A stretch of DNA of 64,000 nucleotides from assembly GCF_016026235.1 (NCBI RefSeq), contig NZ_CP065613.1; one strand, given 5' to 3'. The notes under the pieces were generated by a model. That model was given only the letters and a program-made list of their open reading frames with translations. It was not told the DNA's origin and did no database searches. Position 1 is the first letter of the stretch. The number at the start of each line of letters is the position of its first letter. Shown in pieces: positions 1 through 64,000 of this stretch. This stretch comes from Escherichia coli (GTDB taxonomy: Bacteria > Pseudomonadota > Gammaproteobacteria > Enterobacterales > Enterobacteriaceae). Both the position numbers and the translations under genes were made by a program.

Positions 1-507
1 ACAACCAATCGGAATGGTCACAATGCCCGCCAGCACGCCGAGCGCCAGATAACGACGGTCAGAAGGTTCGATAATGCCGAGCGCCACCGGAATGGAAAAC
101 ACAATCGTTGGCCCCATCATCGACCCGAGAATTAACCCAGAGTATAGCCACGCGGCTACGTCGCCGCCCGCCAGCTCTTTGGCGAGGAAGAAGCCGCCCA
201 TATCGCACGCCAGCAGCGTTCCGGCGAACATCGATGGGTTAGCGCCGAGCATTTCGTAAACCGGAATAATTACCGGCCCGAGAACGTGAGCCAGTACCGG
301 TGCCAGCGCGGTCATACCGACCATCGCCAGGCCCAGTGCGCCCATTGCCATAAAGCCTTCTTCGAACTGACCGCCTGATCCTTCGATACTTTTACCGAAC
401 TTACCGAGGAAACGAGCAGAACCGCCGAACTGCGACAGGATCCTGTCTACGGCAGCTATCAGCATAAAGAACATCATGATGTACATGATGATTTCGTTAA
501 TTCCCAT
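1..507 (-). CDS. eutH: Ethanolamine permease EutH, 5' portion only (gene runs off the window start)
   Basis: Reverse-strand ATG at 505-507 with GGAG upstream; N-terminus reads MGINEIIMY; open frame continues to position 1; sits downstream of eutG as in the eut operon. Confidence 0.8.
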   Translation of the reverse strand, partial: MGINEIIMYIMMFFMLIAAVDRILSQFGGSARFLGKFGKSIEGSGGQFEEGFMAMGALGLAMVGMTALAPVLAHVLGPVIIPVYEMLGANPSMFAGTLLACDMGGFFLAKELAGGDVAAWLYSGLILGSMMGPTIVFSIPVALGIIEPSDRRYLALGVLAGIVTIPIGC

Positions 508-539
508 CGCCTTTACTCCCTGTTAGTTGTTATTTATTA

Positions 540-723
<184 letters not shown>

Positions 724-1911
724 TTATTGCGCCGCCGCGTACAGGCCGACAATCTGCTCCAGGCTGGCGGTACGCGGGTTGCTGCGCAGACAAATATCTT
801 CCAGCGCGGCCTGCGCCCATGCACCGTAATGCGCAGATGTCGCGCCAACATCGCCCAGTCGTTTACCAATCCCAACTTCCGCAATCAGCTCACTTACCGC
901 GTTAATAGCGTCACGATCGTCGGATTTTTTAGTTCGCAGTGCCCGACCAATCTGACTAAAGCGTCCGCGACAAACCATCCGGTTAAACTCCATCACCGTT
1001 GGCAGCAACATAGCGTTCGCGAGACCGTGCGGAATATGCAGCGCCGCGCCCGGCTGATGCGCCATCGCGTGGCACAACCCAAGACCCGCACTGGAAAACG
1101 CCATTCCCGCCATACATGAAGCCAGCAACATGCTCTCGCGCGCGGCAAGGTCGTGACCGTAGCCCACCGCTTTCGGCAGCGATTTGCCAATCATCGCAAT
1201 GGCACCAATCGCCAGACTGTCGGTAAACGGTGTAGCGTTCAGGGCGCTGTATGCTTCAATGGCATGGGTTAACGCATCAATGCCGGTCATCGCCGTGACA
1301 TGCGACGGCACACCCTCGGTCAATGCGGCGTCGAGGATCGCCACATCCGGCATCAACGAGGCATGGGCTAACACCTGCTTGCGCCCGCTCACCGCGTCGA
1401 TAATCACCGTTACGTTGGTGGTTTCAGAGCCGGTTCCGGCAGTAGTCGGAATGGCAATCAGCGGCAAGCGCGGTTGCAGAACGCTGGTTTCTGACATTTC
1501 TGCCAGCGTGCTATCCGGGTTCGTCACCAGCAACGCCACGGCTTTTGCGGCATCCAGCACCGAGCCGCCGCCAAATGCGATCACCCCGTCACAACCTGAC
1601 TCACGCAACTGCGCCACGGCTGCACACACGTCGGTAATGCACGGTTCGCCCACCGGACATGGCCAGAGCGTCATGGCGATACCTTTAACGGTCAGGCTAC
1701 GCGTCAGCCCGGCGGTCATCCCTGCCTGATGCAAAAAGCTGTCTGCCATCACGAACAGATGTTTCAGCCCACGCGTTTGCGCTTGCTGTCCGCAACTGCT
1801 CACCGAGCCCGGACCACAAAGCGTCACCGGTGGAACACTAAATGTTTTTACCCGTTGCAGATTCAGGGTATCGAACGCCTGAAAGAGCGCGGTCTGCAAT
1901 TCATTTTGCAT
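724..1911 (-). CDS. eutG: Ethanolamine-utilisation alcohol dehydrogenase EutG
   Basis: ORF track 724..1938; start moved to the internal Met (MQNELQTALF) to give 395 aa; iron-type ADH-like sequence; operon position. Confidence 0.85.
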   Translation of the reverse strand: MQNELQTALFQAFDTLNLQRVKTFSVPPVTLCGPGSVSSCGQQAQTRGLKHLFVMADSFLHQAGMTAGLTRSLTVKGIAMTLWPCPVGEPCITDVCAAVAQLRESGCDGVIAFGGGSVLDAAKAVALLVTNPDSTLAEMSETSVLQPRLPLIAIPTTAGTGSETTNVTVIIDAVSGRKQVLAHASLMPDVAILDAALTEGVPSHVTAMTGIDALTHAIEAYSALNATPFTDSLAIGAIAMIGKSLPKAVGYGHDLAARESMLLASCMAGMAFSSAGLGLCHAMAHQPGAALHIPHGLANAMLLPTVMEFNRMVCRGRFSQIGRALRTKKSDDRDAINAVSELIAEVGIGKRLGDVGATSAHYGAWAQAALEDICLRSNPRTASLEQIVGLYAAAQ

Positions 1912-2737
1912 ATAGCCCCTCCGCTTTCTCTCGCCCACTACTGGCGATCGCCAGCGGGGTCATAAACAAACTGTGCTGCGGTAAATGCACCTGTAACGCC
2001 GGGAATTGTTTGCGAAACAGTTCCGCCACGCCCGGTTGCATACAAGAGCCGCCCGCCAGCCATAAATCAGTAATGCCCTGCCCTTCAATATGCCGAGCGA
2101 CAATGTCCGCCATTTTTTCGTACACCGGTTTCACCGCAGGCCAAATCTCTTCACCGTGACCGCGCTTGTACTGCTCCGCCTCTTCCAGCGAAATACGGCG
2201 ATTTCCGGCGAGAGTCAGAGAGATGTGATGTCCGCCGGTGGCTTCATCCGCCGAGTACGTCACCTTGCCCTTTTTCACGATGGCAATGCCGGTAGTGCCG
2301 CCGCCGATATCCACTACACCGGCGTTGTCCAGTTGCAGCAGATCCGCAACTGCGGTTGGCTCATCCAGCACATGGCTCACTTCCAGTCCGGCAGATTCCA
2401 GCACGTTGATGGAAATACGCGGGTCCGTACCTGGAGGAAATGAAGTCGCCGCATGGCTAAAACGACGACCGAATTGCTGCTCGAGCGTGTCGAGATGGCG
2501 ACGAACAATGGTGACAGCGCCGAAGAAATCCCAGACGATGCCGTCGCGAACCACATCGGCCCAGTCGAGGCATACCGCCACTGGCTGACCGTCGCGGTCG
2601 ACAACCATCGACACCACATCGCAGGTGCCCAGATCCACCCCCAGCCACAGCGGAGATTCCGTCGCGGCGGGCGTCTGGTTACACAGCGTTGCCGCCGTTT
2701 GCAGACGTGGGGTGAGCCATTGTTCGTCGTGCGCCAT
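1901..2737 (-). CDS. eutJ: EutJ, actin/Hsp70-fold chaperone-like protein
   Basis: 278-aa ORF; GVDLGTCDV and DIGGGTTGIA ATPase motifs; operon position. Confidence 0.85.
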   Translation of the reverse strand: MAHDEQWLTPRLQTAATLCNQTPAATESPLWLGVDLGTCDVVSMVVDRDGQPVAVCLDWADVVRDGIVWDFFGAVTIVRRHLDTLEQQFGRRFSHAATSFPPGTDPRISINVLESAGLEVSHVLDEPTAVADLLQLDNAGVVDIGGGTTGIAIVKKGKVTYSADEATGGHHISLTLAGNRRISLEEAEQYKRGHGEEIWPAVKPVYEKMADIVARHIEGQGITDLWLAGGSCMQPGVAELFRKQFPALQVHLPQHSLFMTPLAIASSGREKAEGLYAK

Positions 2738-2747
2738 CTGTTACTCC

Positions 2748-4151
2748 TTAAACAATGCGAAACGCATCGACTAATACACAGCGACGCAGACGGACAAACG
2801 TACGCGCGCTGGTTACCCCTTCACCGGTTGGCGTGGTGATGGTCATGGTGGTCCAGCCTTCCCCGCCCAGCCCCAGCCCAGCAATGCACGGTCCGTTCTT
2901 AACGAAAATGCTGGTATCAATAGCGTTCGCCATCTGGTTCATGTTCTCAATATTGCGCGAGTGCATTGCCGCCGTGTGGTGGCAACCGCCTTCCAGTTTC
3001 ACCGCCAGCGCAATGGCATCCGCCACGTTGGCGACGCGCACGACGGGCAGCACCGGCATCATCAGTTCGGTCACGGCAAATGGATGTTCTGCAGTGGTTT
3101 CCACAAACAGCAAACGCGTTTCTTGCGGCACGTTCAGGCCGATTGCCGCCGCGATTTTCGCCGCATCGCGACCAACCCAGTCACGGCTGACGGTGCCTTT
3201 TCCGCGCTCGTCGATATTTTTCAGCAACACCGGTTGCAGCTGCTGCGCCTGTTCTGCGGTCAGTTTCACCGCGTGCTGGCCTTCCATCAGACGCATCAGT
3301 TCATCGGCTACGCTATCAACAACAATCAGTACCTTTTCGTCGGCACAAATGATGTTGTTATCGAAAGACGCGCCTTTGACGATGGACTGAGCAGCACGGG
3401 CGAGGTCAGCGGTTTCATCCACCACTACCGGCGGGTTGCCAGCGCCTGCGGCAATCAGACGTTTATTGGTGTGTTTACGCGCCGCTTCTACTACCGCTTC
3501 GCCGCCGGTCACCACCAGTAGGCCTATACCCGGAAACTTGAACAAGCGTTGCGCGGTTTCGATATCCGGATTTGCCACAGTAACCAGTAAGTTTTCCGGC
3601 CCGCCTGCGGCAACAATCGCCTGGTTGAGCAGCGTGATCGCCCGCTGGGAGACTTTTTTCGCCGCCGGATGCGGGGCAAAAATGACGCTGTTGCCCGCGG
3701 CAATCAGGCTGATGGCGTTGTTAATTACGGTTGCCGCCGGGTTAGTGGAAGGCGTCACCGAAGCCACCACGCCCCAGGGTGCGTTTTCAATTAGGGTCAG
3801 GCCGTTGTCGCCAGTCAGCACTTGCGGAGAGAGGCACTCAACGCCTGGTGTGCCGCGCGCCTGAGCGACGTTTTTTGCAAATTTATCTTCAACGCGCCCC
3901 ATGCCGGTTTCACTGACGGCAAGTTCCGCTAAATCTCTGGCGTGTTTTTCGCCTGCTTCACGAATGGCAGCAATGGCTAACTGGCGCATTGCCACGCTCT
4001 TTAACCCTTGCTGGGCAATTTTGGCTGCCGCAACAGCGTCATCCAGGGACGCGAAAACGCCCATCTCATGAACGGCGGCGGGCGGCGTGTCACTGCTTTG
4101 CATTTTCAGCAGTACCGCTTTCACCACCTGTTCAATATCCTGTTGATTCAT
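2748..4151 (-). CDS. eutE: Acetaldehyde dehydrogenase (acetylating) EutE
   Basis: 467-aa ORF with aldehyde dehydrogenase family features; operon position. Confidence 0.9.
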   Translation of the reverse strand: MNQQDIEQVVKAVLLKMQSSDTPPAAVHEMGVFASLDDAVAAAKIAQQGLKSVAMRQLAIAAIREAGEKHARDLAELAVSETGMGRVEDKFAKNVAQARGTPGVECLSPQVLTGDNGLTLIENAPWGVVASVTPSTNPAATVINNAISLIAAGNSVIFAPHPAAKKVSQRAITLLNQAIVAAGGPENLLVTVANPDIETAQRLFKFPGIGLLVVTGGEAVVEAARKHTNKRLIAAGAGNPPVVVDETADLARAAQSIVKGASFDNNIICADEKVLIVVDSVADELMRLMEGQHAVKLTAEQAQQLQPVLLKNIDERGKGTVSRDWVGRDAAKIAAAIGLNVPQETRLLFVETTAEHPFAVTELMMPVLPVVRVANVADAIALAVKLEGGCHHTAAMHSRNIENMNQMANAIDTSIFVKNGPCIAGLGLGGEGWTTMTITTPTGEGVTSARTFVRLRRCVLVDAFRIV

Positions 4152-4162
4152 GATGTTCTGCC

Positions 4163-4450
4163 TTATTTGTGGAAAATTACCTGACCGCCAGACACCACCT
4201 CATCGACGATGCCAATCACGCACAGATCGACCGGTGACGTTTCGCTTTTATGCGCCTGGCGGGCGGAACTGCCACTCACCAGCAACACCCACTCCCCGGT
4301 TCCCGCGCCAATATTGTCGATGGCGACGGCACATTGCCCGTCAGGATTACCTTGTGGATCAATCATTTCCACCATCAGCAATTTGTCATGCGCCAGTCCG
4401 TGATGGCGTACGGTACAAACAATTTGTCCAGTGACGACTGCCAGTTTCAT
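4163..4450 (-). CDS. eutN: Microcompartment vertex protein EutN
   Basis: 95-aa ORF, EutN/CcmL-like; operon position. Confidence 0.85.
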   Translation of the reverse strand: MKLAVVTGQIVCTVRHHGLAHDKLLMVEMIDPQGNPDGQCAVAIDNIGAGTGEWVLLVSGSSARQAHKSETSPVDLCVIGIVDEVVSGGQVIFHK

Positions 4451-4556
4451 ACCCGCCTCCGTGGCGTATTTCAGGTAAAAGCTCCCCCTACCCTCCGCGG
4501 AAGGTAAAATGAAAAATGAGAGAGCGTGACGCCCGAATCGACGTCACACAGGGTGA

Positions 4557-4850
4557 TTACAGGTTGCTGCTATCGCCTTTCAGGCCGATCGGGAACACTT
4601 CTTCCAGGTCGCCGTGCGGACGCGGGATAACGTGTACAGATACCAGCTCGCCGATACGCTGTGCCGCTGCGGCACCGGCATCGGTCGCCGCTTTACAGGC
4701 TGCAACATCACCACGAACCATGGCAGTACACAGGCCGCCGCCAATCTGCTTAACACCAACCAGCTTGACGCGCGCAGCTTTCACCATCGCGTCAGAAGCC
4801 TCAATCAGTGCAACCAGGCCCCGGGTTTCGATCATTCCTAATGCTTCCAT
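4557..4850 (-). CDS. eutM: Microcompartment shell protein EutM (BMC domain)
   Basis: ORF track 4557..4892; start at the internal Met ([11 protein letters not shown]) gives 97 aa. Confidence 0.85.
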
Positions 4851-4888
4851 TGTGCTTTCCTCTTTATCAGGGTCCAGAACGGGACCGT

Positions 4889-5905
4889 TCATTCAACCAG
4901 TGTTTGTAAACTGCTTTCGCGGTTCATTTCTGTCTGACGCGGCACAGCTGCCACCAGCGCCAGCTCGATAATTTCCTGCACGCTACAACCACGAGAGAGA
5001 TCGTGCATCGGCGCGGCAAGTCCTTGTATCAATGGCCCGACGGCACGATATCCGCCGAGTCGTTGTGCGATTTTGTAGCCAATATTTCCGGCTTCCAGCG
5101 ACGGAAAAACCATCACATTGGCCTTGCCCTGTAGCGGGCTGGCAGGCGCTTTTTGCGCCGCCACTTCCGGCACGAAGGCGGCGTCAAACTGCAACTCGCC
5201 ATCGACTACCAGCTTTGGTGCGCGCTCACGGACGATTTCTGTCGCCTGCTGGACATTGGCAACGCAGGGGTGACGGGCGCTACCGTTGCTGGAAAACGAC
5301 AACATCGCCACGCGCGGCTCTTCTCCGGTGATGGCGCGCCAGGTTTCAGCGCTGGCAAGTGCGATATCCGCCAGCTGCGCCGCCGTCGGCTGTGGCACCA
5401 CGCTGCAATCCGCAAAACCCAACGCCGGACCGCTGTACTGTGGCAGCATCAGGAAAATGGAAGAGAGCGTTTTACAGCCTGGCTGCAAGCCGATAATGCG
5501 TAATCCGGCACGCAGCACATTCGCCGTGGAAGAGAGGTTGCCCGCGATACAGACATCCGCTTTACCGGCGCTGACCATTGCGGCGGCGAACATCAGCGGA
5601 TCGGTAAGTTTTTCCAGCGCATCCGGCGGCGTTTTTTCGCCCGCGCGGGCCAGCCAGCGATGAGCAAATTCTTCCCGCATTGCGAGGTTGCCATGCGGAT
5701 CAATCACCTGTAGCCCGTCCATCGCCACGCCGTGACTGAGCGCAAACTGACGAAGTTCAAACGGATTGGCGACCAGAATGGGCGTTGCCAGACCTTGTTG
5801 ATGTAAATATTGCGCAGCTTTCAGCACACGTTGATCTAACGCATCCGGAAAAACCACTCTGGCGGGCGCTCGCAACGCCAGTTCACGACAACGTTCAATA
5901 ATCAT
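4889..5905 (-). CDS. eutD: Phosphotransacetylase EutD
   Basis: 338-aa ORF, Pta-like; start overlaps the eutT stop. Confidence 0.9.
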
Positions 5906-6705
5906 TGCGTTTCCCCCAGTCGTTGTTGGATCTGCTTCACCGTTAGCGGCTGCTTCGTTACGCTCAGGATCATCATCACGTAGACCGTGCTGGAAAGGCG
6001 GTTCAGCGCCTGCAAAATGTCCGGGCGTAATACTTCAAAGCTGCGGGTGATAAAGACCTGCGCCGCTACGGTTTCGGTTTCCCGCACTTTGGTGCGTAGC
6101 AGATTGAGCAACGCAGCATCGCGCCCGTGGCTGGCTTCCGGCACCAGATGATCGTGGTCGAGATAGCGCAGCGGCTGATGAGAAAGCCGATGCAGATCTT
6201 CGTCAGAAAGCCCGACAATCGCCTGGCAGCCCAACGGTTCCCCCAGCGCATCGGCACGCATAATGTTGCCAAGACGCGAACGGATATCCGCCAGCCACGG
6301 CTGCCACGGTTCCGCCAGTTCAATTTGCAGCCACACTGCCAGCGCAATGGTGCTGTCGAGAACCGCGCGAAAACCCAGACGCGGATCGCTTTTGGCGACC
6401 ATTTTTTCCGCCGACAGATGAGTCAGCGTATCCGGCTTTTTTGCCACCGGCTGGCGGCACAGTTCGCAGCACGCCTGCGGATGTTCATCGCTACTGGTCA
6501 GCCCATGAACGGGCTGCGGCTGCTGCTGTTCATCGTCAACAAACAGGCGGCCCTGCTCGTCAATAAACTTGATGCGCAGATGGCGGCTTTCCAGTAACTC
6601 CCGGGCAGAGGGCGTCAGGCGACTGTCCGCAGGGAGATGGATCTCTGCGCCTTCGCTGAGCGTATGGTTCGCTCTTAGCCATGCTTCGGTGATGAAATCT
6701 TTCAT
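5902..6705 (-). CDS. eutT: Cobalamin adenosyltransferase EutT
   Basis: 267-aa ORF; operon position; overlapping stop/start with neighbours. Confidence 0.85.
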
Positions 6706-7403
6706 AGGGATTGCCAGTTAGCCGGCCAGGCGACATACAGGAATTTCACGCTGGATGTCGTACCAAATTCGATGCTGGAGCCTTTCGGGATAAACATTAC
6801 GTCGCCTGCTTTGGCGATCATGGTTTCGCCTTCGTGGCGAACATGCAGCTCGCCTTCCAGCACCATGTCGATTTCGTCGTAGTTCAGGGTCCACGGGAAG
6901 AATGCGTTGTCCCACTGCATAAAACCAGCGGCCATGCTGCTGCCGTCGTCTCCGGTCACAAGGTCAGTTAAGCCCACGCAATGCGGCTCTGCGCCATCAA
7001 AGCGACCAAACTTGACGCTGCTGCCATCAATCACTTTGATGCCGCCTTTGCCGGTCACCGATTTGAAGCTCGGCTGCATTGCACCCTGCTCCAGCGACTG
7101 TTTTTCCTTCATCACTTTTTCCATCAACTGCGCGACCAGACTTTCGGTAAACTGGCCTTCCGGCAGCTGGGCAATGATGGTTTCGCGGATGCGCTGACTT
7201 TCGGTTTTATCGGCTGGCACGCTGGCGGGAACGGACGCCGTTACCGGGGACGATTCATCACATTCGGTGATGGTAAAACCCAGTAGATCCGCCACTTCAC
7301 GGGCTTCCGGGGTAATAATGCTGGCGCGCAGAACCACGGACATTGCCTGTTCGCCGCGCGCGTGTGCTTCACGAATATCATTCGCTGTGATGAGTTTTTT
7401 CAC
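6702..7403 (-). CDS. eutQ: EutQ, cupin-fold protein
   Basis: 233-aa ORF; operon position. Confidence 0.85.
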   Translation of the reverse strand: MKKLITANDIREAHARGEQAMSVVLRASIITPEAREVADLLGFTITECDESSPVTASVPASVPADKTESQRIRETIIAQLPEGQFTESLVAQLMEKVMKEKQSLEQGAMQPSFKSVTGKGGIKVIDGSSVKFGRFDGAEPHCVGLTDLVTGDDGSSMAAGFMQWDNAFFPWTLNYDEIDMVLEGELHVRHEGETMIAKAGDVMFIPKGSSIEFGTTSSVKFLYVAWPANWQSL

Positions 7404-7857
7404 CTGCTTCCTCCTGTTTGGTGAGAGATGCCAGATAATCCACCAGTTGCTGCACGCTTTGCGGGTCGTGGCTGTTTAGCTCGAAAATCGGCTCTTCGAA
7501 GCCCGTCTCAAGCAATAACTTTCGCGTTGCGGCGACGTCAGCATCTGGCATGTCCGTTTTACTGATGACGGCGATTTGCCGTTTGCTGACGCCAATATCC
7601 AGCAACCCGGCAGGCAACCGACTTTCCGGGTCATTCGCGCCGTGGACATAGATCAGCATGTCCACATCCTGTAGCGTGGTAATTAAGGCGTGATACCAGC
7701 GGGGATGGCTAAAATATTCACCCGGCGTATCAATATCGCCCTTATCATTAAATTCCACGGCCTGTGTTTTTCTGGCGAGGGTATAATTCCCCTGCAACGC
7801 ATTAAATAACGTTGTTTTCCCTGCCCCGACGGTACCCACAAACGCAATTCGTTTCAT
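7378..7857 (-). CDS. eutP: EutP, GTPase-like protein
   Basis: 159-aa ORF with P-loop GTVGAGKTT. Confidence 0.85.
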   Translation of the reverse strand: MKRIAFVGTVGAGKTTLFNALQGNYTLARKTQAVEFNDKGDIDTPGEYFSHPRWYHALITTLQDVDMLIYVHGANDPESRLPAGLLDIGVSKRQIAVISKTDMPDADVAATRKLLLETGFEEPIFELNSHDPQSVQQLVDYLASLTKQEEAGEKTHHSE

Positions 7858-7869
7858 GAATGCCTCGTA

Positions 7870-8205
7870 TTAACTTTTGGTCATTTCACAAAGCGTATAA
7901 TTTAATAAGCGACCTAAACCGCTGACGGTTTGTGATAACGCTTCTTCTACTGCGCCCACCGAGCCATAAATCACCAATGCACCACTGAAGCGGTCGAGAA
8001 AACCGATATGCACATCAGCGGCTTTCAATGCTAAATCACCGGCGATCATCGCCGTTTCGCCAGGAGTTAGCGTCATAATGCCAATTGCGCCCGCATCCGG
8101 AACGCCGATTTTCTTCGCCAGTTCCTCGCCGGGATGCGCGATGAGATGCGCCAGCGTGACCTGTTTGCCGGGCACAAATTCCTGAATGATGCGTTCTTTA
8201 TCCAT
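7870..8205 (-). CDS. eutS: Microcompartment shell protein EutS; first gene of the operon
   Basis: ORF track 7870..8277; start at the internal Met ([10 protein letters not shown]) gives 111 aa. Confidence 0.8.
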
Positions 8206-8450
8206 GAGTCGCCGCCTGTGAAAAACTTTCGTGTATCGTGACAATTTTTCGTCAGAGTAAATAACAAAATTCGGCAAGCGCGTTTAAAAGGTGAGGTAGA
8301 TCACTAAGAATGGAGAGATATTTACTGTTATGAATAAACTTTCATATGCGACGCATGAATATAAATAAAATAATATCGAGATATTTTATATTGCTTTTTT
8401 TATTATTCGTAAACTCAGTAATAAGCTTTACTAATATATTGCAGCTGGAC
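8206..8450 (-). promoter_or_regulatory. AT-rich eut operon promoter/leader region upstream of eutS
   Basis: About 250 bp of AT-rich non-coding DNA immediately upstream of the first eut gene; no specific -10/-35 or EutR site assigned. Confidence 0.4.
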
Positions 8451-8495
8451 CGCTTACCCTGAATATTCAGGGTAAGCGTGAGAGTTAAAAAAGAA

Positions 8496-10775
8496 TTACA
8501 GCGGTTGGGTTTGCGCTTCAACCACGGCCAGCGCCACCATGTTGACGATACGACGCACCGATGCGATCGGCGTTAACACGTGAACCGGTTTCGCCACGCC
8601 CATCAGCACCGGACCGACAGTCACACCTTCTGAGCTGGAAACGCGCAGTAAGTTGTAACTAATGCGGGCAGCTTCCATGTTCGGCATCACCAGAATATTG
8701 GCAGAACCTTTCAAAGGGCTGTCCGGCATACGGTCGTTGCGAATCGCTTCCACCAGCGCTGCATCGCCGTGCATTTCACCATCAATCATCAGTTCTGGTG
8801 CACGTTCCCTGACCAGTTCCAGCGCCTGACGCATTTTGCTCGACGACGGGCAGTCAGAAGAACCAAAGTTGGAGTGCGACAACAAAGCAACGCGCGGCTC
8901 AATACCAAAACGACGGACAGTTTCTGCCGCCATCAAGGTGATCTCCGCCAGCTCTTCTGCGTCTGGTTCGTCATTGACGTAGGTATCGGCAATAAAGGTG
9001 TTACCACTCGGCAGCAGCAGCGCGTTCATTGCACCTGCGGTGTGAACGCCATCGCGATAACCAAAGACATTTTTCACCACGCTAAAATGTTCATGATAAT
9101 CACCCACCGTACCGCAGATCATTGCATCGGCTTCCCCACGCTGAACCATGATCGCGCCGATCACTGTCGGGTTACTGATCAGCGCCCGCTGCGCCTGTTC
9201 CTGAGTGACGCCGCGACGCTTCATGATCTGGAAGTATTCGGTCCAGTACTCTTTAAAGCGCGGATCGGATTCGTTATTGACGATCTCAAAATCAACGCCC
9301 GCTTTGATCTGCAAGCCCAGTTTCTGAATGCGCATTTCGATCACGTTCGGACGACCGATAAGGATCGGTTTCGCCAGTCCCAGCGTTACCAGTTCCTGAG
9401 TGGCATGCAGAACGCGCGCCTCTTCCCCTTCCGGCAGAACTACGCGCTTCGGCGCTTTGCGAGCCTGGGAGAAAATCGGCTTCATAAACAGGTTGGTTTT
9501 GTAAACGAACTCAGTCAGCTTGTCGATGTAGACGTCGAAATCAGCAATCGGACGCGTCGCCACGCCCGACTCCATCGCCGCTTTCGCGACCGCAGGAGCG
9601 ATCTTAACGATCAAGCGCGGATCAAACGGTTTTGGAATGATGTATTCCGGACCAAAGCTCAGATCCTGATCGCCATACGCTGAAGCCACCACTTCGCTCT
9701 GTTCCGCATGGGCCAGTTCTGCAATCGCGCGTACCGCCGCCAGTTTCATCTCTTCGTTGATGGCGGTTGCGCCAACGTCCAGCGCGCCACGGAAGATGAA
9801 CGGGAAGCAAAGGACGTTGTTGACCTGGTTTGGATAGTCAGAACGACCGGTGCAGATGATGGCATCCGGACGCACTTCTTTCGCCAGCGGCGGCAGAATT
9901 TCCGGTTCCGGGTTCGCCAGCGCCAGGATCATTGGTGCCCGAGCCATTTTCTTCACCATTTCCTGGGTCAGCACTTTCGGGCCGGAACAGCCGAGGAAAA
10001 TATCTGCGCCTTCAATCACATCATCGAGGGTACGTTTGCCGTCATCCACTACCGCATATGCGGCTTTGGTTTCCGCCATGTTTGGCTCACGGCCTTGATA
10101 GATAACGCCTTTTGAATCGCAAACCACGATGTTATGTTTTTGCAGACCCAGCGCTACCAGCAGGTTCATACAGGCGATTGCTGCAGCACCCGCGCCGGAA
10201 ACCACCATACGCACATCAGAGATGTTTTTCTCCACCACGCGCAAGCCGTTGAGGATGGCGGCAGTGCTGATAATTGCCGTGCCGTGCTGATCGTCGTGGA
10301 ATACCGGAATATTCATCCGCTCGCGCAGTTTCTGTTCAATATAGAAACATTCTGGCGCTTTAATGTCTTCGAGGTTGATGCCGCCGAAGGTCGGTTCGAG
10401 CGCAGCGACGACTTCAATAAATTTGTCCGGGTCGAGTTCATCAACTTCAATGTCAAATACATCAATTCCGGCGAATTTCTTAAACAGAACGCCCTTGCCT
10501 TCCATCACCGGTTTGCCCGCCAGCGCGCCAATGTTGCCTAACCCCAGCACCGCCGTACCGTTAGAGATCACCGCCACCAGGTTACCGCGCGCGGTATATT
10601 TGTAGGCTTTTAACGGGTCTTTTTCGATTTCAAGACAAGGTGCGGCAACGCCTGGTGAGTAGGCCAGCGCCAGATCGCGCTGCGTTGCCAGAGGCTTGGT
10701 TGGAGAAACCTGGATTTTCCCTGGAACTGGAAATTCATGGAAATCAAGTGCACTTTGTTTTAACTGGTCATCCAT
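8496..10775 (-). CDS. maeB: NADP-dependent malic enzyme (malic enzyme domain fused to a Pta-like domain)
   Basis: 759-aa ORF with N-terminal malic enzyme and C-terminal phosphotransacetylase-like halves. Confidence 0.92.
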
Positions 10776-11063
10776 TTGGTTGTTCCTTTCACGTAACGTT
10801 CACAAATAAAGTGTGTGGGCAACAGCCCCTGCCCACAACGTGGCGCACATTATTACCTTGCCGGAGTCTACAGACTTTGAGCAAGTCCAAACTCTCACCA
10901 TTAATATAATGTTTTGGTAATAATCCTATAACACTGATGTTACCTGCTTAATCCAGCAATACCATGCCTGTCTGCTATGCTTTTTTGATGCGTTTAGCGA
11001 AATTTCTCAGAAGTGTGAATTAACGCACTCATCTAACACTTTACTTTTCAAGGAGTATTTCCT

Positions 11064-12014
11064 ATGAACGAGTTAGACGGCATCAAACAGTTCACCACTG
11101 TCGTGGCAGACAGCGGCGATATTGAGTCCATTCGCCATTATCATCCCCAGGATGCCACCACCAATCCTTCGCTGTTACTCAAGGCTGCCGGATTATCACA
11201 ATATGAGCATTTAATAGACGATGCTATCGCCTGGGGTAAAAAAAATGGCAAGACCCAGGAACAACAGGTGGTCGCAGCGTGTGACAAACTGGCGGTCAAT
11301 TTCGGTGCTGAAATCCTCAAAATCGTACCCGGTCGCGTGTCAACAGAAGTTGATGCACGCCTCTCTTTTGATAAAGAAAAGAGTATTGAGAAGGCGCGCC
11401 ATCTGGTGGACTTGTATCAGCAACAAGGCGTTGAGAAATCACGCATTCTGATCAAGCTGGCTTCGACCTGGGAAGGAATTCGCGCGGCAGAAGAGCTGGA
11501 AAAAGAAGGTATTAACTGCAACCTGACGCTGCTGTTTTCTTTTGCACAGGCACGGGCCTGTGCGGAAGCAGGCGTTTTTCTGATTTCGCCGTTTGTCGGG
11601 CGTATTTATGACTGGTATCAGGCACGCAAACCGATGGACCCGTATGTGGTGGAAGAAGATCCGGGCGTTAAATCGGTGCGCAATATCTACGACTACTATA
11701 AGCAACACCACTATGAAACCATTGTGATGGGCGCGAGCTTCCGTCGCACCGAACAAATCCTCGCCTTAACCGGCTGCGATCGACTGACTATCGCACCGAA
11801 TTTGCTGAAGGAGGTGCAGGAAAAAGTTTCGCCAGTGGTACGTAAATTAATCCCACCTTCTCAGACGTTCCCACGCCCAGCTCCCATGAGCGAAGCGGAG
11901 TTCCGTTGGGAGCACAATCAGGATGCGATGGCGGTAGAAAAACTGTCTGAAGGCATTCGTCTGTTCGCCGTTGATCAACGCAAACTGGAAGATCTTCTTG
12001 CCGCCAAACTATAA
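11064..12014 (+). CDS. talA: Transaldolase A
   Basis: 316-aa ORF, transaldolase family; immediately upstream of tktB. Confidence 0.92.
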
Positions 12015-13131
12015 ACCAGCCACGGAGTGTTATATGTCCCGAAAAGACCTTGCCAATGCGATTCGCGCACTCAGTATGGATGCGGTACAAAAAGCCAATT
12101 CTGGTCATCCCGGCGCGCCGATGGGCATGGCTGATATTGCCGAAGTGCTGTGGAACGATTTTCTTAAACATAACCCTACCGACCCAACCTGGTATGATCG
12201 CGACCGCTTTATTCTTTCCAACGGTCACGCGTCGATGCTGCTCTACAGTTTGCTACATCTGACCGGTTACGACCTGCCGCTGGAAGAACTGAAGAACTTC
12301 CGTCAGTTGCATTCGAAAACCCCTGGCCACCCGGAAATCGGCTATACGCCCGGTGTTGAAACCACCACCGGTCCACTTGGACAAGGTTTGGCGAACGCCG
12401 TCGGACTGGCGATAGCAGAGCGTACACTGGCGGCGCAGTTTAACCAGCCGGATCATGAAATTGTCGATCACTTCACCTATGTGTTTATGGGCGACGGCTG
12501 CCTGATGGAAGGTATTTCCCACGAAGTCTGTTCGCTGGCGGGCACGCTGGGACTGGGCAAGCTGATTGGTTTTTACGATCACAACGGTATTTCGATTGAT
12601 GGAGAAACCGAAGGCTGGTTTACCGACGATACGGCAAAACGTTTTGAAGCCTATCACTGGCATGTGATCCATGAAATCGACGGTCACGATCCGCAGGCGG
12701 TGAAGGAAGCGATCCTTGAAGCGCAAAGCGTGAAAGATAAGCCGTCGCTGATTATCTGCCGTACGGTGATTGGCTTTGGTTCGCCGAATAAAGCAGGTAA
12801 GGAAGAGGCGCACGGCGCACCACTGGGGGAAGAAGAAGTGGCGCTGGCACGGCAAAAACTGGGCTGGCACCATCCGCCATTTGAGATCCCTAAAGAGATT
12901 TATCACGCCTGGGATGCCCGCGAAAAAGGCGAAAAAGCGCAGCAGAGCTGGAATGAGAAGTTTGCCGCCTATAAAAAGGCTCATCCGCAACTGGCAGAAG
13001 AGTTTATCCGTCGGATGAGCGGTGGTTTACCGAAGGACTGGGAGAAAACGACTCAGAAATATATCAATGAGTTACAGGCAAATCCGGCGAAAATCGCTAC
13101 CCGTAAGGCTTCGCAAAATACGCTTAACGCT

Positions 13132-13396
13132 GATATGACTTTCCGTGTCAAACCGGAATCTCTAATTTTGACGATTTTCTTTTTAGGTTTAATTCCCTGA
13201 GGGCGACGTAGCAGTAAATCCGACGGTGAATCACGCTGATATTCGCGGGTTGGATACCGCATTACAGAGGTCCGTCATATGAGCCTGCCACTTTCTTACG
13301 TCGCGAATCAGCTTTGTTCCGCCGTCGCCAAGCGCTAACGTGGGTTACTCTTGTACCGGGCTACGTCGCCTTCAGGGAACTGGTTATTCTCATTTT
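13132..13396 (-). ncRNA. Candidate structured non-coding RNA (bridge/seek-type guide RNA) in the 3' non-coding region of the IS110-family element
   Basis: No credible ORF; long-range inverted repeat CCCTGAGGGCGACGTAGC (13195-13212) pairs with GCTACGTCGCCTTCAGGG (13360-13377) at 17 of 18 positions; strand and exact ends not determined. Confidence 0.3.
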
Positions 13397-14524
13397 TTAT
13401 TTGTGACATTGTGGTTGTTGTGCGACAGACATTGCTATTCGGCCCATATCCCAGATAAAACCCGCCAGCTCACGTGCAACAGCAACAATTGTAATATTGA
13501 CATTCTTTCCTTTGGCCTGAAGTTTTCGATACCTCTTACAAAGCCTGAGTTGAGCATCCCATGCTCTGTCAATGACGGGGCGGGGTAAATTTTCCTGCCT
13601 TTTTTGTATTGCCGGACTGATGCGTGCCGGATGACGGTAACTCCACGCTGCCTCGACCAATAGCTTTCTGGCATAGCTGTTTCCGGCTTTGGTAATGCTG
13701 CCCTGATGTCTGCTTCCACCCGATGAATATTCTGATGGCGTGATACCAAACCATGACATCAGTTGTCGTGGATGTTCAAAACGGGTCAGATCACCCAGTT
13801 CAGAAATTAATCCAACCGCAGTAATAAACTGAATCCCTCGCATGGCTTGCAGCGCCTCTACTACCGGATACAGCCTCCATTCGGTAACGGCCTCCTTCAG
13901 GGCGGATTCCAGCCGTTCACATTGTGCCTGCCGGTCTTCTATTGTACGACGGTGTTCGTCAAAAGCTAATTGTCGCCAGGGACTTTCGAATGAGTATTTG
14001 CTGAGCCAGCGTCGGTGTGCAGGGCCCCAATCTGCTCGCCCGACATAATGGACCCCATGAACCAGAAGAAACGATTTCAGACGTTGCCTTGCATGCCGTA
14101 AATCATCGCGGGCAGATGCCCATGCCCGGGCCAAATCCCGGAATGCCTCATCTTCAATGCCGGGTACGTAGACAGCAGAAAGATCTCCTGCACGCAGTGA
14201 ACGCACAAGTCTGATGGCATCACGGCGATCGGTTTTAACCCGCTCCCCCGGTTTTTTCGGGATAAGTGAGGGGGCGCAGACCATGCAGTCAAAACCGGAT
14301 TTCACCAGCCGACGATAAAGTCCATAACCACAGGGCCCCGCTTCATAAACGATACTGACCTGCGATGACTTTGACCTGAGACGTTTACAAAGATTCTGAA
14401 TATCAGTAGGTGATGTGCCAATTTTACCCATCAGTTCAACAGGTTCTGAATTGATAGCATAAGCGACAGTAATCGATTCTTTGTGAACATCTAACCCGAC
14501 GTACAATGTGTTATTGTTGTTCAT
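13397..14524 (-). CDS. IS110-family (DEDD) transposase/recombinase, 375 aa
   Basis: ORF track 13397..14572; start assigned at MNNNNTLYVGLDVHK; RuvC-like acidic motifs (LYVGLDVHK, VYEAGPCGY, KTDRRDA) and a C-terminal GITPSEYSSGGS...SITKAGNSYARK region. Confidence 0.85.
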   Translation of the reverse strand: MNNNNTLYVGLDVHKESITVAYAINSEPVELMGKIGTSPTDIQNLCKRLRSKSSQVSIVYEAGPCGYGLYRRLVKSGFDCMVCAPSLIPKKPGERVKTDRRDAIRLVRSLRAGDLSAVYVPGIEDEAFRDLARAWASARDDLRHARQRLKSFLLVHGVHYVGRADWGPAHRRWLSKYSFESPWRQLAFDEHRRTIEDRQAQCERLESALKEAVTEWRLYPVVEALQAMRGIQFITAVGLISELGDLTRFEHPRQLMSWFGITPSEYSSGGSRHQGSITKAGNSYARKLLVEAAWSYRHPARISPAIQKRQENLPRPVIDRAWDAQLRLCKRYRKLQAKGKNVNITIVAVARELAGFIWDMGRIAMSVAQQPQCHK

Positions 14525-15559
14525 GCTGGCCTCCGTGGTGGAAATACCGGGGTGTAGCAACAGCTCACCCATGCGGCTCTGACAACGATGTTAACCCGCG
14601 TTAAATATCCCACGTTGGCCAGCATCTGTCTCACGGAAAGTCATACTGCCTTACGGGCCGATGCTACCGGAGCTGCTCGGCGGTTCGGCGGATCTGGCTC
14701 CCAGCAACCTGACCATCTGGAAAGGTTCTGTTTCGCTGAAGGAAGATCCGGCGGGCAACTACATTCACTACGGGGTGCGTGAATTTGGCATGACCGCTAT
14801 CGCCAACGGCATTGCGCACCACGGCGGCTTTGTGCCGTATACCGCAACGTTCCTGATGTTTGTTGAATACGCCCGTAACGCCGCGCGGATGGCGGCACTG
14901 ATGAAAGCGCGGCAGATTATGGTTTATACCCACGACTCAATTGGTCTGGGCGAAGATGGTCCGACGCACCAGGCTGTTGAGCAACTGGCCAGCCTGCGCT
15001 TAACGCCAAATTTCAGCACCTGGCGACCGTGCGATCAGGTGGAAGCGGCGGTGGGCTGGAAGCTGGCGGTTGAGCGCCACAACGGACCGACGGCACTGAT
15101 TCTCTCCAGGCAGAATCTGGCCCAGGTGGAACGTACGCCGGATCAGGTTAAAGAGATTGCTCGTGGCGGTTATGTGCTGAAAGACAGCGGCGGTAAGCCA
15201 GATATTATTTTGATTGCCACCGGTTCAGAGATGGAAATCACCCTGCAAGCGGCAGAGAAATTAGCGGGAGAAGGTCGCAATGTTCGCGTAGTTTCCCTGC
15301 CCTCGACCGATATTTTCGACGCCCAGGATGAGGAATATCGGGAGTCGGTGTTGCCTTCTAACGTTGCGGCTCGCGTGGCGGTGGAAGCAGGTATTGCCGA
15401 TTACTGGTACAAGTATGTTGGTCTGAAAGGGGCAATTGTCGGGATGACGGGTTATGGGGAATCTGCTCCGGCGGATAAGCTGTTCCCGTTCTTTGGCTTT
15501 ACCGCCGAGAATATTGTGGCAAAAGCGCATAAGGTGCTGGGAGTGAAAGGTGCCTGATG

Positions 15560-15597
15560 GTGATCGCCGGATGCTGATTGCCGGATGCGACGCTGAC
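15560..15597. repeat. Left half of a REP palindrome split by IS150
   Basis: GCCGGATGCGACGCTGAC immediately left of the IS; the matching half GCGTCTTATCCGGCCTACA lies at 17030-17062. Confidence 0.7.
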
Positions 15598-16456
<859 letters not shown>

Positions 16457-16481
<25 letters not shown>

Positions 16482-16978
16482 TTCTCCAGCTCCTGGCGCT
16501 TTTTTTCCAGGAGATGCTCCTGCATGGCTTTCAGATATGCATTTTCTGCGCGAAGATAACGCAGCTCATTCTTCATCTCTTCCGGCGTCATGTTTCCCTC
16601 GTTTTCATGGGTATCATTAGAACGGGTCATGCTTTTCTCCTTCCTGCGCCTGATAAAGGCCTCATTACCAGATTTGCGGTAGCCTTTTATCCAGTTTTTA
16701 ACCATGTTGTGGCTGGGAATGTTAAACCGGGCAGCTACCCGGGGTAGAGACTCAGAATGCCCGAGAGCATAAAGAACCACGCAAAGTTTATCTTCAGGAG
16801 AATAGCTACGCTTGTGTCTGCAATCCAGTGCCTGAGGACCGTGAAGAAGAAAAAGATTAATCCAGTGTGAGAGGCTGGTGTGAGAAAGTTGAAAGAGTTT
16901 TGCCGTAGAAATGATGCCTGCATGACCGGCCAGGTAATGATTTACAGCGGCAAGTTTTACTTCAAATGAATGTTTCAT
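16457..16978 (-). CDS. insJ: IS150 OrfA (InsJ), helix-turn-helix DNA-binding protein
   Basis: 173 aa starting MKHSFEVKLAAVNHYLAGHAG; leucine-zipper-like C-terminus. Confidence 0.88.
16499..16505 (-). other. Probable programmed -1 ribosomal frameshift heptamer A-AAA-AAG in the IS150 orfA/orfB overlap
   Basis: Reverse-strand CTG GAA AAA AAG CGC near the end of orfA, with orfB open in the -1 frame. Confidence 0.55.
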
Positions 16979-17029
16979 AAACTGCACCTTCAGATGTCAG
17001 ATTATGTCCAACATTTGGGGTGCAGTTCA

Positions 17030-17062
17030 TGACGCGTCTTATCCGGCCTACAGCGTCTTAAC
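17030..17062. repeat. Right half of the REP palindrome split by IS150
   Basis: TGACGCGTCTTATCCGGCCTACA directly right of the IS. Confidence 0.7.
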
Positions 17063-17088
17063 CGGTCTACATGTCCCCGCTATTTTGT

Positions 17089-18132
17089 TTAACGGGTGAT
17101 CCACAACGTGGGCCAGGCGTCTGGCCCATGCCAGTTATCGCAGGTGGGTTCTGCGGCGTAACGCACCAGGCGAAAACGCTGACCGTCAAAGCGCCAGCGC
17201 GCCTGAATGCCACAATCGCTTAATCCGCGCCCTTTCGCTAAGGTCACCAGCTCACGCGATTTCTCATCAAATGTTGCGTTCATCAGTTCCAGTTCATTCG
17301 TCTCCTGACCGTTGTTGAACGGCAAACGCAACCGAACCGGGCGCGAGGCCAGCGGCTTTTTACGCGACACAATCCATGCCAAATCAATGGTGTTATAGGC
17401 CCCTGCCTCACAGCTAATCATCATCAGCGCTTTATCATCAGTCAGCGCAGTGACATTCACCTCACGACGCAATGGATCAAGCGAGCAGCGCAGACCATTC
17501 ATCCGCCAGTTTCCATAATCCAGCAAATCGTTGCGTTCTTCGAGTGAGAGTGGCGTCGGCGTTGGGTTAACCACCGCGACCTCTTTCAGCGCAGGCGCGG
17601 GCGGTACGCTGAGCGGCGGTTCGTCCCCTTTCTTTATCCACGCGGTTTCACTGCCAACGCGCTTTTGCTGAGCATCAATAAACAACAACGCCGCTTTTAA
17701 GCCACTCAGAGAAATGGTCTGATTGCCGTCGCGTAAGGTGATCGCCTTCCCTTCCTGAATCATCTGCAAAAACGCGGTGATGGTTGCCGTATCATCGGTT
17801 ACTAATAACCATGGTGAAATCCGCCACTTGTCACCACTTAACGCCAACGGCTCACCATCTAACAGCAGCCGTGGCGCTATCTCCCCTTCAGACGCATCCG
17901 GCGATTTCAACCCGCCGCGCTCAATACGTAAAACGGCATCGGTATGCGCCCCGGCGCTGCGGCTCAGGGTCATCACCAGTCCATTATGATCGCCCGTATT
18001 GCGCGCCACGCAGAAGTTTTGGTTATTACAGGTGACCTGCCAGTCGGAAAACGCCCGTTGCGCTGGTGCCGCCCACACCAAAGACGTCGGCAACAAAGCG
18101 AAAAAAAAGAGAAGGAAAATGCGATAGCGCAT
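17089..18132 (-). CDS. ypfG: Conserved exported protein YpfG (DUF1176)
   Basis: 347-aa ORF with an N-terminal signal-peptide-like segment; conserved position. Confidence 0.8.
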   Translation of the reverse strand: MRYRIFLLFFFALLPTSLVWAAPAQRAFSDWQVTCNNQNFCVARNTGDHNGLVMTLSRSAGAHTDAVLRIERGGLKSPDASEGEIAPRLLLDGEPLALSGDKWRISPWLLVTDDTATITAFLQMIQEGKAITLRDGNQTISLSGLKAALLFIDAQQKRVGSETAWIKKGDEPPLSVPPAPALKEVAVVNPTPTPLSLEERNDLLDYGNWRMNGLRCSLDPLRREVNVTALTDDKALMMISCEAGAYNTIDLAWIVSRKKPLASRPVRLRLPFNNGQETNELELMNATFDEKSRELVTLAKGRGLSDCGIQARWRFDGQRFRLVRYAAEPTCDNWHGPDAWPTLWITR

Positions 18133-18257
18133 GGACGGTACGACCCCAGAAGTTCAAACAAACAGCACAAGTCGTATCTTCGTTGCGCAGGTAGCGCGGC
18201 TCAATCGGATTTGTCGGATTGAGCCAACAATAAACAACGAAATATTATTGTTATTTT

Positions 18258-18833
18258 TCAGTCCATTAAATGTGACGTTTGCAAATAGTTAAGCAATAAC
18301 ACCGTCTTACCGTCACGTATCTTGCCGGTTTTGATCATCTCCAGCGCCTGGCTGAACGGCACCTCGAGCACTTCAATATCTTCATCTTCGACACCGCCAC
18401 CGGCGTTAGCGCGCTGATTGTCACTGTATTCGGCGATAAAAAAGTGGATTAGCTCAGTCACACCGCCTGGCGACATATACAGTTCAAATAATTTGCGCAC
18501 TTCGCCCACTTCATAGCCCGTCTCTTCAATCGCTTCTTTGCGAATGCACACTTCCGGTTCGTCGTTATCCAGCAGCCCGGCGCAGGTTTCAATCAGCTGC
18601 CCGCTTTCATTGCCATTAACCCAGGTAGCGACACGGAACTGACGAATCAGAACCACGGTCTTTTTCTTCGCGTTGTACAGGAGGATCGTCGCACCATTGC
18701 CGCGATCGTACACTTCACGTTTATGGCGGATAACTTCGCCATCTTTGCGCGTGAGATCGTAAGTAATGTTGTGCAGGGTGAAATAGTTATCGGAGAGAAT
18801 TTTGTCTTTAATGAGGGTGATTTGTTGCGTCAT
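18258..18833 (-). CDS. nudK: GDP-mannose pyrophosphatase NudK (Nudix hydrolase)
   Basis: ORF track 18258..18860; start at MTQQITLIK gives 191 aa; Nudix-type E-x2-EE-x-GY motif region. Confidence 0.85.
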
Positions 18834-18900
18834 ACCGACTCCACAGCGCGAAATGAACAATTATCTTACGCTGTGAAGTCGGGTTTGTCTGCGCAGGCTA

Positions 18901-20880
18901 TCAGTGAGATTTGACTGATTTTACCCCCAGCCAGTCAATAATCCCCTGTGCCGCATGACGTCCTTCTGCCATTGCGGTAACCACCAGATCCGCACCACGC
19001 ACGGCGTCGCCACCGGCGAAGATTTTCGGATTGGTGGTCTGGTAACGGTACTGGCTTTCCACATCCGCGATGATGCGGCCCCATTTGTCTACCGTTACAC
19101 CGTGCGACTCCAGCCACGGCATCCCGTGCGGATTGAAGCCAAACGCCATAATCACCGCGTCGGCTGGCATGACAAATTCACTGCCTTCCACCGGTACTGG
19201 ACGCCGACGCCCCTGGGCATCCGGCTCGCCAAGACGCGTACGCAGGAAACGAATCCCGCAAACGTGACCTTGTTCATTCAGCTCAAGCGCCACCGGCTGG
19301 ACGTTAAATTCGAAGTTGGCCCCCTCTTCGCGGGCGTTCTTCACCTCTTTCTTCGAGCCTGGCATGTTAGCTTCATCACGACGATAAGCGCAGGTGACGT
19401 TACTCGCGCCGTGGCGCAGCGCAGTACGCACACAGTCCATCGCGGTGTCGCCGCCGCCCAGTACCACGACGTTAAGTCCGGCGGTATTGATAAACGGCTC
19501 TTCCGGTAGCTCTTCGAGCCCCATCACCTGTTTAGTGTTGGCGATGAGGAACGGCAGCGCGTCATAAACGCCCGGCGCATCTTCATTGGGTAAACCCGCT
19601 TTCATGGAACGGTAAGTGCCTACGCCAACGAAGACCGCGTCGTATTGTTCCAAAAGCGAATCCAAAGAGACATCTTTACCCACTTCACAATTGAGTTCGA
19701 AGTGAATCCCCATCGCGCTGAAGATTTCCCGACGGCGTGCCAGCAGGGATTTATCCAGTTTGAAAGAAGGAATGCCGAAAGTGAGCAAGCCACCGATTTC
19801 TGGATGGCGATCGTACACCGTCACCGCCATGCCATTGCGGGTCAGAACATCCGCACAGGCCAGCCCTGCCGGACCTGCACCGATAATCGCCACCCGCTTG
19901 TCCACTTTGGTGACATGGCTTAAGTCAGGACGCCAACCTTTCGCCAACGCCTGATCTGAAATGTAGCGTTCAATGTTGCCGATAGTTACCGCACCGTGCT
20001 CATCGCGAATAGTACAGGCACCTTCACACAAACGGTCTTGCGGACAAACGCGTCCGGTAATTTCCGGCAGGGTGTTGGTCAGGTGAGAAAGCTCGACGGC
20101 GGCGTCGATGTTTCCGGCTTTCACCAGTTCAATCCACTGCGGTATATGGTTATGCAGCGGGCAGGTCCATTCACAAACGCTGTGCTCGCCGCATTTAAGG
20201 CAGCGCGAGGCTTCCCGTTGTGCCTGATCGGCACGGAATGGCAGATAAATTTCATCAAAACCGGTTTTGCGCGCTTCAATCGCCAGTTTATCCGGCTCGC
20301 CACGCGCGGGCGTTGCCTGCATTTGTTCGACTTTACTCATTACCGGCATTTCTTGTGCAGCGGTACTGGCATGCCACGGTTGATGTTCCTGACGTGCGGT
20401 ACGCAAGCGGCGGGATTTCGCCATGCCTGAGAGTGCGGCGTCAGTGACCAGCTGCAGCGCGTCCGCCGGGCAATTCTCGACACAGGCAGGACCGTTTTCG
20501 CGCCCTGCACAAAGGTCGCATTTATGCGCCGTGGCTTTAACTTTGCCCGCTGCGACGGGTGTCAGGACGATTTGCATCGTACCAAACGGACAGGCCACCA
20601 CGCAGGATTTACAGCCAATACACTTTTGCTGATTGACCTGAATGCTGTCATCAACGTGGCTGATTGCGCCATTAGGGCAGCTACGGGCGCAGGGCGCATC
20701 TTCACAATGGTGACAGGTCACTGCACTACGTTGCTGCTGATGTTTGATAACCGTAATTCGGGGATGAAAATGGTGTTGGCTCAGGACATGTTGCTCATCA
20801 TTGTGAGCCATGACACAAGCGATTTCACAAGCATGACAACCCAGACATTGCTGACTGTTGGCCATAATAAAACGATTCAT
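18901..20880 (-). CDS. aegA: AegA, Fe-S cluster-containing oxidoreductase (GltD-like NAD(P)-binding domain plus ferredoxin-like domain)
   Basis: 659-aa ORF with multiple CxxCxxCxxxCP motifs and a GAGPAG dinucleotide-binding motif. Confidence 0.88.
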   Translation of the reverse strand: MNRFIMANSQQCLGCHACEIACVMAHNDEQHVLSQHHFHPRITVIKHQQQRSAVTCHHCEDAPCARSCPNGAISHVDDSIQVNQQKCIGCKSCVVACPFGTMQIVLTPVAAGKVKATAHKCDLCAGRENGPACVENCPADALQLVTDAALSGMAKSRRLRTARQEHQPWHASTAAQEMPVMSKVEQMQATPARGEPDKLAIEARKTGFDEIYLPFRADQAQREASRCLKCGEHSVCEWTCPLHNHIPQWIELVKAGNIDAAVELSHLTNTLPEITGRVCPQDRLCEGACTIRDEHGAVTIGNIERYISDQALAKGWRPDLSHVTKVDKRVAIIGAGPAGLACADVLTRNGMAVTVYDRHPEIGGLLTFGIPSFKLDKSLLARRREIFSAMGIHFELNCEVGKDVSLDSLLEQYDAVFVGVGTYRSMKAGLPNEDAPGVYDALPFLIANTKQVMGLEELPEEPFINTAGLNVVVLGGGDTAMDCVRTALRHGASNVTCAYRRDEANMPGSKKEVKNAREEGANFEFNVQPVALELNEQGHVCGIRFLRTRLGEPDAQGRRRPVPVEGSEFVMPADAVIMAFGFNPHGMPWLESHGVTVDKWGRIIADVESQYRYQTTNPKIFAGGDAVRGADLVVTAMAEGRHAAQGIIDWLGVKSVKSH

Positions 20881-21085
20881 AACGACCTTCTTTTTTGGTT
20901 GTAAAAACCTTATTCTTTATATGAGTGTTGTTATTACCCGACTTACAGGGGAATCGGCAATGTTCATGTGCCCAGAATAAGTAACTATTTCGCTATAAAC
21001 TGTGGCAGATCAAATAATCCCATCATTGACTAAATTGCGTTTCAGCGAACTGGAACATTAATGATTTTTTGTGGAGAAGACGCGT

Positions 21086-22786
21086 GTGATTGTTAAACGA
21101 CCCGTCTCGGCCAGTCTGGCCCGGGCCTTTTTTTACATTGTGCTGCTGTCGATTCTTTCCACGGGTATCGCTCTGCTAACTCTGGCGAGCAGTTTGCGCG
21201 ACGCTGAGGCTATCAATATTGCCGGATCGCTGCGTATGCAGAGTTACCGCCTGGGCTACGACTTGCAAAGTGGCAGTCCACAACTCAATGCACATCGCCA
21301 GCTGTTTCAGCAGGCACTGCATTCACCGGTATTAACCAATCTCAACGTCTGGTATGTGCCAGAAGCAGTAAAAACTCGCTATGCGCATCTGAATGCCAAC
21401 TGGCTGGAGATGAATAATCGTCTCAGCAAGGGCGACTTGCCGTGGTATCAGGCCAATATTAATAACTATGTTAATCAGATAGACCTGTTCGTGCTGGCTT
21501 TACAGCACTACGCTGAACGCAAAATGCTGCTGGTGGTGGCGATTTCCCTAGCTGGCGGCATCGGTATTTTCACGCTGGTCTTTTTTACTTTGCGCCGCAT
21601 ACGCCATCAGGTGGTTGCCCCGCTGAATCAGCTGGTTACCGCCAGTCAGCGTATTGAACACGGGCAGTTCGACTCGCCGCCGCTGGATACCAGCCTGCCG
21701 AATGAGCTTGGTCTGCTTGCAAAAACCTTTAACCAGATGTCGAGCGAGCTGCATAAATTGTACCGTTCGCTGGAGGCGTCAGTAGAAGAAAAGACTCGCG
21801 ATCTCCACGAGGCCAAGCGTCGTCTGGAGGTGTTGTATCAATGTTCGCAGGCGCTGAACACCAGCCAGATTGATGTGCATTGTTTCCGCCATATTTTGCA
21901 GATTGTTCGCGACAATGAAGCGGCTGAATATCTGGAGTTAAATGTCGGTGAAAACTGGCGGATTAGCGAAGGGCAACCAAACCCGGAATTGCCGATGCAG
22001 ATTTTACCGGTGACAATGCAAGAGACGGTTTACGGCGAACTGCACTGGCAAAATAGTCACGTTTCATCATCAGAACCGCTGCTTAACAGCGTTTCGTCGA
22101 TGCTGGGACGCGGTTTGTACTTTAATCAGGCGCAGAAGCATTTTCAGCAGTTATTGTTGATGGAAGAACGTGCAACCATCGCCCGCGAATTGCACGACTC
22201 GCTGGCTCAGGTACTTTCTTACTTACGTATCCAGTTGACGTTACTTAAGCGTTCGATACCGGAAGATAACGCCACCGCACAAAGTATCATGGCCGATTTT
22301 TCCCAGGCGTTGAATGATGCTTATCGGCAGTTACGCGAGCTGTTGACTACTTTCCGCCTGACGCTGCAGCAGGCGGATCTCCCCTCCGCGTTGAGGGAAA
22401 TGCTGGATACGTTACAAAATCAAACCAGCGCCAAACTGACCCTCGACTGCCGTCTGCCAACCCTGGCGCTGGATGCGCAAATGCAGGTGCATTTGTTGCA
22501 AATTATTCGCGAAGCGGTGCTGAATGCGATGAAGCACGCCAACGCCAGCGAAATCGCCGTCAGTTGCGTCACCGCGCCGGACGGCAATCACACGGTTTAT
22601 ATCCGTGATAACGGGATTGGTATCGGTGAACCGAAAGAACCCGAAGGTCATTATGGTCTGAATATCATGCGCGAACGCGCGGAACGGCTAGGTGGGACGC
22701 TGACTTTTTCACAACCTTCCGGCGGCGGCACGTTAGTGAGTATTAGCTTTCGCTCTGCGGAGGGTGAGGAAAGTCAGTTGATGTAA
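21086..22786 (+). CDS. narQ: Nitrate/nitrite sensor histidine kinase NarQ
   Basis: ORF track 21071..22786; probable GTG start at 21086 (MIVKRPV) gives 566 aa; two transmembrane segments, HAMP and histidine kinase (ELHDSLAQ) regions. Confidence 0.88.
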   Translation: MIVKRPVSASLARAFFYIVLLSILSTGIALLTLASSLRDAEAINIAGSLRMQSYRLGYDLQSGSPQLNAHRQLFQQALHSPVLTNLNVWYVPEAVKTRYAHLNANWLEMNNRLSKGDLPWYQANINNYVNQIDLFVLALQHYAERKMLLVVAISLAGGIGIFTLVFFTLRRIRHQVVAPLNQLVTASQRIEHGQFDSPPLDTSLPNELGLLAKTFNQMSSELHKLYRSLEASVEEKTRDLHEAKRRLEVLYQCSQALNTSQIDVHCFRHILQIVRDNEAAEYLELNVGENWRISEGQPNPELPMQILPVTMQETVYGELHWQNSHVSSSEPLLNSVSSMLGRGLYFNQAQKHFQQLLLMEERATIARELHDSLAQVLSYLRIQLTLLKRSIPEDNATAQSIMADFSQALNDAYRQLRELLTTFRLTLQQADLPSALREMLDTLQNQTSAKLTLDCRLPTLALDAQMQVHLLQIIREAVLNAMKHANASEIAVSCVTAPDGNHTVYIRDNGIGIGEPKEPEGHYGLNIMRERAERLGGTLTFSQPSGGGTLVSISFRSAEGEESQLM

Positions 22787-22949
22787 TGCCTCCTACTGAC
22801 CAAAGAATACTTGCACTTAAGGTTCAGTATAAAAGGGCATGATAATTTACATTAACTCCTTTTTTTCTCCACGATTGGCTCGTACCTTGCCGCTACAGTG
22901 AAGCAAGTCAAGCCTACAACGATACGCAGAAACACGAGGTCCTCTTTTA

Positions 22950-25900
22950 ATGGCGAATTTCTTTATTGATCGCCCCATTTTTGCCTGGGTGCTGGCAATC
23001 CTGTTGTGTCTGACAGGTACCCTGGCGATTTTTTCATTGCCCGTTGAACAATACCCCGATCTCGCGCCACCGAATGTGCGAGTGACCGCTAACTATCCCG
23101 GCGCATCGGCCCAGACGCTGGAAAACACCGTGACCCAGGTTATCGAGCAAAATATGACCGGCCTCGATAATCTCATGTATATGTCATCTCAGAGCAGTGG
23201 CACCGGTCAGGCATCTGTCACTTTAAGTTTTAAAGCAGGCACCGATCCGGACGAAGCCGTGCAGCAAGTACAAAACCAGCTGCAATCAGCCATGCGAAAG
23301 TTACCGCAGGCGGTGCAAAATCAGGGCGTGACGGTGCGTAAAACCGGCGATACCAATATTCTGACCATTGCTTTCGTCTCTACCGATGGTTCGATGGATA
23401 AACAGGATATTGCCGATTATGTTGCCAGTAATATTCAGGACCCGTTAAGCCGCGTGAATGGCGTCGGGGATATCGATGCCTATGGTTCGCAATATTCCAT
23501 GCGTATCTGGCTGGACCCGGCGAAACTCAACAGTTTCCAGATGACGGCTAAAGATGTCACTGATGCCATTGAGTCACAGAACGCGCAGATTGCGGTTGGG
23601 CAACTTGGGGGTACACCTTCCGTCGATAAGCAGGCGCTCAACGCCACCATTAACGCCCAGTCACTGCTGCAAACACCAGAACAGTTCCGCGATATCACCT
23701 TGCGGGTGAATCAGGATGGCTCAGAGGTAAGGCTGGGCGATGTCGCCACCGTCGAAATGGGGGCGGAGAAATACGATTATCTTAGCCGCTTCAATGGTAA
23801 GCCAGCCTCCGGGTTGGGGGTAAAACTGGCCTCCGGCGCAAACGAAATGGCGACAGCGGAGCTGGTGCTCAATCGTCTCGACGAGCTGGCGCAGTACTTC
23901 CCGCACGGACTGGAATACAAGGTGGCGTATGAAACCACCTCGTTTGTTAAAGCCTCCATTGAAGACGTGGTGAAAACGCTGCTGGAAGTTATCGCCCTGG
24001 TTTTCCTCGTTATGTATCTGTTCCTGCAAAACTTCCGCGCCACGCTGATACCCACTATCGCCGTGCCGGTGGTGTTGATGGGAACCTTCTCCGTACTTTA
24101 CGCCTTCGGTTACAGCGTCAACACCTTAACCATGTTTGCGATGGTACTGGCGATCGGTCTGCTGGTGGATGACGCCATCGTGGTGGTGGAAAACGTCGAA
24201 CGTATTATGAGTGAGGAAGGACTCACTCCTCGCGAAGCCACACGTAAATCGATGGGGCAGATCCAGGGGGCACTGGTCGGGATTGCGATGGTGCTTTCGG
24301 CGGTATTTGTACCAATGGCCTTCTTCGGCGGCACCACCGGTGCCATCTATCGCCAGTTCTCTATTACCATTGTTGCGGCGATGGTGCTGTCAGTACTGGT
24401 AGCGATGATCCTCACTCCGGCTCTGTGTGCCACGCTACTTAAGCCACTGAAAAAAGGTGAGCATCACGGGCAAAAAGGCTTTTTTGCCTGGTTTAACCAG
24501 ATGTTTAACCGCAACGCCGAACGCTACGAAAAAGGGGTGGCGAAAATTCTCCACCGTAGCCTGCGCTGGATTGTGATTTATGTCCTGCTGCTTGGCGGCA
24601 TGGTGTTCCTGTTCCTGCGTTTGCCGACGTCGTTCTTACCGCTGGAAGACCGTGGCATGTTTACTACCTCGGTACAATTGCCCAGCGGTTCAACCCAACA
24701 ACAGACCCTGAAAGTCGTTGAGCAAATCGAGAAATATTACTTCACCCATGAAAAAGACAACATCATGTCGGTGTTTGCCACTGTTGGTTCTGGCCCCGGG
24801 GGTAACGGGCAAAACGTGGCGCGAATGTTTATCCGCCTGAAAGACTGGAGCGAACGCGACAGTAAGACCGGCACCTCATTTGCCATTATCGAGCGTGCAA
24901 CGAAGGCGTTTAACAAGATTAAAGAAGCTCGCGTTATCGCCAGCAGCCCGCCAGCAATTAGCGGTCTTGGTAGTTCTGCGGGTTTTGATATGGAGTTGCA
25001 GGACCACGCTGGAGCAGGTCACGATGCGCTGATGGCAGCACGTAACCAGTTGCTGGCGCTGGCGGCGGAAAACCCGGAGCTAACCCGTGTGCGCCATAAC
25101 GGCCTCGACGACAGTCCGCAGTTGCAGATTGATATCGACCAGCGTAAAGCTCAGGCGCTGGGCGTTGCTATCGACGATATTAACGACACACTGCAAACCG
25201 CCTGGGGTTCGAGCTATGTGAATGACTTTATGGATCGCGGTCGCGTGAAGAAAGTCTATGTGCAGGCAGCTGCGCCGTATCGCATGCTGCCAGATGACAT
25301 CAATCTCTGGTATGTCCGAAATAAAGATGGCGGCATGGTGCCCTTCTCTGCTTTCGCGACCTCACGCTGGGAAACAGGCTCGCCGCGTCTGGAACGCTAT
25401 AACGGTTATTCTGCGGTTGAGATTGTTGGGGAAGCCGCACCGGGGGTCAGTACCGGTACGGCGATGGATATTATGGAATCGTTAGTGAAGCAGTTGCCAA
25501 ACGGCTTTGGTCTGGAGTGGACGGCGATGTCGTATCAGGAGCGACTTTCCGGCGCGCAGGCTCCGGCGCTGTACGCCATTTCCTTGCTGGTGGTATTCCT
25601 GTGTCTGGCGGCGTTGTATGAAAGCTGGTCGGTGCCGTTCTCGGTAATGCTGGTCGTGCCGCTGGGGGTTATCGGCGCGCTGCTGGCAACCTGGATGCGC
25701 GGGCTGGAAAACGACGTTTACTTCCAGGTGGGCCTGTTAACGGTCATTGGTTTATCGGCGAAAAACGCCATCCTGATCGTCGAGTTTGCTAACGAGATGA
25801 ACCAAAAAGGCCACGACCTGTTTGAAGCGACGCTCCACGCCTGCCGTCAGCGTTTACGCCCGATTCTGATGACCTCGCTGGCATTTATCTTCGGCGTATT

Positions 25901-26063
25901 GCCAATGGCAACCAGCACGGGTGCCGGTTCCGGTGGTCAGCATGCGGTGGGTACTGGCGTAATGGGCGGGATGATTTCGGCCACTATTCTGGCTATTTAC
26001 TTCGTGCCGCTGTTCTTTGTACTGGTGCGCCGCCGCTTCCCGCTGAAGCCGCGCCCGGAATAA
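22950..26063 (+). CDS. acrD: RND-family multidrug efflux transporter AcrD
   Basis: 1037-aa ORF, AcrB/AcrD family. Confidence 0.92.
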
Positions 26064-26074
26064 GCAATAAAAAA

Positions 26075-26101
26075 GGCGACATGCTAATGTGTCGCCTTTT
26101 T
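26075..26101. terminator. Bidirectional rho-independent terminator between acrD and ypfM
   Basis: GGCGACA-N8-TGTCGCC hairpin followed by TTTTT on the plus strand and preceded by AAAAAAA (a T-run on the minus strand). Confidence 0.8.
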
Positions 26102-26161
26102 CAACTTTCCGATTAAGAACCTGCTCAGCGGGTTCTTGCTGTTTGTACTTTGTCTCAGGAA

Positions 26162-26221
26162 TTACTTACGAAGCATAACTTCGATAAAGTCTTTCCAGTT
26201 CCCCAGTTCACGTTCAATCAT
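26162..26221 (-). CDS. ypfM: Small protein YpfM (19 aa)
   Basis: Reverse strand reads ATG ATT GAA CGT GAA CTG GGG AAC TGG AAA GAC TTT ATC GAA GTT ATG CTT CGT AAG TAA (MIERELGNWKDFIEVMLRK); not in the ORF track because it is too short. Confidence 0.7.
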   Translation of the reverse strand: MIERELGNWKDFIEVMLRK

Positions 26222-26583
26222 AACAACCTCTCTTATAATTATGGGTATTCTACGGAAACAATATACCGTGGTGAAGCTAATTTACTCGATTGCTGCGATG
26301 ACTACCTCCGGGGGACAAACCTTATGTAAATACTATGGTCCTGCGGTGATAATTTGTATGTGATACACAGCAACATTTCGAGATATTCATACGGCATCTA
26401 ATACTGATTTAATTCTGGTTAAAATACAGACAGATAACAAGATGAATATTCTTAATGTTTACGTTAAAAATGTTTAATATTATTTAATAGTTGTTAATTT
26501 GAATACTTCGATAATGTTATATTTCCTGATAATCATTTGCAGGCAAAATGTTTTCACCCTTAAATGAGTATTTATTCTCATAG

Positions 26584-26958
<375 letters not shown>

Positions 26959-26961
26959 TCT

Positions 26962-28089
26962 ATGTCGTGCCCGGTTATTGAGCTGACACAACAGCTTATT
27001 CGCCGCCCTTCCCTGAGTCCTGATGACGCAGGATGCCAGGCTTTGTTGATTGAACGTTTGCAGGCGATCGGTTTTACCGTTGAACGCATGGATTTTGCCG
27101 ATACGCAGAATTTTTGGGCATGGCGTGGGCAAGGTGAAACGTTGGCCTTTGCCGGGCATACCGACGTGGTGCCGCCTGGCGACGCCGACCGTTGGATCAA
27201 TCCGCCGTTTGAACCGACCATTCGTGATGGCATGTTATTCGGGCGCGGTGCGGCAGATATGAAAGGCTCGCTGGCGGCGATGGTGGTAGCGGCAGAACGC
27301 TTTGTCGCACAACATCCCAACCATACGGGGCGACTGGCATTTCTGATCACCTCTGATGAAGAAGCCAGTGCACACAACGGTACGGTAAAAGTCGTCGAAG
27401 CGTTAATGGCACGTAATGAGCGTCTCGATTACTGCCTGGTCGGCGAACCGTCGAGTATCGAAGTGGTAGGTGATGTGGTGAAAAATGGTCGTCGCGGATC
27501 GTTAACCTGCAACCTCACCATTCATGGCGTTCAGGGGCATGTTGCCTACCCGCATCTGGCTGACAATCCGGTACATCGCGCAGCACCTTTCCTTAATGAA
27601 TTAGTGGCTATTGAGTGGGATCAGGGCAATGAATTTTTCCCGGCGACCAGTATGCAGATTGCTAATATTCAGGCGGGAACGGGCAGTAACAATGTTATTC
27701 CGGGTGAACTGTTTGTGCAGTTTAACTTCCGCTTCAGCACCGAACTGACTGATGAGATGATCAAAGCGCAGGTGCTTGCCCTGCTTGAAAAACATCAACT
27801 GCGCTATACGGTGGATTGGTGGCTTTCCGGGCAGCCATTTTTGACCGCGCGCGGTAAACTGGTGGATGCGGTCGTTAACGCGGTTGAGCACTATAATGAA
27901 ATTAAACCGCAGCTACTGGCCACAGGCGGAACGTCCGACGGGCGCTTTATTGCTCGCATGGGGGCGCAGGTGGTGGAACTCGGGCCGGTCAATGCCACTA
28001 TTCATAAAATTAATGAATGTGTGAACGCTGCCGACCTGCAGCTACTTGCCCGTATGTATCAACGTATCATGGAACAGCTCGTCGCGTGA
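26962..28089 (+). CDS. dapE: Succinyl-diaminopimelate desuccinylase DapE
   Basis: 375-aa ORF, M20 peptidase family ([16 protein letters not shown] motifs). Confidence 0.92.
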
Positions 28090-28116
28090 TGAGTGGTTCT
28101 GCAAGAGGAAATAAGC

Positions 28117-28317
28117 ATGGACTGGCTGGCTAAATATTGGTGGATTCTGGTGATTGTCTTTTTGGTAGGCGTCCTGCTGAACGTGATTAAAGATCTCAAG
28201 CGCGTCGACCATAAGAAATTTCTCGCCAACAAGCCGGAGCTTCCCCCGCATCGTGATTTCAACGATAAGTGGGACGATGACGACGACTGGCCGAAAAAGG
28301 ATCAACCGAAGAAGTAA
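28117..28317 (+). CDS. ypfN: Small membrane protein YpfN
   Basis: ORF track 28093..28317; start at [21 protein letters not shown] gives 66 aa. Confidence 0.75.
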
Positions 28318-28332
28318 GCTGAGTGCTCAACC

Positions 28333-28412
28333 GTAGGCCGGATAAGGCGTTAACGCCGCATCCGGCAATGGTGAACGATGCCTGATGCGACGCTCACGCG
28401 TCTTATCAGGCC
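28333..28412. repeat. Pair of REP palindromes (BIME)
   Basis: GTAGGCCGGATAAGGCGTTAACGCCGCATCCGGCA and GCCTGATGCGACGCTCACGCGTCTTATCAGGCC. Confidence 0.85.
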
Positions 28413-28426
28413 AGGTAATCTGTCTT

Positions 28427-29125
28427 TTACATCATTTCAATCACATCATCATCGCCAGGCTTACCGCCACTTAGCGCTTCGTCGAAATAATGTTTCGGAA
28501 TGGTATAACGCAAGTGATCCAGGGCAAATTGCATACTGCGATTGTCGATCGCATGGCCTAAATCCTCCACGATATCCAGCGTCACGTCACCACCGGCACT
28601 GATTAATGCTTCCTGCGCCGCAACCGCATGCGCCAGATCGATAACCGGATCTTCACCACCATGAATCAAGTGAATTGTCGTGGCTGTAGACGCGGTTTCC
28701 GGCAGGCTCGCATAGCGTCCGTTAAAGGCAATGACGCGCGAAGCAAGGCCCGGTTCGGCTTTAATGCTCTCCAGCGCCATAATCGCGCCTTGTGAGAAAC
28801 CAATTAGCGCCGTGGCGTTAGCCCCTACTCCGCTCTGTTTCTGCCAGTAGCGTACCGTCTCAATAAACGTCGGCATGATCGCATCCACACGCGCCTGGCG
28901 ATTATCTTCCGTAATACCCTGCACCGAAAACCACTGACGCCCCGCCGGATTACCGCTCGGCTCCGCGCCTCCGACACTCACCACCAGCGCATCAGGAAAT
29001 AGCGGCGCAAACCAGCTGCCTATTTCCCCCATTGCCACCGGGTTATCCCCGACACCGTGGAAAAGCAGTAACAACTGTTGCGCAGGTTTATCCGGGCTTT
29101 GAACAACAAAATGGTCATGTTTCAT
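28427..29125 (-). CDS. ypfH: Alpha/beta-hydrolase (esterase) YpfH
   Basis: ORF track 28427..29149; start at MKHDHFVVQ gives 232 aa; GFSQGA nucleophile elbow. Confidence 0.85.
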   Translation of the reverse strand: MKHDHFVVQSPDKPAQQLLLLFHGVGDNPVAMGEIGSWFAPLFPDALVVSVGGAEPSGNPAGRQWFSVQGITEDNRQARVDAIMPTFIETVRYWQKQSGVGANATALIGFSQGAIMALESIKAEPGLASRVIAFNGRYASLPETASTATTIHLIHGGEDPVIDLAHAVAAQEALISAGGDVTLDIVEDLGHAIDNRSMQFALDHLRYTIPKHYFDEALSGGKPGDDDVIEMM

Positions 29126-29198
29126 GGCGAACTCCTTAACTGATGTCATTAATTTTACGCCGCTGACTCACAATGACCATGGGAGAAAATTGAAGGAG

Positions 29199-31214
29199 TC
29201 AGTGAAAAAATTGCCATTGCGTTATGCGATCGCGCAGACGCTCAGTGCGAACATCATTAAGTGCGAACAGCGCCTGCGCGGCCTCTTCCCGCTGACGGAC
29301 CAGTAACATCTTGCGGCCTGAAAGTTTAAGTGTGGTACATAACTGCGCGTCGCTGACGTTTTTCTGTAAACGCCCACGCAGCGCCGGTAATGCCAGTTCA
29401 CTGGTTTGTAGCAGACGCAATAAGCAACCTAACGATGTTAATAGCGGACGATGAGCGAAAGCAAAACCGGCCAGTTCAAGCCAGTCGTCGTCAGAAAGGA
29501 CGGCATCGTTTAGTGGATCAACAGGAAGCGTTTCGCCATTCCACTTTGCGAGAGCTTGCGCATCGCGACGTAAACGGTAATGCTCACGTTCAGCCAGCTG
29601 TTTACCCGCATCACTCGTCGGTAACAGCGCCATCGCCGTATAGCAACCGCTGCTGGCTTCACGATGATTACCCATTCGCACCAGCACAAAACCGCAGCGT
29701 TGCCAGAAACGCCATAACTCCCCGGTGTAACCAAAACTCACCGAAAGATAGTCGAGGTCATGCGTATATTGCAAAGCACCAGCAATAAGTTGCTGCCCTG
29801 TGCCTTCGCGCTGACGCGCCGGATGAACTGCTATCCGGCTGACCCGCCGTCCGCGCAATGTCGCCGCCAGTGGATTGCTGCCGTGCGCCGCCAGCGACTG
29901 GGCCACCAGATTACCCCGCGGGCGACGAAAACCCGCCCATACCGCCTGACTGAGTTCTTGAGATAATCCACCCTCATCCACCAGCCACAGCGCTCCGGCA
30001 ATCTCGTTTTCGCCAGCCGCCTGTAAAAAATGTTGCCCTGGTGCATCCATCATGCGGCGTAAATCCAGTGGCGAAGTCCGGTAGTGCGCACCAGACAATA
30101 ACTGATAAACCTTTAACGGCGTTTCTGGCTCGATTCGCCATAACGTCTGTTCAAATGCGGAAATGACGATATTGCCTTGTGGTGTATGGGTGAAGTTTTC
30201 ATCGCCAAAAACCAGTGCCTCGCTGACCATTTTCTCCAGCGGGCATCCCTGCGCCCAGCGGATCGGTTGTTGCAGTTCAAAACGGTGTAAATGCGGAAAG
30301 CGAGCGCAAAATTTCAGCAAAAAACCACGTCCGGTGCCTTCGTAGCCCTGCACCGTAGTGGTTAACAACGTTCGAGGAAAACGCGATACCAGTTGATGCA
30401 ACAACGGCGCAGGTATGGCTGCGGCTTCGTCGACCACCAGCCAGTCGGCTTGCTCATCGCTGGCTAACAAGGCATCCGGCGCAATAAAGCGAAACTTCTC
30501 GCCCGCAAATTGTGCCAGTACATCCGTTGCCGCTTTTGCGGGCGCGGTGACAATCGCACTGCCCGCAATACGAGAAATGAGTTGCCCTGCCAACGCCGAC
30601 TTACCGCGCCCACGCGCAGCAGTTACCGCTGCCACGCCCGACGGCATGGTCAGTAGCTGCTGTAAGAGTTGCTGTTGTTCTGGTTGTGGTGCGCCGGTCG
30701 CGGGGTGCCAGTCAGTACGGGGAGTAAAATGCGCCAACGAGAACGGCTGGTTTTGCCGCCAGAGGATAGCGTCGTTATCCGCCGTAAGTACGCGTTTGAA
30801 ATGCTGGACAAAATGCGGCGTCGCAATAGGGTCAGGGCAATCACTCCAGCGCAGCGAGTCGGCATCAGGTTGGTTTTCCCACTCTTCCCATACAGGGAGT
30901 AACAAAACCAGCCAGCTTCCCGCTTTCAACGTTCCGCTAAGTGCGGCAAAGGCAGCGGCATCAAAGCCGTGGCGGGCGTCGAAAACCGCATGCCGGAACT
31001 CGCGCCCAAGTAAAGTTTGTAGTGCCGAGGGAGAACAGTGGTTTTCAGCATCTGGCTGCGGCGAAATCCACAGCCAGTCGCCAGGTAAGGCATCACGTAA
31101 CTTAAGCGCATGATCAAAACACCAACCCTCTTCCCCGCTCAACACCAGCAAGCGGCGGATCCCTTCACGTTTCATTTGCGCTGTTAATGTGTGAAGCGCA
31201 GTCAGTTCAGCCAT
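29199..31214 (-). CDS. tmcA: tRNA(Met) cytidine acetyltransferase TmcA
   Basis: 671-aa ORF with a Walker A motif (ARGRGKS) and a GNAT-like C-terminal half. Confidence 0.88.
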   Translation of the reverse strand: MAELTALHTLTAQMKREGIRRLLVLSGEEGWCFDHALKLRDALPGDWLWISPQPDAENHCSPSALQTLLGREFRHAVFDARHGFDAAAFAALSGTLKAGSWLVLLLPVWEEWENQPDADSLRWSDCPDPIATPHFVQHFKRVLTADNDAILWRQNQPFSLAHFTPRTDWHPATGAPQPEQQQLLQQLLTMPSGVAAVTAARGRGKSALAGQLISRIAGSAIVTAPAKAATDVLAQFAGEKFRFIAPDALLASDEQADWLVVDEAAAIPAPLLHQLVSRFPRTLLTTTVQGYEGTGRGFLLKFCARFPHLHRFELQQPIRWAQGCPLEKMVSEALVFGDENFTHTPQGNIVISAFEQTLWRIEPETPLKVYQLLSGAHYRTSPLDLRRMMDAPGQHFLQAAGENEIAGALWLVDEGGLSQELSQAVWAGFRRPRGNLVAQSLAAHGSNPLAATLRGRRVSRIAVHPARQREGTGQQLIAGALQYTHDLDYLSVSFGYTGELWRFWQRCGFVLVRMGNHREASSGCYTAMALLPTSDAGKQLAEREHYRLRRDAQALAKWNGETLPVDPLNDAVLSDDDWLELAGFAFAHRPLLTSLGCLLRLLQTSELALPALRGRLQKNVSDAQLCTTLKLSGRKMLLVRQREEAAQALFALNDVRTERLRDRITQWQFFH

Positions 31215-31228
31215 CCCTGCCCCGGAAG

Positions 31229-32092
31229 TTAAATGCTTTTACCAAAAGTATTGCATTGTGCCGGATCGCCGCTGTCGAAACCACGTTTAAACCAGCTGTA
31301 GCGTTGCTGAGAAGTGCCATGAGTGAAACTGTCTGGTACTACTCGCCCCTGACTTTGCTGTTGTAAACGGTCATCGCCGATGGCCTGCGCCGCGTTCAGC
31401 GCCTCTTCCAGATCGCCGGTTTCCAGAACGCCTTGCTGCTGCATACTATGCCCCCAGACACCGGCAAAACAGTCGGCCTGGAGTTCCATACGCACAGATA
31501 AGCGGTTCACTTCCGCCTGCGTCGCGTTTTGTTGCAGTTGACGAACTTTCGGCTCGATGCCTAACAGTTTCTGCACATGATGACCGACTTCATGGGCGAT
31601 AACGTACCCTTGGGCAAAATCGCCATCCGCGCCAAGTTTGTCTTTCATGTCATCATAGAAGGAGAGATCGATATAAACCGTGCCATCCGCCGGGCAATAG
31701 AACGGCCCCATTATGGACTGGCCCGCCCCGCATCCGGTACGCGTCATTCCACGGTACATGACCAGCTTCGGTTGCTGATAGGTCTTACCCATCTTCTCGA
31801 ACTGTTGTCCCCAGGTGTCTTCCGTGGTTGCCAGAATCACCGAGGTGAATTTTGCGGCTTCGTCTTCATTTGGGCTAATTGATCGCGTTGATTGCTGTTG
31901 AGAAACCGGCTGCCCGGTCATCAACCCGGTTAAATCAACGCCATAGTAGCCTGCAACCAGCACGACTATCAGTAAAATCAGCCCGCCTTTACCGCTCGGC
32001 AGACGGAAACCGGGACCGCCCATTGACGGACCACCGGAGCTATTGCGCCTGTCTTCAACATTGTCACTTTCACGTCGCCCTTGCCAACGCAT
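31229..32092 (-). CDS. ypfJ: Putative zinc metalloprotease-like protein YpfJ
   Basis: 287-aa ORF with an HEVGHH zinc-binding motif and an N-terminal transmembrane segment. Confidence 0.85.
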
Positions 32093-32259
32093 AGATACCT
32101 CAACAATATATTCATTATAGAAATGATCGTAGGTGGTTCAGAGGAAGATTACCACAGGAAAGCGGGATGAAATGGCGGAGGAATGAGCGTTCAATGCACA
32201 TCTTACGAGAATGGTTGTCTTGCCGTGCCAGCAGCACGGCAAGATGATGAACAGAAAAA

Positions 32260-32973
32260 TCAGTCCAGCTGTACACCCAGGCGGCGGGCGACGGCTTCAT
32301 AGGCTTCGATCAGGCCACCGAGGCTCTGGCGGAAACGGTCTTTGTCCATTTTCTCCAGCGTTTCTTTGTCCCACAGGCGGCTACCGTCCGGGGAGAACTC
32401 ATCACCCAGTACCACTTCGCCTTTGTACAGACCAAATTCCAGCTTGAAGTCGACCAGAATCAGACCAGCATCATCGAACAGTTTTTTCAGCACGTCGTTC
32501 GCTTTGTAGGTCAGCTCTTTCATACGCGCCAGGTTCTCTTTGCTCACCCAGCCAAAGGTTTCGCAGTAAGATTCGTTGACCATCGGATCGTGCATGGCGT
32601 CGTTTTTCAAGAACAGATCGAACAGCGGCGGGTTCAGCTCAATACCTTCTTCGATTCCAAGACGTTTCACCAGAGAGCCCGCAGCACGGTTACGCACGAC
32701 ACACTCAACCGGTACCATATCCAGCTTTTTCACCAGACATTCGGTATCGGAGAGCAGACGCTCCATTTGAGTCGGGATACCCGCTTCAGCCAGTTTGCTC
32801 ATAATGAAGTAGTTGAACTTGTTGTTCACCATACCTTTGCGATCAAACTGCTCAATGCGCGCGCCATCCCCTGCTGACGTATCATTGCGGAATTCGAGCA
32901 CCAACAGGTCCGGGTTTTCCGTGCTGTATACGGTTTTCGCTTTACCACGATACAACTCAGCTTGCTTTTGCAT
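32260..32973 (-). CDS. purC: SAICAR synthetase PurC
   Basis: ORF track 32260..32982; start at [16 protein letters not shown] gives 237 aa. Confidence 0.92.
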
Positions 32974-33024
32974 CTTTATCACTCCTGGGTGTGAATTAAC
33001 GTTTTAAAATCTTTTGCTGTCTGG

Positions 33025-33082
<58 letters not shown>

Positions 33083-33185
33083 ACAAATTTCGTGCGAATT
33101 ACCGCTAAAATCGCGTTTTCCTGCCGACGCACACGTTTGCGTATCATATCAGAAAAAAGGGCCGGATGATTCCAGCCCTGTATTT

Positions 33186-34220
33186 TTACTTGCTAAACGC
33201 AGCCTGGAAGACAGCTACCAGCGCGTCGTTCTGACTCTGAGTCAGAGTATGACCTTTCGGATCGATGAACTGTAGGCTGCTGCGGTTATCTAAATCGCCA
33301 ACCTGCAGTTTATAGTCACCGGATGCCAGGCCTGGATCGCTCGCGCCCAGTTCCTGCCAGTCGCTGTCAGACAGCGGCTTATAAGTTACGGCCATGTTGC
33401 CCTGCGAACGGGTGCTGTCGGTCACTTTCATGCCCACTTTTTCCAGCGCCGCTGGCAGACGTTGCCAAACCACATTGAACGGCCCGCGTACGACCAGCAT
33501 TGGTAAACCGGTGTCATCAGCTGCACTTTGTACGTCCATAGTGGTGGAGGCACGATTTTGCGCAGCGTTCGCGGCGTCAGTGGCAGATTTATCCAGACCA
33601 GCGGAAATAACGTTCATCATCTCCGTGCTGTAACGCTGCATGGAAGCCGCGTCTGCAACCGGTTTGCCCGCCTGTTCCAGGTTCAGCAGTTTAACCGTAA
33701 CCGCCTGCTGATAACCCTGCGGCTTAACAGAGATTTGATAACGACCACGATACTGCTCGTCTTCGTCCAGACGGTTCCATTGTACCCAATCGGTGGTCAG
33801 TGTCTGACCAGCATCATCACGTTGGGTGATGGTGTAGTTTTTCGCCTGCAGCACGCTAACCACCTGCGGCCACAGAGTATTGCCACGACCATTTTCCACC
33901 AGCAATGAAGCGGTATCGCCCGTGAACTGGGTACGCGCGCCAGAAACCAGTGCCAGCGGCTGGGCTGGTGGACGAATGTCCAGCGCCTTACCGACAGCAC
34001 CACTACCGTTGGTCACCGGGATTGCATAATCACCGGAGGTCACCGGCAAAATCATTCCAGCCGGGGCATGAAGCTCCGCAAGCGGTGCCGCTTCCAGGTA
34101 GGCTTCATCACCACTGACCTGACGCTTATAGCGTGAGTCAGAACTACAGGCAGCGAGTAATAAAACAAGCGAAACACCCGCAACCTTTGCCAGGCGCGAC
34201 TTTTGAACAGAGTAAGCCAT
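33186..34220 (-). CDS. bamC: Outer-membrane assembly lipoprotein BamC (NlpB)
   Basis: 344-aa ORF with lipobox LLAACSS. Confidence 0.9.
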
Positions 34221-34236
34221 CAAATCTCCCTAAACT

Positions 34237-35115
34237 TTACAGCAAACCGGCATGCTTAAGCGCCGCTCTGACCGTCTCACGACCACTGTCGGTGATTGGT
34301 GTCATTGGCAGGCGCAGCGTATCGGTCGCCACAAGACCCAGTTCCTTACATGCCCATTTCACCGGGATTGGATTGGGTTCGACAAATAGTTTGTTGTGTA
34401 ATGGCATCAGACGCTGATTAATAACGCGTGCCTCGGCAAAATGCCCTTCTGCTGCCAGTTTGCACATCTGGGCCATATCACGCGCTGCGACGTTAGCCGT
34501 AACGGAAATAACCCCATGACCGCCTAATTGCATGAAGTCCAGCGCGCTCGCATCATCGCCGCTCAGCAGAACAAAATCATCTGAAACCAGCTCTTTGATC
34601 TGGTTTACACGCGTTAAGTTCCCTGTTGCCTCTTTGATTCCGATAATATTTTTTACTTTCGCCAGACGGCCCACCGTTTCCGGGAGCAGATCGCAGCCAG
34701 TACGGGACGGCACATTATACAGAATTTGCGGCAGGTCAGTATGCTCAGCGATGGCTTTGAAATGCTGATACAAACCTTCTTGCGACGGACGATTGTAGTA
34801 AGGGGTTACCGTCAGGCAGCCGACGATACCACTGTCATTGAAGCGCTGCGTCAGGCTAATGGCTTCCGCAGTAGCGTTAGCACCGGTCCCGGCAATCACC
34901 GGAATGCGCCCGTCAGCCAGCTCCAGCGTCATCATCACCACATCAGCATGTTCGTCATGATTTAAGGTAGCGGACTCGCCAGTGGTGCCAACAGAAACGA
35001 TCGCCGAAGTACCGCTGGCGACATGATAATCAATCAGTTTTTTCAAGCTAGCCCGACAGACATTACCTTTTTCATCCATCGGAGTAACAATCGCGACAAT
35101 ACTTCCCGTGAACAT
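34237..35115 (-). CDS. dapA: 4-hydroxy-tetrahydrodipicolinate synthase DapA
   Basis: ORF track 34237..35133; start at [17 protein letters not shown] gives 292 aa. Confidence 0.92.
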
Positions 35116-35260
35116 GGGCCATCCTCTGTGCAAACAAGTGTCTCAATGGTACGTTTGGTATGGCATTAAAAGCAAGCAGACAGAACCGTTCTGATTGTTG
35201 TATGCATGTTTTTTTTATGCTTTCCTTAAGAACAACTCACCCCTTAAAGGAATAACCAGT

Positions 35261-35833
35261 TTGACACTGTCATCGCAACATTATCTGGTGATCACTGCGT
35301 TGGGTGCCGATCGCCCTGGAATTGTGAACACCATCACCCGTCATGTCAGTAGTTGCGGCTGTAATATTGAAGACAGTCGCCTGGCGATGCTGGGAGAAGA
35401 GTTCACGTTTATCATGCTGCTTTCCGGTTCATGGAATGCCATCACTCTGATTGAATCAACGTTACCGTTGAAAGGTGCCGAACTGGATCTTTTAATCGTG
35501 ATGAAGCGCACGACGGCGCGTCCGCGTCCGCCAATGCCAGCATCTGTCTGGGTTCAGGTCGATGTGGCAGACTCCCCGCATTTAATTGAACGCTTCACAG
35601 CACTTTTCGACGCGCATCATATGAACATTGCGGAGCTGGTGTCGCGCACGCAACCTGCTGAAAATGAACGGGCTGCGCAGTTGCATATTCAGATAACCGC
35701 CCACAGCCCCGCATCTGCGGACGCAGCAAATATTGAGCAAGCGTTCAAAGCCCTATGTACAGAACTCAATGCACAAGGCAGTATTAACGTCGTCAATTAT
35801 TCCCAACATGATGAACAGGATGGAGTTAAGTAA
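35261..35833 (+). CDS. gcvR: Glycine cleavage system transcriptional repressor GcvR
   Basis: ORF track 35195..35833; probable TTG start at 35261 (MTLSSQHYLVITALGADRPG) gives 190 aa; tandem ACT-like domains. Confidence 0.8.
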   Translation: MTLSSQHYLVITALGADRPGIVNTITRHVSSCGCNIEDSRLAMLGEEFTFIMLLSGSWNAITLIESTLPLKGAELDLLIVMKRTTARPRPPMPASVWVQVDVADSPHLIERFTALFDAHHMNIAELVSRTQPAENERAAQLHIQITAHSPASADAANIEQAFKALCTELNAQGSINVVNYSQHDEQDGVK

Positions 35834-36303
35834 TGAATCCACTGAAAGCCGGTGATATCGCACCGAAATTTAGCTTGCCGGATCAAGACAGAGAACAAGT
35901 TAATTTGACCGACTTCCAGGGACAGCGTGTTCTGGTTTATTTCTACCCGAAAGCCATGACCCCCGGCTGTACCGTACAGGCCTGCGGCTTACGCGATAAC
36001 ATGGATGAGTTGAAAAAAGCGGGCGTTGATGTGCTGGGTATCAGCACCGATAAACCCGAAAAACTCTCCCGTTTTGCGGAAAAAGAGCTGCTTAACTTTA
36101 CGCTCCTGTCTGATGAGGACCACCAGGTGTGCGAACAATTCGGCGTCTGGGGTGAAAAGTCCTTCATGGGCAAAACCTACGATGGCATTCATCGCATCAG
36201 CTTCCTGATTGACGCTGATGGCAAAATCGAACATGTCTTTGACGATTTCAAAACCAGCAATCACCACGACGTTGTGCTGAACTGGCTGAAAGAACACGCC
36301 TGA
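35833..36303 (+). CDS. bcp: Thiol peroxidase Bcp (peroxiredoxin)
   Basis: 156-aa ORF with PKAMTPGCT peroxidatic cysteine motif; TAATG overlap with gcvR. Confidence 0.92.
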   Translation: MNPLKAGDIAPKFSLPDQDREQVNLTDFQGQRVLVYFYPKAMTPGCTVQACGLRDNMDELKKAGVDVLGISTDKPEKLSRFAEKELLNFTLLSDEDHQVCEQFGVWGEKSFMGKTYDGIHRISFLIDADGKIEHVFDDFKTSNHHDVVLNWLKEHA

Positions 36304-36498
36304 TTACTTTGCTCCATTCCGTGCTGGCTGCGCTTGCGGCCAGCATACCTCACTTCTCGTGATCAAGATCACATTCTCGCTTTCCCCTGCGACACGGGTG
36401 TCGAATCCATTTTTTGCTGAACGTTAATGACCATCATTTTTGTACCGTTCAGAATCCAGTTAATTCATAACTTATTGAATATATTAAATTAATCAGAC

Positions 36499-36514
36499 TG
36501 GCATCCTTTATGCA
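36499..36514 (+). promoter_or_regulatory. Sigma-54 (-24/-12) promoter for the hyf operon
   Basis: TGGCAT-N7-TGCA with correct GG/GC spacing, about 40 bp upstream of the hyfA ATG; hyf encodes its own sigma-54 activator HyfR. Confidence 0.65.
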
Positions 36515-36555
36515 ATATGAAATGCAATGTTTCATATCATTTTCAAGGAGCCGAC

Positions 36556-37173
36556 ATGAACCGCTTTGTGGTGGCCGAACCACTGTGGTGTACAGGATGT
36601 AATACCTGTCTCGCTGTCTGTTCGGACGTGCATAAAACGCAAGGTTTACAGCAACACCCGCGCCTGGCCCTGGCGAAGACGTCAACACTCACTGCCCCTG
36701 TCGTGTGTCATCACTGTGAGGAAGCCCCTTGCCTGCAGGTCTGCCCGGTCAATGCCATCTCCCAGAGGGATGATGCGATCCAACTCAACGAAAGCCTCTG
36801 TATTGGCTGCAAGCTTTGCGCCGTGGTCTGCCCATTTGGCGCAATCAGCGCTTCAGGAAGCCGTCCGGTGAATGCCCCTGCGCAATATGTTTTTCAGGCT
36901 GAAGGCTCACTCAAAGACGGCGAAGAAAACGCGCCAACACAACATGCTTTGCTGCGCTGGGAACCGGGTGTCCAGACCGTCGCGGTGAAATGCGACCTGT
37001 GTGATTTCTTGCCAGAAGGTCCGGCCTGCGTTCGCGCTTGCCCGAATCAGGCGTTACGGCTGATCACCGACGATAGCCTGCAACGTCAGATGAAAGAAAA
37101 ACAGCGCCTTGCCGCAAGCTGGTTTGCCAATGGCGGGGAGGATCCCCTTTCCCTCACTCAGGAGCAACACTAA
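36556..37173 (+). CDS. hyfA: Hydrogenase-4 component A, 4Fe-4S ferredoxin-type
   Basis: 205-aa ORF with multiple CxxCxxCxxxCP motifs. Confidence 0.9.
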   Translation: MNRFVVAEPLWCTGCNTCLAVCSDVHKTQGLQQHPRLALAKTSTLTAPVVCHHCEEAPCLQVCPVNAISQRDDAIQLNESLCIGCKLCAVVCPFGAISASGSRPVNAPAQYVFQAEGSLKDGEENAPTQHALLRWEPGVQTVAVKCDLCDFLPEGPACVRACPNQALRLITDDSLQRQMKEKQRLAASWFANGGEDPLSLTQEQH

Positions 37174-39195
37174 TGGATGCCCTGCAATTATTAACCTGGT
37201 CGCTGATCCTCTATCTGTTTGCCAATCTGGCTTCGCTGTTTTTACTCGGTCTGGACAGACTGGCTATTAAGCTTTCCGGCATCACATCGCTGGTGGGCGG
37301 CGTGATTGGCATCATCAGCGGAATTACGCAATTACATGCTGGTGTAACTTTAGTCGCCCATTTTGCCACCCCTTTTGACTTTGCCGATTTAACCCTGCGA
37401 ATGGATAGCCTCTCGGCATTTATGGTGCTGGTTATCTCCTTGCTGGTGGTGGTTTGTTCGCTCTATTCATTGACTTATATGCGCGAATACGAGGGCAAAG
37501 GCGCGGCGGCGATGGGCTTCTTTATGAATCTTTTCATCGCATCGATGGTTGCCCTGCTGGTGATGGACAACGCTTTTTGGTTCATCGTGCTGTTTGAAAT
37601 GATGTCGCTGTCTTCCTGGTTTCTGGTCATTGCCAGGCAGGATAAAACGTCGATCAACGCTGGCATGCTCTACTTTTTTATCGCCCACGCCGGATCGGTG
37701 CTGATTATGATCGCCTTCTTGCTGATGGGGCGCGAAAGCGGCAGCCTCGATTTTGCCAGTTTCGCACGCTTTCACTTTCTCCGGGGCTGGCGTCGGCGGT
37801 GTTTCTGCTGGCCTTTTTCGGTTTTGGCGCGAAAGCCGGGATGATGCCGTTGCACAGCTGGTTGCCGCGCGCTCACCCTGCCGCACCATCGCACGCTTCG
37901 GCGTTGATGTCTGGCGTAATGGTCAAAATCGGTATTTTCGGCATCCTGAAAGTAGCGATGGATCTGCTGGCGCAAACGGGTTTGCCTCTGTGGTGGGGCA
38001 TTCTGGTGATGGCGATCGGCGCAATCTCCGCGCTCCTGGGCGTGCTATATGCGCTGGCGGAACAGGATATCAAACGGCTGCTGGCCTGGAGTACCGTCGA
38101 AAACGTCGGCATTATTTTGCTGGCAGTCGGTGTGGCGATGGACGGTCTGTCACTGCACGACCCGCTGCTCACCGTGGTTGGACTGCTCGGCGCACTGTTT
38201 CATCTGCTCAACCATGCGCTGTTCAAAGGGCTGCTATTTCTCGGCGCGGGCGCGATTATTTCGCGTTTGCATACCCACGACATGGAAAAAATGGGGGCAC
38301 TGGCGAAACGGATGCCGTGGACAGCCGCAGCATGCCTGATTGGTTGCCTCGCGATATCAGCCATTCCTCCGCTGAATGGTTTTATCAGCGAATGGTACAC
38401 CTGGCAGTCGCTGTTCTCACTAAGTCGTGTGGAAGCCGTAGCGCTACAACTTGCGGGTCCTATTGCTATGGTAATGCTGGCAGTCACTGGTGGGCTGGCA
38501 GTAATGTGCTTCGTAAAAATGTACGGTATTACTTTCTGTGGTGTGGTGCGCCGCGCAGTACACACGCTGAAGAGGCACAGGAAGTGCCAAATACGATGAT
38601 CGTCGCCATGCTACTGCTCGCGGCACTCTGCGTATTAATTGCGCTTAGTGCCAGTTGGCTGGCACCGAAGATAATGCATATTGCCCATGCGTTTACCAAT
38701 ACCCCTCCCGTCACTGTCGCCAGCGGAATAGCACTTGTACCCGGCACGTTTCATACACGGGTCACTCCTTCATTACTGTTGCTGTTACTACTGGCGATGC
38801 CTTTGCTGCCTGGCCTTTACTGGCTGTGGTGTCGTTCGCGCCGCGCAGCGTTTCGTCGCACAGGAGATGCCTGGGCATGCGGCTACGGCTGGGAAAATGC
38901 GATGGCCCCGTCAGGCAATGGCGTGATGCAGCCGCTGCGTGTGGTCTTTTCTGCGCTATTTCGTCTACGACAACAGCTCGACCCTACGCTGAGGCTAAAT
39001 AAAGGTCTTGCGCACGTCACCGCCAGGGCTCAGAGCACAGAACCCTTCTGGGATGAGCGGGTGATCCGCCCCATCGTGAGCGCCACCCAACGGCTGGCCA
39101 AAGAAATACAGCATCTGCAAAGCGGCGACTTTCGTCTCTATTGCCTGTATGTGGTCGCCGCACTGGTTGTGCTGCTAATCGCTATTGCCGTCTAA
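37173..39195 (+). pseudogene. hyfB: Hydrogenase-4 membrane subunit HyfB, disrupted by two frameshifts
   Basis: Three consecutive ORF segments in frames 0, 2 and 1 (37173..37844, about 37760..38547, about 38548..39195); total 2023 nt, which equals a 673-codon gene minus 1 plus 5. Confidence 0.8.
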
Positions 39196-39205
39196 GGAAA
39201 TCACC

Positions 39206-40153
39206 ATGAGACAAACTCTTTGCGACGGATATCTGGTCATTTTTGCGTTAGCACAGGCCGTGATTCTGCTGATGCTAACCCCACTTTTTACGGGTATTTC
39301 CCGGCAGATACGCGCGCGTATGCACTCCCGCCGCGGGCCGGGGATCTGGCAGGATTATCGCGATATCCACAAACTGTTTAAACGCCAGGAAGATGCGCCG
39401 ACATCTTCAGGTCTGATGTTCCGCCTGATGCCGTGGGTATTAATCAGCAGCATGCTGGTGCTGGCGATGGCCCTACCACTATTTATTACCGTTTCCCCTT
39501 TTGCGGGCGGCGGCGATCTGATCACCCTTATCTATCTTCTTGCCCTGTTTCGTTTTTTCTTTGCTCTTTCAGGGCTGGATACCGGAAGCCCGTTTGCGGG
39601 AGTCGGTGCCAGTCGCGAGTTGACGCTCGGCATTCTGGTCGAACCCATGCTCATTCTCTCACTGCTGGTATTGGCGCTGATAGCAGGTTCCACGCATATC
39701 GAGATGATCAGCAATACGCTGGCAACGGGCTGGAACTCGCCGCTAACCACCGTACTGGCGTTACTGGCCTGTGGTTTTGCCTGCTTCATTGAGATGGGAA
39801 AAATTCCCTTTGATGTTGCTGAAGCAGAACAGGAATTACAGGAAGGCCCGCTGACAGAATATTCCGGTGCCGGGCTGGCGCTGGCGAAATGGGGGCTGGG
39901 GCTGAAACAGGTCGTGATGGCAGCACTGTTTGTGGCCCTGTTTCTGCCCTTTGGGCGCGCGCAAGAACTTTCTCTCGCCTGCCTGCTGACTTCACTTGTC
40001 GTTACGCTGCTCAAGGTTTTGCTGATTTTTGTACTGGCCTCAATCGCAGAAAACACGCTGGCACGCGGGCGTTTTTTACTCATTCACCATGTGACCTGGC
40101 TTGGCTTCAGCCTTGCTGCGCTTGCATGGGTCTTCTGGTTAACCGGTCTGTAA
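39206..40153 (+). CDS. hyfC: Hydrogenase-4 membrane subunit HyfC (NuoH-like)
   Basis: ORF track 39185..40153; start at MRQTLCDGYLVIF gives 315 aa. Confidence 0.88.
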   Translation: MRQTLCDGYLVIFALAQAVILLMLTPLFTGISRQIRARMHSRRGPGIWQDYRDIHKLFKRQEDAPTSSGLMFRLMPWVLISSMLVLAMALPLFITVSPFAGGGDLITLIYLLALFRFFFALSGLDTGSPFAGVGASRELTLGILVEPMLILSLLVLALIAGSTHIEMISNTLATGWNSPLTTVLALLACGFACFIEMGKIPFDVAEAEQELQEGPLTEYSGAGLALAKWGLGLKQVVMAALFVALFLPFGRAQELSLACLLTSLVVTLLKVLLIFVLASIAENTLARGRFLLIHHVTWLGFSLAALAWVFWLTGL

Positions 40154-40169
40154 GGAGCACTGACGGAAT

Positions 40170-41608
40170 ATGGAAAATCTTGCTCTGACGACGTTATTGC
40201 TGCCTTTTATCGGCGCACTGGTCGTTTCGTTTTCGCCACAACGTCGGGCCGCCGAATGGGGGGTTTTGTTCGCCGCGCTGACCACGCTGTGCATGTTGTC
40301 GCTGATCTCCGCGTTTTATCAGGCCGATAAAGTTGCCGTCACGTTGACGTTGGTCAACGTGGGGGATGTGGCATTGTTTGGCCTGGTCATTGATCGCGTG
40401 AGTACGCTGATTCTGTTTGTGGTGGTGTTTCTCGGTTTGCTGGTCACGATCTACTCCACGGGTTATCTGACGGATAAAAATCGCGAACACCCGCATAACG
40501 GCACGAATCGTTATTACGCATTTTTGCTGGTGTTTATCGGCGCGATGGCGGGACTGGTACTCTCCTCGACGCTGCTCGGTCAGTTGTTGTTTTTTGAAAT
40601 TAGGGCGGCTGCTCCTGGGCGTTGATCAGTTATTACCAGAGCGATAAAGCGCAGCGTTCAGCACTAAAAGCGTTGCTTATCACCCATATCGGTTCGTTGG
40701 GGTTGTATCTTGCCGCCGCCACGCTGTTTTTGCAGACCGGAACGTTTGCGCTTAGCGCAATGAGCGAGTTACACGGCGACGCACGTTATCTGGTTTATGG
40801 CGGGATCCTGTTTGCCGCGTGGGGGAAATCGGCCCAGCTACCGATGCAAGCGTGGCTACCGGATGCAATGGAAGCGCCAACACCGATCAGCGCCTATCTC
40901 CACGCCGCATCGATGGTGAAAGTGGGCGTTTACATTTTTGCCCGCGCAATTATCGACGGCGGCAATATCCCGCATGTGATTGGCGGCGTTGGCATGGTCA
41001 TGGCACTGGTCACCATTCTTTATGGCTTTCTGATGTATTTGCCACAGCAGGATATGAAGCGGTTGCTGGCCTGGTCGACCATCACTCAACTTGGCTGGAT
41101 GTTCTTCGGCTTGTCGCTCTCCATCTTCGGCTCGCGGCTGGCGCTGGAGGGTAGCATCGCCTACATCGTCAACCACGCGTTCGCTAAAAGCCTGTTTTTC
41201 CTTGTAGCAGGTGCGCTGAGTTACAGCTGCGGCACGCGCTTGTTGCCGCGTCTGCGTGGCGTATTGCACACCCTGCCGTTGCCAGGCGTGGGTTTCTGCG
41301 TGGCAGCGCTGGCGATTACCGGCGTGCCGCCGTTCAACGGCTTCTTCAGTAAATTCCCGCTGTTTGCTGCCGGTTTTGCGTTGTCAGTGGAGTACTGGAT
41401 CCTGCTGCCCGCCATGATTCTGCTGATGATTGAATCGGTCGCCAGTTTCGCCTGGTTTATTCGCTGGTTTGGTCGCGTTGTGCCTGGCAAACCGAGCGAG
41501 GCCGTCGCCGATGCCGCACCGCTGCCAGGGTCAATGCGCCTGGTGTTGATTGTACTGATTGTGATGTCGCTGATTTCCAGCGTAATCGCCGCGACCTGGT
41601 TGCAGTAA
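40170..41608 (+). pseudogene. hyfD: Hydrogenase-4 membrane subunit HyfD, disrupted by one frameshift
   Basis: Two ORF segments (40170..40625 and 40622..41608) in different frames; total 1439 nt, which equals a 480-codon gene minus 1. Confidence 0.8.
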
Positions 41609-41619
41609 GGAGATGATGA

Positions 41620-42270
41620 ATGACCGGTTCTATGATCGTAAATAATCTGGCGGGACTGATGATGCTGACATCGCTGTTTGTGATTAGCGTCAAAAGCTAT
41701 CGCCTGTCATGCGGATTTTACGCCTGCCAGTCGCTGGTGCTGGTGTCTATTTTCGCCACTCTCTCGTGCCTGTTCGCCGCAGAGCAACTGCTGATCTGGT
41801 CCGCCAGCGCCTTTATCACCAAAGTGCTGCTGGTACCGTTAATCATGACTTACGCTGCACGAAATATTCCCCAGAACATCCCGGAAAAAGCGTTATTCGG
41901 TCCGGCAATGATGGCACTGCTCGCGGCGTTAATTGTCCTGCTTTGCGCATTTGTCGTTCAGCCCGTGAAGCTACCGATGGCTACCGGGCTGAAACCGGCG
42001 CTGGCGGTAGCGTTAGGTCATTTTCTGCTTGGCCTGCTGTGCATTGTCAGCCAGCGCAATATCCTGCGGCAAATTTTTGGTTACTGCCTGATGGAAAACG
42101 GCTCCCATCTGGTGCTGGCGCTTCTTGCCTGGCGAGCACCGGAACTGGTGGAAATAGGTATCGCTACCGACGCCATCTTCGCCGTCATTGTGATGGTGTT
42201 ACTGGCAAGAAAAATATGGCGTACCCACGGCACGCTGGACGTGAACAACTTGACCGCGCTGAAGGGATAA
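41620..42270 (+). CDS. hyfE: Hydrogenase-4 membrane subunit HyfE
   Basis: 216-aa hydrophobic ORF; operon position. Confidence 0.88.
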
Positions 42271-42274
42271 TGAG

Positions 42275-43855
42275 ATGAGTTATTCTGTGATGTTCGCTTT
42301 ACTCCTGCTCACGCCGCTGCTTTTTTCGCTGCTCTGTTTTGCCTGCCGGAAACGGGGGCTCTCTGCGACTTGTACGGTGACTGTATTACATAGCTTAGGG
42401 ATCACACTGCTGCTGATTCTAGCACTCTGGGTGGTCCAAACTGCCGCTGATGCAGGAGAAATATTCGCTGCGGGACTGTGGCTTCATATTGATGGTCTGG
42501 GCGGTTTGTTCCTCGCCATTCTTGGTGTGATTGGCTTTCTCACCGGTGTTTACTCGATTGGCTACATGCGTCATGAAGTGGCACACGGCGAGCTTTCACC
42601 CGTTACGCTGTGCGATTACTACGGTTTCTTCCATCTGTTTTTGTTCACCATGCTGCTGGTTGTTACCAGCAATAACCTGATTGTGATGTGGGCGGCGATC
42701 GAAGCCACCACCTTAAGCTCGGCGTTTCTGGTAGGCATTTACGGTCAGCGTTCATCGCTGGAAGCTGCATGGAAGTACATCATTATTTGTACTGTTGGTG
42801 TCGCTTTTGGTCTGTTCGGTACCGTGCTGGTATACGCCAACGCCGCCAGCGTTATGCCGCAGGCAGAAATGGCGATATTCTGGAGCGAGGTTCTTAAGCA
42901 ATCGTCCTTGCTTGACCCAACATTAATGCTGTTGGCCTTTGTGTTTTTGCTAATTGGCTTTGGTACCAAAACCGGGCTATTTCCCATGCACGCCTGGCTG
43001 CCGGATGCTCACAGTGAAGCGCCGAGTCCGGTCAGCGCCCTGCTCTCCGCCGTATTGCTGAACTGCGCGCTGTTGGTGCTGATTCGCTATTACATCATTA
43101 TTTGCCAGGCCATCGGCAGCGATTTCCCCAACCGGTTGTTGCTCATCTTCGGCATGTTGTCGGTTGCCGTGGCGGCATTTTTCATTCTGGTACAGCGGGA
43201 CATTAAGCGTCTGCTGGCGTACTCCAGCGTGGAGAACATGGGGCTGGTCGCGGTGGCGCTAGGCATTGGCGGGCCGCTGGGAATTTTTGCCGCGCTGCTG
43301 CACATCTTAAACCACAGTCTGGCAAAAACGCTGCTGTTCTGCGGTTCCGGCAATGTACTGCTCAAGTACGGCACGCGCGATCTCAACGTCGTCTGTGGGA
43401 TGCTCAAAATCATGCCATTTACCGCCGTGCTGTTTGGCGGCGGTGCGCTGGCGCTGGCAGGGATGCCGCCCTTCAACATTTTTCTTAGCGAATTTATGAC
43501 CATTACCGCCGGACTGGCACGTAATCACCTGCTGATTATCGTCCTGCTGTTATTGCTGTTAACGCTGGTGCTGGCGGGCCTGGTACGGATGGCAGCGCGG
43601 GTGTTAATGGCGAAACCGCCGCAGGCCGTTAACCGGGGTGATCTCGGCTGGTTGACCACCTCGCCAATGGTGATTCTGCTGGTCATGATGCTGGCGATGG
43701 GAACGCATATTCCACAACCTGTCATCAGGATCCTGGCGGGCGCTTCCACTATAGTCCTCTCAGGGACGCACGACCTGCCTGCACAACGTAGCACCTGGCA
43801 TGATTTTTTGCCTTCAGGCACCGCATCTGTTTCGGAGAAACACAGTGAACGTTAA
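42275..43855 (+). CDS. hyfF: Hydrogenase-4 membrane subunit HyfF (NuoL/M/N-like antiporter module)
   Basis: 526-aa polytopic ORF. Confidence 0.88.
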
Positions 43856-45512
43856 TTCATCGTCAAATCGTGGCGAAGCGATTCTCGCCGCCCTGAAAAC
43901 GCAGTTCCCCGGCGCGGTGCTGGATGAAGAGCGACAAACGCCTGAACAGGTCACCATTACGGTGAAAATCAATCTGCTGCCTGACGTTGTACATTATCTT
44001 TATTATCAACATGATGGCTGGCTTCCAGTCCTGTTTGGCAACGACGAGCGGACACTTAACGGTCATTACGCGGTTTATTATGCCCTTTCAATGGAAGGGG
44101 CCGAAAAATGCTGGATCGTGGTGAAGGCACTGGTCGATGCCGACAGTCGGGAGTTTCCGTCAGTCACACCGCGCGTCCCTGCCGCGGTCTGGGGCGAGCG
44201 AGAAATTCGCGATATGTACGGGCTGATTCCGGTTGGCCTGCCGGATCAGCGTCGCCTGGTGTTGCCCGATGACTGGCCGGAAGATATGCATCCGCTGCGC
44301 AAAGATGCGATGGATTATCGACTGCGCCCTGAACCGACGACAGATTCCGAAACGTATGCGTTTATCAATGAGGGCAACAGCGATGCGCGGGTGATCCCTG
44401 TCGGCCCGCTGCATATCACCTCCGATGAACCGGGTCACTTCCGCTTGTTTGTGGATGGCGAGCAAATTGTCGATGCTGATTACCGCCTGTTATATGTCCA
44501 TCGCGGCATGGAGAAACTGGCAGAAACGCGGATGGGCTACAACGAAGTGACCTTCTTATCGGACCGCGTGTGTGGGATTTGCGGTTTTGCCCACAGTGTG
44601 GCCTATACCAACTCGGTTGAAAATGCACTGGGGATTGAGGTGCCGCAACGAGCACATACTATTCGCTCGATTCTGCTGGAAGTCGAACGGCTACACAGTC
44701 ATTTGCTTAACCTTGGCCTCTCCTGCCATTTCGTTGGTTTTGATACCGGCTTTATGCAATTTTTCCGCGTGCGGGAAAAGTCGATGACGATGGCGGAATT
44801 GCTGATCGGGTCGCGTAAAACCTACGGTCTGAATCTGATTGGTGGTGTTCGCCGCGATATTCTCAAAGAGCAACGTCTGCAAACGCTGAAACTGGTGCGC
44901 GAGATGCGCGCCGACGTGTCGGAGCTGGTAGAGATGCTGCTTGCTACGCCGAATATGGAACAACGCACTCAGGGCATTGGCATTCTCGACCGACAAATCG
45001 CCCGTGATTTGCGCTTTGATCACCCCTACGCCGACTACGGCAATATTCCAAAAACACTGTTTACCTTTACCGGCGGCGATGTTTTCTCCCGCGTGATGGT
45101 CCGTGTCAAAGAGACGTTTGATTCGCTGGCAATGCTGGAATTTGCCCTCGACAACATGCCGGATACCCCACTGCTGACCGAAGGCTTTAGCTATAAACCT
45201 CACGCATTCGCGCTGGGCTTTGTTGAAGCGCCACGCGGTGAAGACGTGCACTGGAGCATGCTCGGTGATAACCAAAAATTGTTCCGCTGGCGCTGCCGTG
45301 CCGCCACCTACGCCAACTGGCCGGTGTTGCGTTACATGCTGCGCGGCAATACCGTTTCTGACGCACCGCTGATTATCGGTAGCCTTGATCCCTGCTACTC
45401 CTGTACCGACCGTGTGACGCTGGTAGATGTGCGCAAGCGCCAGTCAAAAACCGTGCCGTATAAAGAGATCGAACGCTACGGCATTGATCGTAACCGTTCA
45501 CCGCTGAAGTAA
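43845..45512 (+). CDS. hyfG: Hydrogenase-4 large [NiFe] catalytic subunit HyfG
   Basis: ORF track 43800..45512; probable GTG start at 43845 gives 555 aa; [11 protein letters not shown]-terminal and [10 protein letters not shown]-terminal Ni-binding motifs. Confidence 0.88.
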
Positions 45513-45521
45513 GGACAGAAG

Positions 45522-46067
45522 ATGCTGAAGTTACTGAAAACTATTATGCGCGCCGGAACCGCGACGGTGAAATATCCCTTCGCGCCACTGGAGGTCAGCC
45601 CAGGCTTTCGCGGGAAACCGGACCTGATGCCCAGCCAATGTATTGCCTGCGGTGCCTGCGCCTGTGCTTGTCCGGCAAATGCGCTGACTATCCAGACCGA
45701 CGACCAGCAAAATTCGCGCACCTGGCAGCTCTATCTGGGGCGTTGTATTTACTGCGGACGTTGTGAAGAAGTGTGTCCGACCAGAGCCATCCAGCTTACC
45801 AATAACTTTGAACTGACCGTCACCAATAAAGCCGATCTCTATACCCGCGCGACGTTCCATCTACAACGTTGCAGCCGTTGCGAACGCCCGTTTGCCCCGC
45901 AAAAAACCGTCGCACTGGCTGCTGAATTGTTGGCACAGCAACAAAATGCGCCACAAAACCGCGAAATGTTATGGGCGCAAGCGAGCGTCTGCCCGGAGTG
46001 CAAACAACGCGCGACGCTGCTCAACGACGATACAGATGTACCGCTGGTGGCTAAGGAGCAGCTATGA
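45522..46067 (+). CDS. hyfH: Hydrogenase-4 Fe-S subunit HyfH
   Basis: 181-aa ORF with [12 protein letters not shown] and [12 protein letters not shown] motifs. Confidence 0.9.
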
Positions 46068-46822
46068 GTCCAGTGCTTACACAACATGTCAGCCAGCCCA
46101 TCACGCTGGACGAGCAAACGCAAAAGATGAAGCAGCATTTGCTACAGGATATCCGTCGCTCGGCTTACGTTTATCGCGTCGATTGCGGCGGCTGCAACGC
46201 CTGTGAAATCGAAATTTTTGCTGCCATCACCCCCGTATTCGACGCAGAACGTTTTGGCATTAAGGTTGTTTCATCACCGCGTCACGCCGATATTTTGTTA
46301 TTTACTGGCGCAGTCACTCGGGCGATGCGTATGCCTGCACTTCGGGCGTATGAGTCTGCCCCCGATCATAAAATCTGTGTTTCCTACGGCGCGTGCGGTG
46401 TCGGCGGCGGTATTTTCCACGATCTCTACAGCGTCTGGGGCGGCAGCGACACCATTGTCCCCATTGATGTTTGGATCCCCGGCTGCCCGCCAACACCGGC
46501 CGCCACCATTCACGGTTTCGCCGTGGCGCTCGGTTTGCTGCAACAGAAGATTCACGCTGTGGATTATCGCGATCCCACCGGGGTGACTATGCAACCGTTG
46601 TGGCCGCAGATCCCGCCATCACAGCGTATCGCCATTGAGCGAGAAGCGCGGCGGCTGGCGGGCTATCGTCAGGGGCGAGAAATTTGCGATCGGCTCCTGC
46701 GCCATTTAAGCGACGATCCTACAGGAAATCGGGTTAACACCTGGTTGCGCGATGCCGACGATCCACGTCTCAATAGTATCGTTCAGCAACTCTTTCGCGT
46801 ACTCCGGGGGTTACATGACTGA
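46064..46822 (+). CDS. hyfI: Hydrogenase-4 small subunit HyfI (NuoB-like)
   Basis: 252-aa ORF with [16 protein letters not shown] and GCPP motifs. Confidence 0.9.
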
Positions 46823-47228
46823 AGAGTGCGGGGAAATTGTTTTCTGGACGCTGCGAAAAAAGTTTGTCGCCAGTAGCGACGAGATGCCGGAACACAGCTC
46901 TCAGGTAATGTATTACTCGCTGGCTATCGGCCATCACGTTGGCGTGATTGATTGTCTGAATGTCGCCTTCCGCTGCCCACTGACGGAATACAAAGATTGG
47001 CTTGCACTGGTCGAAGAGGAGCAAGCCCGACGTAAGATGCTGGGGGTGATGACTTTTGGTGAGATTGTTATTGACGCCAGCCACACCGCCCTGTTGACCC
47101 GGGCATTCGCGCCACTGGCAGATGACGCGACGTCTGTGTGGCAAGCGCGTAGCATTCAATTCATTCATCTGTTGGATGAAATTGTGCTGGAACCGGCTAT
47201 CTATCTGATGGCCAGAAAAATTGCGTGA
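46815..47228 (+). CDS. hyfJ: HyfJ (HycH-like hydrogenase maturation/processing protein)
   Basis: ORF track 46752..47228; start at [11 protein letters not shown] gives 137 aa. Confidence 0.8.
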
Positions 47229-47257
47229 GAAGGATTTCTCATTAATAAGGACTGTTG

Positions 47258-49269
47258 ATGGCTATGTCAGACGAGGCGATGTTTGCCCCGCCGCAAGGAA
47301 TAACAATTGAAGCGGTAAACGGAATGCTCGCGGAGCGGTTAGCGCAGAAACACGGCAAGGCGTCTTTATTACGCGCCTTCATCCCGCTGCCGCCGCCGTT
47401 CAGCCCGGTACAACTTATTGAACTGCATGTTCTCAAAAGCAACTTCTATTACCGCTACCATGATGATGGCAGCGATGTGACGGCAACAACAGAGTATCAG
47501 GGCGAGATGGTCGATTATTCGCGTCACGCCGTCCTTCTCGGCAGTAGTGGAATGGCGGAGCTACGCTTTATTCGTACCCACGGCAGCCGTTTTACTCCCC
47601 AGGATTGCACACTGTTTAACTGGCTGGCACGCATTATCACTCCGGTTCTGCAATCATGGCTCAATGATGAAGAACAACAGGTGGCGCTGCGTTTGCTGGA
47701 GAAAGATCGCGATCATCATCGGGTACTGGTTGATATTACTAATGCAGTGCTGTCACATCTTGATCTCGACGATCTGATCGCTGACGTCGCTCGTGAGATC
47801 CATCATTTTTTCGGTCTGGCTTCAGTCAGTATGGTACTGGGCGATCATCGAAAGAACGAGAAGTTTAGCCTGTGGTGCAGCGATCTTTCTGCCTCACATT
47901 GTGCGTGTCTGCCACGCAATATGCCTGGCGACAGTGTATTGCTGACACAAACGCTACAAACCCGACAACCGACCTTGACGCACCGTGCAGACGTCTGTTT
48001 CTCTGGCAACGCGACCCGTTATTACTCTTACTTGCATCTAACGGCTGCGAATCTGCGCTCCTTATACCGCTTACCTTTGGCAACCATACACCGGGTGCAT
48101 TGTTGCTGGCGCATACCTCTTCCACTCTCTTTAGTGAGGAAAACTGCCAGCTACTACAACACATAGCCGATCGCATCGCTATTGCCGTTGGCAATGCCGA
48201 TGCCTGGCGTAGAATGACCGATTTGCAGGAAAGTTTGCAGCAAGAAAACCACCAGCTTAGCGAGCAGCTCCTTTCGAATCTGGGCGTCGGTGACATTATC
48301 TATCAAAGCCAGGCAATGGAAGACCTACTCCAGCAGGTAGATATTGTGGCGAAGAGCGACAGTACGGTGTTGATTTGCGGTGAAACCGGAACCGGCAAAG
48401 AGGTGATCGCCAGAGCGATCCATCAACTTAGCCCGCGACGCGACAAGCCGCTGGTCAAAATCAACTGCGCTGCCATCCCCGCCAGTCTTCTGGAAAGTGA
48501 GTTATTCGGTCATGACAAAGGAGCGTTTACTGGTGCGATTAATACCCATCGTGGTCGTTTTGAAATTGCCGATGGCGGCACGTTGTTTCTCGATGAAATT
48601 GGCGATCTGCCGTTAGAACTTCAGCCTAAACTGCTGCGCGTATTGCAGGAACGGGAGATTGAGCGTCTCGGCGGGAGTAGAACGATCCCGGTAAATGTCA
48701 GAGTCATTGCCGCCACCAACCGTGATTTGTGGCAAATGGTTGAAGATCGCCAGTTTCGCAGCGATCTCTTTTATCGCCTGAATGTCTTCCCACTGGAATT
48801 GCCGCCGCTGCGCGACCGTCCGGAAGATATCCCTCTTTTAGCAAAGCATTTCACGCAAAAAATGGCGCGCCATATGAATCGTTCAATTGACGCCATCCCG
48901 ACCGAGGCGCTACGCCAGTTGATGTCGTGGGACTGGCCGGGCAACGTGCGCGAGCTGGAAAACGTGATTGAGCGAGCGGTACTGCTGACTCGCGGTAACA
49001 GTCTGAATTTACATCTTAATGTCCGACAAAGCCGTTTACTGCCGACGCTAAATGAAGATTCAGCGCTTCGCAGTTCAATGGCGCAGTTGCTGCACCCGAC
49101 GACGCCAGAGAATGACGAAGAAGAACGTCAGCGCATTGTTCAGGTATTGCGAGAAACCAATGGCATTGTTGCCGGGCCCCGTGGCGCGGCGACACGATTA
49201 GGGATGAAGCGCACCACGCTGCTGTCACGAATGCAGCGTCTGGGGATCTCGGTTCGCGAGGTGTTGTAA
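47258..49269 (+). pseudogene. hyfR: Sigma-54-dependent activator HyfR (GAF + AAA+ + HTH), disrupted by one frameshift in the GAF region
   Basis: Two overlapping ORF segments in different frames (47255..48166 and 47872..49269); total 2012 nt, which equals a 671-codon gene minus 1; the downstream segment has the sigma-54 activator motifs GETGTGKE and GAFTGA. Confidence 0.8.
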
Positions 49270-49290
49270 TCTGCTTTTGCAGGAGTATGC

Positions 49291-50139
49291 ATGAGAAACA
49301 AACTCTCTTTCGACTTGCAGTTGAGCGCCAGAAAAGCGGCAATCGCTGAACGGATTGCCGCCCATAAAATTGCCCGCAGTAAAGTGTCGGTCTTTTTAAT
49401 GGCGATGTCCGCTGGCGTGTTTATGGCGATCGGATTTACTTTTTACCTTTCCGTTATCGCCGATGCCCCGTCTTCACAGGCATTAACCCATCTGGTGGGC
49501 GGCCTTTGCTTTACACTCGGCTTTATTTTGCTGGCGGTTTGCGGCACCAGCCTGTTCACCTCGTCGGTAATGACGGTGATGGCAAAAAGTCGGGGCGTTA
49601 TTAGTTGGCGAACTTGGCTGATTAACGCACTTCTGGTGGCCTGTGGTAATCTGGCAGGTATTGCCTGTTTCAGTTTGTTAATCTGGTTTTCCGGGCTGGT
49701 GATGAGTGAAAACGCGATGTGGGGAGTCGCGGTTTTACACTGCGCCGAGGGCAAAATGCATCATACATTTACTGAATCTGTCAGCCTCGGCATTATGTGC
49801 AATCTGATGGTTTGCCTGGCGCTGTGGATGAGTTATTGCGGGCGTTCGTTATGCGACAAAATCGTCGCCATGATTTTGCCCATCACCCTGTTTGTCGCCA
49901 GTGGCTTTGAGCACTGTATCGCCAATTTGTTTGTGATTCCGTTCGCCATTGCCATTCGCCATTTCGCCCCTACCTCCTTCTGGCAACTGGCGCACAGTAG
50001 CGCAGACAATTTTCCGGCACTGACGGTCAGCCATTTTATTACCGCCAATCTGCTCCCGGTGATGCTGGGTAATATTATCGGCGGTGCAGTGCTGGTGAGT
50101 ATTTGTTATCGGGCTATTTATTTACGTCAGGAATCCTGA
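49291..50139 (+). CDS. focB: Formate channel FocB (FNT family)
   Basis: 282-aa polytopic ORF at the end of the hyf operon. Confidence 0.88.
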   Translation: MRNKLSFDLQLSARKAAIAERIAAHKIARSKVSVFLMAMSAGVFMAIGFTFYLSVIADAPSSQALTHLVGGLCFTLGFILLAVCGTSLFTSSVMTVMAKSRGVISWRTWLINALLVACGNLAGIACFSLLIWFSGLVMSENAMWGVAVLHCAEGKMHHTFTESVSLGIMCNLMVCLALWMSYCGRSLCDKIVAMILPITLFVASGFEHCIANLFVIPFAIAIRHFAPTSFWQLAHSSADNFPALTVSHFITANLLPVMLGNIIGGAVLVSICYRAIYLRQES

Positions 50140-50176
50140 AAAATCAGCCCGGCGAAACAGTTCGTCGGGCTGAAGA

Positions 50177-51238
50177 TTATTCTTGCGCGATTTGCCCATC
50201 GGGCCAGGCGTGGATCACGGCTTTGATCAGCGTCGCCAATGGAATGGCGAAGAATACGCCCCAGAATCCCCACAAACCACCGAAGATCACCACCGATAAA
50301 ATAATCACCAGCGGATGCAGGTTAACCGCTTCGGAGAACAACACCGGTACTAGCAGGTTGCCGTCCAGCGCCTGAATAATCAGATACACCGCGAAGCAGC
50401 TCCAGAATTCCGTGCCTGCGCCAAACTGGAATAGCGCCACGCCAACCACCGGAATGGTCACCACAAATGCGCCAATGTACGGAATAAGAACCGAGAAGCC
50501 GACCAGCACCGCCAGCAGCAGCGAATAGTTCAGCCCAAAGAGCAAGAACCCCAGCCAGGTGGCGATCCCCACCACGATCATCTCCAGCACTTTGCCGCGG
50601 ATATAGTTGGTGATTTGTTGATTCATCTCCTTCCACACCTGTCCTGCCAGTCCACGGTTGCGCGGCAGCACCCGACGAACGGCGTTCAGCATCTGCTCTT
50701 TGTCTTTCAGCAGGAAGAAGACCATCAATGGCACCAGCACCAGATAGACGGCAATGGTCAGCAAACCGACCAGCGAGGCGAGGGAAATTTTCACCACCGA
50801 ATCGCCCATGGTCAGCATCCGACTGCGCATATTTTCGGCCATTGCATCAATAATGCCCGCGTCCATTAACGCCGGATAGCGGCGCGGCAACGTGGCGGCA
50901 AAGTCAGAAAGCTTATTGAGCATCCCCGGCATATCGCGGATTAAGTAGATGCCCTGTTGCCAGGCGATAGGCAGTACCACGAACGCCATCAGTAGCAATA
51001 TACCGACAAAAACCACCAATACAATCGACGTCGCCCAGCGGCGGGAGCAGCCAATAGATTGCAGGCGCACGGTTGGCCATTCCAGCAAATAGGCCAGCAC
51101 AATAGCCACCAGCAACGGAGCAAGCAGGCCACTAAAGAAAAAGATAATGCCAAATCCGGCAACTAAAATAACCAGCAAGGCAATCGCTTCCGGGTCGCTA
51201 AAACGGCGGCGATACCATTGCATCAACATTTCGAGCAT
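50177..51238 (-). CDS. perM: Putative permease PerM (AI-2E/UPF0118 family)
   Basis: 353-aa polytopic ORF. Confidence 0.85.
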   Translation of the reverse strand: MLEMLMQWYRRRFSDPEAIALLVILVAGFGIIFFFSGLLAPLLVAIVLAYLLEWPTVRLQSIGCSRRWATSIVLVVFVGILLLMAFVVLPIAWQQGIYLIRDMPGMLNKLSDFAATLPRRYPALMDAGIIDAMAENMRSRMLTMGDSVVKISLASLVGLLTIAVYLVLVPLMVFFLLKDKEQMLNAVRRVLPRNRGLAGQVWKEMNQQITNYIRGKVLEMIVVGIATWLGFLLFGLNYSLLLAVLVGFSVLIPYIGAFVVTIPVVGVALFQFGAGTEFWSCFAVYLIIQALDGNLLVPVLFSEAVNLHPLVIILSVVIFGGLWGFWGVFFAIPLATLIKAVIHAWPDGQIAQE

Positions 51239-51450
51239 AAAAACCTTCCCTGAACCTCAAGAGCGGGATTGCGATCCGCAATTGTATCGAAATGTCACAA
51301 AAAAGACTTCGCTTTTTATGACGGATTCAGGAAACTGAAAAGTCATTTGAGTGGGCTAATCTTCGCCGTTACACTCAAAGGCGGCGCGGTGGGAACGATA
51401 TTTAACAGTATCGGTCAAATGACTATCTTCAGAAATACAGGATAGAGGTT

Positions 51451-52914
51451 ATGTTCAGGCAGTTGAAAAAAAACCTGGTTGCAACCCTCATTGCTGCTAT
51501 GACCATTGGTCAGGTAGCCCCGGCGTTTGCCGACAGCGCAGACACCTTGCCGGATATGGGAACCTCCGCAGGAAGCACGCTTTCCATTGGTCAGGAAATG
51601 CAGATGGGCGACTATTATGTCCGCCAGCTACGCGGCAGCGCGCCGTTAATTAATGACCCGCTGTTAACGCAATATATTAATTCGCTGGGGATGCGTCTGG
51701 TTTCGCATGCCAATTCGGTTAAGACACCGTTTCATTTTTTTCTGATCAACAACGACGAAATTAACGCCTTTGCTTTCTTTGGCGGCAACGTGGTGCTGCA
51801 CTCTGCCCTGTTCCGTTATTCCGATAACGAAAGTCAACTGGCTTCAGTTATGGCGCACGAAATCTCCCACGTCACCCAACGTCACCTGGCGCGAGCGATG
51901 GAAGATCAACAACGCAGCGCGCCGCTGACCTGGGTCGGCGCGTTAGGTTCTATTTTACTGGCGATGGCCAGTCCGCAGGCGGGGATGGCGGCGCTGACCG
52001 GTACACTGGCGGGAACACGTCAGGGGATGATCAGTTTCACCCAGCAAAATGAACAGGAAGCGGACCGCATTGGTATTCAGGTGCTGCAACGCTCGGGATT
52101 CGATCCGCAGGCGATGCCAACCTTCCTCGAAAAATTACTCGATCAGGCGCGTTACTCCTCGCGCCCGCCGGAAATTTTATTGACTCACCCGTTGCCGGAA
52201 AGTCGTCTGGCAGATGCCCGCAACCGTGCTAATCAGATGCGACCGATGGTGGTGCAGTCGTCGGAAGATTTCTATCTGGCGAAAGCGCGCACACTGGGGA
52301 TGTATAATTCCGGACGTAACCAGCTCACCAGTGATTTGCTGGATGAATGGGCGAAAGGAAACGTTCGTCAGCAACGAGCGGCGCAATATGGTCGTGCTTT
52401 ACAGGCGATGGAAGCCAATAAATACGACGAGGCGCGTAAAACGCTGCAACCGTTACTGGCGGCAGAACCTGGCAACGCATGGTATCTCGATCTGGCTACC
52501 GATATCGATCTTGGGCAAAACAAAGCCAATGAGGCAATCAATCGCCTGAAAAATGCCCGTGATTTGCGCACCAATCCGGTGTTGCAGCTCAACCTGGCAA
52601 ACGCTTATCTGCAAGGCGGTCAACCACAAGAAGCGGCCAATATTCTCAATCGCTACACCTTTAATAATAAAGATGACAGCAACGGCTGGGATTTACTGGC
52701 ACAGGCGGAAGCCGCGCTAAATAACCGCGATCAGGAGCTGGCTGCGCGAGCAGAAGGTTATGCGCTCGCCGGACGACTCGATCAGGCCATTTCGCTGTTG
52801 AGTAGCGCCAGTTCGCAGGTGAAATTAGGCAGCCTGCAACAAGCGCGTTACGATGCGCGCATCGACCAGTTGCGCCAGCTGCAGGAACGCTTTAAGCCTT
52901 ATACCAAGATGTAA
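51451..52914 (+). CDS. bepA: Periplasmic metalloprotease/chaperone BepA (M48 peptidase with TPR domain)
   Basis: 487-aa ORF with signal peptide and [10 protein letters not shown] zinc motif. Confidence 0.9.
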
Positions 52915-52934
52915 TTCGCATTAAAGGAAGAACA

Positions 52935-53294
52935 ATGACCAAACAGGTAAAAATCTACCATAACCCACGCTGTTCAAAGAGCCGGGAAACGCTGAACCTG
53001 CTGAAAGAAAACGGCGTGGAGCCAGAAGTGGTACTCTACCTTGAGACACCCGCCGATGCGGCAACGCTGCGCGATTTGCTGAAAATGCTGGGGATGAATA
53101 GCGCCCGTGAATTGATGCGCCAGAAAGAGGATCTTTATAAAGAACTGAACCTGGCTGACAGTTCGCTTAGCGAAGAGGCGCTGATTCAGGCAATGGTGGA
53201 TAATCCGAAGCTGATGGAGCGCCCGATTGTGGTCGCGAATGGCAAAGCGCGGATTGGTCGTCCACCGGAGCAGGTACTGGAAATCGTGGGTTAA
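52935..53294 (+). CDS. yfgD: ArsC-family arsenate reductase-like protein YfgD
   Basis: 119-aa ORF with an N-terminal HNPRCSKS motif. Confidence 0.85.
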   Translation: MTKQVKIYHNPRCSKSRETLNLLKENGVEPEVVLYLETPADAATLRDLLKMLGMNSARELMRQKEDLYKELNLADSSLSEEALIQAMVDNPKLMERPIVVANGKARIGRPPEQVLEIVG

Positions 53295-53322
53295 GATGTG
53301 CTCCATCGCTAGTTGAAGCACA

Positions 53323-53422
53323 TTGCCGGATGCGACGCTTGCCATGTCTTATCCGGCCTACGAATACTATGGATTAACTTCGCGTAGTTCGGATAAGGCG
53401 TTCGCGCCGCATCCGACAATAA
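53323..53422. repeat. REP/BIME palindromes
   Basis: TGCCGGATGCGACGCTTGCC...TTATCCGGCCTAC and GTTCGGATAAGGCGTTCGCGCCGCATCCGAC. Confidence 0.8.
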
Positions 53423-53431
53423 ACACCTTAT

Positions 53432-54133
53432 CTACAACTTCAGAATTTCTTTCACAAACGGAATGGTCAGCTTACGTTGCGCGGTAATCGACGCACGATC
53501 CAACTGATCCAACGTCATAAATAGCGTGCGCATTTCTCTGTCGAGCCGCTTCAGCAAGAAACGCCCCACATCTTCCGGCAGTTCAAAACCACGCAAACGC
53601 GCGCGTAACTGTAGCGCCTGCAACTTATCTTCATCAGAAAGTGGCTGCAATTTGTAGATCTGCCCCCAGTCGAGTCGCGACGCGAGATCCGGTAATCCCA
53701 GATTCAACTGCCGCGGTGGACGATCGCCGGTGATCAACAATCGTGTTTTGCCCGATTCCAGAATTCGATTGTAGAGATCGAAAATCGCCATCTCCCACAA
53801 CTCATCGCCTGCAATACACTCAATGTTGTCGATACAGACCAGCGACAAATGCTCCATACCGTCGAGCACTTCCGGAACAAACCAGGTGCGTTTATCCAGC
53901 GGGACATAGCCCACCGCATCGCCACGCTGCGACAATTCCGCGCAAGCCGCGTGCAGCAGATGGCTGCGCCCCGCGCCTTCGCGTGCCCAGAGATAGATGT
54001 AACCGCTATGTTCCTGACGCAGCACGTTTTGCAGCGCGGCCAGTAAAGAGGAGTTATCCCCCGGCCAGAAACTTGCAAAGGTTTCGTCGTCAGGAAGATA
54101 AAGTGGCAAAGAGAGCTGTGCCGGTGTGTTCAG
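53432..54133 (-). CDS. hda: DnaA-inactivating protein Hda (RIDA factor), AAA+ family
   Basis: ORF track 53432..54178 (248 aa from an upstream ATG); I recall Hda initiating at an internal CUG ([11 protein letters not shown]...), which gives 233 aa; the start is uncertain. Confidence 0.75.
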
Positions 54134-54227
54134 AGATACCTCAACCAGGATTTCACAAAATCGCGAGAAGTTTACCACAGAATCCCATGATGTTTGAACC
54201 GGGCAGCAACACTGCCCGGTCGGTACA

Positions 54228-55517
54228 TTATTTGTCTGTTATATCCGCGTCTTCTGCGTCCAGCACCACTTCTTCAGGGCGCAGCACACTGATCAGTTTG
54301 AAAATCAAACTTAAGCCGATACCGACGATGGTCGCCAGCGCCATACCTTTTAACTCCGCCGCGCCGATGTTTACCTTCGCGCCACTGACGCCGATGATCA
54401 AAATCACGGAAGTCAGGATCAGGTTCTGTGCTTTGTTGTAATCCACTTTCGATTCGATCAAAACACGAATACCGGAAGCACCGATGACACCATAAAGCAG
54501 CAGCGAAACGCCGCCCATCACCGGCAATGGGATCATCTGGATAGCGGCAGCCAGTTTACCGACGCAGGAAAGCAGGATAGCGAAAATCGCCGCCCCGCCG
54601 ATAACCCAGGTACTGTAAACACGGGTGATCGCCATCACGCCAATGTTTTCTCCGTAAGTGGTATTTGGCGTGGAGCCAAAGAAGCCGGAGATCACGGTCG
54701 ACAGGCCGTTAGCAAACATCGAACGGTGCAGACCTGGATCGCGCAGCAGATCTTTTTTGACGATATTAGCCGTTACTACCAGGTGCCCTACGTGTTCGGC
54801 AATAACCACTAACGCCGCTGGCAGAATAGTCAGAATGGCAAACCACTCGAAGCGCGGCGTATAGAGGGTTGGCAGCGCAAACCAGTGAGCATTAATAATC
54901 GGCGTGGTATCGACAATTCCCATTGCGAAAGAGAGCGCGTAGCCCACCAGCACGCCAATTAAAATCGGGATAATTGCCAGGAAACCACGAAACAGCACGG
55001 AACCTAAAACCGTGACCGCCAGGGTGGTAATAGAGATGATGATGGTTTTGGAGTCTGGCGTTTGCCCTTCAGCCGGGAGTAAACCCGCCATACCGGCAGC
55101 TACGCCCGCCAGCTCCAGACCGATGACGGCAACGATTGCGCCCATTGCCGCAGGTGGAAACAGCACGTCCAGCCAGCCGGTCCCCGCTTTCTTCACGATA
55201 AAAGAAACCAGGCAGAACAGCACGCCGCACATAATAAAGCCGCCCAGCGCGACTTCATACCCTAACGGCAACAGTAACAATACCGGTGAAATAAAGGCAA
55301 AGCTGGAACCAAGATAAGCCGGAATTTTCCCTTTACAGATGAAGAGATACAGCAGCGTTCCAATACCGTTAAATAACAGTACAGTCGCCGGGTTAATATG
55401 AAATAAGACGGGCACCAGGACGGTTGCACCAAACATGGCGAACAAATGTTGCAAACTAAGCGGGATTGTCTGTAAAAGTGGCGGTCTTTCACTCACCCCG
55501 ATAGCACGGCGCGTCAT
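54228..55517 (-). CDS. uraA: Uracil:H+ symporter UraA
   Basis: ORF track 54228..55559; start at [16 protein letters not shown] gives 429 aa; NCS2 family. Confidence 0.9.
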
Positions 55518-55556
55518 AGTATTATCCTCTGTATTATGTGTTATAGGCGCTTTACT

Positions 55557-55586
55557 CAAAAAAAAGCCGACTCTTAAAGTCGGCTT
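55557..55586 (-). terminator. Intrinsic terminator/attenuator in the upp-uraA intergenic region
   Basis: On the minus strand, hairpin AGCCGACTTTAAGAGTCGGCT followed by a run of eight or more U. Confidence 0.7.
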
Positions 55587-55602
55587 TAATTATTTTTATT
55601 CT

Positions 55603-56229
55603 TTATTTCGTACCAAAGATTTTGTCACCGGCATCGCCGAGGCCCGGAATAATGTATCCGTGCTCGTTCAGTCCCTGATCAATCGATGCGGTATACAGTT
55701 CGACGTCCGGGTGCGCTTTTTCCAGCGCAGCGATACCTTCTGGCGCAGCGACCAGCACCAGAACTTTGATGCTGCTGCAGCCCGCTTTTTTCAGCAGGTC
55801 GATGGTCGCGATAACGGAACCACCGGTTGCCAGCATTGGGTCAACGATCAGCGCCATACGCTCATCGATGTTAGAAACCAGTTTCTGGAAGTACGGTACC
55901 GGCTCCAGCGTTTCTTCATTACGGTACATACCGACAACGCTGATGCGCGCGCTCGGAACATTTTCCAGCACACCGTCCATCATCCCCAGACCGGCACGCA
56001 GAATTGGCACAACGGTAATTTTCTTACCTTTGATCTGGTCGATTTCTACCGGGCCGTTCCAGCCTTCGATAGTTACTTTTTCCGTTTCGAGGTCGGCGGT
56101 CGCTTCGTAAGTCAGCAGGCTACCCACTTCGGAAGCGAGTTCGCGAAAGCGCTTGGTGCTGATATCTTGCTCACGCATCAGTCCCAGCTTGTGTTTGACG
56201 AGTGGGTGTTTGACTTCCACGATCTTCAT
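55603..56229 (-). CDS. upp: Uracil phosphoribosyltransferase Upp
   Basis: ORF track 55603..56256; start at [14 protein letters not shown] gives 208 aa. Confidence 0.92.
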
Positions 56230-56474
56230 ACTCTTTCTCCTTTGAGGGGCAGCCACAAAAAAAATCGACGGATTATACCTCCTTTCTTCAAGGCGGCAAT
56301 ATTCTTTTCGTTGACTTTAGTCAAAATGATAACGGCTTGAGATAAAGTTATTTTATATTCAGATGGTTATGAAAGAAGATTATTCCATCCGAAAACTAAC
56401 CTTTACCCTGGTACAAGTCTTCTTTCGCCGCGCGCCTGGGCAAAAGACGTGCAAAAAGGTTGTGTAAAGCAGTC

Positions 56475-56490
56475 TCGCAAACGTTTGCTT
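56475..56490 (+). promoter_or_regulatory. PurR operator (PUR box) of purMN
   Basis: TCGCAAACGTTTGCTT matches the palindromic PurR consensus (aCGCAAACGTTTtCgT), about 65 bp upstream of purM. Confidence 0.7.
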
Positions 56491-56535
56491 TCCCTGTTAG
56501 AATTGCGCCGAATTTTATTTTTCTACCGCAAGTAA

Positions 56536-57590
<1,055 letters not shown>

Positions 57591-57591
<1 letters not shown>

Positions 57592-58229
57592 TGAATATTG
57601 TGGTGCTTATTTCCGGCAACGGAAGTAATTTACAGGCAATTATTGACGCCTGTAAAACTAACAAAATTAAAGGCACCGTACGGGCAGTTTTCAGCAATAA
57701 GGCCGACGCGTTCGGCCTTGAACGCGCCCGCCAGGCGGGTATTGCAACGCATACGCTCATCGCCAGCGCGTTTGACAGTCGTGAAGCCTATGACCGGGAG
57801 TTGATTCATGAAATCGACATGTACGCACCCGATGTGGTCGTGCTGGCTGGTTTTATGCGCATTCTCAGCCCAGCGTTTGTCTCCCACTATGCCGGGCGTT
57901 TGCTGAACATTCACCCTTCTCTGCTGCCGAAATATCCCGGATTACACACCCATCGTCAGGCGCTGGAAAATGGTGATGAAGAGCACGGTACATCGGTGCA
58001 TTTCGTCACCGATGAACTGGACGGTGGCCCGGTTATTTTACAGGCGAAAGTCCCGGTATTTGCTGGTGATACGGAAGATGACATCACCGCCCGCGTGCAA
58101 ACCCAGGAACACGCTATTTATCCACTGGTGATTAGCTGGTTTGCCGATGGTCGTCTGAAAATGCACGAAAACGCCGCGTGGCTGGATGGTCAACGTCTGC
58201 CGCCGCAGGGCTACGCTGCCGACGAGTAA
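57591..58229 (+). CDS. purN: Phosphoribosylglycinamide formyltransferase PurN
   Basis: 212-aa ORF; TAATG overlap with purM. Confidence 0.92.
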
Positions 58230-58244
58230 TGCCCCGTAGTTAAA

Positions 58245-58270
58245 GCGCCAGCTCTGCCGCTGGCGTTTTT
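58245..58270 (+). terminator. Rho-independent terminator after purN
   Basis: GCGCCAGC-loop-GCTGGCG hairpin followed by TTTTT. Confidence 0.8.
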
Positions 58271-58399
58271 CAATTCACCTGTAAATCGCAAGCTCCAGCA
58301 GTTTTTTTCCCCCTTTTCTGGCATAGTTGGACATCTGCCAATATTGCTCGCCATAATATCCAGGCAGTGTCCCGTGAATAAAACGGAGTAAAAGTGGTA

Positions 58400-62012
<3,613 letters not shown>

Positions 62013-62018
62013 TGCTTT

Positions 62019-62045
62019 GCGGGCCGACGAGAAATGTCGGCCCGC
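62019..62045. terminator. Hairpin between the convergent ppx and pdeF genes; probable bidirectional terminator
   Basis: GCGGGCCGAC-GAGAAAT-GTCGGCCCGC, a 10-bp GC-rich stem with weak U-tracts. Confidence 0.6.
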
Positions 62046-62050
62046 ATTAT

Positions 62051-64000
62051 TCAGGCACTTTCGCGAATGGGTTCGATTTCATTCAACGTATCAATTAACG
62101 GCTGCGGCTTACCAATAAGATAACCCTGCATATAATCGATCCCCAAAGAGAGCACCGCCTCGCGGATCTCTTCGTTTTCAACGTACTCTGCCACTACCCG
62201 CATTTTCTTCATTCGCGCCAGGTGGCAAATCGATGCCACTATCTGATAATCCAGACTATTTGACACAATATTGCGGATAAAACTGCCGTCAATTTTAAGC
62301 AGATCGGCATTCACATTTTTAAGCCGTGCATAGCTGGCGTAGCCGGTGCCGAAATCATCAATCGCAATCTGGCAGCCTAATTCCTGAAGATGCTGCAAGG
62401 TGATTTGCGCCTGCTTAACATTGGTCAGAGCATTACTTTCGGTGACTTCAAAAATAAGTTGCCACGCTTCAATCTGATATTTAGCCAGCAACTGACTGAC
62501 TTCAACAGGAAAACGAGCCTGACATACCGAGGTTGGAGACAGATTAATAGCAAAACGGTGAGCGGGCATCTTCGCTCTGTTTTCAGCCATAAATTGCAGC
62601 GTATGCTCAATGACCCACATGTCGATACTCGACGATAAACCAAATTCGTGCGCGACCGGCAAGAAGCTATCGGGGCCGATCAGTTCATCATTCTCACCTT
62701 TCATGCGCAGAAGAATTTCATGGTAAACATCACCACGCATACCGGTAATCGGCTGGGCCATCAGGAAAAAATGGTTGTGTTCCAGCGCCTGCTGTAGTCG
62801 ATTCATCATCGCGACTTTATCTTTCAATTCGCGTTGCAAATACATTGCCCCGCGACGCTGCATATTTTCCGGGGCGTTGGTCACGATGGAAAGTTCGGCG
62901 ACCGTATTTAGCTCTCCCAGCAGCAGGTAGATATGATTCACTGGCGAGCGCACATAGCAGTAACTGACGCCAATCTGCGGTTGCATCGGCATGCCATCCC
63001 AAAAGAAACGAAATTGCTTGAGATGGCTATCCAGTGCGGTAATGCGCTCCTGGTGCGATTCTGTATTCAGTCGCAGCGCGAGATCGTTACCCGAAAGCTG
63101 ATAAACATCTTCACCCGGTTCCAGCAAGGGTGACAGCCAGTGAGAAAGTTTTTGCTTGTATTGAATCCGCAGCATGATGCCATAGTTCTTAACCAGCATT
63201 TCCATGCCAGGGATGCGTAAATAACAAAGCGCAGACCAGGGGGCATCACGCAACGCGCGATTCAGGGCGCGAACATTTGGCAGATGAACCACCGGGTCCA
63301 CATACGCAAGCCGCTGAATGCGTCTGACTACCGCTCTCTGACGGGTTGCCAGTACAGCCATATAATTGACAATAAAAGAGAATACCAGATAACTGGAGGA
63401 GGTTATGGTCAGCTGCGTGGTATAGCCAGGATAAATGGGAATGTAATTTTGATAGCTGTGGATGCTGATCATCAACACGACCGCCCAGAGCAGCGAAATC
63501 AGCTTATAACCATAGCGCATCGCTCCCCACATCATCAGGGGCAGCAATAATGACAAGGTATAATTGGTGCTAAAAATTGTGCTTTTTTCATTTAACGGCA
63601 TGCATAACAGCAACAATAAAGCACCTAATGCCAGTAGCCAGAGCGCGAACTCTTTTTTGGTGACTTTGGCATCAACCTGCTGTTTTAATTGCGAATAATA
63701 GCTACGTAAATAAAATGGATTTCGCACTACCCGAATGATGAAGTAGCACAGCGGGACACCGATCAGATTACCCACCAGTAAGGCCTGATAATTGATTAAA
63801 GTCCCGAGGTTAAAAGGCATGACACCGACCAGATTTTCTCTGCTCGCCAATAATCCTACAAATGCAGCAAACTGGAAAAGTATCAGAAACAGCGTTGCAG
63901 GAAACACAATCTGCCAGAATATACGCTGGGAAATTAAACGGGTATCACCATGTGAAACGTTGTTACGCCGGGGAGTAAAGACCCTGTAACCGCCCCAACA
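62051..64000 (-). CDS. pdeF: Cyclic-di-GMP phosphodiesterase PdeF (YfgF), 3' 649 codons; the 5' end lies beyond the window
   Basis: ORF track 62051..63907 (618 aa from an internal GTG); the frame stays open to position 64000; C-terminal EAL domain and N-terminal transmembrane MASE-like region. Confidence 0.85.
   Translation of the reverse strand, partial: CWGGYRVFTPRRNNVSHGDTRLISQRIFWQIVFPATLFLILFQFAAFVGLLASRENLVGVMPFNLGTLINYQALLVGNLIGVPLCYFIIRVVRNPFYLRSYYSQLKQQVDAKVTKKEFALWLLALGALLLLLCMPLNEKSTIFSTNYTLSLLLPLMMWGAMRYGYKLISLLWAVVLMISIHSYQNYIPIYPGYTTQLTITSSSYLVFSFIVNYMAVLATRQRAVVRRIQRLAYVDPVVHLPNVRALNRALRDAPWSALCYLRIPGMEMLVKNYGIMLRIQYKQKLSHWLSPLLEPGEDVYQLSGNDLALRLNTESHQERITALDSHLKQFRFFWDGMPMQPQIGVSYCYVRSPVNHIYLLLGELNTVAELSIVTNAPENMQRRGAMYLQRELKDKVAMMNRLQQALEHNHFFLMAQPITGMRGDVYHEILLRMKGENDELIGPDSFLPVAHEFGLSSSIDMWVIEHTLQFMAENRAKMPAHRFAINLSPTSVCQARFPVEVSQLLAKYQIEAWQLIFEVTESNALTNVKQAQITLQHLQELGCQIAIDDFGTGYASYARLKNVNADLLKIDGSFIRNIVSNSLDYQIVASICHLARMKKMRVVAEYVENEEIREAVLSLGIDYMQGYLIGKPQPLIDTLNEIEPIRESA

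Follow-up and report, generated by a model that had tools for sequence, protein, structure and literature searches.

Position and sequence of the palindrome

What is a perfect palindrome doing between maeB and the ethanolamine-utilisation operon, and does it act as DNA or as RNA? The repeat lies in a stretch of 64,000 nucleotides of Escherichia coli DNA, referred to here as the window, in which the names maeB and eutS follow the RefSeq annotation of E. coli genomes that are identical or nearly so. The features of the region, all on the minus strand, are as follows.

8496–10775, minus: maeB coding sequence, 759 aa, C-terminus ...AQTQPL, stop codon TAA at 8496–8498
8479–8495, minus: U-rich leader UUCUUUUUUAACUCUCA, the 17 nt from stop codon to hairpin, defined by sequence and cross-genus homology
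8451–8478, minus: maeB 3' hairpin, predicted 12-bp stem with 7 G-C pairs and a 4-nt loop, −20.4 kcal/mol
8436–8450, minus: tail at the place where a U-tract is expected, window allele GUCCAGCUGCAAUAU, with 2 U in the first 8 nt
8312–8435, minus: untranslated AT-rich spacer from the hairpin tail to the eutS block, Escherichia-specific, possibly a Rho loading zone
8206–8311, minus: eutS promoter and leader block, conserved across genera, the context of the hairpin and not part of it
7870–8205, minus: eutS

The sequence CGCTTACCCTGAATATTCAGGGTAAGCG at 8451–8478 is a perfect 28-bp inverted repeat whose symmetry is not extended by the outer bases (C at 8450, T at 8479). It is the sole perfect even-length palindrome of at least 16 bp in the 64 kb, and by a simple estimate a perfect 28-mer is expected by chance about 64000 × 4^-14 = 2e-4 times. 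None of 100 dinucleotide-preserving shuffles of the window matched it within 3 mismatches. The palindrome lies 245 bp upstream of the eutS ATG, within a maeB-eutS intergenic region of 288 nt. The first-pass annotation had described this repeat as perfect and placed it 18 bp downstream of the maeB stop codon. We verified the exact sequence, which the shuffles never reproduce, and the distance is essentially right, with 17 nt intervening (8479–8495). Its remark that a U-tract is missing on both strands also holds, as the terminator scan of the window calls nothing; it overlooked the U-rich run UUCUUUUUU, which immediately precedes the stem in the maeB sense. Positions 8200–8520 show 100% identity to strain FDAARGOS_943, and the same region is matched in 5408 of the 5426 complete E. 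coli genomes.

A plus-strand open reading frame at 8346–8462 encodes 38 hydrophobic residues (MRRMNINKIISRYFILLFLLFVNSVISFTNILQLDRLP) and has its stop codon within the palindrome. It is probably not a gene: a product of 38–39 aa is found in the window- and K-12-type alleles only, most other E. coli have indels that shorten it to 15–24 aa, and locus L010 of the set of relatives described below lacks it.

Predicted RNA structure

Transcribed in the maeB sense, the palindrome would fold into the stem-loop listed above, and its 121-nt context has a folding z-score of −3.0 relative to shuffles. No other terminator-like hairpin occurs on either strand of the 288 nt between maeB and eutS, and a second terminator was likewise not found on either strand of the AT-rich spacer. 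Its dimensions are those of intrinsic terminators (stem of 5–14 bp, loop of 3–8 nt, G-C pairs), as is its position, co-oriented with maeB and 17 nt past its stop codon. What the window allele lacks is the U-tract: the stem is followed by GUCCAGCU in the maeB sense and by UGAGAGUU on the plus strand. With no A-tract before the stem and few U after it, the hairpin has the composition described for protective 3' stem-loops (PMC6061677).

An Rfam scan of 8100–8600 (E ≤ 10) returned chance-level matches only, e.g., a miRNA precursor that reached 21.5 bits where its gathering score is 86. Membership in a repeat family was considered and ruled out, the element occurring once in the window and once per E. 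coli genome and having no copies in viral contigs.

The slot downstream of maeB in related genomes

With the C-terminal 250 residues of MaeB as query, we retrieved 80 species-representative loci. Neither E. albertii nor E. fergusonii is among them, and a look-up of EutS-encoding contigs gave E. coli alleles only. Three of the 80 loci belong to other Escherichia, and all three carry a homologous hairpin at the same spacing from the stop codon. E. whittamii has the hairpin CGCTTACCCTGAGTAATTCGGGGTAAGCG followed by AUUUUUAUAU, with the U-tract kept; in Escherichia sp. MOD1-EC7003 the hairpin CGCTTACTCTGGATTATTCGGGGTAAGCG is followed by GUUUUAUUGC and the U-tract is likewise kept (GUUUUAUU); the divergent 'E. 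coli' SCPM-O-B-8794 has the identical palindrome, followed by GUUAAG. In two of the three Escherichia species the hairpin is more conserved than the 80 nt downstream of it (100% vs. 69% in L010, 90% vs. 57% in L011).

Outside Escherichia, all 21 loci in which eutS comes next after maeB (Citrobacter, Klebsiella, Yokenella, Pseudocitrobacter and Salmonella diarizonae) possess an unrelated G-C hairpin with a long U-tract. This terminator starts 22–23 nt past the maeB stop codon in 20 of the 21 loci and 53 nt past it in K. pneumoniae (L049). The Citrobacter hairpin is also called a terminator by the scan that we applied to the window. The leader TAATTyy..TTTAAyT ahead of the hairpin or terminator is homologous across genera. 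In many Enterobacter, Leclercia, Lelliottia and Pluralibacter genomes without eut genes at this locus, REP-like palindromes or repeats of the type CCCTCTCCC...GGGAGAGGG replace the simple terminator (repeats after maeB in L037–L039, L050, L053–L057, L063–L066, L070, L078, L080, L084 and L085).

Between hairpin and promoter block Escherichia alone has an extra 77–133 nt of AT-rich spacer; elsewhere the U-tract and the block are 8–15 nt apart. Past the hairpin the C/G ratio is 1.0 over the initial 120 nt, reaches 2.0 at 80–160 nt and is 1.32 for the 245-nt spacer as a whole. The promoter block itself contains a dyad, GTGATCTACCTCAC, at 8291–8304 on the minus strand, which is found in the block of Escherichia, Citrobacter, Klebsiella, Yokenella and Pseudocitrobacter and resembles the CRP consensus. 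Judged by sequence, the conserved protein-site-like element upstream of eut is this putative CRP site and not the 28-bp palindrome.

Tail alleles and terminator strength

The 8 nt past the stem vary within E. coli: most genomes read GUUUAG, and others GUUUGG, GUUUUC, A-GUUUAG (K-12) or GUCCAG, the last being the window allele. The GUCCAG tail together with the hairpin (a 65-nt stretch at ≥99% identity) occurs in about 106 genomes, ~2% of the total, some of them O157:H7. The alleles form a series, with UUUUU or UUUU in the sister species, UUU in most E. coli and UCC in the window.

The terminator scan calls the hairpins of E. whittamii (tail ATTTTTATAT) and of Escherichia sp. MOD1 (GTTTTATTGC) on the maeB strand, and it makes no call for the E. 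coli majority allele (GUUUAG) or for the window. We also computed an approximate score of terminator strength, of the d'Aubenton-Carafa type. Its values run from 26 to 67 for the canonical terminators of the 21 loci of other genera, through +15 for E. whittamii, +11 for the ETEC1738 allele, about +4 (+4.3) for the E. coli majority allele and −1 for Escherichia sp. MOD1, to −9 for K-12 and −10.5 for the window allele.

Distribution within E. coli

With a 32-nt query taken around the centre of the palindrome, the hairpin was found in 5409 of the 5426 complete E. coli genomes. Each of them has it at a single locus, which is reported twice because a palindrome matches on both strands, and 4048 genomes are identical across the query. 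One copy of the maeB-eutS intergenic region comes from a record that is classed as plasmid. The stem hardly varies: a C-to-U change in strains S43 and EcPF16 gives a U·G pair, and in the K-12 lineage the closing pair has become C·A.

Several genomes carry rearrangements at this site. In E. coli LCP30S3_I3 (L091, 140–1520) an IS10-type element, annotated as ISVsa5, interrupts the 5' arm of the hairpin, flanked by a duplicated 9-bp target (CGCTTACCC), and separates maeB from the intact hairpin copy. In E. coli GDSC2239PM (L002, 2248–3000) an IS1 lies 14 nt past the hairpin, and the genes from eutS to the 5' part of eutE are gone. In strains WB61 (L092, 1050–2059) and MSB1_4I (L105) the DNA right past the hairpin and a short U-containing tail is swapped for a gene converging on maeB. 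In WB61 the annotation of the replacement gives a hypothetical protein and then a glycosyltransferase; the MSB1_4I record is too short for annotation there. MSB1_4I has its own hairpin allele, CGCTTACCCTGTTTATTCGGGGTAAGCG, with the tail GUUUUGCUG. Both where the eut side is deleted (L002) and where it is replaced (L092, L105), the hairpin remains with maeB.

RNA hairpin or DNA site

Across 9–10 distinct Escherichia alleles, 97.5–98% of stem cells are paired. Four internal pairs vary, and all of them are G·U in the maeB-sense RNA, would be C·A in the antisense RNA and break the DNA dyad; the only non-pairing substitutions, the C·A of the K-12 lineage and a U·U next to the loop in MSB1_4I, are both at helix ends. 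This wobble argument comprises about four events and corresponds to roughly p = 0.06, counting transitions only. Compensatory double substitutions are absent among the ten distinct Escherichia alleles, a comparison for which the shuffle control was uninformative. The loop varies in sequence and by 1 nt in length, which shifts the spacing of the half-sites and is harmless to a hairpin. The symmetry of the E. coli palindrome is perfect through its centre because the loop (AAUAUU) is self-complementary. Taken together, the G·U pattern, the broken dyads, the absence from other genera and the linkage to maeB favour a hairpin in the maeB-sense RNA over an operator.

The first-pass annotation had offered a protein-binding palindrome for the eut operon as one option, and this is the reading that the comparison serves worst. 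A DNA operator, bound by a dimeric regulator of eut or of some other local function, would account for the perfect E. coli dyad and for its position upstream of the eutS promoter. A genomic SELEX peak for the RpoS holoenzyme is also listed for the K-12 spacer (PMC5493296), though it points to promoter-like AT-rich DNA rather than to the palindrome. Orthologous operators should keep dyad and spacing, yet other Escherichia alleles break the dyad at 1–3 of 12 positions (3 in MOD1, 1 in E. whittamii and EcPF16, 2 in MSB1_4I) and change the length of the centre by 1 nt, all with RNA pairing kept. Nor does the palindrome travel with the eutS promoter across genera, since Citrobacter, Klebsiella, Yokenella and Pseudocitrobacter share the promoter block and lack it. 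Its distance to the conserved CRP-like site downstream is about 150 bp, and its 28 bp exceed the typical length of an operator. It is not known to match any E. coli operator. We therefore regard a regulator-binding site as very improbable.

Two further readings accept the RNA hairpin and differ in what it still does. It could be an efficient intrinsic terminator even in the window strain, the long stable stem, perhaps with the help of NusA/NusG, offsetting the missing U-tract so that neither Rho nor trimming is needed. The 12 bp and −20.4 kcal/mol place it at the strong end of E. coli terminators, no other terminator precedes eutS, and the majority allele scores marginally positive. However, release by E. 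coli RNA polymerase at an intrinsic terminator requires a U-rich, weak rU:dA hybrid, and the window tail, with its 2 U in 8 nt, is rejected both by the scan and by the approximate score; we hold full efficiency to be quite unlikely. At the other extreme, the hairpin could be a functionless relic of a former terminator that has had too little time to decay in E. coli. A decaying U-tract, the lack of compensatory covariation and the apparently tolerated IS10 within the stem of one strain agree with such a relic. Against it stand a stem nearly invariant across 5409 genomes, conservation above the flanks in other Escherichia species, internal changes that are all wobble-compatible, and the need for an insulator between maeB and eut, for which the hairpin is the only candidate structure. 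A mere relic is thus unlikely as well.

As for the other option of the first-pass annotation, a maeB terminator or RNA-stability hairpin, both RNA readings gain from the terminator slot, from the orthologues that score with a U-tract and from the maeB-sense G·U pairs. The label 'U-tract-independent' suits the element poorly, as the tract is eroded. The check proposed there, conservation across Enterobacteriaceae, came out divided: the hairpin is kept in Escherichia, and in other genera the palindrome is absent and a canonical terminator occupies its slot.

Proposed role of the maeB hairpin

We consider it likely that the palindrome is the template of a terminal 3' hairpin of the maeB mRNA, descended from a Rho-independent terminator that separated maeB from eut. 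On the strength of the alleles compared above, the hairpin is most likely a decayed intrinsic terminator, and it probably serves as a 3'-end protector. Hairpin-driven release in the window strain is probably inefficient: we infer this because the RNA:DNA hybrid past the stem (GUCCAGCU) is not weak.

The ancestral, canonical terminator would have parted maeB, which is expressed constitutively, from an eut operon that runs in the same direction under tight regulation. In the window strain some polymerases may still stop at the hairpin. The remaining ones would enter the 245-nt untranslated AT-rich spacer, where Rho could terminate them before eutS, and 3'-to-5' exonucleases would then trim the RNA back to the base of the stem, which would shield the maeB message. 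There is precedent for this course of events, as U-poor stable stem-loops form the precise 3' ends of Rho-dependent E. coli transcripts and keep PNPase and RNase II from degrading them (Dar and Sorek, 2018, PMC6061677). That the two units are insulated is implied by protein data, in which MaeB is expressed and not induced by ethanolamine plus B12, while the Eut proteins are induced (PMC11334477).

Searches of the literature for the palindrome sequence and for maeB together with terminator or bicyclomycin found nothing relevant. The 'MAEB' motif of Weinberg 2007 is reportedly a Burkholderia repeat unrelated to the maeB gene. The maeB 3' hairpin is undescribed so far and ordinary in kind. In published 3'-end sets (supplements of Adams 2021, TERMITe 2025 and SMRT-Cappable-seq 2018) we found neither maeB and eutS nor talA, tktB and b2463; as the neighbours are absent too, this is no evidence against a maeB 3' end.

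The hairpin marks the likely 3' boundary of the maeB transcription unit and would insulate the ethanolamine-utilisation operon from a housekeeping gene. In addition, it offers a clean natural case of a terminator that appears to have lost its U-tract and retained its hairpin. A more speculative idea, to which we give little credence, is that tail alleles (UCC, UUU, UUUG, UUUU and others) after a fixed hairpin tune leakage from maeB into eut, and with it basal Eut levels by lineage, the UCC of the window being a high-leak or Rho-dependent variant. Should the alleles indeed alter read-through, they could help to make basal eut expression differ from strain to strain, a trait with relevance to colonisation of the gut; past annotation, the importance of the hairpin is otherwise small.

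Comparison with known systems

The palindrome has a core resembling the half-sites of LacI/GalR-family (Cra) operators, TGAAT/ATTCA, arranged in E. coli as a perfect dyad. The centre of the palindrome is 2 bp shorter than that of the Cra-type operator, and the Cra-like halves lack the central 2 bp. Unlike such an operator, the palindrome has a dyad that is not conserved in Escherichia and that other genera with the same eut promoter lack.

With REP/BIME elements the maeB palindrome shares an intergenic position past a gene end and a potential to stabilise the upstream mRNA. It differs from them in lacking the REP consensus and in being single-copy per genome, where REP/BIME elements have many dispersed copies. 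REP-like elements do follow maeB in several Enterobacter and Leclercia genomes.

The closest counterpart by position is the canonical maeB terminator of Citrobacter, Klebsiella, Yokenella and Salmonella (GGCGCGGG-loop-CCCGCGCC followed by UUUUUUAUUU). It occupies the same slot, 20–23 nt past the stop codon, on the same strand and behind a homologous leader, and would have the same role of parting maeB from eutS. The stems are unrelated in sequence, that of E. coli having 12 bp with 7 G-C pairs and the canonical ones 7–8 bp, all G-C. Unlike the canonical terminators, the window hairpin has no U-tract and is followed by the Escherichia-only spacer of 77–133 nt.

By its features the hairpin comes near the U-poor stem-loops of Dar and Sorek (2018, PMC6061677). 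It differs from them in its probable descent from a U-tract terminator and in that no C-over-G enrichment is evident directly downstream. Like them, it is a stable structure with neither a U-rich tail nor an upstream A-tract, placed at a gene end before an untranslated stretch.

Follow-up and report, generated by a model that had tools for sequence, protein, structure and literature searches.

The talA-tktB locus

The window, i.e., the whole 64,000-nt stretch of Escherichia coli DNA analysed here, contains the talA-tktB operon, with talA as its first gene. The two ends of the span 12034-15557 on the plus strand coincided exactly with the start and the stop of tktB, and the following features were found at the locus.

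11064-12014, plus strand: talA (transaldolase A), intact, 316 aa; open reading frame the same as the tal annotated in FDAARGOS_943
12034-13131, plus strand: tktB 5' fragment, codons 1-366; exact 1,098-bp match to intact tkt
13130-13131: core dinucleotide CT, left copy; 2-bp overlap of the exact matches
13132-13200, plus strand: IS-encoded tail of the chimeric open reading frame, 22 codons and stop (13198-13200); from its translation
14650-14651: core dinucleotide CT, right copy; from comparison with intact tkt
14652-15557, plus strand: tktB 3' fragment, codons 367-667 and stop; exact match to intact tkt

E. coli FDAARGOS_943, in which tkt is uninterrupted (2,004 bp), served as the reference for the empty site. 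The left exact match to this gene covered 1,098 bp and ended at 13131, after 366 codons, and the right exact match covered 908 bp starting from 14650, with 2 bp (CT) shared between the two. Codons 366 and 367 are thus separated by an insert of 1,520 bp, the rest of the gene being, base by base, the tkt of FDAARGOS_943. When empty and filled sites were compared, the insert was found to consist of a 1,518-bp copy of ISSso6, lying antisense to tktB, plus one additional CT core dinucleotide. The left CT, which reads AG in the orientation of the element, belongs to tktB codon 366 (GCT), of which it makes up the second and third bases, and an AG core also flanked both ends of other ISSso6 copies. 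Chance is an implausible explanation, given that the gene halves were 100% identical to the intact gene and the insert 100% identical to copies of a named IS. Exact comparison with the empty site thus bore out the original prediction of a tktB gene broken by an IS after codon 366 in an otherwise preserved talA-tktB arrangement, and the 19-bp talA-tktB spacer was unaltered. An inverted match between tktB positions 13100-13109 and the right junction was also noted and was taken as a coincidence.

Identity and anatomy of the inserted element

By the empty-site comparison, ISSso6 extends from 14649 (left end) to 13132 (right end), and the features of the element are given below.

13132-14649, minus strand: ISSso6, 1,518 bp, IS110 family/IS1111 group; 100% identity to labelled copies
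13134-13147: subterminal inverted repeat, right-end arm, TATGACTTTCCGTG; perfectly complementary over 14 nt to 14632-14645
13146-13151, minus strand: perfect -35 hexamer TTGACA, outward-facing, at the right end; from the reconstructed circle junction
13397-14524, minus strand: DEDD transposase/recombinase gene, 375 aa; Pfam PF01548 and PF02371 above cut-offs
14632-14645: subterminal inverted repeat, left-end arm; pairs with 13134-13147

The insert was 100% identical to copies carrying the PGAP label "IS110-like element ISSso6 family transposase," and all 375 of the 375 transposase residues were identical to the ISfinder ISSso6 protein, whose sequence is printed in the supplement of PMC11187229. 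An in-frame ATG further upstream, at 14572, provides an alternative start that would give 391 aa. The transposase scored 273.7 bits (cut-off 140) against NCBIfam NF033542, "IS110 family RNA-guided transposase," and distantly matched the IS621 transposase 8wt6 (E = 2e-5). It has the domain arrangement of the IS110/IS1111 elements, with an N-terminal DEDD (RuvC-like) domain and a C-terminal Transposase_20 domain, and its translation contains the G-x-x-P-x4-S-G motif as GITPSEYSSG. Also in keeping with IS110/IS1111 elements, ISSso6 in tktB had no conventional target-site duplication, with only the CT core doubled.

Two further properties were those of the IS1111 group. The perfect 14-bp inverted repeat stops short of the termini, by 2 nt on the right and by 4 nt on the left, and it is therefore subterminal and within the 7-17 bp range of the group. 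In addition, the transposase gene is followed by a long non-coding region, with 265 bp 3' of the stop (13132-13396) versus 125 bp 5' of the ATG. In the supplement of Durrant et al. 2024, ISSso6 is listed as "RE, IS1111," with its bridge RNA in the RE. In a reconstruction of the excised circle, the TTGACA hexamer would stand 17 nt upstream of the left-end CAGTAT. Junction promoters have been documented for ISEc11 and ISEc21 (PMC11187229), and by analogy this pair of hexamers suits a candidate circle-junction promoter of ISSso6. When the 64,000-nt window was searched for other ISSso6 ends, none were found.

The ISSso6 target site and a predicted guide RNA

Approximately 16 independent ISSso6 sites had GTA-AG-CGTWAA in common, and the flanks (14 on the left, 12 on the right) gave the consensus G-T-A-[AG]-C-G-T-W-A-A. 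This is the kind of sequence-specific target associated with IS110/IS1111 elements, and the site in tktB, CGTAAGCGTTAA, agreed with it at every position, suggesting that the insertion site in tktB was probably non-random. The strictly conserved part of the target is short (GTAAG and CGT), and some ISSso6 copies are held by imperfect sites (AGCCTG, AGTGAA, or a GG core). Within the window, the 8-mer GTAAGCGT occurred at chance frequency, with 1 further site versus 1.76 expected.

The 3' non-coding region had a minimum free energy of -79.1 kcal/mol (z = -5.2 versus shuffles), and the following elements were predicted in it.

13193-13379, minus strand: predicted bridge/seek RNA within the 265-bp 3' non-coding region 13132-13396; from an inverted repeat
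13233-13242, minus strand: segment 5'-AUAUCAGCGU-3', element positions 1408-1417; from a direct repeat
13295-13301, minus strand: candidate left-target guide 5'-ACGUAAG-3', element positions 1349-1355
13331-13339, minus strand: candidate right-target guide 5'-GUUAGCGCU-3', element positions 1311-1319

A stem of approximately 21-25 bp, whose arms are 13193-13212 and 13360-13379, closes the predicted RNA. A consensus fold of six variants contained one compensatory pair, located in the outer stem. Internal helices differed between the single-sequence and the consensus folds; a GCUGAUUCGCG/CGCGAAUAUCAGC helix in the single-sequence minimum-energy fold was dropped, since it is broken in relatives without compensation, and a local hairpin takes its place in the consensus fold.

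In an anchored comparison, the candidate right guide was antisense to the tktB site over 8 nt, which was equalled by 3.2% of shuffles, and it fits the target consensus with a G.T wobble required at position 5. The candidate left guide is of the same sense as the left target plus core, (C)GTA-AG; its match to tktB was only 6 nt, which alone was attained by 11.7% of shuffles. Both matches occurred jointly in 17 of 5,000 shuffles. In the consensus fold, the left and right candidate guides were opposed across an internal loop, so that, in silico, two segments complementary to opposite target strands overlap at the core. Guides and right flanks also co-varied among three relatives, each represented by one insertion site: relative guides UACGCU and GACGCU adjoin AGCGTA.. 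and AGCGTC.., respectively, and the ISSso6 guide UAGCGCU adjoins AGCGTTA.

The segment AUAUCAGCGU has the same sequence as the junction at which right end, core, and right target meet, and it was invariant among the relatives; we infer only that it may be a candidate left-donor guide, with three bases that match the target after it. Candidate segments for a donor-binding loop of the IS621 kind, AUAUCAG (right end plus core) and UACUGC (left-end complement), were present as well, but the predicted folds did not place them in a common loop. No match to Rfam 15, which covers only curated families, was obtained in 12900-14900 at E <= 1.

An RNA requirement has been demonstrated experimentally for four IS1111-family elements and one IS110-family element, plus IS621 (ISEc11, ISPa11, ISKpn4, ISPst6, ISEc21, and IS621; PMC11187229, PMC11208160). 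In IS1111 seekRNAs, the match to the top strand lies 5' of the match to the bottom strand (PMC11187229), and the predicted ISSso6 guides had the same order. Judged from sequence, the 3' non-coding region of ISSso6 appears to encode a bridge/seek-RNA-like guide of target choice, and the recombinase would have been steered to tktB by RNA from this region of the element itself.

Predicted products of the interrupted gene

The truncated reading frame had been expected to end a few codons into the IS. It does carry the first 366 codons of tktB, but it extends for 22 codons into the element, giving a chimeric product of 388 aa with 366 TktB residues and 22 IS-derived ones. The remaining 301 codons and stop had been described as lacking a start, which is true at the beginning of the 3' fragment, but an in-frame ATG at 14661 (Met370) opens a 298-aa ORF. 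The proposal that transposase-directed transcription might read out into this fragment became moot, since the transposase is encoded opposite to tktB, on the minus strand, and its transcription (14524 to 13397) heads antisense towards the 5' fragment and not towards the 3' fragment. A promoter/terminator scan of 10700-15700 gave no convincing outward promoter for the 3' fragment; promoter-like sites were at or below expectation (4 versus 4.7 in shuffles), and no clear enrichment was seen for terminator-like sites (9 versus 5.0 +/- 2.6). A clear Shine-Dalgarno sequence for the ATG at 14661 was not found either, and the expression state of the fragments can be given here as a prediction.

In the 5' fragment, Pfam Transketolase_N was matched at residues 3-333, and only the thiamine-diphosphate (PP) domain is kept. 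The 3' fragment matched Transket_pyr from profile position 20 of 174, together with Transketolase_C. The PP, Pyr, and C-terminal domains are thus spread over two ORFs and not joined in the single chain described by NCBIfam TIGR00232, for which the N fragment scored 599.5 and the C fragment 464 bits, both below the cut-off of 682.25. With each fragment deprived of essential domains and scoring under this threshold, the presumed loss of TktB function is supported by domain content. Neither fragment would be catalytically active, because transketolase active sites need PP and Pyr domains from different subunits. Other genes would be spared polarity, because tktB closes its operon.

Redundancy, lineage, and occurrence of the allele

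Of the two transketolases, TktA is the main enzyme and TktB a minor one (PMC12361417), and auxotrophy and lack of growth in LB have been described only for a tktA tktB double mutant (bioRxiv 10.1101/2023.03.15.532724). At least two tkt-like loci were found in all 5,425 matching complete genomes, and the nearest relative, FDAARGOS_943, has two. This agrees with the original prediction that E. coli normally has tktA as a paralogue, and a tktA back-up is very likely present in the window strain, outside the window. The loss of tktB, a minor isozyme dependent on RpoS and ppGpp, would then be tolerated because the main activity comes from tktA. For annotation, this means that tktB would be a pseudogene in the window strain, with transketolase coming from tktA alone.

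The plasmid of the sister strain carries sepA, virK, capU, and numerous IS elements, and ISSso6 occupies 13 chromosomal and 3 plasmid places in that strain. From these plasmid genes we infer an enteroinvasive-type E. coli lineage. Approximately 13 SNPs in 38 kb separated the window from FDAARGOS_943. By this measure the two strains belong to related lineages without being clone-mates, and the bounds on the age of the insertion are loose.

The 388-aa chimeric protein was called on eight public contigs, two of which exceed 1 Mb (3.2 and 4.6 Mb), and the tktB/ISSso6 junction was also present in GCA_031665325.1. Comparison of four assemblies at the DNA level gave 99.99-100% identity to the window. 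Among the complete RefSeq E. coli genomes, none of 5,426 had the tktB::ISSso6 allele, and 5,425 of the 5,426 retained a tktB-length match at >= 80% coverage. The allele is thus non-reference, as had been proposed, and its junction can serve as a lineage marker for one group of assemblies of enteroinvasive-type E. coli.

Alternative explanations for the interrupted tktB

We consider it highly probable that tktB was knocked out by a genuine, probably recent, insertion of ISSso6, an element multiplying in an enteroinvasive-type lineage. An assembler might instead have misplaced a repeat in a gene that is in reality intact, since short-read assemblies are often broken or confused by IS elements; one contig bearing the allele (L004) does stop within the IS, and the insertion is missing from the complete RefSeq genomes. 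The junction protein was, however, found on eight contigs of different assemblies, the 3.2- and 4.6-Mb contigs among them, and in one further assembly. Moreover, a mis-join would not reproduce junctions that are base-perfect, with the canonical core on each side, and that fall on the consensus target of the element. An assembly artefact, the outcome by which the original prediction would have fallen, is essentially refuted. Only marginally more credible is a split enzyme that retains activity, in which both fragments are made and associate non-covalently. Two-gene transketolases, split near the PP/Pyr boundary, occur in other prokaryotes, the break in tktB is close to that boundary, and the ATG at 14661 would allow the C-terminal part to be started in frame. 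Yet the cut lies approximately 15-20 residues into the Pyr domain, the promoter-like sites facing the 3' fragment were not above chance, and no clear Shine-Dalgarno sequence precedes the ATG. Transcription would also have to traverse 1.5 kb of antisense IS with terminator-like hairpins, and the foreign 22-residue tail could impede assembly.

An insertion of ISSso6 in tktB also leaves room for other accounts of its cause and fate. The least improbable of these, although still unlikely, is a chance landing without RNA guidance, with the likeness among flanks reflecting a short motif read by the protein. The brevity of the strictly conserved target and the chance frequency of GTAAGCGT in the window fit such a reading, and the ISSso6 RNA is known here as an in-silico prediction. 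On the other hand, the guides are complementary to both halves of the target, guide and flank vary together in relatives, and RNA dependence has been demonstrated in related elements (PMC11187229, PMC11208160). We regard as rather less likely a pathoadaptive loss, in which inactivation of tktB was selected in an invasive lineage and was not a neutral by-product of IS expansion. The lineage has a pINV-like plasmid, the allele persists in several deposited assemblies, and Shigella/EIEC are known for convergent IS-driven gene loss (PMC7373316). Convergence was not seen for tktB, however, as all but one of the complete genomes keep a tktB-length match and none has ISSso6 inside it; the gene is intact in the related FDAARGOS_943 and absent from the main text of the Shigella IS survey (PMC7373316), and its site is simply an excellent fit to the IS target. 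A slightly lower probability still was assigned to a reversible switch, in which excision of ISSso6 could restore tktB, as IS492 does for eps. Such scarless RNA-guided excision would be possible because ISSso6 adds only itself and one core dinucleotide; the intact allele of FDAARGOS_943 might then be a revertant and not ancestral, with tktB toggled within the lineage.

Comparison with known elements

The inserted element is the same as ISSso6 of ISfinder (IS110 family/IS1111 group), first described in Shigella sonnei, with 375/375 aa and 100% DNA identity; compared with ISSso6 elsewhere, the element is unchanged and only the site at tktB codon 366/367 is lineage-specific. As in other Shigella/EIEC IS pseudogenes (Hawkey et al. 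2020, PMC7373316), a metabolic gene is interrupted in a lineage with an invasion plasmid. That survey names ISSso6 only among the 12 screened IS of S. sonnei 53G, and its main text does not include tktB. Neither the element nor this kind of event is new, and the insertion is an ordinary knock-out of a dispensable backup gene; specialists will find nothing surprising in it, and its main value is bookkeeping.

ISSso6 resembles ISEc11 and other IS1111 seekRNA elements (PMC11187229) in its DEDD transposase, subterminal repeats, and downstream non-coding region, in its short specific target with no duplication beyond the bases common with the target, and in its predicted guide order and a right-end -35 hexamer suiting a circle-junction promoter. 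The target itself differs (GTAAGCGTWAA for ISSso6 versus GTGAAAATACTG for ISEc11), and the ISSso6 transposase, at 375 aa, is longer than the 330-350 aa quoted for the IS1111 family. As in IS621 (Durrant et al. 2024; Hiraizumi et al. 2024), two internal-loop guides on opposite strands with a 2-nt core overlap are predicted here. IS621, unlike ISSso6, encodes its RNA at the left end, with the guide order reversed, and ISSso6, unlike IS621, has long subterminal repeats.

Another IS110-family element, IS492 at the eps locus of Pseudoalteromonas atlantica, likewise interrupts a gene on the chromosome and brings in no more than a short repeated sequence, so that precise excision could restore the gene in both cases. 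IS492 switches its gene reversibly, and its precise excision is cited in PMC11208160; for ISEc11 a re-joined empty site was not detected (PMC11187229). In the case of tktB, the exact pair of empty and filled sites cleanly fixes the ends, core, and target of ISSso6, and the gathered flanks provide a predicted guide-to-target map for an IS1111-type element that can be put to the test.

An ISSso6 insertion between codons 366 and 367 of tktB

The open reading frame (ORF) map showed tktB interrupted downstream of talA:

11064-12014: talA
12034-13200: tktB-like ORF, ending prematurely
13397-14524/14572, minus strand: ORF of 375/391 aa
14661-15557: 298-aa ORF, matching the end of transketolase

With 12034-15557 as a megablast query, tkt was found in 5,425 of 5,426 complete RefSeq E. 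coli genomes, always as a match in two pieces making up 57% of the query, and at least 80% of the query was covered in none of the 5,426. The top match was the nearest relative, strain FDAARGOS_943, with 100% identity across an intact 2,004-bp tkt. In a base-by-base comparison with this gene, the left match spanned 1,098 bp (366 codons) and ended at 13131, while the right match spanned 908 bp from 14650; the two matches share the dinucleotide CT, and tktB has gained 1,520 bp. From the sequence of the intact site, ...CTTAACG-CT-TACGGGCC..., the element is placed between codons 366 (GCT) and 367 (TAC). This comparison bore out the coordinates 12034-15557 and the 366 and 301 codons of the original prediction. 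The chimeric ORF, however, which had been expected to end a few codons into the IS, actually runs through 22 IS-derived codons, and the C-terminal part, described as lacking a start, does comprise 301 codons but has an internal in-frame ATG at 14661.

The insert was 100% identical to copies labeled by PGAP as 'IS110-like element ISSso6 family transposase', and its transposase carries PF01548 (DEDD) and PF02371, passes NCBIfam NF033542 ('IS110 family RNA-guided transposase') and is identical at 375/375 positions to the ISfinder ISSso6 protein, as given in the Siddiquee et al. supplement. These sequence matches identify the element as ISSso6 itself. The transposase is also distantly homologous to the IS621 recombinase, a protein of solved structure. 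Two further features were located:

13134-13147 / 14632-14645: perfect 14-bp subterminal inverted repeats
13132-13396: long, 265-bp non-coding region 3' of the transposase gene

The IS1111 group is characterized by just such repeats and by a long non-coding region in this position (PMC11187229; PMC11208160), and the entry for ISSso6 in Durrant et al. reads 'IS1111, bridge RNA in RE'. ISSso6 matches occurred in 125 of the 5,426 genomes, 40 of which had a full-length copy; FDAARGOS_943 carries it at 13 chromosomal and 3 plasmid places.

Target site and predicted guide RNA

Flanks were collected from 10 places encoding an identical transposase and from 21 metagenome contigs with element ends. The 14 distinct left and 12 distinct right flanks gave, in element orientation (window minus strand), the target G13/14-T-A-[A-G]-C-G-T-W-A-A, and the tktB site, CCCGTA-AG-CGTTAAG, matched all consensus positions. 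The bare 8-mer GTAAGCGT occurs in the window at chance frequency. Its sole other occurrence, at 8472-8479 just downstream of maeB, has no ISSso6, and the right half of that site (CGTGAGAG) matches the guide poorly. Some copies lie at imperfect sites. In metagenome contigs L024 and L033, the copy has an AG left junction and a GG right junction (..ATATC-GG-CGTCAACGG), possibly left by recombination between a donor and a target with unlike cores. The left flanks of two copies in GCA_002968185.1 (L007 and L008) differ, but both copies share one right flank, the end of an IS66-family element with AGCGTACAGCC at its start; ISSso6 may repeatedly target IS66 ends, or the copies may have recombined with each other.

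In the transposase sense, the non-coding region folds at -79.1 kcal/mol (z = -5.2), closed by a 20-nt inverted repeat (13193-13212 / 13360-13379). Three relevant segments lie within it, two of them being:

element positions 1349-1355: candidate left-target guide ACGUAAG, in the sense of left target plus core
element positions 1408-1417: AUAUCAGCGU, identical to the right end/core/right target junction

Given its sense, ACGUAAG would pair with the bottom strand. Both anchored target matches together arose in 17 of 5,000 dinucleotide shuffles. The order, a top-strand match 5' of a bottom-strand match, is that described for IS1111 seekRNAs, whereas IS110/IS621 guides have the opposite order. Among diverged metagenome relatives, the 3' half of the RNA was nearly invariant and the first guide variable:

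L018: guide ..GCUACGCU, adjoining AGCGTAC
L032: guide ..AUGACGCU, adjoining AGCGTCC
L035: guide ..UCGACGCU, adjoining AGCGTCC
ISSso6: guide ..UUAGCGCU, adjoining AGCGTTA

Thus, with one site compared per relative, right-flank position 6 (T, A or C) tracks the guide base (A, U or G). A six-variant consensus fold opposed the two guides across an internal loop flanking a local stem-loop, with 1 compensatory pair, in the outer stem. Together, these in silico results support a putative RNA-guided choice of the tktB site, and the predicted mechanism matches published seekRNA and bridge-RNA systems. The right end further has a perfect, outward-facing TTGACA; in an excised circle, 17 nt would separate it from CAGTAT of the left end, a predicted arrangement similar to the demonstrated junction promoters of ISEc11 and ISEc21.

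Two further arrangements were also seen. In an ISSso6 derivative on metagenome contigs L016, L017 and L029, the transposase 3' end is joined straight to the last ~110 nt of the element, without most of the predicted bridge/seek RNA, at one site common to all three (AGCGTAAAGCC); such a copy would need RNA in trans. In GCA_031665325.1, two full copies are directly followed by a partial ISSso6 non-coding region, starting at element position ~1316, within right-target guide DNA (GTT-AG-CGCTTGG), in L010 and at ~1359 in L011. This suggests that ISSso6 sometimes targets guide-encoding DNA of another copy, DNA that resembles its own target.

Status of the allele

The doubt attached to the original prediction, that the insertion might be an assembly artefact, is effectively excluded. 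A 388-aa chimera (TktB 1-366 plus 22 IS residues), possible at this junction alone, is called on 8 public contigs, 2 of them >1 Mb, and the junction is also present in GCA_031665325.1. In the 4 assemblies compared at the DNA level, the tktB::ISSso6 locus matches the window at 99.99-100% identity, and both tktB junctions have the canonical core and lie on the preferred target. The allele is indeed non-reference, found in none of the 5,426 complete RefSeq genomes, though already in several GenBank assemblies. In one of the public assemblies (L002, 8574-9524; window 14607-15557), the tktB 3' fragment is called as a 316-aa product starting at an ATC codon within the ISSso6 left end, probably a gene-calling artefact and not a true start.

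Scarless RNA-guided excision could in principle make the insertion reversible, for which IS492 in eps, with its scarless excision, serves as a model. No evidence of reversibility of tktB::ISSso6 was seen in this analysis, and we consider it very improbable.

Consequences for transketolase

The N fragment contains Transketolase_N alone (residues 3-333) and the C fragment the C-terminal domain together with Transket_pyr starting at profile position 20; both score under the TIGR00232 cut-off. Since the transketolase active site combines the PP domain of one subunit with the Pyr domain of the other, and the insertion splits these domains, we naturally infer that TktB function would be lost. Because tktB and the transposase gene lie on opposite strands, transposase transcription cannot enter the 3' fragment, and a promoter scan found no above-chance promoter-like site facing this fragment.

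Other genes should be spared polar effects, since tktB comes last in its operon, with an IS3-family element and then convergent ypfG downstream:

15598-17029: IS3-family element (~1,432 bp), ~40 bp 3' of the tktB stop, between tktB and ypfG
15630-16352 and 16457-16987, minus strand: its CDS

This element has imperfect terminal repeats that lie within REP-like palindromes, and FDAARGOS_943 has it too, with the annotation 'IS3 family transposase, programmed frameshift'. In size and REP context the element is reminiscent of IS1397.

In line with the paralogue tktA that E. coli was expected to have, a second tkt locus was present in every matching genome of the collection, FDAARGOS_943 included; this strain's tktA lies outside the window. 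TktA is the main and TktB the minor transketolase (PMC12361417), tktB expression is RpoS- and ppGpp-dependent, and auxotrophy with failure to grow in LB arises only when tktA and tktB are both mutated (bioRxiv 10.1101/2023.03.15.532724).

Relation to FDAARGOS_943

Over 6034-64000, the window and FDAARGOS_943 are collinear and 99.9-100% identical, differing structurally only by the ISSso6 insertion and a 4-bp narQ indel. The two differ by ~13 SNPs in 38 kb and therefore represent related lineages, not clone-mates. The FDAARGOS_943 plasmid carries sepA, virK and capU and many copies of IS600, IS1, IS66 and IS91; this content marks an invasion-plasmid (EIEC/Shigella-type) background. Gene loss and the spread of IS elements have been amply documented in such backgrounds (PMC7373316). 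tktB::ISSso6 is a standard IS knock-out within an IS-rich invasive E. coli lineage.

narQ (21086-22786) is intact in the window, with 566 codons, and frameshifted in FDAARGOS_943 by a 4-bp CTTA insertion (6661-6664 of its narQ region, L036). Each related strain thus has one private gene loss, tktB in the window and narQ in FDAARGOS_943. hyfB (hydrogenase 4 subunit B; 37173-39195) consists of two overlapping ORFs, 37173-37844 and 37753-39195, and the identical sequence is annotated 'frameshifted' in FDAARGOS_943; hyfB is therefore a second pseudogene of the window, common to the lineage.

Follow-up and report, generated by a model that had tools for sequence, protein, structure and literature searches.

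A copy of ISSso6 interrupts tktB in Escherichia coli at a site matching both putative target guides of the element

In the window (the whole stretch of Escherichia coli DNA analysed, 64,000 nucleotides), the transketolase gene tktB is split by a 1520-bp insert at 13132-14651, which by its sequence is a copy of ISSso6, an insertion sequence of the IS110 family with IS1111-type architecture. We consider it highly probable that ISSso6 is RNA-guided and that it inserted into tktB at a site matching its own guides, the mechanistic part of this explanation being drawn from comparison among related elements. Both the element and the bridge RNA/seekRNA mechanism are already known, and the event is real but ordinary; what is added is small, namely the assignment of the guides and the IS66 target. 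The features that define the insertion are:

12034..13131, plus strand: 5′ fragment of tktB, codons 1-366, N-terminal part of transketolase (MSRKDL...ASQNTLNA)
13130..13131, plus strand: CT core dinucleotide, flank copy, read from the sequence
13132..14651 (13130-14649 is equivalent), minus strand (transposase sense): ISSso6, 1520 bp, empty site reconstructed
14650-14651, plus strand: second copy of the CT core dinucleotide, within the element as drawn
14652..15557, plus strand: 3′ fragment of tktB, codons 367-667 plus stop (301 codons plus stop)

The 5′ fragment sits downstream of talA, and over the 300 bp beside the junction it shows 100% identity with transketolase genes annotated in E. coli. 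The initial annotation had described the two halves (366 and 301 codons) as in frame and contiguous, which the sequence confirms: in an uninterrupted E. coli tktB, one follows directly on the other. Its claim of a seamless, duplication-free insertion also stands, since alignment with the intact tktB of E. coli 14EC033 (...CTTAACGCT|TACGGGCCG...) leaves zero bases lost or gained. It had further allowed for one ambiguous T at the boundary. An ambiguity does exist, but it is the 2-bp CT common to target and element: because CT stands at both 13130-13131 and 14650-14651, the insert can equally be drawn at 13130-14649 or 13131-14650. There is no target-site duplication, the empty-site comparison leaving only this common core ambiguous. 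CT is also the core dinucleotide of IS621 (PMC11208160). The insertion parts residues 1-366 of this minor transketolase from residues 367-667 and would be expected to inactivate it, so that tktB would be one more IS-mediated pseudogene in an IS-rich chromosome of the Shigella/EIEC type, with knowledge of the family unchanged. The papers searched for tktB pseudogenes in Shigella yielded nothing relevant, and the tktB::ISSso6 junction was absent from the 5426 complete E. coli genomes searched.

An assembly chimera, an outcome against which the initial annotation had cautioned, would place a collapsed or misplaced repeat within an intact tktB. ISSso6 is multicopy, occurring at up to 16 places per genome, and repeats are a frequent cause of misassembly. 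Nevertheless, the junctions restore tktB exactly to the base, the independent assembly L007 (GCA_031665325.1) carries identical junctions and an identical 1520-bp element, and the site fits both of the RNA guides described below at 12 of 12 positions, unlike a random misjoin. We therefore regard a chimera as extremely unlikely.

The name of the element, left open earlier, could be settled as ISSso6. Full-length copies with 100% nucleotide identity are found on E. coli/EIEC chromosomes and plasmids under the RefSeq label "IS110-like element ISSso6 family transposase", and the transposase agrees at all 103 residues compared with the ISfinder-derived ISSso6 sequence given as source data in PMC11187229. 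ISSso6 is one of 12 insertion sequences listed for Shigella sonnei 53G (PMC7373316). The present copy is complete and probably still active; it is no different in itself from the other annotated copies, and only its location in tktB is particular. It is the sole copy in the window, where self-BLAST gave no IS-sized repeats. A second ORF of 375 aa (26962-28089) was considered as another copy and rejected, the equal length being coincidental; from its translation we take it to be a DapE-type desuccinylase.

The coding and terminal features of the element are as follows:

13397..14524, minus strand: transposase/recombinase gene (375 aa), with GGAGG as ribosome-binding site ahead of it
14632..14645, no strand: left (transposase-proximal) subterminal inverted repeat, inset by 7 nt when taken as 13 bp
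13134..13147, no strand: right subterminal inverted repeat, inset by 3 nt when taken as 13 bp

The IS110-family DEDD transposase of about 375 aa that had been annotated initially was borne out. The identical 375-aa coding sequence is carried in RefSeq as WP_001063816.1, and the protein search gave IS110-family profiles, not the best match to some other family that had been envisaged as the contrary outcome: PF01548 (DEDD_Tnp_IS110, E 6.7e-11), PF02371 (E 1.6e-23) and NCBIfam NF033542, "IS110 family RNA-guided transposase" (273.9 bits, cut-off 140). Residues D12, E61, D99 and D102 and GITPSEYSSG (G260...S267-S268-G269), which corresponds to the family motif G--P----SG, are invariant in 15 homologues of 72-95% identity; by position and motif, the four acidic residues are assigned as the putative DEDD catalytic residues. 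The perfect 14-bp inverted repeats reported at 13134-13147 and 14632-14645 were confirmed; they are the sole two matches in the window at one mismatch or fewer, and none of 100 shuffles gave two. The subterminal repeat covaries between both ends across relatives, and 38 related elements, whose ends were placed by end-motif anchoring, share the layout.

The earlier view that the element is like IS1111 rather than IS621 also holds, and the evidence for it comes from the ends, the non-coding regions and the protein. In the IS1111 group, the subterminal inverted repeats measure about 7-17 bp and stand 7 nt inside the left end and 3 nt inside the right one (PMC11187229, PMC11208160); those of ISSso6 (13-14 bp) are likewise inset by 7 nt on the left and 3 nt on the right. 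The non-coding region is longer downstream of the transposase gene, at the right end (265 nt, versus 127 nt on the 5′ side), and it is there that a covarying structured RNA is encoded. Provided that the published convention follows transposase orientation, the top-strand match in this RNA lies 5′ of the bottom-strand match, which is the order in IS1111-type seekRNAs (PMC11187229). Among seven reference transposases, IS1533, an IS1111-family member, was the best match (33% identity over 343 aa, full length, E 6.5e-48). IS621, IS110 and IS4321 align with the ISSso6 transposase only over the C-terminal ~95-110 residues (96 aa for IS4321), and the recombinases of solved structure, IS621 and ISCro4, are distantly similar to it in the C-terminal part. 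Were ISSso6 instead an IS621-like element of the IS110 group, one would expect the guide RNA at the left end, upstream of the transposase gene. In favor of this, the transposase is just 17-25% identical to 49 core IS1111 members (identity matrix, PMC11187229), and 375 aa is within the size range of some IS110 subgroups (PMC11187229), IS1111-family transposases having 330-350 aa (PMC11187229). On sequence comparison, the protein is indeed outside the tight core cluster of IS1111 transposases. However, the merely 127-nt left end, the structured RNA on the right, the inset repeats, the guide order and the match to IS1533 all speak against an IS110-group element, which we judge improbable.

The RNA that would guide the IS1111-type ISSso6 is encoded within the 265-nt 3′ region:

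13190..13382, minus strand: structured non-coding RNA (bridge RNA/long seekRNA), ~193 nt, with a 21-bp outer stem closing it, in the 3′ non-coding region
13282..13349, minus strand: first internal-loop domain (target-binding loop; short seekRNA equivalent), 68 nt, with two variable segments
13222..13276, minus strand: second internal-loop domain (candidate donor-binding loop), helices at columns 118-121/170-173 and 134-137/146-149

The single-sequence fold has a z score of -4.64, and the consensus structure from 35 relatives contains 46 pairs, 29 of them with compensatory changes; 97.2% of cells are paired in the consensus, versus 34-44% with partners slid, and none of 500 shuffles was as high. 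A scan of 12800-15000 against Rfam 15 (E up to 1) found no family matching the RNA. The RNA would be transcribed and bound by the transposase. By analogy with IS621, the second loop may serve the donor.

The otherwise conserved RNA of the relatives contains two hypervariable segments, surrounded by the first-loop helices (columns 36-38/110-112, 42-45/102-105 and 57-61/81-87):

13331..13338, minus strand: guide segment 1, RNA 5′-UUAGCGCU-3′, pairing with the right-flank top strand (transposase orientation) AGCGTTAA, core included
13295..13300, minus strand: guide segment 2, RNA 5′-CGUAAG-3′, equal to the top strand of the left flank plus core (CGTA-AG) and pairing with the bottom strand

Both segments fit the tktB site, the first with 8/8 pairs, one of them G.T, and the second with 6/6, so that all 12 bp of CGTA-AG-CGTTAA (codons 365-369) pair with the two guides with a single wobble. 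The pairing extends to the relatives: in permutation tests, which ignore relatedness among elements, guide 1 paired with the right flank at 4.52 of 6 non-core positions across 25 relatives (2.6 with mismatched partners) and guide 2 with the left flank at 3.26 of 5 across 27 relatives (2.11 with mismatched partners), with 0 of 10000 permutations as high in either case. At least 12 distinct guide/target combinations are discernible by eye among relatives. On the left side, the guide has no more than 3-4 nt plus the core, and in many natural copies it fits the flank imperfectly. Taken together, covariation between guides and flanks and their complementarity suggest that the two loop-1 segments are target guides. 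One could suppose that the protein alone reads GTAAGCG, in keeping with a core target that is short and conserved, and that the 3′ RNA structure serves instead in, for example, mRNA stability or antisense control. Yet relatives with 72-81% identical proteins use quite different insertion sequences, with both loop segments changing to match, and dependence on a seekRNA or bridge RNA has been shown experimentally in other family members (PMC11187229, PMC11208160). Recognition by protein alone is thus very unlikely.

RNA-guided targeting by ISSso6 can be set against its preferred sites. We derived the usual target, GTA|AGCG(T/C)nAA, from 18 unique, independent junctions (G 16/18, T 18/18 and A 18/18 before the crossover; A 17, G 18, C 16 and G 17 after it, then T/C, n, A, A), with the core AG, in transposase orientation, at 17 of the 18. 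Several ISSso6 copies adjoin annotated IS66-family genes, and the terminal inverted repeats of IS66 begin with GTAAGCG (PMC11946415); in S. sonnei, most ISSso6 copies are described as "connected" to other insertion sequences (bioRxiv 10.64898/2026.03.18.712784). The target sequence of the tktB type is GTAAGCGTTAA, that of the IS66-repeat type GTAAGCGTCAACGG. Because IS66 repeats start with GTAAGCG and several copies adjoin IS66-family genes, the tktB site looks like a chance look-alike of the IS66-repeat target: it happens to match both guides in full and was hit. The insertion would then be a clean natural example of RNA-guided integration into the chromosome away from the usual prey, with a perfect fit to the two guides, indicating that such look-alike sites are also used. 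The guide map is testable, could predict insertion hot spots in Shigella genomics and could help to begin the reprogramming of an enzyme already functional in Enterobacteriaceae.

Recognition of the element's own ends is proposed for one side:

13236..13242, minus strand: candidate right-end donor guide, RNA 5′-AUAUCAG-3′, 3′ strand of loop 2, equal to the right-end tip ATATC plus the core AG

This segment is nearly invariant in relatives, like the end itself, and is for that reason beyond covariation testing. Loop 2 was also searched for a guide to the other donor end, the left or transposase-proximal one, and none was found, the expected ACUGCCU being absent. Two candidates were discarded: CUGU, which could pair with GCAG, shows no covariation with left-end position 3 (G/T/A), and GGCAGGCUC, although similar to the left end, does not vary and lies within helices. 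We entertain, as a rather doubtful possibility, that ISSso6 and its relatives form a distinct, deep-branching IS1111-like lineage (375 aa, related to IS1533, abundant in Burkholderiaceae and present in Shigella/EIEC), with an RNA carrying the target guides and one donor guide, the other end recognized by the protein itself via the long subterminal repeat, and the GTAAGCG start of IS66-family elements as prey. If so, bridge-RNA recombination would have a mechanistic variant in ISSso6, and an enteric host would provide a new programmable enzyme that is ready-made.

Comparison with characterized systems places these features in context. Like IS621 (Durrant et al. 2024, PMC11208160; 8WT6 and related), ISSso6 has a DEDD recombinase with a C-terminal Ser-Gly domain, a structured RNA of ~190 nt that contains two internal loops, guides for left and right (LTG/RTG) that pair with opposite strands and both span a 2-bp core, and, on the window plus strand, the core CT; in this frame, the end that encodes the RNA adjoins the left target. 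It differs in that its RNA is 3′ of the gene, at the right end (5′, at the left end, in IS621); in the CT frame, its RNA and gene are on the opposite strand, whereas those of IS621 run with it; its subterminal repeats are 13-14 bp rather than 2-3 bp; the proteins are similar over no more than ~90 residues (E 2e-05); and a donor guide can be proposed for a single end. The IS1111-type seekRNA elements ISEc11, ISPa11 and ISKpn4 (Siddiquee et al. 2024, PMC11187229) have transposases of 330-350 aa, compared with 375 aa in ISSso6, and the target GTA|AGCG, the start of an IS66-type repeat, is not a REP, attC or Tn21 repeat as in that group. Ribonucleoprotein purification and transposition assays have been done for ISEc11 and ISEc21 (PMC11187229). 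In aiming at a conserved sequence of another mobile element, ISSso6 resembles both IS4321/IS5075 (IS1111 family), which target Tn21-family transposons at their terminal repeats, and ISEc21, which targets the DDE codons of IS3 elements, although its prey (IS66-family repeats) and its guide sequences differ from theirs.

In the mechanism that we propose, the DEDD recombinase would act with the RNA transcribed from the 265-nt region, UUAGCGCU binding one target strand to the right of the crossover and CGUAAG the other strand to the left, with both guides spanning the common core, which reads AG in transposase orientation and CT on the plus strand of the window. ISSso6 would be excised as a circle with the predicted junction ...GTCATATC|AGGCAGTATGAC..., and the circle would recombine into DNA matching the guides without duplication or loss of bases; both this intermediate and the recognition of the donor ends are inferred. 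In the integrated copy, candidate promoters for the transposase gene or the RNA were not above chance. The two ends contain:

13146..13151, minus strand: TTGACA, candidate -35 box at the right end, 14 nt from the end
14643..14648, minus strand: CAGTAT, candidate -10 box at the left end

TTGACA is present in 33 of 38 related elements and is TTGACT in the other five (one nt further in for six distant ones), and the pattern CAnnAT is kept in the left ends of all relatives. When the right end is joined to the left, TTGACA falls 17 bp from CAGTAT, as the circle junction would set them, which points to a promoter that may be assembled only on the circle.

The 1520-bp segment that divides tktB is ISSso6, a name the initial annotation had left open. 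Megablast found full-length copies, 100% identical over the 1520 bp, on large plasmids as well as chromosomes of E. coli, mostly from human stool isolates and at up to 16 places per genome, and all are annotated as "IS110-like element ISSso6 family transposase." Siddiquee et al. (2024) print an ISSso6 protein sequence among their source data, and the 375-aa protein matches it exactly across the 103 residues shown there; the catalogue of 12 ISs in S. sonnei 53G includes ISSso6 (PMC7373316). This is a named, annotated element using a published mechanism; the insertion is real and its first interpretation, including a DEDD-type transposase of the IS110 family, correct. What we add from sequence comparison is small: a proposed CT core, a guide map, an IS66-end target, and an apparently deep-branching position of the protein.

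Genes at the insertion (coordinates, strand, description):
12034-13131, tktB 5' fragment, 366 codons
14524..13397, minus, ISSso6 transposase, 375 aa; PF01548, PF02371, and NCBIfam NF033542 "IS110 family RNA-guided transposase"
14652-15557, tktB 3' fragment, 301 codons and stop
15630-16352, minus, IS3-family orfB
16457-16987, minus, IS3-family orfA

As read from the window, the left junction is ...CTTAACGCT (13123-13131) followed by GATATGACTTTCCGTG..., and the right junction is ...CACGGAAAGTCATACTGCCT up to 14651 followed by TACGGGCCG...; alignment with the intact gene gives the uninterrupted site in E. coli 14EC033 tktB as CTTAACGCTTACGGGCCG. By this comparison, 1520 bp were therefore inserted, with target bases neither lost nor gained. 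The fragments, described initially as exactly contiguous, match intact 14EC033 tktB and join into a protein of 667 aa, as annotated in E. coli. The accompanying claim, that there is no target-site duplication beyond one ambiguous T, stands for the seamless insertion but not for the base, since the ambiguity spans 2 bp, CT, at 13130-13131 before the element and at 14650-14651 at its end. The gene has talA and ypfG on either side and maeB upstream, and is intact in a close E. coli relative. Because the insertion parts the N-terminal 366 residues from the remaining 301, the TktB protein should be inactive. An assembly chimera is rejected, as the independent assembly GCA_031665325.1 (locus L007) has the same tktB junction with an identical element. 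The junction is absent from all 5426 of the 5426 complete E. coli genomes searched, and its sharing with GCA_031665325.1 suggests a lineage marker. Judged by its IS content and by published work, the window probably comes from Shigella sonnei or an EIEC strain close to it. Between the tktB stop and ypfG lies an IS3-family element (15630-16987, minus strand; NF033516, 294.8 bits). E. coli FDAARGOS_943, whose tktB is intact, has this element annotated at the corresponding position.

In transposase orientation, ISSso6 starts with AGGCAG-TATGACTTTCCGTG and ends with CACGGAAAGTCATA-TC. The 14-bp inverted repeats reported at 13134-13147 and 14632-14645 proved perfect and unique within the window; counted as 13 bp, they are set in by 7 nt on the left and by 3 nt on the right, the same spacing as in the IS1111 layout (PMC11187229). 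The non-coding parts are a 5' untranslated end of 127 nt and a 3' region of 265 nt. Among reference proteins recovered from the PMC11187229 FASTA, only IS1533, called an IS1111-family member in that paper, is related over its full length (33%, E 6.5e-48); IS4321, IS110, and IS621 match the C-terminal ~95-110 residues alone, and the identity matrix of the same paper gives 17-25% for ISSso6 versus 49 core IS1111 members. The initial preference for an IS1111-like member over IS621 agrees with the repeat layout, the 265-nt region, and the IS1533 match. Repeat spacing, non-coding layout, and reference identities together indicate an IS1111-type architecture with an apparently deep-branching protein.

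Ten places from one protein look-up and ten RefSeq loci gave 18 distinct ISSso6 junction pairs. In transposase orientation, the target consensus has G (in 16 of the 18), T (in all), and A (in all) before the insertion point (slash hereafter); after it come A (in 17), G (in all), C (in 16), and G (in 17), followed by T or C, any base, and two As. The left flank varies beyond GTA, and frequent right flanks are AGCGTCAACGGAGCACCGTATTGAC or AGCGTACAGCCTGAACCG, adjoining IS66-family genes. Terminal repeats of the IS66 family begin GTAAGCG (PMC11946415), as in GTAAGCGTCCGG.... We conclude that the normal insertion point would lie three bases inside IS66-family ends, which fits a published survey in which most S. 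sonnei copies of ISSso6 are described as "connected" to other ISs (bioRxiv 10.64898/2026.03.18.712784). The tktB site, CCCGTA/AGCGTTAAGCG, then appears as a chromosomal look-alike of the usual target, and the pattern GTAAGCGYNAA has no other occurrence in the window. Several ISSso6 copies among loci L003-L012 and L093-L101 lie inside or adjoin mobile elements (IS66 family, IS1, IS3). Plasmid genes are also interrupted or adjoined, one site being beside traI on a 155-kb plasmid, and in E. coli O121 a frameshifted copy splits a SopA-family pseudogene.

The 265-nt region folds at -88 kcal/mol versus -66 in shuffles (z = -4.64). A genome-wide search with homologue alignment gave 80 loci, 38 of them with the end motifs AGnCAGTATGAC...GTCATATC; these relatives come mainly from Burkholderiaceae, plus several metagenome-assembled genomes (MAGs), with 47-81% identity at the protein level. 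In alignment, the 3' regions of these relatives agree well save for two short hypervariable segments, one on each strand of the first internal loop of the RNA.

Features of the predicted RNA (structure from RNAalifold, 35 relatives):
outer stem, 21 bp
13282-13349, first internal-loop domain
13222-13276, second internal-loop domain
13331-13338, segment 1, UUAGCGCU in ISSso6, reverse complement of its own right flank
13295-13300, segment 2, CGUAAG, repeating its own left flank plus AG

Standard pairs make up 97.2% of the consensus structure, versus 34-44% with partners slid by 1-3 columns; compensatory changes occur in 29 of 46 pairs, versus 10-12 in slid controls; and none of 500 shuffles reached the observed pairing values. 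The predicted structure is well supported. In Paraburkholderia humisilvae (L052), the non-coding region, at 238 nt, is without the whole first (target-binding) loop, with ends and transposase gene intact; this may be a guide-less copy relying on RNA in trans.

In the relatives too, segment 1 is the reverse complement of the right flank of the element that carries it, and segment 2 repeats the left flank plus AG; segment 1/flank pairs include CCACGCU/AGCGTGG, AGAUACU/AGTATCT, UGGUAUU/AATACCA, and CUCCUGUU/AACAGGAG. Outside the core, segment 1 pairs with its own flank at 4.52 of 6 positions versus 2.6 for mismatched partners, and segment 2 at 3.26 of 5 versus 2.11, with 0 of 10000 permutations as high in either case; the permutations ignore relatedness, but the set includes a dozen or more distinct guide/target combinations. 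Every position of the tktB site pairs with the guides, one pair being a G.T wobble; the paired sequences are CGTA-AG on one strand and AG-CGTTAA on the opposite one. The target-binding loop of IS621 (PMC11208160) follows the same logic, with opposite-strand guides both spanning the core, and the guide order is that reported for IS1111-type seekRNAs (PMC11187229). On the window plus strand the core reads CT, which is also the IS621 core; in this frame the RNA-coding end adjoins the left target in both elements, which would differ in the direction in which RNA and gene are transcribed.

Segment 1 ends CC, not CU, in L032 (a Paraburkholderia MAG) and L018 (Cupriavidus). The right flank of L032 begins GG, not AG, so that core and guide seem to vary together; the L018 contig is without a right flank. 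Eight distant relatives (L059, L063-L065, L071, L078, L079, and L083, from Rokubacteria, Acidobacteria, and other MAGs; 48-65% identity) all lie at T/AACGC..., often followed by ...GGTTCAGC or ...GGTCAGC, which suggests a common repeated target in those genomes. At two loci of GCA_031665325.1, L008 (2394-2598) and L009 (2394-2554), a full ISSso6 copy is directly followed by a second identical 3' fragment, covering IS positions 1316-1520 and 1360-1520, respectively. Their breakpoints, cacgtt/AGCGCT and gtaagaa/AGTGG, adjoin DNA encoding the guide segments; because this DNA mimics the target, the fragments may record self-insertion followed by deletion.

On the donor side, AUAUCAG (13236-13242), on the 3' strand of the second loop, equals the right-end tip ATATC plus core AG. 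No convincing left-end partner was found in the RNA, and the ends barely vary among relatives. Of the 38 relatives, 33 have TTGACA at 14 nt from the right end and the other five have TTGACT, the hexamer being 1 nt deeper in six distant ones; in all 38, CAnnAT begins at left-end position 4, which would leave 17 bp between the two motifs on a circle junction. ISEc11 and ISEc21 have documented junction promoters (PMC11187229), and an ISSso6 circle junction would hold a candidate promoter; in the integrated copy, no promoter above chance was seen. Elsewhere in the window, two 83-bp direct repeats (540-622 and 640-722; 97.6% identical), built of GCGGATGCGGCGTGAACGCCTTATCCGCCCTAC...GCCGGATAAGACGCGGCAAGCGTCGCATCCGGCA, resemble the usual E. 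coli extragenic palindromes of REP/BIME type.

What the first reader, a model, noticed from the sequence alone, without database searches (positions are those of the whole stretch)
13132..13396. Candidate guide (bridge/seek-type) RNA in the 265-bp non-coding region of the IS110-family element
The 265 bp between the transposase stop and the element end has no credible ORF. It contains a long-range inverted repeat (13195-13212 against 13360-13377, 17 of 18 complementary, extendable by flanking AATTCC/GGAACT) enclosing about 145 nt. IS110-family elements are known to encode structured RNAs that base-pair with both target and donor DNA. Inside the enclosed region, GTCATAT (13274-13280) is the reverse complement of the element's left terminus ATATGAC (13133-13139) and matches the right-end inverted-repeat core. 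CTTACG (13295-13300) is identical to the tktB hexamer straddling the insertion point (GCT|TACG). These matches are only 6-7 nt, so each could be chance.
Basis: partly seen in the sequence, partly recalled or inferred. Interest (0 to 1): 0.7.

Follow-up and report, generated by a model that had tools for sequence, protein, structure and literature searches.

The report
Guide (bridge/seek) RNA gene of ISSso6
The 265-bp non-coding tail of this insertion sequence (ISSso6, inserted in the tktB gene) encodes the structured guide RNA that IS110/IS1111 elements use to choose their insertion site by base pairing; it is real and well supported, but it is a known kind of system and was already predicted for this element.

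Summary
The element (window 13132-14649, flanked by CT on both sides) is ISSso6, an IS110-family, IS1111-group element inserted in tktB. Its transposase is on the minus strand, so the 265-bp non-coding region lies downstream of it. A roughly 195-nt structured RNA is encoded at 13189-13383 on the minus strand.

Across 51 relatives (transposase 48-81% identical), 34 of 48 base pairs show compensatory changes. Frequent G-U pairs fix the strand.

Two hypervariable patches flank a hairpin and co-vary with the insertion-site flanks:
- UUAGCGCUU (13330-13338) is complementary to the target top strand AAGCGTTAA.

That segment varies while the element ends do not. A better donor-guide candidate is AUAUCAG (13236-13242), which equals the right end plus the core.

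Bridge RNAs and seekRNAs were described in 2024, and ISSso6 is listed in that survey with a predicted right-end bridge RNA. The finding is therefore already known in kind. What this work adds is the guide assignment.

The parts
13132..14649 (-). ISSso6 insertion sequence (IS110 family, IS1111 group), 1518 bp, inserted in tktB. The CT dinucleotide (AG in transposase orientation) is present on both sides, at 13130-13131 and 14650-14651.
   Evidence: Megablast finds full copies at 99-100% identity annotated 'IS110-like element ISSso6 family transposase'. The empty site was reconstructed and found intact in other E. coli. Junctions were read.
13397..14524 (-). Transposase/recombinase gene, 375 aa from MNNNNTLYVGLD. 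The open frame extends upstream to 14572.
   Evidence: ORF list. NCBIfam NF033542 'IS110 family RNA-guided transposase' scores 273.9 bits against a cutoff of 140. Homologues carry PF01548 and PF02371.
13189..13383 (-). Guide (bridge/seek) RNA gene: conserved structured core of about 195 nt. The transcript ends are unknown.
   Evidence: The covariance model built from relatives scores 201 bits (E about 1e-55) on the minus strand and 33 bits on the plus strand. The consensus structure has 34 of 48 pairs with compensatory change.
13360..13382 (-). Basal stem P1, 5' strand.
   Evidence: helix 1 has 22 pairs, 20 of them with changes on both sides.
13191..13212 (-). Basal stem P1, 3' strand.
13330..13338 (-). 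Right-target guide (RTG), RNA 5'-UUAGCGCUU-3'. It is complementary to the target top strand 5'-AAGCGTTAA-3' (one base of the left flank, the AG core, and the right flank), with 8 Watson-Crick pairs and 1 G-T wobble.
   Evidence: Mutual information forms a diagonal between RNA columns 54-58 and right-flank positions +7 to +3. Own-flank complementarity is 6.05 of 8, against 3.11 of 8 for non-self pairings. E. coli copies have right flanks AGCG[TC][TC]AA, and L086 is a perfect complement.
13302..13329 (-). Hairpin P5, separating the two target guides.
   Evidence: Helices 5 and 6 have all 7 pairs with compensatory changes.
13295..13300 (-). Left-target guide (LTG), RNA 5'-CGUAAG-3'. It is identical to the top strand of the left flank plus the AG core, so it pairs with the bottom strand.
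   Evidence: Mutual information links RNA columns 97-99 with left-flank positions -6 to -4. Own-flank identity is 4.9 of 7, against 3.3 of 7 for non-self. All 10 distinct E. coli insertion sites end in GTAAG, and 5 of 10 in CGTAAG.
13281..13291 (-). 3' strands of stems P4 (13288-13291) and P3 (13281-13284), which close the target-binding loop. Their 5' partners are at 13340-13343 and 13347-13350.
   Evidence: P4 changes from CCAC/GUGG to CCGC/GCGG or CCUC/GAGG. Three of 4 pairs in P3 are compensatory.
13274..13280 (-). Hypervariable junction ('var3'), RNA AUAUGAC. It is not a supported donor guide.
   Evidence: It varies among relatives (TGAGAC, TTGGGC, TCAGGC and others) while the ends stay invariant. 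It shows no diagonal with ends or flanks. Its weak correlations track clade membership.
13245..13260 (-). Hairpin P6 (GCGG...CCGC) in the multiloop.
   Evidence: helix 7, one pair compensatory in 9 sequences.
13236..13242 (-). Candidate left-donor guide, RNA 5'-AUAUCAG-3'. It is identical to the element's right end ATATC plus the AG core. It is single-stranded and sits directly 3' of P6, mirroring the position of the LTG after P5.
   Evidence: It is a 7 of 7 match and is nearly invariant, as is the right end. It changes partly in step with the right end in a distant clade. An unrelated nested IS1111-type element has AUAGAAG after a hairpin, and its own right end is ATAGA+AG.
13134..13151 (-). 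Right-end sub-terminal inverted repeat (13134-13147, TATGACTTTCCGTG on the plus strand) overlapping an invariant TTGACA (minus strand, 13146-13151). TTGACA would be the -35 box of a circle-junction promoter.
   Evidence: Sequence. TTGACA is conserved in all relatives' right ends. Junction promoters are described for this family in PMC11187229 and PMC12288879.
14632..14649 (-). Left end: terminal GCAG plus the sub-terminal inverted repeat (14632-14645).
13124..13131 (+). Target half-site on the tktB side next to the element's right end. It reads TTAACGCT on the plus strand, which is AGCGTTAA in transposase orientation.
14650..14657 (+). Target half-site next to the element's left end. It reads CTTACGGG on the plus strand, which is CCCGTAAG in transposase orientation.

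Best explanation
The region encodes the guide RNA (seekRNA / bridge RNA) of ISSso6, an IS1111-group member of the IS110 family.

**Transcript (inferred).** The RNA is made from the transposase strand (window minus strand). It probably arises as the 3' part of the transposase transcript, driven in the excised circle by a junction promoter. That promoter would use TTGACA in the right end and CAGTAT in the left end, 17 nt apart.

**Fold (shown by covariation).** A long basal stem (P1) closes a multiloop. One arm of the multiloop (P3, P4) carries a target-binding loop: 5'-UUAGCGCUU, then hairpin P5, then CGUAAG-3'.

**Target recognition.**
- Shown by covariation and by ten independent insertion sites: the first guide is complementary to the top strand of the target across the core and the right half-site (AAG-CGTTAA). 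The second guide is identical to the top strand of the left half-site plus the core (CGTA-AG), so it would pair with the bottom strand.
- Inferred from the family's known mechanism: with the DEDD recombinase, this pairing directs insertion at ...CGTA-AG-CG(Y)(Y)AA..., here inside tktB. The same guides recognise the flanks again for excision.

**Donor recognition (only partly resolved).** The single-stranded AUAUCAG after hairpin P6 copies the right end plus the core and is the likely left-donor guide. No convincing guide for the left end was found. That end may be read by protein through the 14-bp sub-terminal repeats.
For: - **Identity of the element.** It matches ISSso6 copies at 99-100%. 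The transposase fits NF033542 'IS110 family RNA-guided transposase' at 273.9 bits.
- **Layout.** The long non-coding region lies downstream of the transposase, and 14-bp sub-terminal repeats are present. Both are typical of the IS1111 group (PMC11187229, PMC11208160).
- **Structure.** The RNAalifold consensus on 50 relatives has 16 of 48 compensatory pairs. With distant relatives added, 97.2% of cells are paired and 34 of 48 pairs are compensatory. None of 500 shuffles reaches this, and slid controls give 32-45% paired.
- **Strand.** G-U pairs on the minus strand are frequent: 4:275 in 33 sequences, 48:149 in 22, and 20:260 in 17. The covariance model scores 201 bits on the minus strand against 33 bits on the plus strand.
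- **Guides.** Mutual information forms diagonals between RNA and flanks. Twenty of 38 loci have at least 7 of 8 Watson-Crick pairs between the right-target guide and their own right flank, against 1.5% of non-self pairings. Ten distinct E. coli ISSso6 sites share GTAAG | AGCG(Y)(Y)AA.
- **Reach.** The RNA is found downstream of the transposase, on the same strand, in relatives down to 48% protein identity.
- **Donor guide.** AUAUCAG equals the right end plus the core. An unrelated nested element shows the same pattern.
- **Prior prediction.** ISSso6 is listed with a predicted bridge RNA in its right end, group IS1111, in Durrant et al. Supplementary Table 5.
Against: - No expression data exist for this copy. 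No sigma-70-like promoter or intrinsic terminator brackets the RNA in the linear element.
- Rfam 15 gives no match, even at E up to 10.
- The left-target guide is short (5-6 nt), and its own-flank score (4.9 of 7) exceeds the non-self score (3.3 of 7) only moderately.
- Some relatives (L002, L038, and the L022/L029/L034 group) fit their right flank poorly around the core.
- The donor side is incomplete. UACUG, which is complementary to the left-end sequence CAGTA, does not co-vary with left-end variants. The AUAUCAG assignment rests mostly on invariant sequence.
- The alignment used was fitted to the model, which favours the structure.
Confidence: 0.88

Rival explanations
1. Target-only seekRNA. 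The RNA selects the target and recognises the flanks for excision, but carries no donor guides. The element's ends are then recognised by the transposase through the sub-terminal inverted repeats, and AUAUCAG is a scaffold or protein-binding sequence.
For: - Siddiquee et al. found only target-matching segments in IS1111-type seekRNAs, and showed that the flanking target sequence is required for circle formation.
- No covarying guide for the left end was found.
- The ends and AUAUCAG are both nearly invariant, so covariation cannot prove that they pair.
Against: - AUAUCAG is a 7 of 7 copy of the right end plus the core, in the position that mirrors the left-target guide.
- The corresponding segments in a distant clade and in an unrelated nested element follow their own right ends.
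- Durrant et al. report donor-binding nucleotides in multiloops of IS1111 bridge RNAs.
Confidence: 0.25
2. The functional RNA is on the plus strand. It would be an antisense RNA overlapping the 3' end of the transposase transcript and would regulate it, rather than guide it.
For: - The plus strand also folds well (-93.5 kcal/mol, z = -4.1).
- Antisense small RNAs exist in some IS110 elements such as ISPpu9.
- The one mismatch in the basal stem is a G-T on the plus strand.
Against: - Many conserved G-U pairs on the minus strand would be A-C mismatches on the plus strand.
- The model scores 201 bits on the minus strand against 33 bits on the plus strand.
- The A/C mismatch in P1 is conserved in all relatives, so it is a feature of the structure and does not indicate the strand.
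- The guide order (top-strand match 5' of the bottom-strand match) fits the IS1111 rule only on the minus strand.
Confidence: 0.03
3. It is a DNA-level or generic 3'-UTR element with no guide function. Examples would be a transposase-binding site, a hairpin that stabilises or terminates the transposase mRNA, or relic sequence.
For: - A long GC-rich stem downstream of a gene can act as an mRNA stabiliser.
- There is no expression evidence here.
- Rfam gives no hit.
Against: - Compensatory changes, including G-U pairs, indicate selection on RNA pairing.
- Hypervariable loop patches track the flanks of each element. A stabiliser or a protein site would not do this.
- No T-run follows the stem on the minus strand.
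Confidence: 0.03

Closest known systems
seekRNA of ISEc11, ISPa11 and ISKpn4 (IS1111 family; Siddiquee et al. 2024, PMC11187229)
   Same: - It is encoded in the long non-coding region downstream of the transposase gene, on the same strand.
- Two short segments match the target. The one complementary to the top strand lies 5' of the one complementary to the bottom strand, and their matches overlap at the insertion point.
- Sub-terminal inverted repeats are present.
- The right end carries a -35 box for a junction promoter.
- Close relatives show natural retargeting through changes in the guide patches.
   Different: - ISSso6 itself was used there only as a transposase sequence in the tree. Its RNA was not analysed and has not been tested experimentally.
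- The transposase is longer (375 aa against 330-350 aa for the typical IS1111 family).
- Homology between this RNA and the ISEc11 RNA could not be tested, because the ISEc11 record was not in the collections.
Bridge RNA of IS621 (IS110 group; Durrant et al. 2024, PMC11208160; Hiraizumi et al. 2024, PMC11208158)
   Same: - A DEDD recombinase is paired with one structured RNA.
- One guide is identical to the top strand of the left half-site plus the core. The other is complementary to the top strand of the right half-site plus the core.
- Exchange occurs at a 2-nt core.
- A second guide set copies the element's ends.
   Different: - The IS621 RNA lies upstream of the gene, in the left end. Here it lies downstream, in the right end.
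- The guide order within the loop is reversed.
- The candidate donor-binding nucleotides sit in a multiloop, not a second internal loop.
- Only the left-donor guide could be identified.
- The core is AG in transposase orientation, against CT for IS621 (the IS621 core is from my own knowledge, not a tool result).
Predicted IS1111-group bridge RNAs (ISPa11, ISCARN28, ISAzs32 and the ISfinder-wide survey in Durrant et al. 2024, Fig. 6 and Supplementary Table 5)
   Same: ISSso6 is listed in that table with the bridge RNA located in the right end and group IS1111. The donor-binding nucleotides are described as lying in a multiloop.
   Different: In the text held here, the survey gives only the location for ISSso6. 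This work adds the guide-to-target assignment, the consensus structure and the target consensus GTA-AG-CG(Y)(Y)AA.

Membership tests
IS110 family, IS1111 group insertion sequence (ISSso6) | DEDD (RuvC-like) transposase with the PF01548 and PF02371 domains | tested here: met
   NF033542 scores 273.9 bits against a cutoff of 140. All 120 listed homologues carry PF01548 and PF02371. The motif GITPSEYSSG fits the G(L)-P----S/T-G pattern quoted.
IS110 family, IS1111 group insertion sequence (ISSso6) | Sub-terminal inverted repeats of 7-17 bp with short terminal extensions | tested here: met
   The 14-bp repeat TATGACTTTCCGTG at 13134-13147 has its complement at 14632-14645. The terminal extensions are GA (plus strand, right end) and GCAG (left end).
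IS110 family, IS1111 group insertion sequence (ISSso6) | Longer non-coding region downstream of the transposase gene | tested here: met
   There are 265 bp downstream, against 77 to 125 bp upstream depending on the start codon.
IS110 family, IS1111 group insertion sequence (ISSso6) | Site-specific insertion without a long target duplication | tested here: met
   The empty site was recovered with a single CT. Ten distinct E. coli sites share GTAAG | AGCG(Y)(Y)AA.
IS110 family, IS1111 group insertion sequence (ISSso6) | Near-identity to the reference ISSso6 | tested here: met
   Full-length copies annotated as 'ISSso6 family transposase' by PGAP match at 99-100%. The protein start MNNNNTLYVGLDVHKESITVAY is identical to the ISSso6 entry in the Siddiquee source data.
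Bridge RNA / seekRNA | Conserved RNA secondary structure in the non-coding end, on the transposase strand | tested here: met
   Thirty-four of 48 pairs are compensatory and 97.2% of cells are paired, with controls far lower. G-U pairs fix the strand.
Bridge RNA / seekRNA | Two loop segments that pair with opposite strands of the target, overlap at the core, and co-vary with the insertion site | tested here: met
   Mutual-information diagonals. Self versus non-self complementarity is 6.05 against 3.11 of 8, and 4.9 against 3.3 of 7. E. coli copies agree.
Bridge RNA / seekRNA | IS1111-type order: the top-strand-complementary guide lies 5' of the bottom-strand-complementary guide | tested here: met
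   The right-target guide is at RNA nt 46-54 and the left-target guide at nt 84-89. The rule is quoted from PMC11187229.
Bridge RNA / seekRNA | Donor-binding guides matching both element ends (the full 'bridge' definition) | tested here: inconclusive
   AUAUCAG equals the right end plus the core, 7 of 7, with partial cross-clade and cross-family support. No co-varying guide for the left end was found: UACUG fails against left-end variants.
Bridge RNA / seekRNA | Match to a curated RNA family model | tested here: inconclusive
   Rfam 15 gives no hit at E up to 10. I could not establish whether Rfam holds any bridge RNA family, so the negative result says little.
Bridge RNA / seekRNA | The RNA is expressed, binds the transposase and is required for transposition | not testable with these tools
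   This needs RNA-seq or Northern blotting, RNP purification and transposition assays.

The most novel reading that the evidence does not exclude
The DNA that encodes the donor-type guide (…GAUAUC-AG-CGUGAU…) may itself be a recombination site, because it copies the element's right end.

- In one E. coli copy it appears to have been used as a pseudo right end, producing a 106-bp tandem duplication.
- In at least four Paraburkholderia genomes a second IS1111-type element sits exactly at this AG. That element's own RNA carries GUGAUCACGCU, a perfect complement of the flank.

This would be an RNA-guided insertion sequence whose programmed target is the guide-RNA gene of another insertion-sequence family.
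Probability: 0.55. Interest if true: 0.45.

Novelty: already known. Interest (0 to 1): 0.2.

Why it matters
For genome annotation, it gives a specific function to a stretch that is otherwise labelled non-coding. It also explains why ISSso6 landed at this exact point in tktB: the site reads CGTA-AG-CGTTAA.

For the field, it adds a well-resolved natural example of an IS1111-type guide RNA. The example includes explicit guide coordinates, a target consensus, tolerated G-T wobbles, and about 50 naturally retargeted relatives. These could serve as starting material for reprogramming experiments.

It does not change what is known about how these systems work. Bridge RNAs and seekRNAs were described in 2024, and a bridge RNA in the right end of ISSso6 was already predicted in that survey.

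Tried and rejected
- **Rfam 15, permissive scan of 12900-14900:** no match. Uninformative.
- **Promoter and terminator scan:** nothing brackets the RNA in the linear element. The only terminator-like hit in the region is on the plus strand, over the right-end repeat.
- **GTCATAT / AUAUGAC ('var3') as a donor guide:** rejected. It varies in relatives whose ends are invariant. It does not correlate with the left-end position x, the repeat interior or the flanks. Its correlations with other columns look like clade signal.
- **UACUG (13212-16) as a right-donor guide complementary to the left-end sequence CAGTA:** rejected. Left-end variants (CACTA, CATTA, CAATA, CATCA) have no compensating change in the RNA.
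- **The segment 5' of hairpin P6 (CUCUGUAAU) as a right-donor guide:** it fits the left end in some distant clades (for example UUGUCU against AGACAA in L076) but not in the ISSso6 clade. Left open.
- **Helix P7 (13221-13233) and helix 2:** predicted by RNAalifold but with no compensatory support. An alternative pairing, GACGG with CCGUC, is equally possible.
- **Plus-strand RNA:** rejected on the G-U evidence.
- **Small ORFs overlapping the region (13053-13262 minus strand, 13340-13588 plus strand):** I did not test whether they are conserved or coding. The substitution pattern across the region is that of paired RNA (compensatory changes).
- **Fetching ISEc11 (CP053751) to test homology with a validated seekRNA:** the record is not in the collections.
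- **The single-sequence minimum-free-energy fold of the interior:** it differs from the consensus and was not used.

Full report
**What is in the window.**
- Bases 13132-14649 are a copy of ISSso6 inserted in the transketolase gene tktB. The tktB reading frame runs into the element at 13131 and resumes after 14651.
- Megablast against complete E. coli genomes finds full-length copies at 99-100% identity, annotated 'IS110-like element ISSso6 family transposase'.
- I joined the two flanks with a single CT. The resulting 140-nt sequence is 100% identical to uninterrupted tkt genes, and the site is present in 5424 of 5426 genomes. The native site is therefore AACG-CT-TACGGG, and CT (AG in transposase orientation) stands on both sides of the 1518-bp element.
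- The transposase is on the minus strand (13397-14524, 375 aa). It fits NCBIfam NF033542 'IS110 family RNA-guided transposase' at 273.9 bits against a cutoff of 140.
- The 265-bp non-coding stretch of the finding therefore lies downstream of the gene. The element has 14-bp sub-terminal inverted repeats (13134-13147 and 14632-14645).
- Both features are the hallmarks of the IS1111 group (PMC11187229; PMC11208160).

**Checking the observation.**
The arms 13191-13212 and 13360-13382 pair over 22 positions with one mismatch. GTCATAT is at 13274-13280 and CTTACG at 13295-13300.
- The region folds far better than shuffled sequence: z = -4.6 for the whole tail and -5.4 for the core, with 0 of 200 shuffles as stable.
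- The short matches cannot be judged from one sequence, so I collected relatives.

**Relatives.**
- A protein search found thousands of homologues. The closest are 72-95% identical and are mostly from Burkholderiales.
- A scan of one genome per species returned 80 loci with transposases 48-81% identical.
- In all loci with enough sequence, the region downstream of the gene contains a block that aligns with window 13189-13383 on the transposase strand. The scaffold is highly conserved and is interrupted by three hypervariable patches.

**Structure and strand.**
One arm (P3, P4) ends in an internal loop with a capping hairpin (P5). There is also a second hairpin (P6). Sixteen of 48 pairs show compensatory changes.
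- A covariance model built from this alignment finds the RNA in the distant relatives as well. It is always downstream of the transposase gene and on the same strand, with E-values from 1e-17 to 1e-33.
- On the 51-sequence alignment, 97.2% of cells are paired and 34 of 48 pairs have changes on both sides. None of 500 shuffles reaches this, and slid controls give 32-45% paired. That alignment is fitted to the model, which favours it, but the margin is large.
- Helices 2 and 8 have no compensatory support.
- Many conserved G-U pairs exist on the minus strand and would be A-C mismatches on the plus strand. The RNA is therefore on the window's minus strand.

**Guides.**
- I located the ends of each relative (…GTCATATC at the right, xCAGTATGAC… at the left) and its flanks.
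- Mutual information between RNA columns and flank positions gives two clean diagonals. RNA columns 54-58 pair antiparallel with right-flank positions +7 to +3. RNA columns 97-99 run parallel with left-flank positions -6 to -4.
- The first patch is 5'-UUAGCGCUU-3' in the window (13330-13338). It is the reverse complement of one left-flank base, the AG core and the right flank.
  - In 38 loci it forms 6.05 of 8 Watson-Crick pairs with its own flank, against 3.11 with other loci's flanks.
  - Twenty of 38 loci reach at least 7 of 8, against 1.5% of non-self pairings.
It equals the left flank plus the core: 4.9 of 7 against 3.3 of 7 for non-self.
- In the window, the pairing is UUAGCGCUU with AAGCGTTAA (8 Watson-Crick pairs and one G-T) and CGUAAG with the complement of CGTAAG.
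- Ten distinct ISSso6 insertions in E. coli carry the same guides. They sit in …GTAAG | AGCG(T/C)(T/C)AA…, and one of them (L086) is a perfect complement.
- The order, with the top-strand-complementary guide 5' of the bottom-strand-complementary guide, is the order reported for IS1111-type seekRNAs.

**The rejected match.**
- It is complementary to the right terminus in this element. In most relatives, however, the patch reads differently (TGAGAC, TTGGGC, TCAGGC and others), while the termini are essentially invariant.
- It shows no diagonal with ends or flanks. Its correlations with other columns follow the two main clades.
- I regard the 7-nt match as lineage-specific chance.

**Donor side.**
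- The single-stranded AUAUCAG (13236-13242) lies directly after hairpin P6, mirroring the left-target guide after P5. It is a 7 of 7 copy of the right end ATATC plus the AG core.
- Both it and the right end are nearly invariant, so covariation is limited. Two observations still help.
  - In a distant clade the right end is …CATGAG-AG and the RNA reads UAUCAGAG or CAACAGAG at that place: 6 of 8 with its own end, against 4 of 7 across clades.
  - In an unrelated IS1111-type element found nested in some relatives, the RNA has a hairpin followed by GGAUAGAAG, and that element's right end is …CATAGA-AG.
- I could not find a guide for the left end. UACUG (13212-13216) is complementary to CAGTA, but left-end variants are not compensated. 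The segment 5' of P6 fits the left end only in some distant clades.
- Durrant et al. note that IS1111 bridge RNAs appear to hold donor-binding nucleotides in a multiloop. Siddiquee et al. found only target matches and showed that the flanks are needed for excision. My data fit either view for the left end.

**Expression.**
- No promoter-like or terminator-like site brackets the RNA in the linear element.
- The right end carries an invariant TTGACA. After circle formation it would lie 17 nt from CAGTAT in the left end. This is the junction promoter described for this family.
- Transcription and processing are inferred, not shown.

**Comparison with what is known.**
- This is the seekRNA/bridge RNA of an IS1111-group element. 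The class was described experimentally in 2024 for ISEc11, ISPa11, ISKpn4, ISEc21 and IS621.
- ISSso6 appears in Siddiquee's data only as a transposase sequence.
- In Durrant's Supplementary Table 5 it appears as 'RE, IS1111', meaning a bridge RNA predicted in its right end.
- No paper in the library analyses ISSso6's RNA in detail.
- The finding is real and correctly interpreted, but it is already known in kind and was already predicted for this element.
- This work adds the strand, the structure, the two target guides, the target consensus and a donor-guide candidate.

**Side observations.**
- One E. coli copy (L081) has a 106-bp tandem duplication. Its junction joins the right end to the sequence that follows the internal AUAUCAG-coding DNA.
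- In at least four Paraburkholderia genomes a second, complete IS1111-type element is inserted exactly at that internal …GATATC-AG-CGTGATC… site.
- That nested element's own RNA contains GUGAUCACGCU, a perfect complement of the flank, followed by a hairpin and …UUUCAG.
- The guide-coding DNA, which mimics the element's end, therefore seems to be both a pseudo-end and the programmed target of another insertion sequence.

Noticed in passing
L092:2915-4480 (Paraburkholderia sp. BL9I2N2, SMGP01000006.1); also L013, L025, L035, L043, L093-L095: A second, complete IS1111-type element (transposase 383 aa) is nested in the ISSso6-like guide-RNA gene, exactly at GGATATC-AG-CGTGATCC, with AG on both sides. 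Its own 3' non-coding region carries GUGAUCACGCU, a perfect reverse complement of the right flank. That is followed by a hairpin and ..UUUCAG, which matches the left flank. It also carries GGAUAGAAG, which copies its own right end ATAGA+AG. It looks like an RNA-guided IS whose target is another IS family's guide-RNA gene.
   Followed up: partly
L081 (E. coli FDAARGOS_943 chromosome, NZ_CP065615.1 282051-283889): This ISSso6 copy is 1623 bp instead of 1517 bp. The 106 bp from just after the internal AATATCAG to the right end ...GTCATATCAG are tandemly duplicated. The pattern suggests that the internal ATATCAG(CGT), which copies the right end plus the core, recombined with the true right end.
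   Followed up: partly
Loci L004, L012, L014, L019, L030, L045, L056, L058, L059, L064, L069 (junctions listed): In many relatives the left junction has AG but the right junction has AA, and the right-target guide then reads UU rather than CU. This fits a target core AA and a donor core AG with exchange between the two core bases. A few loci (L022, L088/L089) have GG at the right junction.
   Followed up: no
window 13146-13151 (minus strand TTGACA), with 14643-14648 (minus strand CAGTAT): The right end holds an invariant TTGACA. After circularisation it would lie 17 nt upstream of CAGTAT in the left end. This is a probable junction promoter for the transposase and the RNA.
   Followed up: partly
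L003 flanks; also L014, L019, L056: Some relatives sit in palindromic targets. In L003, for example, the left flank AACGCACAGGCTAG and the right flank AGCTGTGCGTT are inverted repeats of each other. This suggests REP-like or terminator-like target sites in Burkholderiales.
   Followed up: no
L090 and L091 (E. coli C51 and SWYHX138.261ft): These ISSso6 variants are 98.4-98.6% identical to the window copy. They have point changes in the guide region (RTG UUAGCGCCU and stem P4 CCUAC) and frameshifted transposase genes. They sit in a site (GTAAG | AGTGAATG) that fits the right-target guide poorly. They are probably decaying copies.
   Followed up: no
L092:12-1166: A third IS110-family transposase gene lies immediately upstream of the ISSso6-like element in the same Paraburkholderia contig. 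That makes three IS110-type genes in a row within 4.2 kb.
   Followed up: no

Follow-up and report, generated by a model that had tools for sequence, protein, structure and literature searches.

IS1397 was reportedly described by Bachellier et al. in 1997, and is said to have been shown by Clement et al. in 1999 to be active and specific for REP/PU sequences. Frameshifting in IS150, which is represented by insJ and insK in K-12, was reportedly shown by Vogele et al. in 1991, and to our knowledge IS150 is not known as a REP-specific element. The heptamer A_AAA_AAG is also used by dnaX of E. coli (gamma subunit), where it is read by the single E. coli tRNA-Lys. The REP specificity of IS1397 has been experimentally shown, and ISKpn1 from Klebsiella pneumoniae is the second IS3-family element for which REP targeting is known from experiment (PMC1525189).

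The window, which is the whole 64,000-nt stretch of E. coli DNA analysed here (contig NZ_CP065613.1, assembly GCF_016026235.1), contained a complete IS1397 copy between tktB and ypfG, where it interrupts the loop of a REP/palindromic unit; its features are as follows:

15598..17029, minus strand: complete IS1397 copy of 1432 bp (IS3 family, IS150 subgroup), identified by named matches, with boundaries given by the empty site in K-12
17005..17029, minus strand: left inverted repeat (IRL), TGAACTGCACCCCAAATGTTGGACA, identical in the nine full-length copies compared
15598..15622, plus strand: right inverted repeat (IRR), TGAACTGAACCCCAAAACCTGGACA, matching IRL at 21 of 25 positions and, like IRL, unchanged in the eight other full-length copies compared
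15594..15597, no strand: target-site duplication TGAC on the tktB side; K-12 has a single TGAC, and the flank alignments overlap by 4 bp
17030..17033, no strand: target-site duplication TGAC on the ypfG side, from the comparison with K-12
15580..15593, plus strand: 5' arm of the split REP/palindromic unit, GCCGGATGCGACGC, from the empty site in K-12
17034..17047, plus strand: 3' arm of the same unit, GCGTCTTATCCGGC, from the empty site in K-12
16457..16978, minus strand: orfA, an HTH DNA-binding protein of 173 aa plus stop (stop codon at 16459-16457)
15630..16505, minus strand: 291-codon stretch of the orfB frame that begins at the heptamer and runs to the stop, with HTH_21 and a DDE integrase core
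16499..16505, minus strand: slippery heptamer A_AAA_AAG, the -1 frameshift site; the plus strand reads CTTTTTT
16458..16495, minus strand: 38-nt hairpin, a candidate downstream stimulator that starts 3 nt past the heptamer
16517..16521, minus strand: SD-like AGGAG, a candidate upstream stimulator located 12 nt 5' of the heptamer

The window copy has the 449-aa frameshift fusion, the inverted repeats, the insertion into a REP loop, and the 4-bp duplication in common with IS1397, and it differs by the rare alleles N121, G128, and S438, which form the allele set of its OrfAB; the exact protein is not on record. It resembles IS150 in its subgroup, in having A_AAA_AAG within the overlap, in the D..D(35)E-K residues, in the 173-aa OrfA, and in a downstream hairpin with a similar stability per nucleotide (approximately 0.35 kcal/mol). 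In contrast, IS150 has a 6-nt spacer, a conserved stem (GCCTTAGCTC/GAGCTAAGGC), and no SD-like sequence, whereas the window copy has a 3-nt spacer, an unrelated stem, AGGAG upstream, and a slippery site that lies 27 nt further downstream with respect to the conserved AENAYL motif. On paper, the locus is also similar to dnaX, which combines the same heptamer with an SD-like sequence upstream and a stem-loop downstream. However, dnaX is a cellular gene in which the shift leads to early termination, whereas the shift in IS1397 leads to a longer fusion, and the dnaX site has a 6-nt spacer, a stronger stem, and no sequence relationship to IS1397. Two IS150-group elements of K. pneumoniae ATCC 13883 (L021 and L030), which are putative ISKpn1 copies, encoded an OrfB that was 54% identical to that of the window copy, and carried the canonical cassette of the subgroup (see below) with a 6-nt spacer and an GCCTTGGTTC stem.

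Element identity and transposition competence

We place at roughly 90% the probability that positions 16499-16505 serve an intact IS1397 of the IS150 subgroup as its programmed -1 ribosomal frameshift site, a figure that concerns only which element and which frameshift site these are and excludes transposition competence. Megablast returned full-length matches to the element in 1707 of 5426 complete E. coli genomes, at 96.7-99.9% nucleotide identity, and NCBI names these matches "IS3-like element IS1397 family transposase"; the identity as IS1397 was judged against such NCBI-named copies, to which the element is 98-99.9% identical across all 1432 bp. The matched coding sequences equal the corresponding span of 1349 nt in the window in length, and are joined by programmed frameshift in the PGAP annotation of those other genomes. 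OrfAB of the window differed from an NCBI protein named IS1397 at 3 of 449 residues. Fusions that were modelled with an identical junction for two other copies were exact NCBI IS1397 transposases of 449 aa, and therefore the junction, in which ...LLEKK is followed by APGAG..., is the one used by the annotators. The exact OrfAB of the window had no match among 15 billion proteins, and exact matching likewise returned nothing for the 240-aa OrfB or the FDAARGOS_943 fusion; matches were obtained for OrfA.

Domain models supported the same assignment. NCBIfam NF033516, the IS3 transposase model, scored 382.9 bits against a curated cut-off of 160. Pfam detected HTH_28 (E 4.7e-17) and HTH_Tnp_1 (E 6e-8) in OrfA, and HTH_21, rve, and rve_2 in the orfB frame. 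The catalytic residues D295, D355, E391, and K398 (OrfAB numbering) are spaced as D(59)D(35)E with K at E+7, in agreement with the pattern given for the IS150 subgroup in PMC5771124, namely, D(57-60)D(35)E and a K that lies six residues beyond the E. Furthermore, the element ends in TG...CA, and its 25-bp imperfect inverted repeats and 4-bp duplication are as for the IS3 family. IS1397 and its frameshift are already known and are annotated routinely by NCBI, and the finding therefore matters chiefly for annotation, in which the correct name is IS1397 and not IS150.

The inverted repeats, HTH domains, DDE triad, reading frames, heptamer, hairpin, and duplication were all intact in the window copy. 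The sequence-only reading had suggested from the heptamer and the full-length ORFs that the copy is transposition-competent and not a decayed relic. The intactness of its parts makes this plausible, but open reading frames alone cannot establish activity, because the copy carries a substitution at an otherwise invariant residue (Ser438). Two unusual codons were located in the fusion:

15666..15668, minus strand: TCG codon, Ser438; Pro is otherwise invariant, with CCG in most other IS1397 copies
16616..16618, minus strand: AAT codon, Asn121 of OrfA; the remaining full-length copies in the comparison have GAT (Asp)

Judged from its sequence, the window copy is probably competent for transposition. 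The main alternative, which we regard as rather unlikely, is a copy that is intact in structure yet transpositionally dead or crippled, with Pro438Ser (and possibly Asp121Asn) disabling the protein and the open frames reflecting recency. Such a copy would agree with the conservation of residue 438, which is Pro in all 78 relatives (50-57% identity), in IS150 (TPIEYR), and in most other IS1397 copies. The Ser codon was present in the best match of only 2 of approximately 1720 complete E. coli genomes bearing IS1397, and among the sampled IS1397 copies Ser438 was confined to the FDAARGOS_943 / GCA_901482675.2 lineage and strain 21714. In strain 21714, Ser438 occurs in a lone, divergent copy and thus arose independently, as in-situ decay predicts. 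On the other hand, residue 438 lies 47 residues past the catalytic Glu, outside the DDE triad, and Ser438 copies that are identical or 1 nt apart were found at three REP sites, namely, tktB-ypfG (window, L004, and L091), rof-tilS (L001), and yacG-mutT (L092). These near-identical copies at three sites indicate that the allele spread after the mutation arose. FDAARGOS_943 carries four IS1397 copies, including one at tktB-ypfG and a second at another locus that are each 1 base off the window copy.

The distribution argues that the Ser438 allele can still be moved, although transposition by its own transposase, transposition in trans, or gene conversion would fit alike. Gene conversion may have contributed because a Pro438 allele is present at yacG-mutT in a metagenome (L093). 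If the Ser438 lineage moves itself, then the invariant Pro would be dispensable for transposition, or else the copies were moved in trans. Residue 121 falls in the linker that joins the HTH to the coiled-coil region, and N121 occurs together with Pro438 in one other assembly (L099). A simple scan for sigma-70 promoters and terminators found none on the strand of the element, with counts no higher than those of shuffles. One further structure was found at the left end of the element:

16975..17032, minus strand: hairpin that pairs the IRL tip and 3 flank bases with the orfA Shine-Dalgarno and ATG (dG -30.7 kcal/mol, z -5.4)

This hairpin looks like the classic block on the translation of read-through transcripts that enter from outside, and may act as such.

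Slippery heptamer and candidate stimulators

The sequence-only reading had placed an intact A-AAA-AAG at 16499-16505 in the orfA/orfB overlap without stating the strand, and the site was confirmed on the minus strand. It had also described orfB as open in the -1 frame and both ORFs as full length, and this was upheld by the 173-aa orfA and the 449-aa fusion; an interruption of the fusion frame elsewhere, which it had named as contrary evidence, was looked for and no such interruption was present. The orfA codons at the site are CTG GAA AAA AAG, which sets the register to A_AAA_AAG, and the heptamer sits within an A7 run (16506-16500 on the minus strand, A7G). The overlap of orfA and orfB is 109 nt in length, with the -1 frame open from 16565 and the heptamer in the middle, and no other in-register X_XXY_YYZ heptamer occurs within it. 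An in-silico -1 slip at this position yielded an uninterrupted OrfAB of 449 aa with the predicted junction peptide ...LLEKKAPGAGEK. The orfB frame offers no start codon of its own before a GTG at 16352, 51 codons past the heptamer, and the whole catalytic protein therefore needs the shift.

A second A-run is present on the minus strand at 16475-16481 (GAG AAA AAA CGA AAG), in the loop of the 38-nt hairpin. It offers the in-register tetramers A_AAA and A_AAG, from which a minor share of -1 shifts could also enter the open orfB frame.

What is established for IS3-family elements and for E. coli dnaX suggests how the site would work. The tRNA-Lys molecules on AAA and AAG would both re-pair one base back on AAA AAA, at a frequency that would be raised by the 38-nt hairpin and the upstream AGGAG. 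Ribosomes that do not shift would make OrfA, which would serve as a regulator, whereas OrfAB would bind the 25-bp inverted repeats and direct a copy-out/paste-in route (figure-of-eight, circle) into REP loops. Insertion driven by OrfAB would duplicate 3-4 bp of the target.

The sequence-only reading had proposed that the region downstream of the heptamer be folded for a stimulatory stem-loop, and such a structure was found as the 38-nt hairpin, which had a dG of -13.1 kcal/mol (0.345 kcal/mol per nt), a z of -3.62, and no equally stable counterpart among 200 shuffles. The IS150 stem-loop gave 0.354 kcal/mol per nt by the same method. Folding of the 106 nt 3' of the heptamer as one piece gave a weak z of -1.85, whereas the hairpin taken alone is significant. 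The frameshift rules of Sharma et al., which were derived from 271 IS3-family members, describe a hairpin that is 17-140 nt in length, begins 4-10 nt past the motif, has a G-C closing pair and at least three further pairs, and has a dG of at least 7.6 kcal/mol (PMC4066793). The hairpin in the window is closed by C-G, A-U, G-C, and G-C, is 38 nt in length, and starts at +4; its spacer of 3 nt is at the short end of the permitted range and is a weak point of the structure. Its ddG above the local average was 0.166 kcal/mol per nt, compared with a lowest value of 0.09 kcal/mol per nt for known IS3 stimulators (PMC4066793). The final two bases of the hairpin are the first two of the orfA stop codon. 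Upstream, AGGA and GGAG at -16 and -15 satisfy the SD rule of the same study, for which the published spacing range is 6-17 nt (PMC4066793). All three elements of these rules, namely, the in-register X_XXY_YYZ motif, the hairpin, and the SD-like sequence, are present in the window.

Within the hairpin, IS1397 copies varied by one U-A to U-G change, carried by the majority type, and by the loss of one pair in a divergent copy; no compensatory pair change was seen among these copies. The 91-nt frameshift cassette of the window was identical in only 36 of 1724 records; element positions 565 and 574 are G in most copies. A search of 15400-17300 against Rfam at a permissive threshold gave a chance miRNA match only, and no frameshift-element family. 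A competing fold was observed at 16487-16516 on the minus strand, where CUCCUGG 5' of the heptamer can pair with CCAGGAG 3' of it, so that a 10-nt loop holds the slippery run. This pairing is spanned by a 38-nt window from element position 504, which folded at -13.2 kcal/mol, and it is in competition with the 5' arm of the 38-nt hairpin. In the Ser438 copy at yacG-mutT (L092:1950-3381, GCA_901482675.2), a G to A change at element position 510 destroys AGGAG. This copy is a natural variant for probing the role of the SD-like sequence.

Production of OrfAB mainly by transcriptional slippage, in which RNA polymerase adds an A in the A7 run to which the heptamer belongs, is highly improbable. Transcriptional slippage is in use in some IS3-family elements (PMC6211511, PMC5009743). 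However, efficient slippage in E. coli needs approximately nine or more A/T, and what is seen here, namely, a heptamer in the orfA register, a correctly placed hairpin, and an SD-like sequence, is characteristic of recoding by the ribosome and not by transcription. IS150, which has the same heptamer, reportedly undergoes approximately 50% ribosomal frameshifting (Vogele 1991, as cited in PMC5771124).

The element had been labelled an IS150 copy in the sequence-only reading, and this label was wrong. IS150 is alike in its heptamer (at almost the same element position, 530 in IS150 versus 525 here), its two-ORF layout, and its 173-aa OrfA. Against this identity, blastn gave no match to K-12 IS150, OrfB and OrfA were only 50% and 28% identical to InsK and InsJ, respectively, the conserved IS150 stem is absent, the lengths are 1432 and 1443 bp, the inverted repeats differ, and near-identical copies are named IS1397 by NCBI; we consider the IS150 assignment practically untenable. 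That the heptamer is an A-rich run present by chance and without a part in recoding is equally implausible: AAAAAAG does occur 28 times in the window (13.6 expected) and the bare motif is common, but only about 0.008 in-register copies would be expected by chance in the 109-nt overlap (arithmetic from the window density), so the heptamer is non-random by its context (register and overlap), it was kept in 17 of 17 sampled IS1397 copies (those that yielded the flanking anchor sequence) and, as A6G or A7 in the overlap, recurs in 59 of 67 distinct relatives, and no orfB start codon is nearby.

The frameshift cassette among IS150-subgroup relatives

Relatives were sampled as one genome per species and comprised 80 loci with an OrfB that was 50-57% identical to that of the window copy; none had an OrfB identity between 57% and 99% in this sample. 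Among 67 distinct relatives, the in-register heptamer in the overlap was A_AAA_AAG in 47, A_AAA_AAA in 12, and another heptamer in 3, and 5 had none. A shared cassette was recognized in 47 sequences, consisting of AENAYL, the heptamer, 6 nt, and a stem of GCCTTAGTTC...GAACTAAGGC, in which compensatory changes were observed at 4 of 9 pairs among the relatives. This canonical cassette is our own characterization from the 47 relatives and is an unpublished criterion. It is also found in IS150 and in enterobacterial relatives (Klebsiella, Kosakonia, Shimwellia, and Enterobacter).

IS1397 does not conform to the canonical cassette, as the subgroup stem is absent and its slippery site is further downstream. 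At the canonical place IS1397 reads TAT CTG AAA GCC (Y L K A), and the heptamer follows nine codons on. The IS1397 hairpin is shorter than the subgroup stem and unrelated to it in sequence, and its 3' arm lies on the OrfB codons IQSL, which align with the ELR codons of the 3' arm in the relatives. The most economical reading of these alignments is that the slippery site of IS1397 was relocated and its stimulator rebuilt. We also propose, tentatively, the joint reading that the IS1397 cassette was rebuilt in a dnaX-like form and that the window copy belongs to a rare Ser438 sub-lineage present at at least three REP sites. The IS1397 cassette, being unlike that of its subgroup, offers a compact natural test of the combination of spacer, short hairpin, and SD-like sequence.

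REP targeting and the surrounding locus

The empty site in K-12 reads GCCGGATGCGACGC-TGAC-GCGTCTTATCCGGC. REP loops and 4-bp duplications were also found at other sampled copies (L088, L089, L090, and L092/L093), and L100 likewise lies in a REP loop as judged by its flanks. Among the 5426 complete E. coli genomes, only 3 had an insertion sequence at the tktB-ypfG site, and this rarity suggests that the insertion is recent and a rare polymorphism. In NCTC10444 (L006:1199-2630), IS1397 occupies the same base of the tktB-ypfG REP unit in the opposite orientation and with the same TGAC duplication, which indicates an independent hit on one palindromic unit. The REP unit occupied in the window was thus hit independently in both orientations, and the insertion it carries here is a polymorphism both rare and recent.

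A copy in strain CE0007a (L087:512-1943) is located inside the ureidoglycolate lyase gene, a non-REP site, with a 3-bp duplication (CGG); REP targeting by IS1397 is therefore not absolute. Between yhhI and yhhJ, K-12 carries an unannotated 65-nt remnant (L101:1501-1565) that matches the right end of IS1397 at 96.9% identity, and this remnant is shared by K-12 and approximately 1800 genomes that are devoid of a full-length copy. The tktB-ypfG spacer of the window (15552-15597 and 17034-17071) contained nested short direct repeats (GCCTGATGGTGATC/GCCGGATGCTGATT and GCGTCTTATCCGGCCTACA/GCGTCTTAACCGGTCTACA), which flank the REP unit and suggest partly duplicated REP arms.

The tktB gene in the window is itself interrupted by another insertion sequence, 1518 bp in length (13132-14649), the flanks of which overlap by 2 bp. 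Its transposase ORF is located at 13397-14572 on the minus strand and encodes 391 aa. This element was 100% identical to copies of the "IS110-like element ISSso6 family", and FDAARGOS_943 carries ISSso6-family copies at 13 chromosomal places, with tktB intact.

Follow-up and report, generated by a model that had tools for sequence, protein, structure and literature searches.

Evidence for stepwise decay of the hydrogenase-4 (hyf) operon in Escherichia coli and for a 48-bp hyfG deletion shared with K-12

The hyf operon of Escherichia coli encodes hydrogenase-4 (Hyd-4), a group 4a [NiFe] hydrogenase also called formate hydrogenlyase-2 (FHL-2). Several of its genes are broken in a 64-kb stretch of an E. 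coli chromosome that spans eutH to pdeF (the window), raising the questions whether the breaks are genuine, how old they are and whether an active enzyme could still be formed. The reading favored here, with a probability of about 0.9, is that the operon is a real, multiply hit pseudo-operon that arose by stepwise decay, with the consequences for selection and function that are set out below. The operon carries three polymorphisms that are common in E. coli (a 1-bp deletion in hyfB, a 1-bp deletion in hyfD, and a 48-bp deletion between 10-bp direct repeats in hyfG), to which its own small clonal lineage has added a duplication of 5 bp in hyfB and the loss of 1 bp in hyfR.

Organization of the hyf Operon and Its Frame Breaks

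The genes are arranged in the order hyfA-B-C-D-E-F-G-H-I-J-R-focB with bcp upstream and yfgO downstream, and all 12 genes are colinear with those of E. coli K-12 at 98–99.8% identity. All features of the operon described here are on the plus strand. A sigma-54-type −24/−12 element (TGGCAT-N5-ATGCA), identified by a regular expression search and subsequent cross-strain comparison, is located upstream of hyfA at positions 36499–36513. The core of this predicted promoter is the same in K-12 and in most other alleles, in agreement with the initial annotation of the window, which described it as intact; in O157:H7 and LP5-1, TGGCAT is replaced by TGACAT (GG to GA in the −24 element of O157). The hyfA gene (36556–37173) aligns with K-12 without gaps and stops at the expected codon, and a comparison with the K-12 orthologs shows that hyfC (39206–40153), hyfE and hyfF (41620–43855), hyfH, hyfI and hyfJ (45522–47228), and the terminal gene focB (49291–50139) are likewise open and full length. 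Alignment with K-12 identifies as pseudogenes hyfB (37173–39195), which encodes a NuoL/HycC-like membrane subunit and is spread over three frames, hyfD (40170–41608), and hyfR (47258–49269), which encodes a sigma-54 activator. The hyfG gene (43845–45512), encoding the [NiFe] large subunit, has an open frame of 555 amino acids in which alignments reveal the loss of 16 conserved residues.

Positions 34355–51857 of the window were globally aligned to K-12 MG1655 and contain exactly four indels. The first is a 1-bp deletion in hyfB (hyfB −1; CC to C, TTTCCGC to TTTCGC) at nucleotide 591 of the gene (37762–37763), and the second is a tandem duplication of TGTGG in the same gene (hyfB +5; 38537–38541). 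The frame of hyfB is lost at codon 197 and is terminated at codon 224 of 673, with a second shift at nucleotide 1365, leaving a product of 223 amino acids of which about 197 are native. The third is a 1-bp deletion at nucleotide 434 of hyfD (hyfD −1; 40602–40603) that places the first stop at codon 152 of 480 and leaves a product of 151 amino acids, about 144 of them native. The fourth is a 1-bp deletion at nucleotide 737, codon 246, of hyfR (hyfR −1; 47993–47994) with the first stop at codon 303 of 671. Intact HyfR contains the Pfam domains GAF (residues 168–311), Sigma54_activat (347–513), and HTH_8 (621–661); the 302-amino acid product terminates within GAF and is missing both the AAA+ and the HTH domain, which are encoded downstream of the break, so that no complete dedicated activator is left. 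Programmed frameshifting was dismissed as a means of rescue, since there is no slippery or repeat context and several lesions lie in different frames.

Outside the operon, tktB is split by a 1518-bp IS110-family insertion at 13132–14649, which disrupts the gene without a frameshift; an IS3-family element adjoins the disrupted gene. The genome of a sister strain, FDAARGOS_943, which is 99.95% identical to the window and is distinguished from it by SNPs and an IS element, carries a frameshift in narQ and an IS1 in pdeF.

Distribution of the Lesions among E. coli Genomes

A set of 5426 complete E. coli genomes was searched with 34-mers spanning the lesions; genome counts were obtained from exact 28-mer seeds and are therefore lower bounds. 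The hyfB −1 lesion was found in 1263 and the hyfD −1 lesion in 352 of the 5426 genomes, and the junction of the hyfG deletion in 2112, K-12 included, a count that is inflated by laboratory derivatives of K-12. Overall, 2864 genomes carry at least one of three lesions. Among the complete genomes, hyfB +5 and hyfR −1 were found in FDAARGOS_943 only. Thus, hyfB −1 and hyfD −1 are old shared alleles, which leaves hyfB +5 and hyfR −1 as the only lineage-private lesions. The suggestion in the initial annotation that inactivation was recent does not hold up against these counts, since the wide distribution of hyfB −1 and hyfD −1 implies that hyf would already have been dead before the lineage of the window arose. 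A nested origin, in which the hyfD −1 carriers form a subset of the hyfB −1 carriers, was rejected (union 1376 genomes, intersection 239), and the overlap figures point to recombination and to other lesions that mask the site.

At least one of five common lesions was found in 3047 or more of the 4298 hyf-carrying genomes (at least 71%); hyf is absent from 1128 of the 5426 complete genomes (21%). Four alleles of the O157/D/F type (O157:H7 NE 1092-2, S1-ISR-02-A, KN12-1, and AR_0067) are fully intact vs. none of the 11 A/B1-type alleles examined, all of which carry at least one lesion, in differing combinations. The four intact alleles together with 80 outgroup HyfG/HycE sequences define the ancestral state, from which the lesions are derived. 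A contig search with HyfG, which covered outgroup genera and returned no Escherichia loci, polarizes hyfG, and the frameshift sites were polarized with the intact E. coli alleles. An independent hyfR frameshift was observed in a record labelled Shigella flexneri.

Selection on the hyf Genes

The ratio of nonsynonymous to synonymous polymorphisms is 140:243 in the decayed and 100:286 in the intact alleles (14 alleles in all; odds ratio 1.65, p = 0.002), and 15:24 vs. 4:43 for hyfG alone (p = 0.001). Furthermore, the corresponding ratio between the window and K-12 is 36:97 in the hyf genes compared with 70:444 in the flanking genes (p = 0.0004). Purifying selection on hyf has been relaxed, with a modest signal and a test of modest power (14 alleles). 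The pN/pS ratio in the decayed alleles is only 0.17, far below 1, indicating that most of the divergence is older than the loss of constraint.

Inactivation of hyf might have been favored and not merely tolerated. Such an adaptive loss would fit the repeated independent inactivation of the operon, by many different lesions including the hyfG deletion on two haplotypes and the frameshift in the record labelled S. flexneri, as well as the 1128 genomes without any hyf and the nonsynonymous excess for which hyfB was flagged in S. sonnei (PMC6811581). However, neutral decay of an unexpressed operon predicts the same pattern and poor native expression has been reported in the literature, intact alleles persist in O157/D/F-type strains, and the rise in the nonsynonymous fraction is modest and does not exceed neutrality. 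An adaptive origin of the loss is therefore considered unlikely. Under the stepwise decay favored here, the three common lesions would have been inherited, partly through recombination among A/B1-type alleles that were already defective. The Hyd-4 complex would have been nonfunctional, or never needed alongside Hyd-3, relaxing selection on the whole operon, and the later indels would have accumulated neutrally.

Clustering of the Indels within the Operon

Relaxed selection and neutral accumulation of indels would account for the concentration of the lesions in hyf. No coding indels other than the four described above occur in the 54 K-12 orthologs, which confirms the earlier claim that every frameshift of the window falls within hyf. 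The other genes that lie wholly inside the window, with the exception of the IS-split tktB, proved free of gaps and premature stops when compared one by one with the K-12 orthologs. The accompanying claim that about 45 other genes have their expected lengths is thus correct as far as indels outside hyf are concerned and incorrect for tktB and for hyfG, which is 48 bp short. The IS110 insertion in tktB with its adjoining IS3-family element and the narQ and pdeF lesions of the sister genome might be taken as signs of a general erosion of the genome in an IS-rich lineage, with nothing specific to hyf. This is very unlikely given that all small indels of the window lie in hyf (p ~0.002 for four uniformly placed indels all falling in the 12.7-kb hyf stretch, a post hoc figure), that three of the five hyf lesions are widespread and older than the lineage, and that decay of hyf is also seen in many strains without a high IS load.

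The hyfG Deletion and the Probable Loss of Hydrogenase-4

The fifth lesion is an in-frame deletion of 48 bp in hyfG, the junction of which was placed at 44988–45021 by alignment. A single copy of the direct repeat GCCCGTGATT is left at 45000–45009, and perfect 10-bp repeats are found in every long E. coli hyfG allele examined. The deletion removes HyfG residues 386–401 (ARDYSPVGPLIRGSGF) and reduces the protein from the 571 amino acids of intact E. coli alleles to 555. Both the window and K-12 are without the 48 bp that are found in the intact alleles; because K-12 shares the deletion, hyfG appears intact when K-12 is used as the yardstick and the lesion is hidden. The initial annotation had listed hyfG, hyfH, and hyfI as intact, which is true of hyfH and hyfI (no indels or premature stops) and not of hyfG. 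The deletion is common to the window, K-12 MG1655, BL21, and about half of the hyf-carrying E. coli. A 44-mer of the long allele, taken from strain 13E0780, was found in only 20 genomes, a number that is uninformative owing to SNPs inside the 48 bp. A search of the open-access literature found no description of the 48-bp (16-residue) hyfG deletion or of the hyf pseudogenes, which in itself does not prove novelty.

The 16-residue segment is retained in all 80 outgroup homologs and in HycE, MbhL, and NuoCD. It includes R397, the equivalent of HycE Arg395, which is part of a conserved proposed proton pathway leading to the [NiFe] site (PMC9474812). The large subunit was assessed by its cysteine motifs and by the equivalents of HycE H284, E437, R395, R478, and D529: the [NiFe] cysteine motifs are present, including DPCYSCTDR, and residues 386–401 with R397 are deleted, leaving HyfG short of what a functional Hyd-4 would be expected to contain. 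An AlphaFold2 model of the 571-amino acid HyfG, built from a 30-sequence alignment, is of mediocre quality (mean pLDDT 65.7, ~70 around residues 381–400) and was given no weight.

HyfB no longer forms an intact antiporter-like subunit of the HycC type. HycC is essential for FHL-1 (PMC7384014), and by analogy HyfB, truncated at about residue 197, is probably essential as well. In Pectobacterium, removal of the whole membrane arm (hyfB-F) abolished FHL-2 activity, and HyfDEF are dispensable for H2 production (PMC7384014), so that the hyfD lesion alone is no proof of lost function. With HyfB truncated, 16 residues gone from HyfG, and neither the ATPase nor the DNA-binding domain left in HyfR, assembly of an active Hyd-4 would not be possible. 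It is highly improbable that the operon is trimmed and not dead, with a module of HyfA, HyfG, HyfH, HyfI, and HyfC that still works and is activated by FhlA. Such a module would be compatible with the dispensability of HyfDEF in Pectobacterium, the open frames of hyfA, hyfC, hyfE, hyfF, hyfH, hyfI, hyfJ, and focB, and the intact promoter core, but a HycC/HyfB-type subunit is required, the segment missing from HyfG is invariant and contains the proton-pathway arginine, and K-12, which has the hyfG deletion only, displayed no Hyd-4 activity in 15 engineered strains (PMC7654741).

Reproducibility of the Lesions

All four indels are also present in FDAARGOS_943, which was assembled independently, and all five lesions are present in the Logan assembly of the read set SRR13627082. 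PGAP calls the identical hyfB allele of FDAARGOS_943 “frameshifted” and also flags hyfD and hyfR in that genome. The exact truncated HyfR protein is encoded on at least 24 contigs and the exact 151-amino acid HyfD product on at least 1000. Exact-sequence look-ups with the TTG-start HyfR product and the middle HyfB fragment returned no match, likely because gene callers chose other start codons. The lesions are thus reproducible in independent assemblies, as is expected of genuine pseudogenes, and their recurrence in the FDAARGOS_943 genome and the SRR13627082 read set bears out the earlier preference for decay over sequencing error. It is hardly credible that errors of sequencing or assembly (e.g., long-read indel errors) created the frame breaks in an operon that is really intact: three of the four are single-base indels and the first finding rested on one assembly, but identical lesions recur in the two assemblies, two of them are found in hundreds to >1000 genomes, none of the four lies at a homopolymer of four or more bases, and the other genes of the 64 kb contain no indel.

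Implications for Hydrogenase-4 in E. coli

The decay in this strain is ordinary, one more dispensable operon that erodes, with frameshifts that had already been flagged by PGAP in the sister genome. The K-12 operon resembles that of the window in locus, gene order, flanking genes, sigma-54 core, and hyfG deletion (~98.9% nucleotide identity) but its frames are open throughout, hyfB −1, hyfB +5, hyfD −1, and hyfR −1 being confined to the window in this comparison. Its description as “silent” goes back to Andrews 1997 and Self 2004, as cited in PMC7384014 and PMC7654741. FHL-2 of K-12 remained inactive despite promoter swaps, C-terminal swaps, and supply of the protease, and the inactivity of E. 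coli FHL-2 has been called a long-standing mystery by hydrogenase researchers (bioRxiv 10.1101/563510; PMC7654741). We tentatively suggest, at somewhat less than even odds, that the hyfG deletion is the unrecognised cause, or a major cause, of this inactivity, that the reference hyf operon is a cryptic pseudo-operon, and that O157/D/F-type strains may encode an active FHL-2. The deletion recasts the FHL-2 mystery as a simple question of repair and assay.

The four intact alleles represent an orthologous operon with 97.8–98.7% identity; in contrast to the window, 11 out of 11 genes are open and HyfG has 571 amino acids including ARDYSPVGPLIRGSGF. The FHL-2 operons of Pectobacterium atrosepticum and Trabulsiella guamensis contain homologous hyfA-J genes (HyfG 79–84% identical) but, unlike the window, belong to functional H2 producers and have a HyfK protease, a full-length HyfG, and intact membrane subunits. 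The high proportion of lesioned operons among hyf carriers and the absence of hyf from a fifth of the genomes indicate that for the most part Hyd-4 survives only as a relic in phylogroups A/B1, whereas the frames stay open in O157/D/F-type strains. Lineage-wide loss of hyf has been described for E. coli phylogroup B2/FGB2 (Touchon 2009, PMC2617782; PMC6896753), where the same locus is regarded as dispensable within the species; there the operon is wholly absent, whereas in the window it has been retained and eroded by point lesions.

Frame Breaks within the hyf Operon

The window was compared gene by gene with K-12: the 54 reference genes lying wholly or partly within it were extracted and each was aligned to it. 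A global alignment of the hyf region with K-12 contained exactly four indels: a 1-bp deletion in hyfB (between 37762 and 37763), a 5-bp tandem duplication (TGTGG) in hyfB (38537-38541), a 1-bp deletion in hyfD (between 40602 and 40603), and a 1-bp deletion in hyfR (between 47993 and 47994). The first in-frame stop is found at codon 224 of 673 in hyfB, 152 of 480 in hyfD, and 303 of 671 in hyfR, leaving ~197 native residues of HyfB and ~144 of HyfD, and the HyfR frame is lost within the GAF domain, with the sigma-54 ATPase and the HTH domain both encoded farther downstream. The remaining genes located wholly inside the window show zero gaps relative to K-12 and stop at the expected codon; the initial annotation was thus correct in placing all four frameshifts in hyf (P ~0.002 for four uniformly placed indels, a post hoc figure). 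A wrong frame of hyfB stays open for ~261 codons (37753-38537) and merges with the true C-terminal frame past the 5-bp duplication, resulting in a misleading 480-aa ORF (37753-39195).

The closest complete genome, FDAARGOS_943 (NZ_CP065615.1), is 100% identical over hyf and 99.95% identical elsewhere in the window; the two are not identical, as the window carries an extra 1518-bp insertion (13132-14649) and ~24 substitutions. In FDAARGOS_943 the PGAP annotation already lists hyfB, hyfD, and hyfR as frameshifted. Probes of 34-35 nt centred on each lesion were searched by megablast with a 28-nt exact seed, so that genomes lacking the lesion give no match. The hyfB -1 allele was identified in 1263 and the hyfD -1 allele in 352 of 5426 complete E. 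coli genomes, and the hyfB +5 and hyfR -1 alleles were each found only in FDAARGOS_943 among these genomes. The exact sequence of the 302-aa truncated HyfR is present on at least 24 contigs, and none of the four window indels lies at a homopolymer of four or more bases. Assembly error as the source of the frame breaks is excluded, and genuine decay upheld, since the lesions recur in FDAARGOS_943 and all of them are present in a Logan assembly of read set SRR13627082, which differs from the window by 5 mismatches over 20.9 kb.

A Deletion in hyfG Shared with K-12

Most close relatives matched the window as two separate alignment blocks, because both the window (junction 44988-45021) and K-12 lack 48 bp of hyfG that strain 13E0780 has. 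The earlier description of hyfG as intact is thus valid only with K-12 as the reference. The 571-aa HyfG aligns without gaps to its Hyd-3 counterpart HycE (PDB 7Z0S) across this region, and the 555-aa HyfG of the window and K-12 displays a 16-residue gap relative to HycE, Pyrococcus furiosus MbhL, and NuoCD. The missing residues (386-401) make up a segment, ARD[YFH]S[PN]VGPxxR[GA]SG[FYH], that is retained in 80 out of 80 outgroup homologues (other genera, 72-91% identity). The deletion would remove a conserved core segment. Residue numbering was carried over from HycE to HyfG via invariant landmarks (R478/R480, D529/D531, C531/C533, H284/H286, and E437/E439), which makes the deleted Arg397 of HyfG the equivalent of HycE Arg395. 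Steinhilper et al. (PMC9474812) assign Arg395 to a proposed proton pathway that also includes His284 and Glu437; the pathway is conserved across FHL, MBH, soluble hydrogenases, and complex I, and the complex I counterpart of Arg395 is NDUFS2 R297. A trimmed yet working enzyme was weighed as an alternative against this conservation.

The deletion is bounded by perfect 10-bp direct repeats (GCCCGTGATT); all long E. coli hyfG alleles examined have them, and in the outgroups they are imperfect. It is found on two different local haplotypes, and a junction probe matched 2112 genomes, K-12 MG1655 and BW2952 included; the sequence pattern points to recurrent slippage or gene conversion. The window strain thus carries five hyf lesions, three of them widespread alleles and two private to its lineage.

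Distribution of hyf Lesions in E. coli

The hyf operon is carried by 4298 of the 5426 complete genomes and is missing from the B2/FGB2 lineages (PMC2617782, PMC6896753). Unions of lesions were counted with concatenated probes. The hyfB -1 or hyfD -1 allele is present in 1376 genomes and both in 239, which rules out nested carrier sets. Including the hyfG deletion raises the union to 2864 genomes. Two further common lesions taken from relatives, hyfD -1 (nt 89) and hyfI -1 (nt 348), were each tied to a private SNP, and any of the five common lesions is found in 3047 genomes (71% of hyf carriers).

Fourteen alleles were fetched and lesions were called against the O157:H7 allele. A fully open hyf operon with a 571-aa HyfG was found in O157:H7, S1-ISR-02-A, KN12-1, and AR_0067 (97.8-98.7% identity to 13E0780). 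K-12, BL21, IAI1, 13E0780, 1919D3, CFSAN027346, RX24, ETEC1747, LP5-1, FDAARGOS_943, and the window each carry at least one lesion, in varying combinations. Some strains have additional private lesions: hyfF or hyfB contains nonsense codons, and deletions remove 98 bp of hyfB and 208 bp of hyfD. The window allele is a mosaic of the haplotypes of its relatives (informative-site tables), and in a record labelled Shigella flexneri hyfR has independently lost one base, nine codons downstream of the window's hyfR -1. BL21 combines a hyfC -1 with the hyfD -1 and the hyfG deletion, and focB is frameshifted in IAI1.

The sigma-54 -24 element upstream of hyfA reads TGACAT instead of TGGCAT in O157:H7 NE 1092-2 and LP5-1, so the conserved GG is lost. 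With all hyf frames open, O157:H7 may have followed a different, promoter-level route to silencing.

Selection and Timing

In the comparison of the window with K-12, the hyf genes have a pN/pS of 0.12, against 0.049 in the 39 remaining genes (N:S 36:97 vs. 70:444, p=0.0004). N:S polymorphism is 140:243 among decayed and 100:286 among intact alleles (odds ratio 1.65, p=0.002), and for hyfG alone 15:24 vs. 4:43 (p=0.001). Constraint on hyf is relaxed, though pN/pS is only ~0.17, which makes the decay young on the timescale of the species yet much older than this strain. The inactivation had been considered recent; with hyfB -1 in 1263 and hyfD -1 in 352 genomes it long predates the strain. Overall, the initial interpretation stands as to genuine decay and fails as to its recency and to an intact catalytic subunit, HyfG lacking residues 386-401. 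Outside hyf, tmcA (29199-31214) differs from K-12 by 24 nonsynonymous and 27 synonymous changes; its pN/pS (0.28) is far above that of its neighbours and it accounts for one third of the non-hyf amino-acid changes in the window.

Possible Routes of Decay

Related enzymes need the HycC/HyfB-type subunit but not HyfDEF (PMC7384014), and we infer from the broken genes that Hyd-4 cannot be made in this strain. Loss of any essential part would render the whole operon neutral, and lesions would then cluster in hyf. Clustering could also arise if the operon were never expressed; in E. coli the native operon is reported to be poorly expressed and a maturation protease to be lacking. Adaptive loss is inseparable from neutral decay with the present data.

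Both the hyf operon itself and the decay of dispensable operons are already known; neither the K-12 hyfG deletion nor the species-wide lesion mosaic was found in the searchable literature. Finney et al. (PMC7654741) engineered 15 strains of K-12, exchanging promoters, swapping tails between HyfG and HycE, and supplying proteases, and Hyd-4 activity never appeared in them. Lindenstrauss and Pinske called E. coli FHL-2 a long-standing mystery, for which the hyfG deletion is a testable candidate explanation. For the window strain hyf decay is ordinary; what merits a second look is the side result on the K-12 reference allele.

Lesions outside hyf

General IS-driven erosion was weighed as a further alternative to neutral decay of hyf. 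An IS110-family element (13132-14649, 1518 bp) encoding a 391-aa RNA-guided transposase on the minus strand interrupts the transketolase 2 gene tktB, one more broken gene that had been overlooked. The insertion follows nt 1098 of tktB, and the junction shows a 2-bp overlap. It is absent from K-12 and the sister genome FDAARGOS_943 and is therefore very recent. Between tktB and ypfG lies an IS3-family element (15598-17029, 1432 bp) with minus-strand orfA and orfB; it is common to the window and FDAARGOS_943 and absent from K-12. In FDAARGOS_943 narQ is frameshifted by a 4-bp insertion that is absent from the window, where narQ is intact. The lineage of the two genomes is gaining lesions outside hyf as well. 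The window begins in eutH, ends in pdeF, and is colinear with 2.567-2.629 Mb of the K-12 MG1655 chromosome; pdeF is split by IS1 in FDAARGOS_943, and the window ends just short of the IS1 site.
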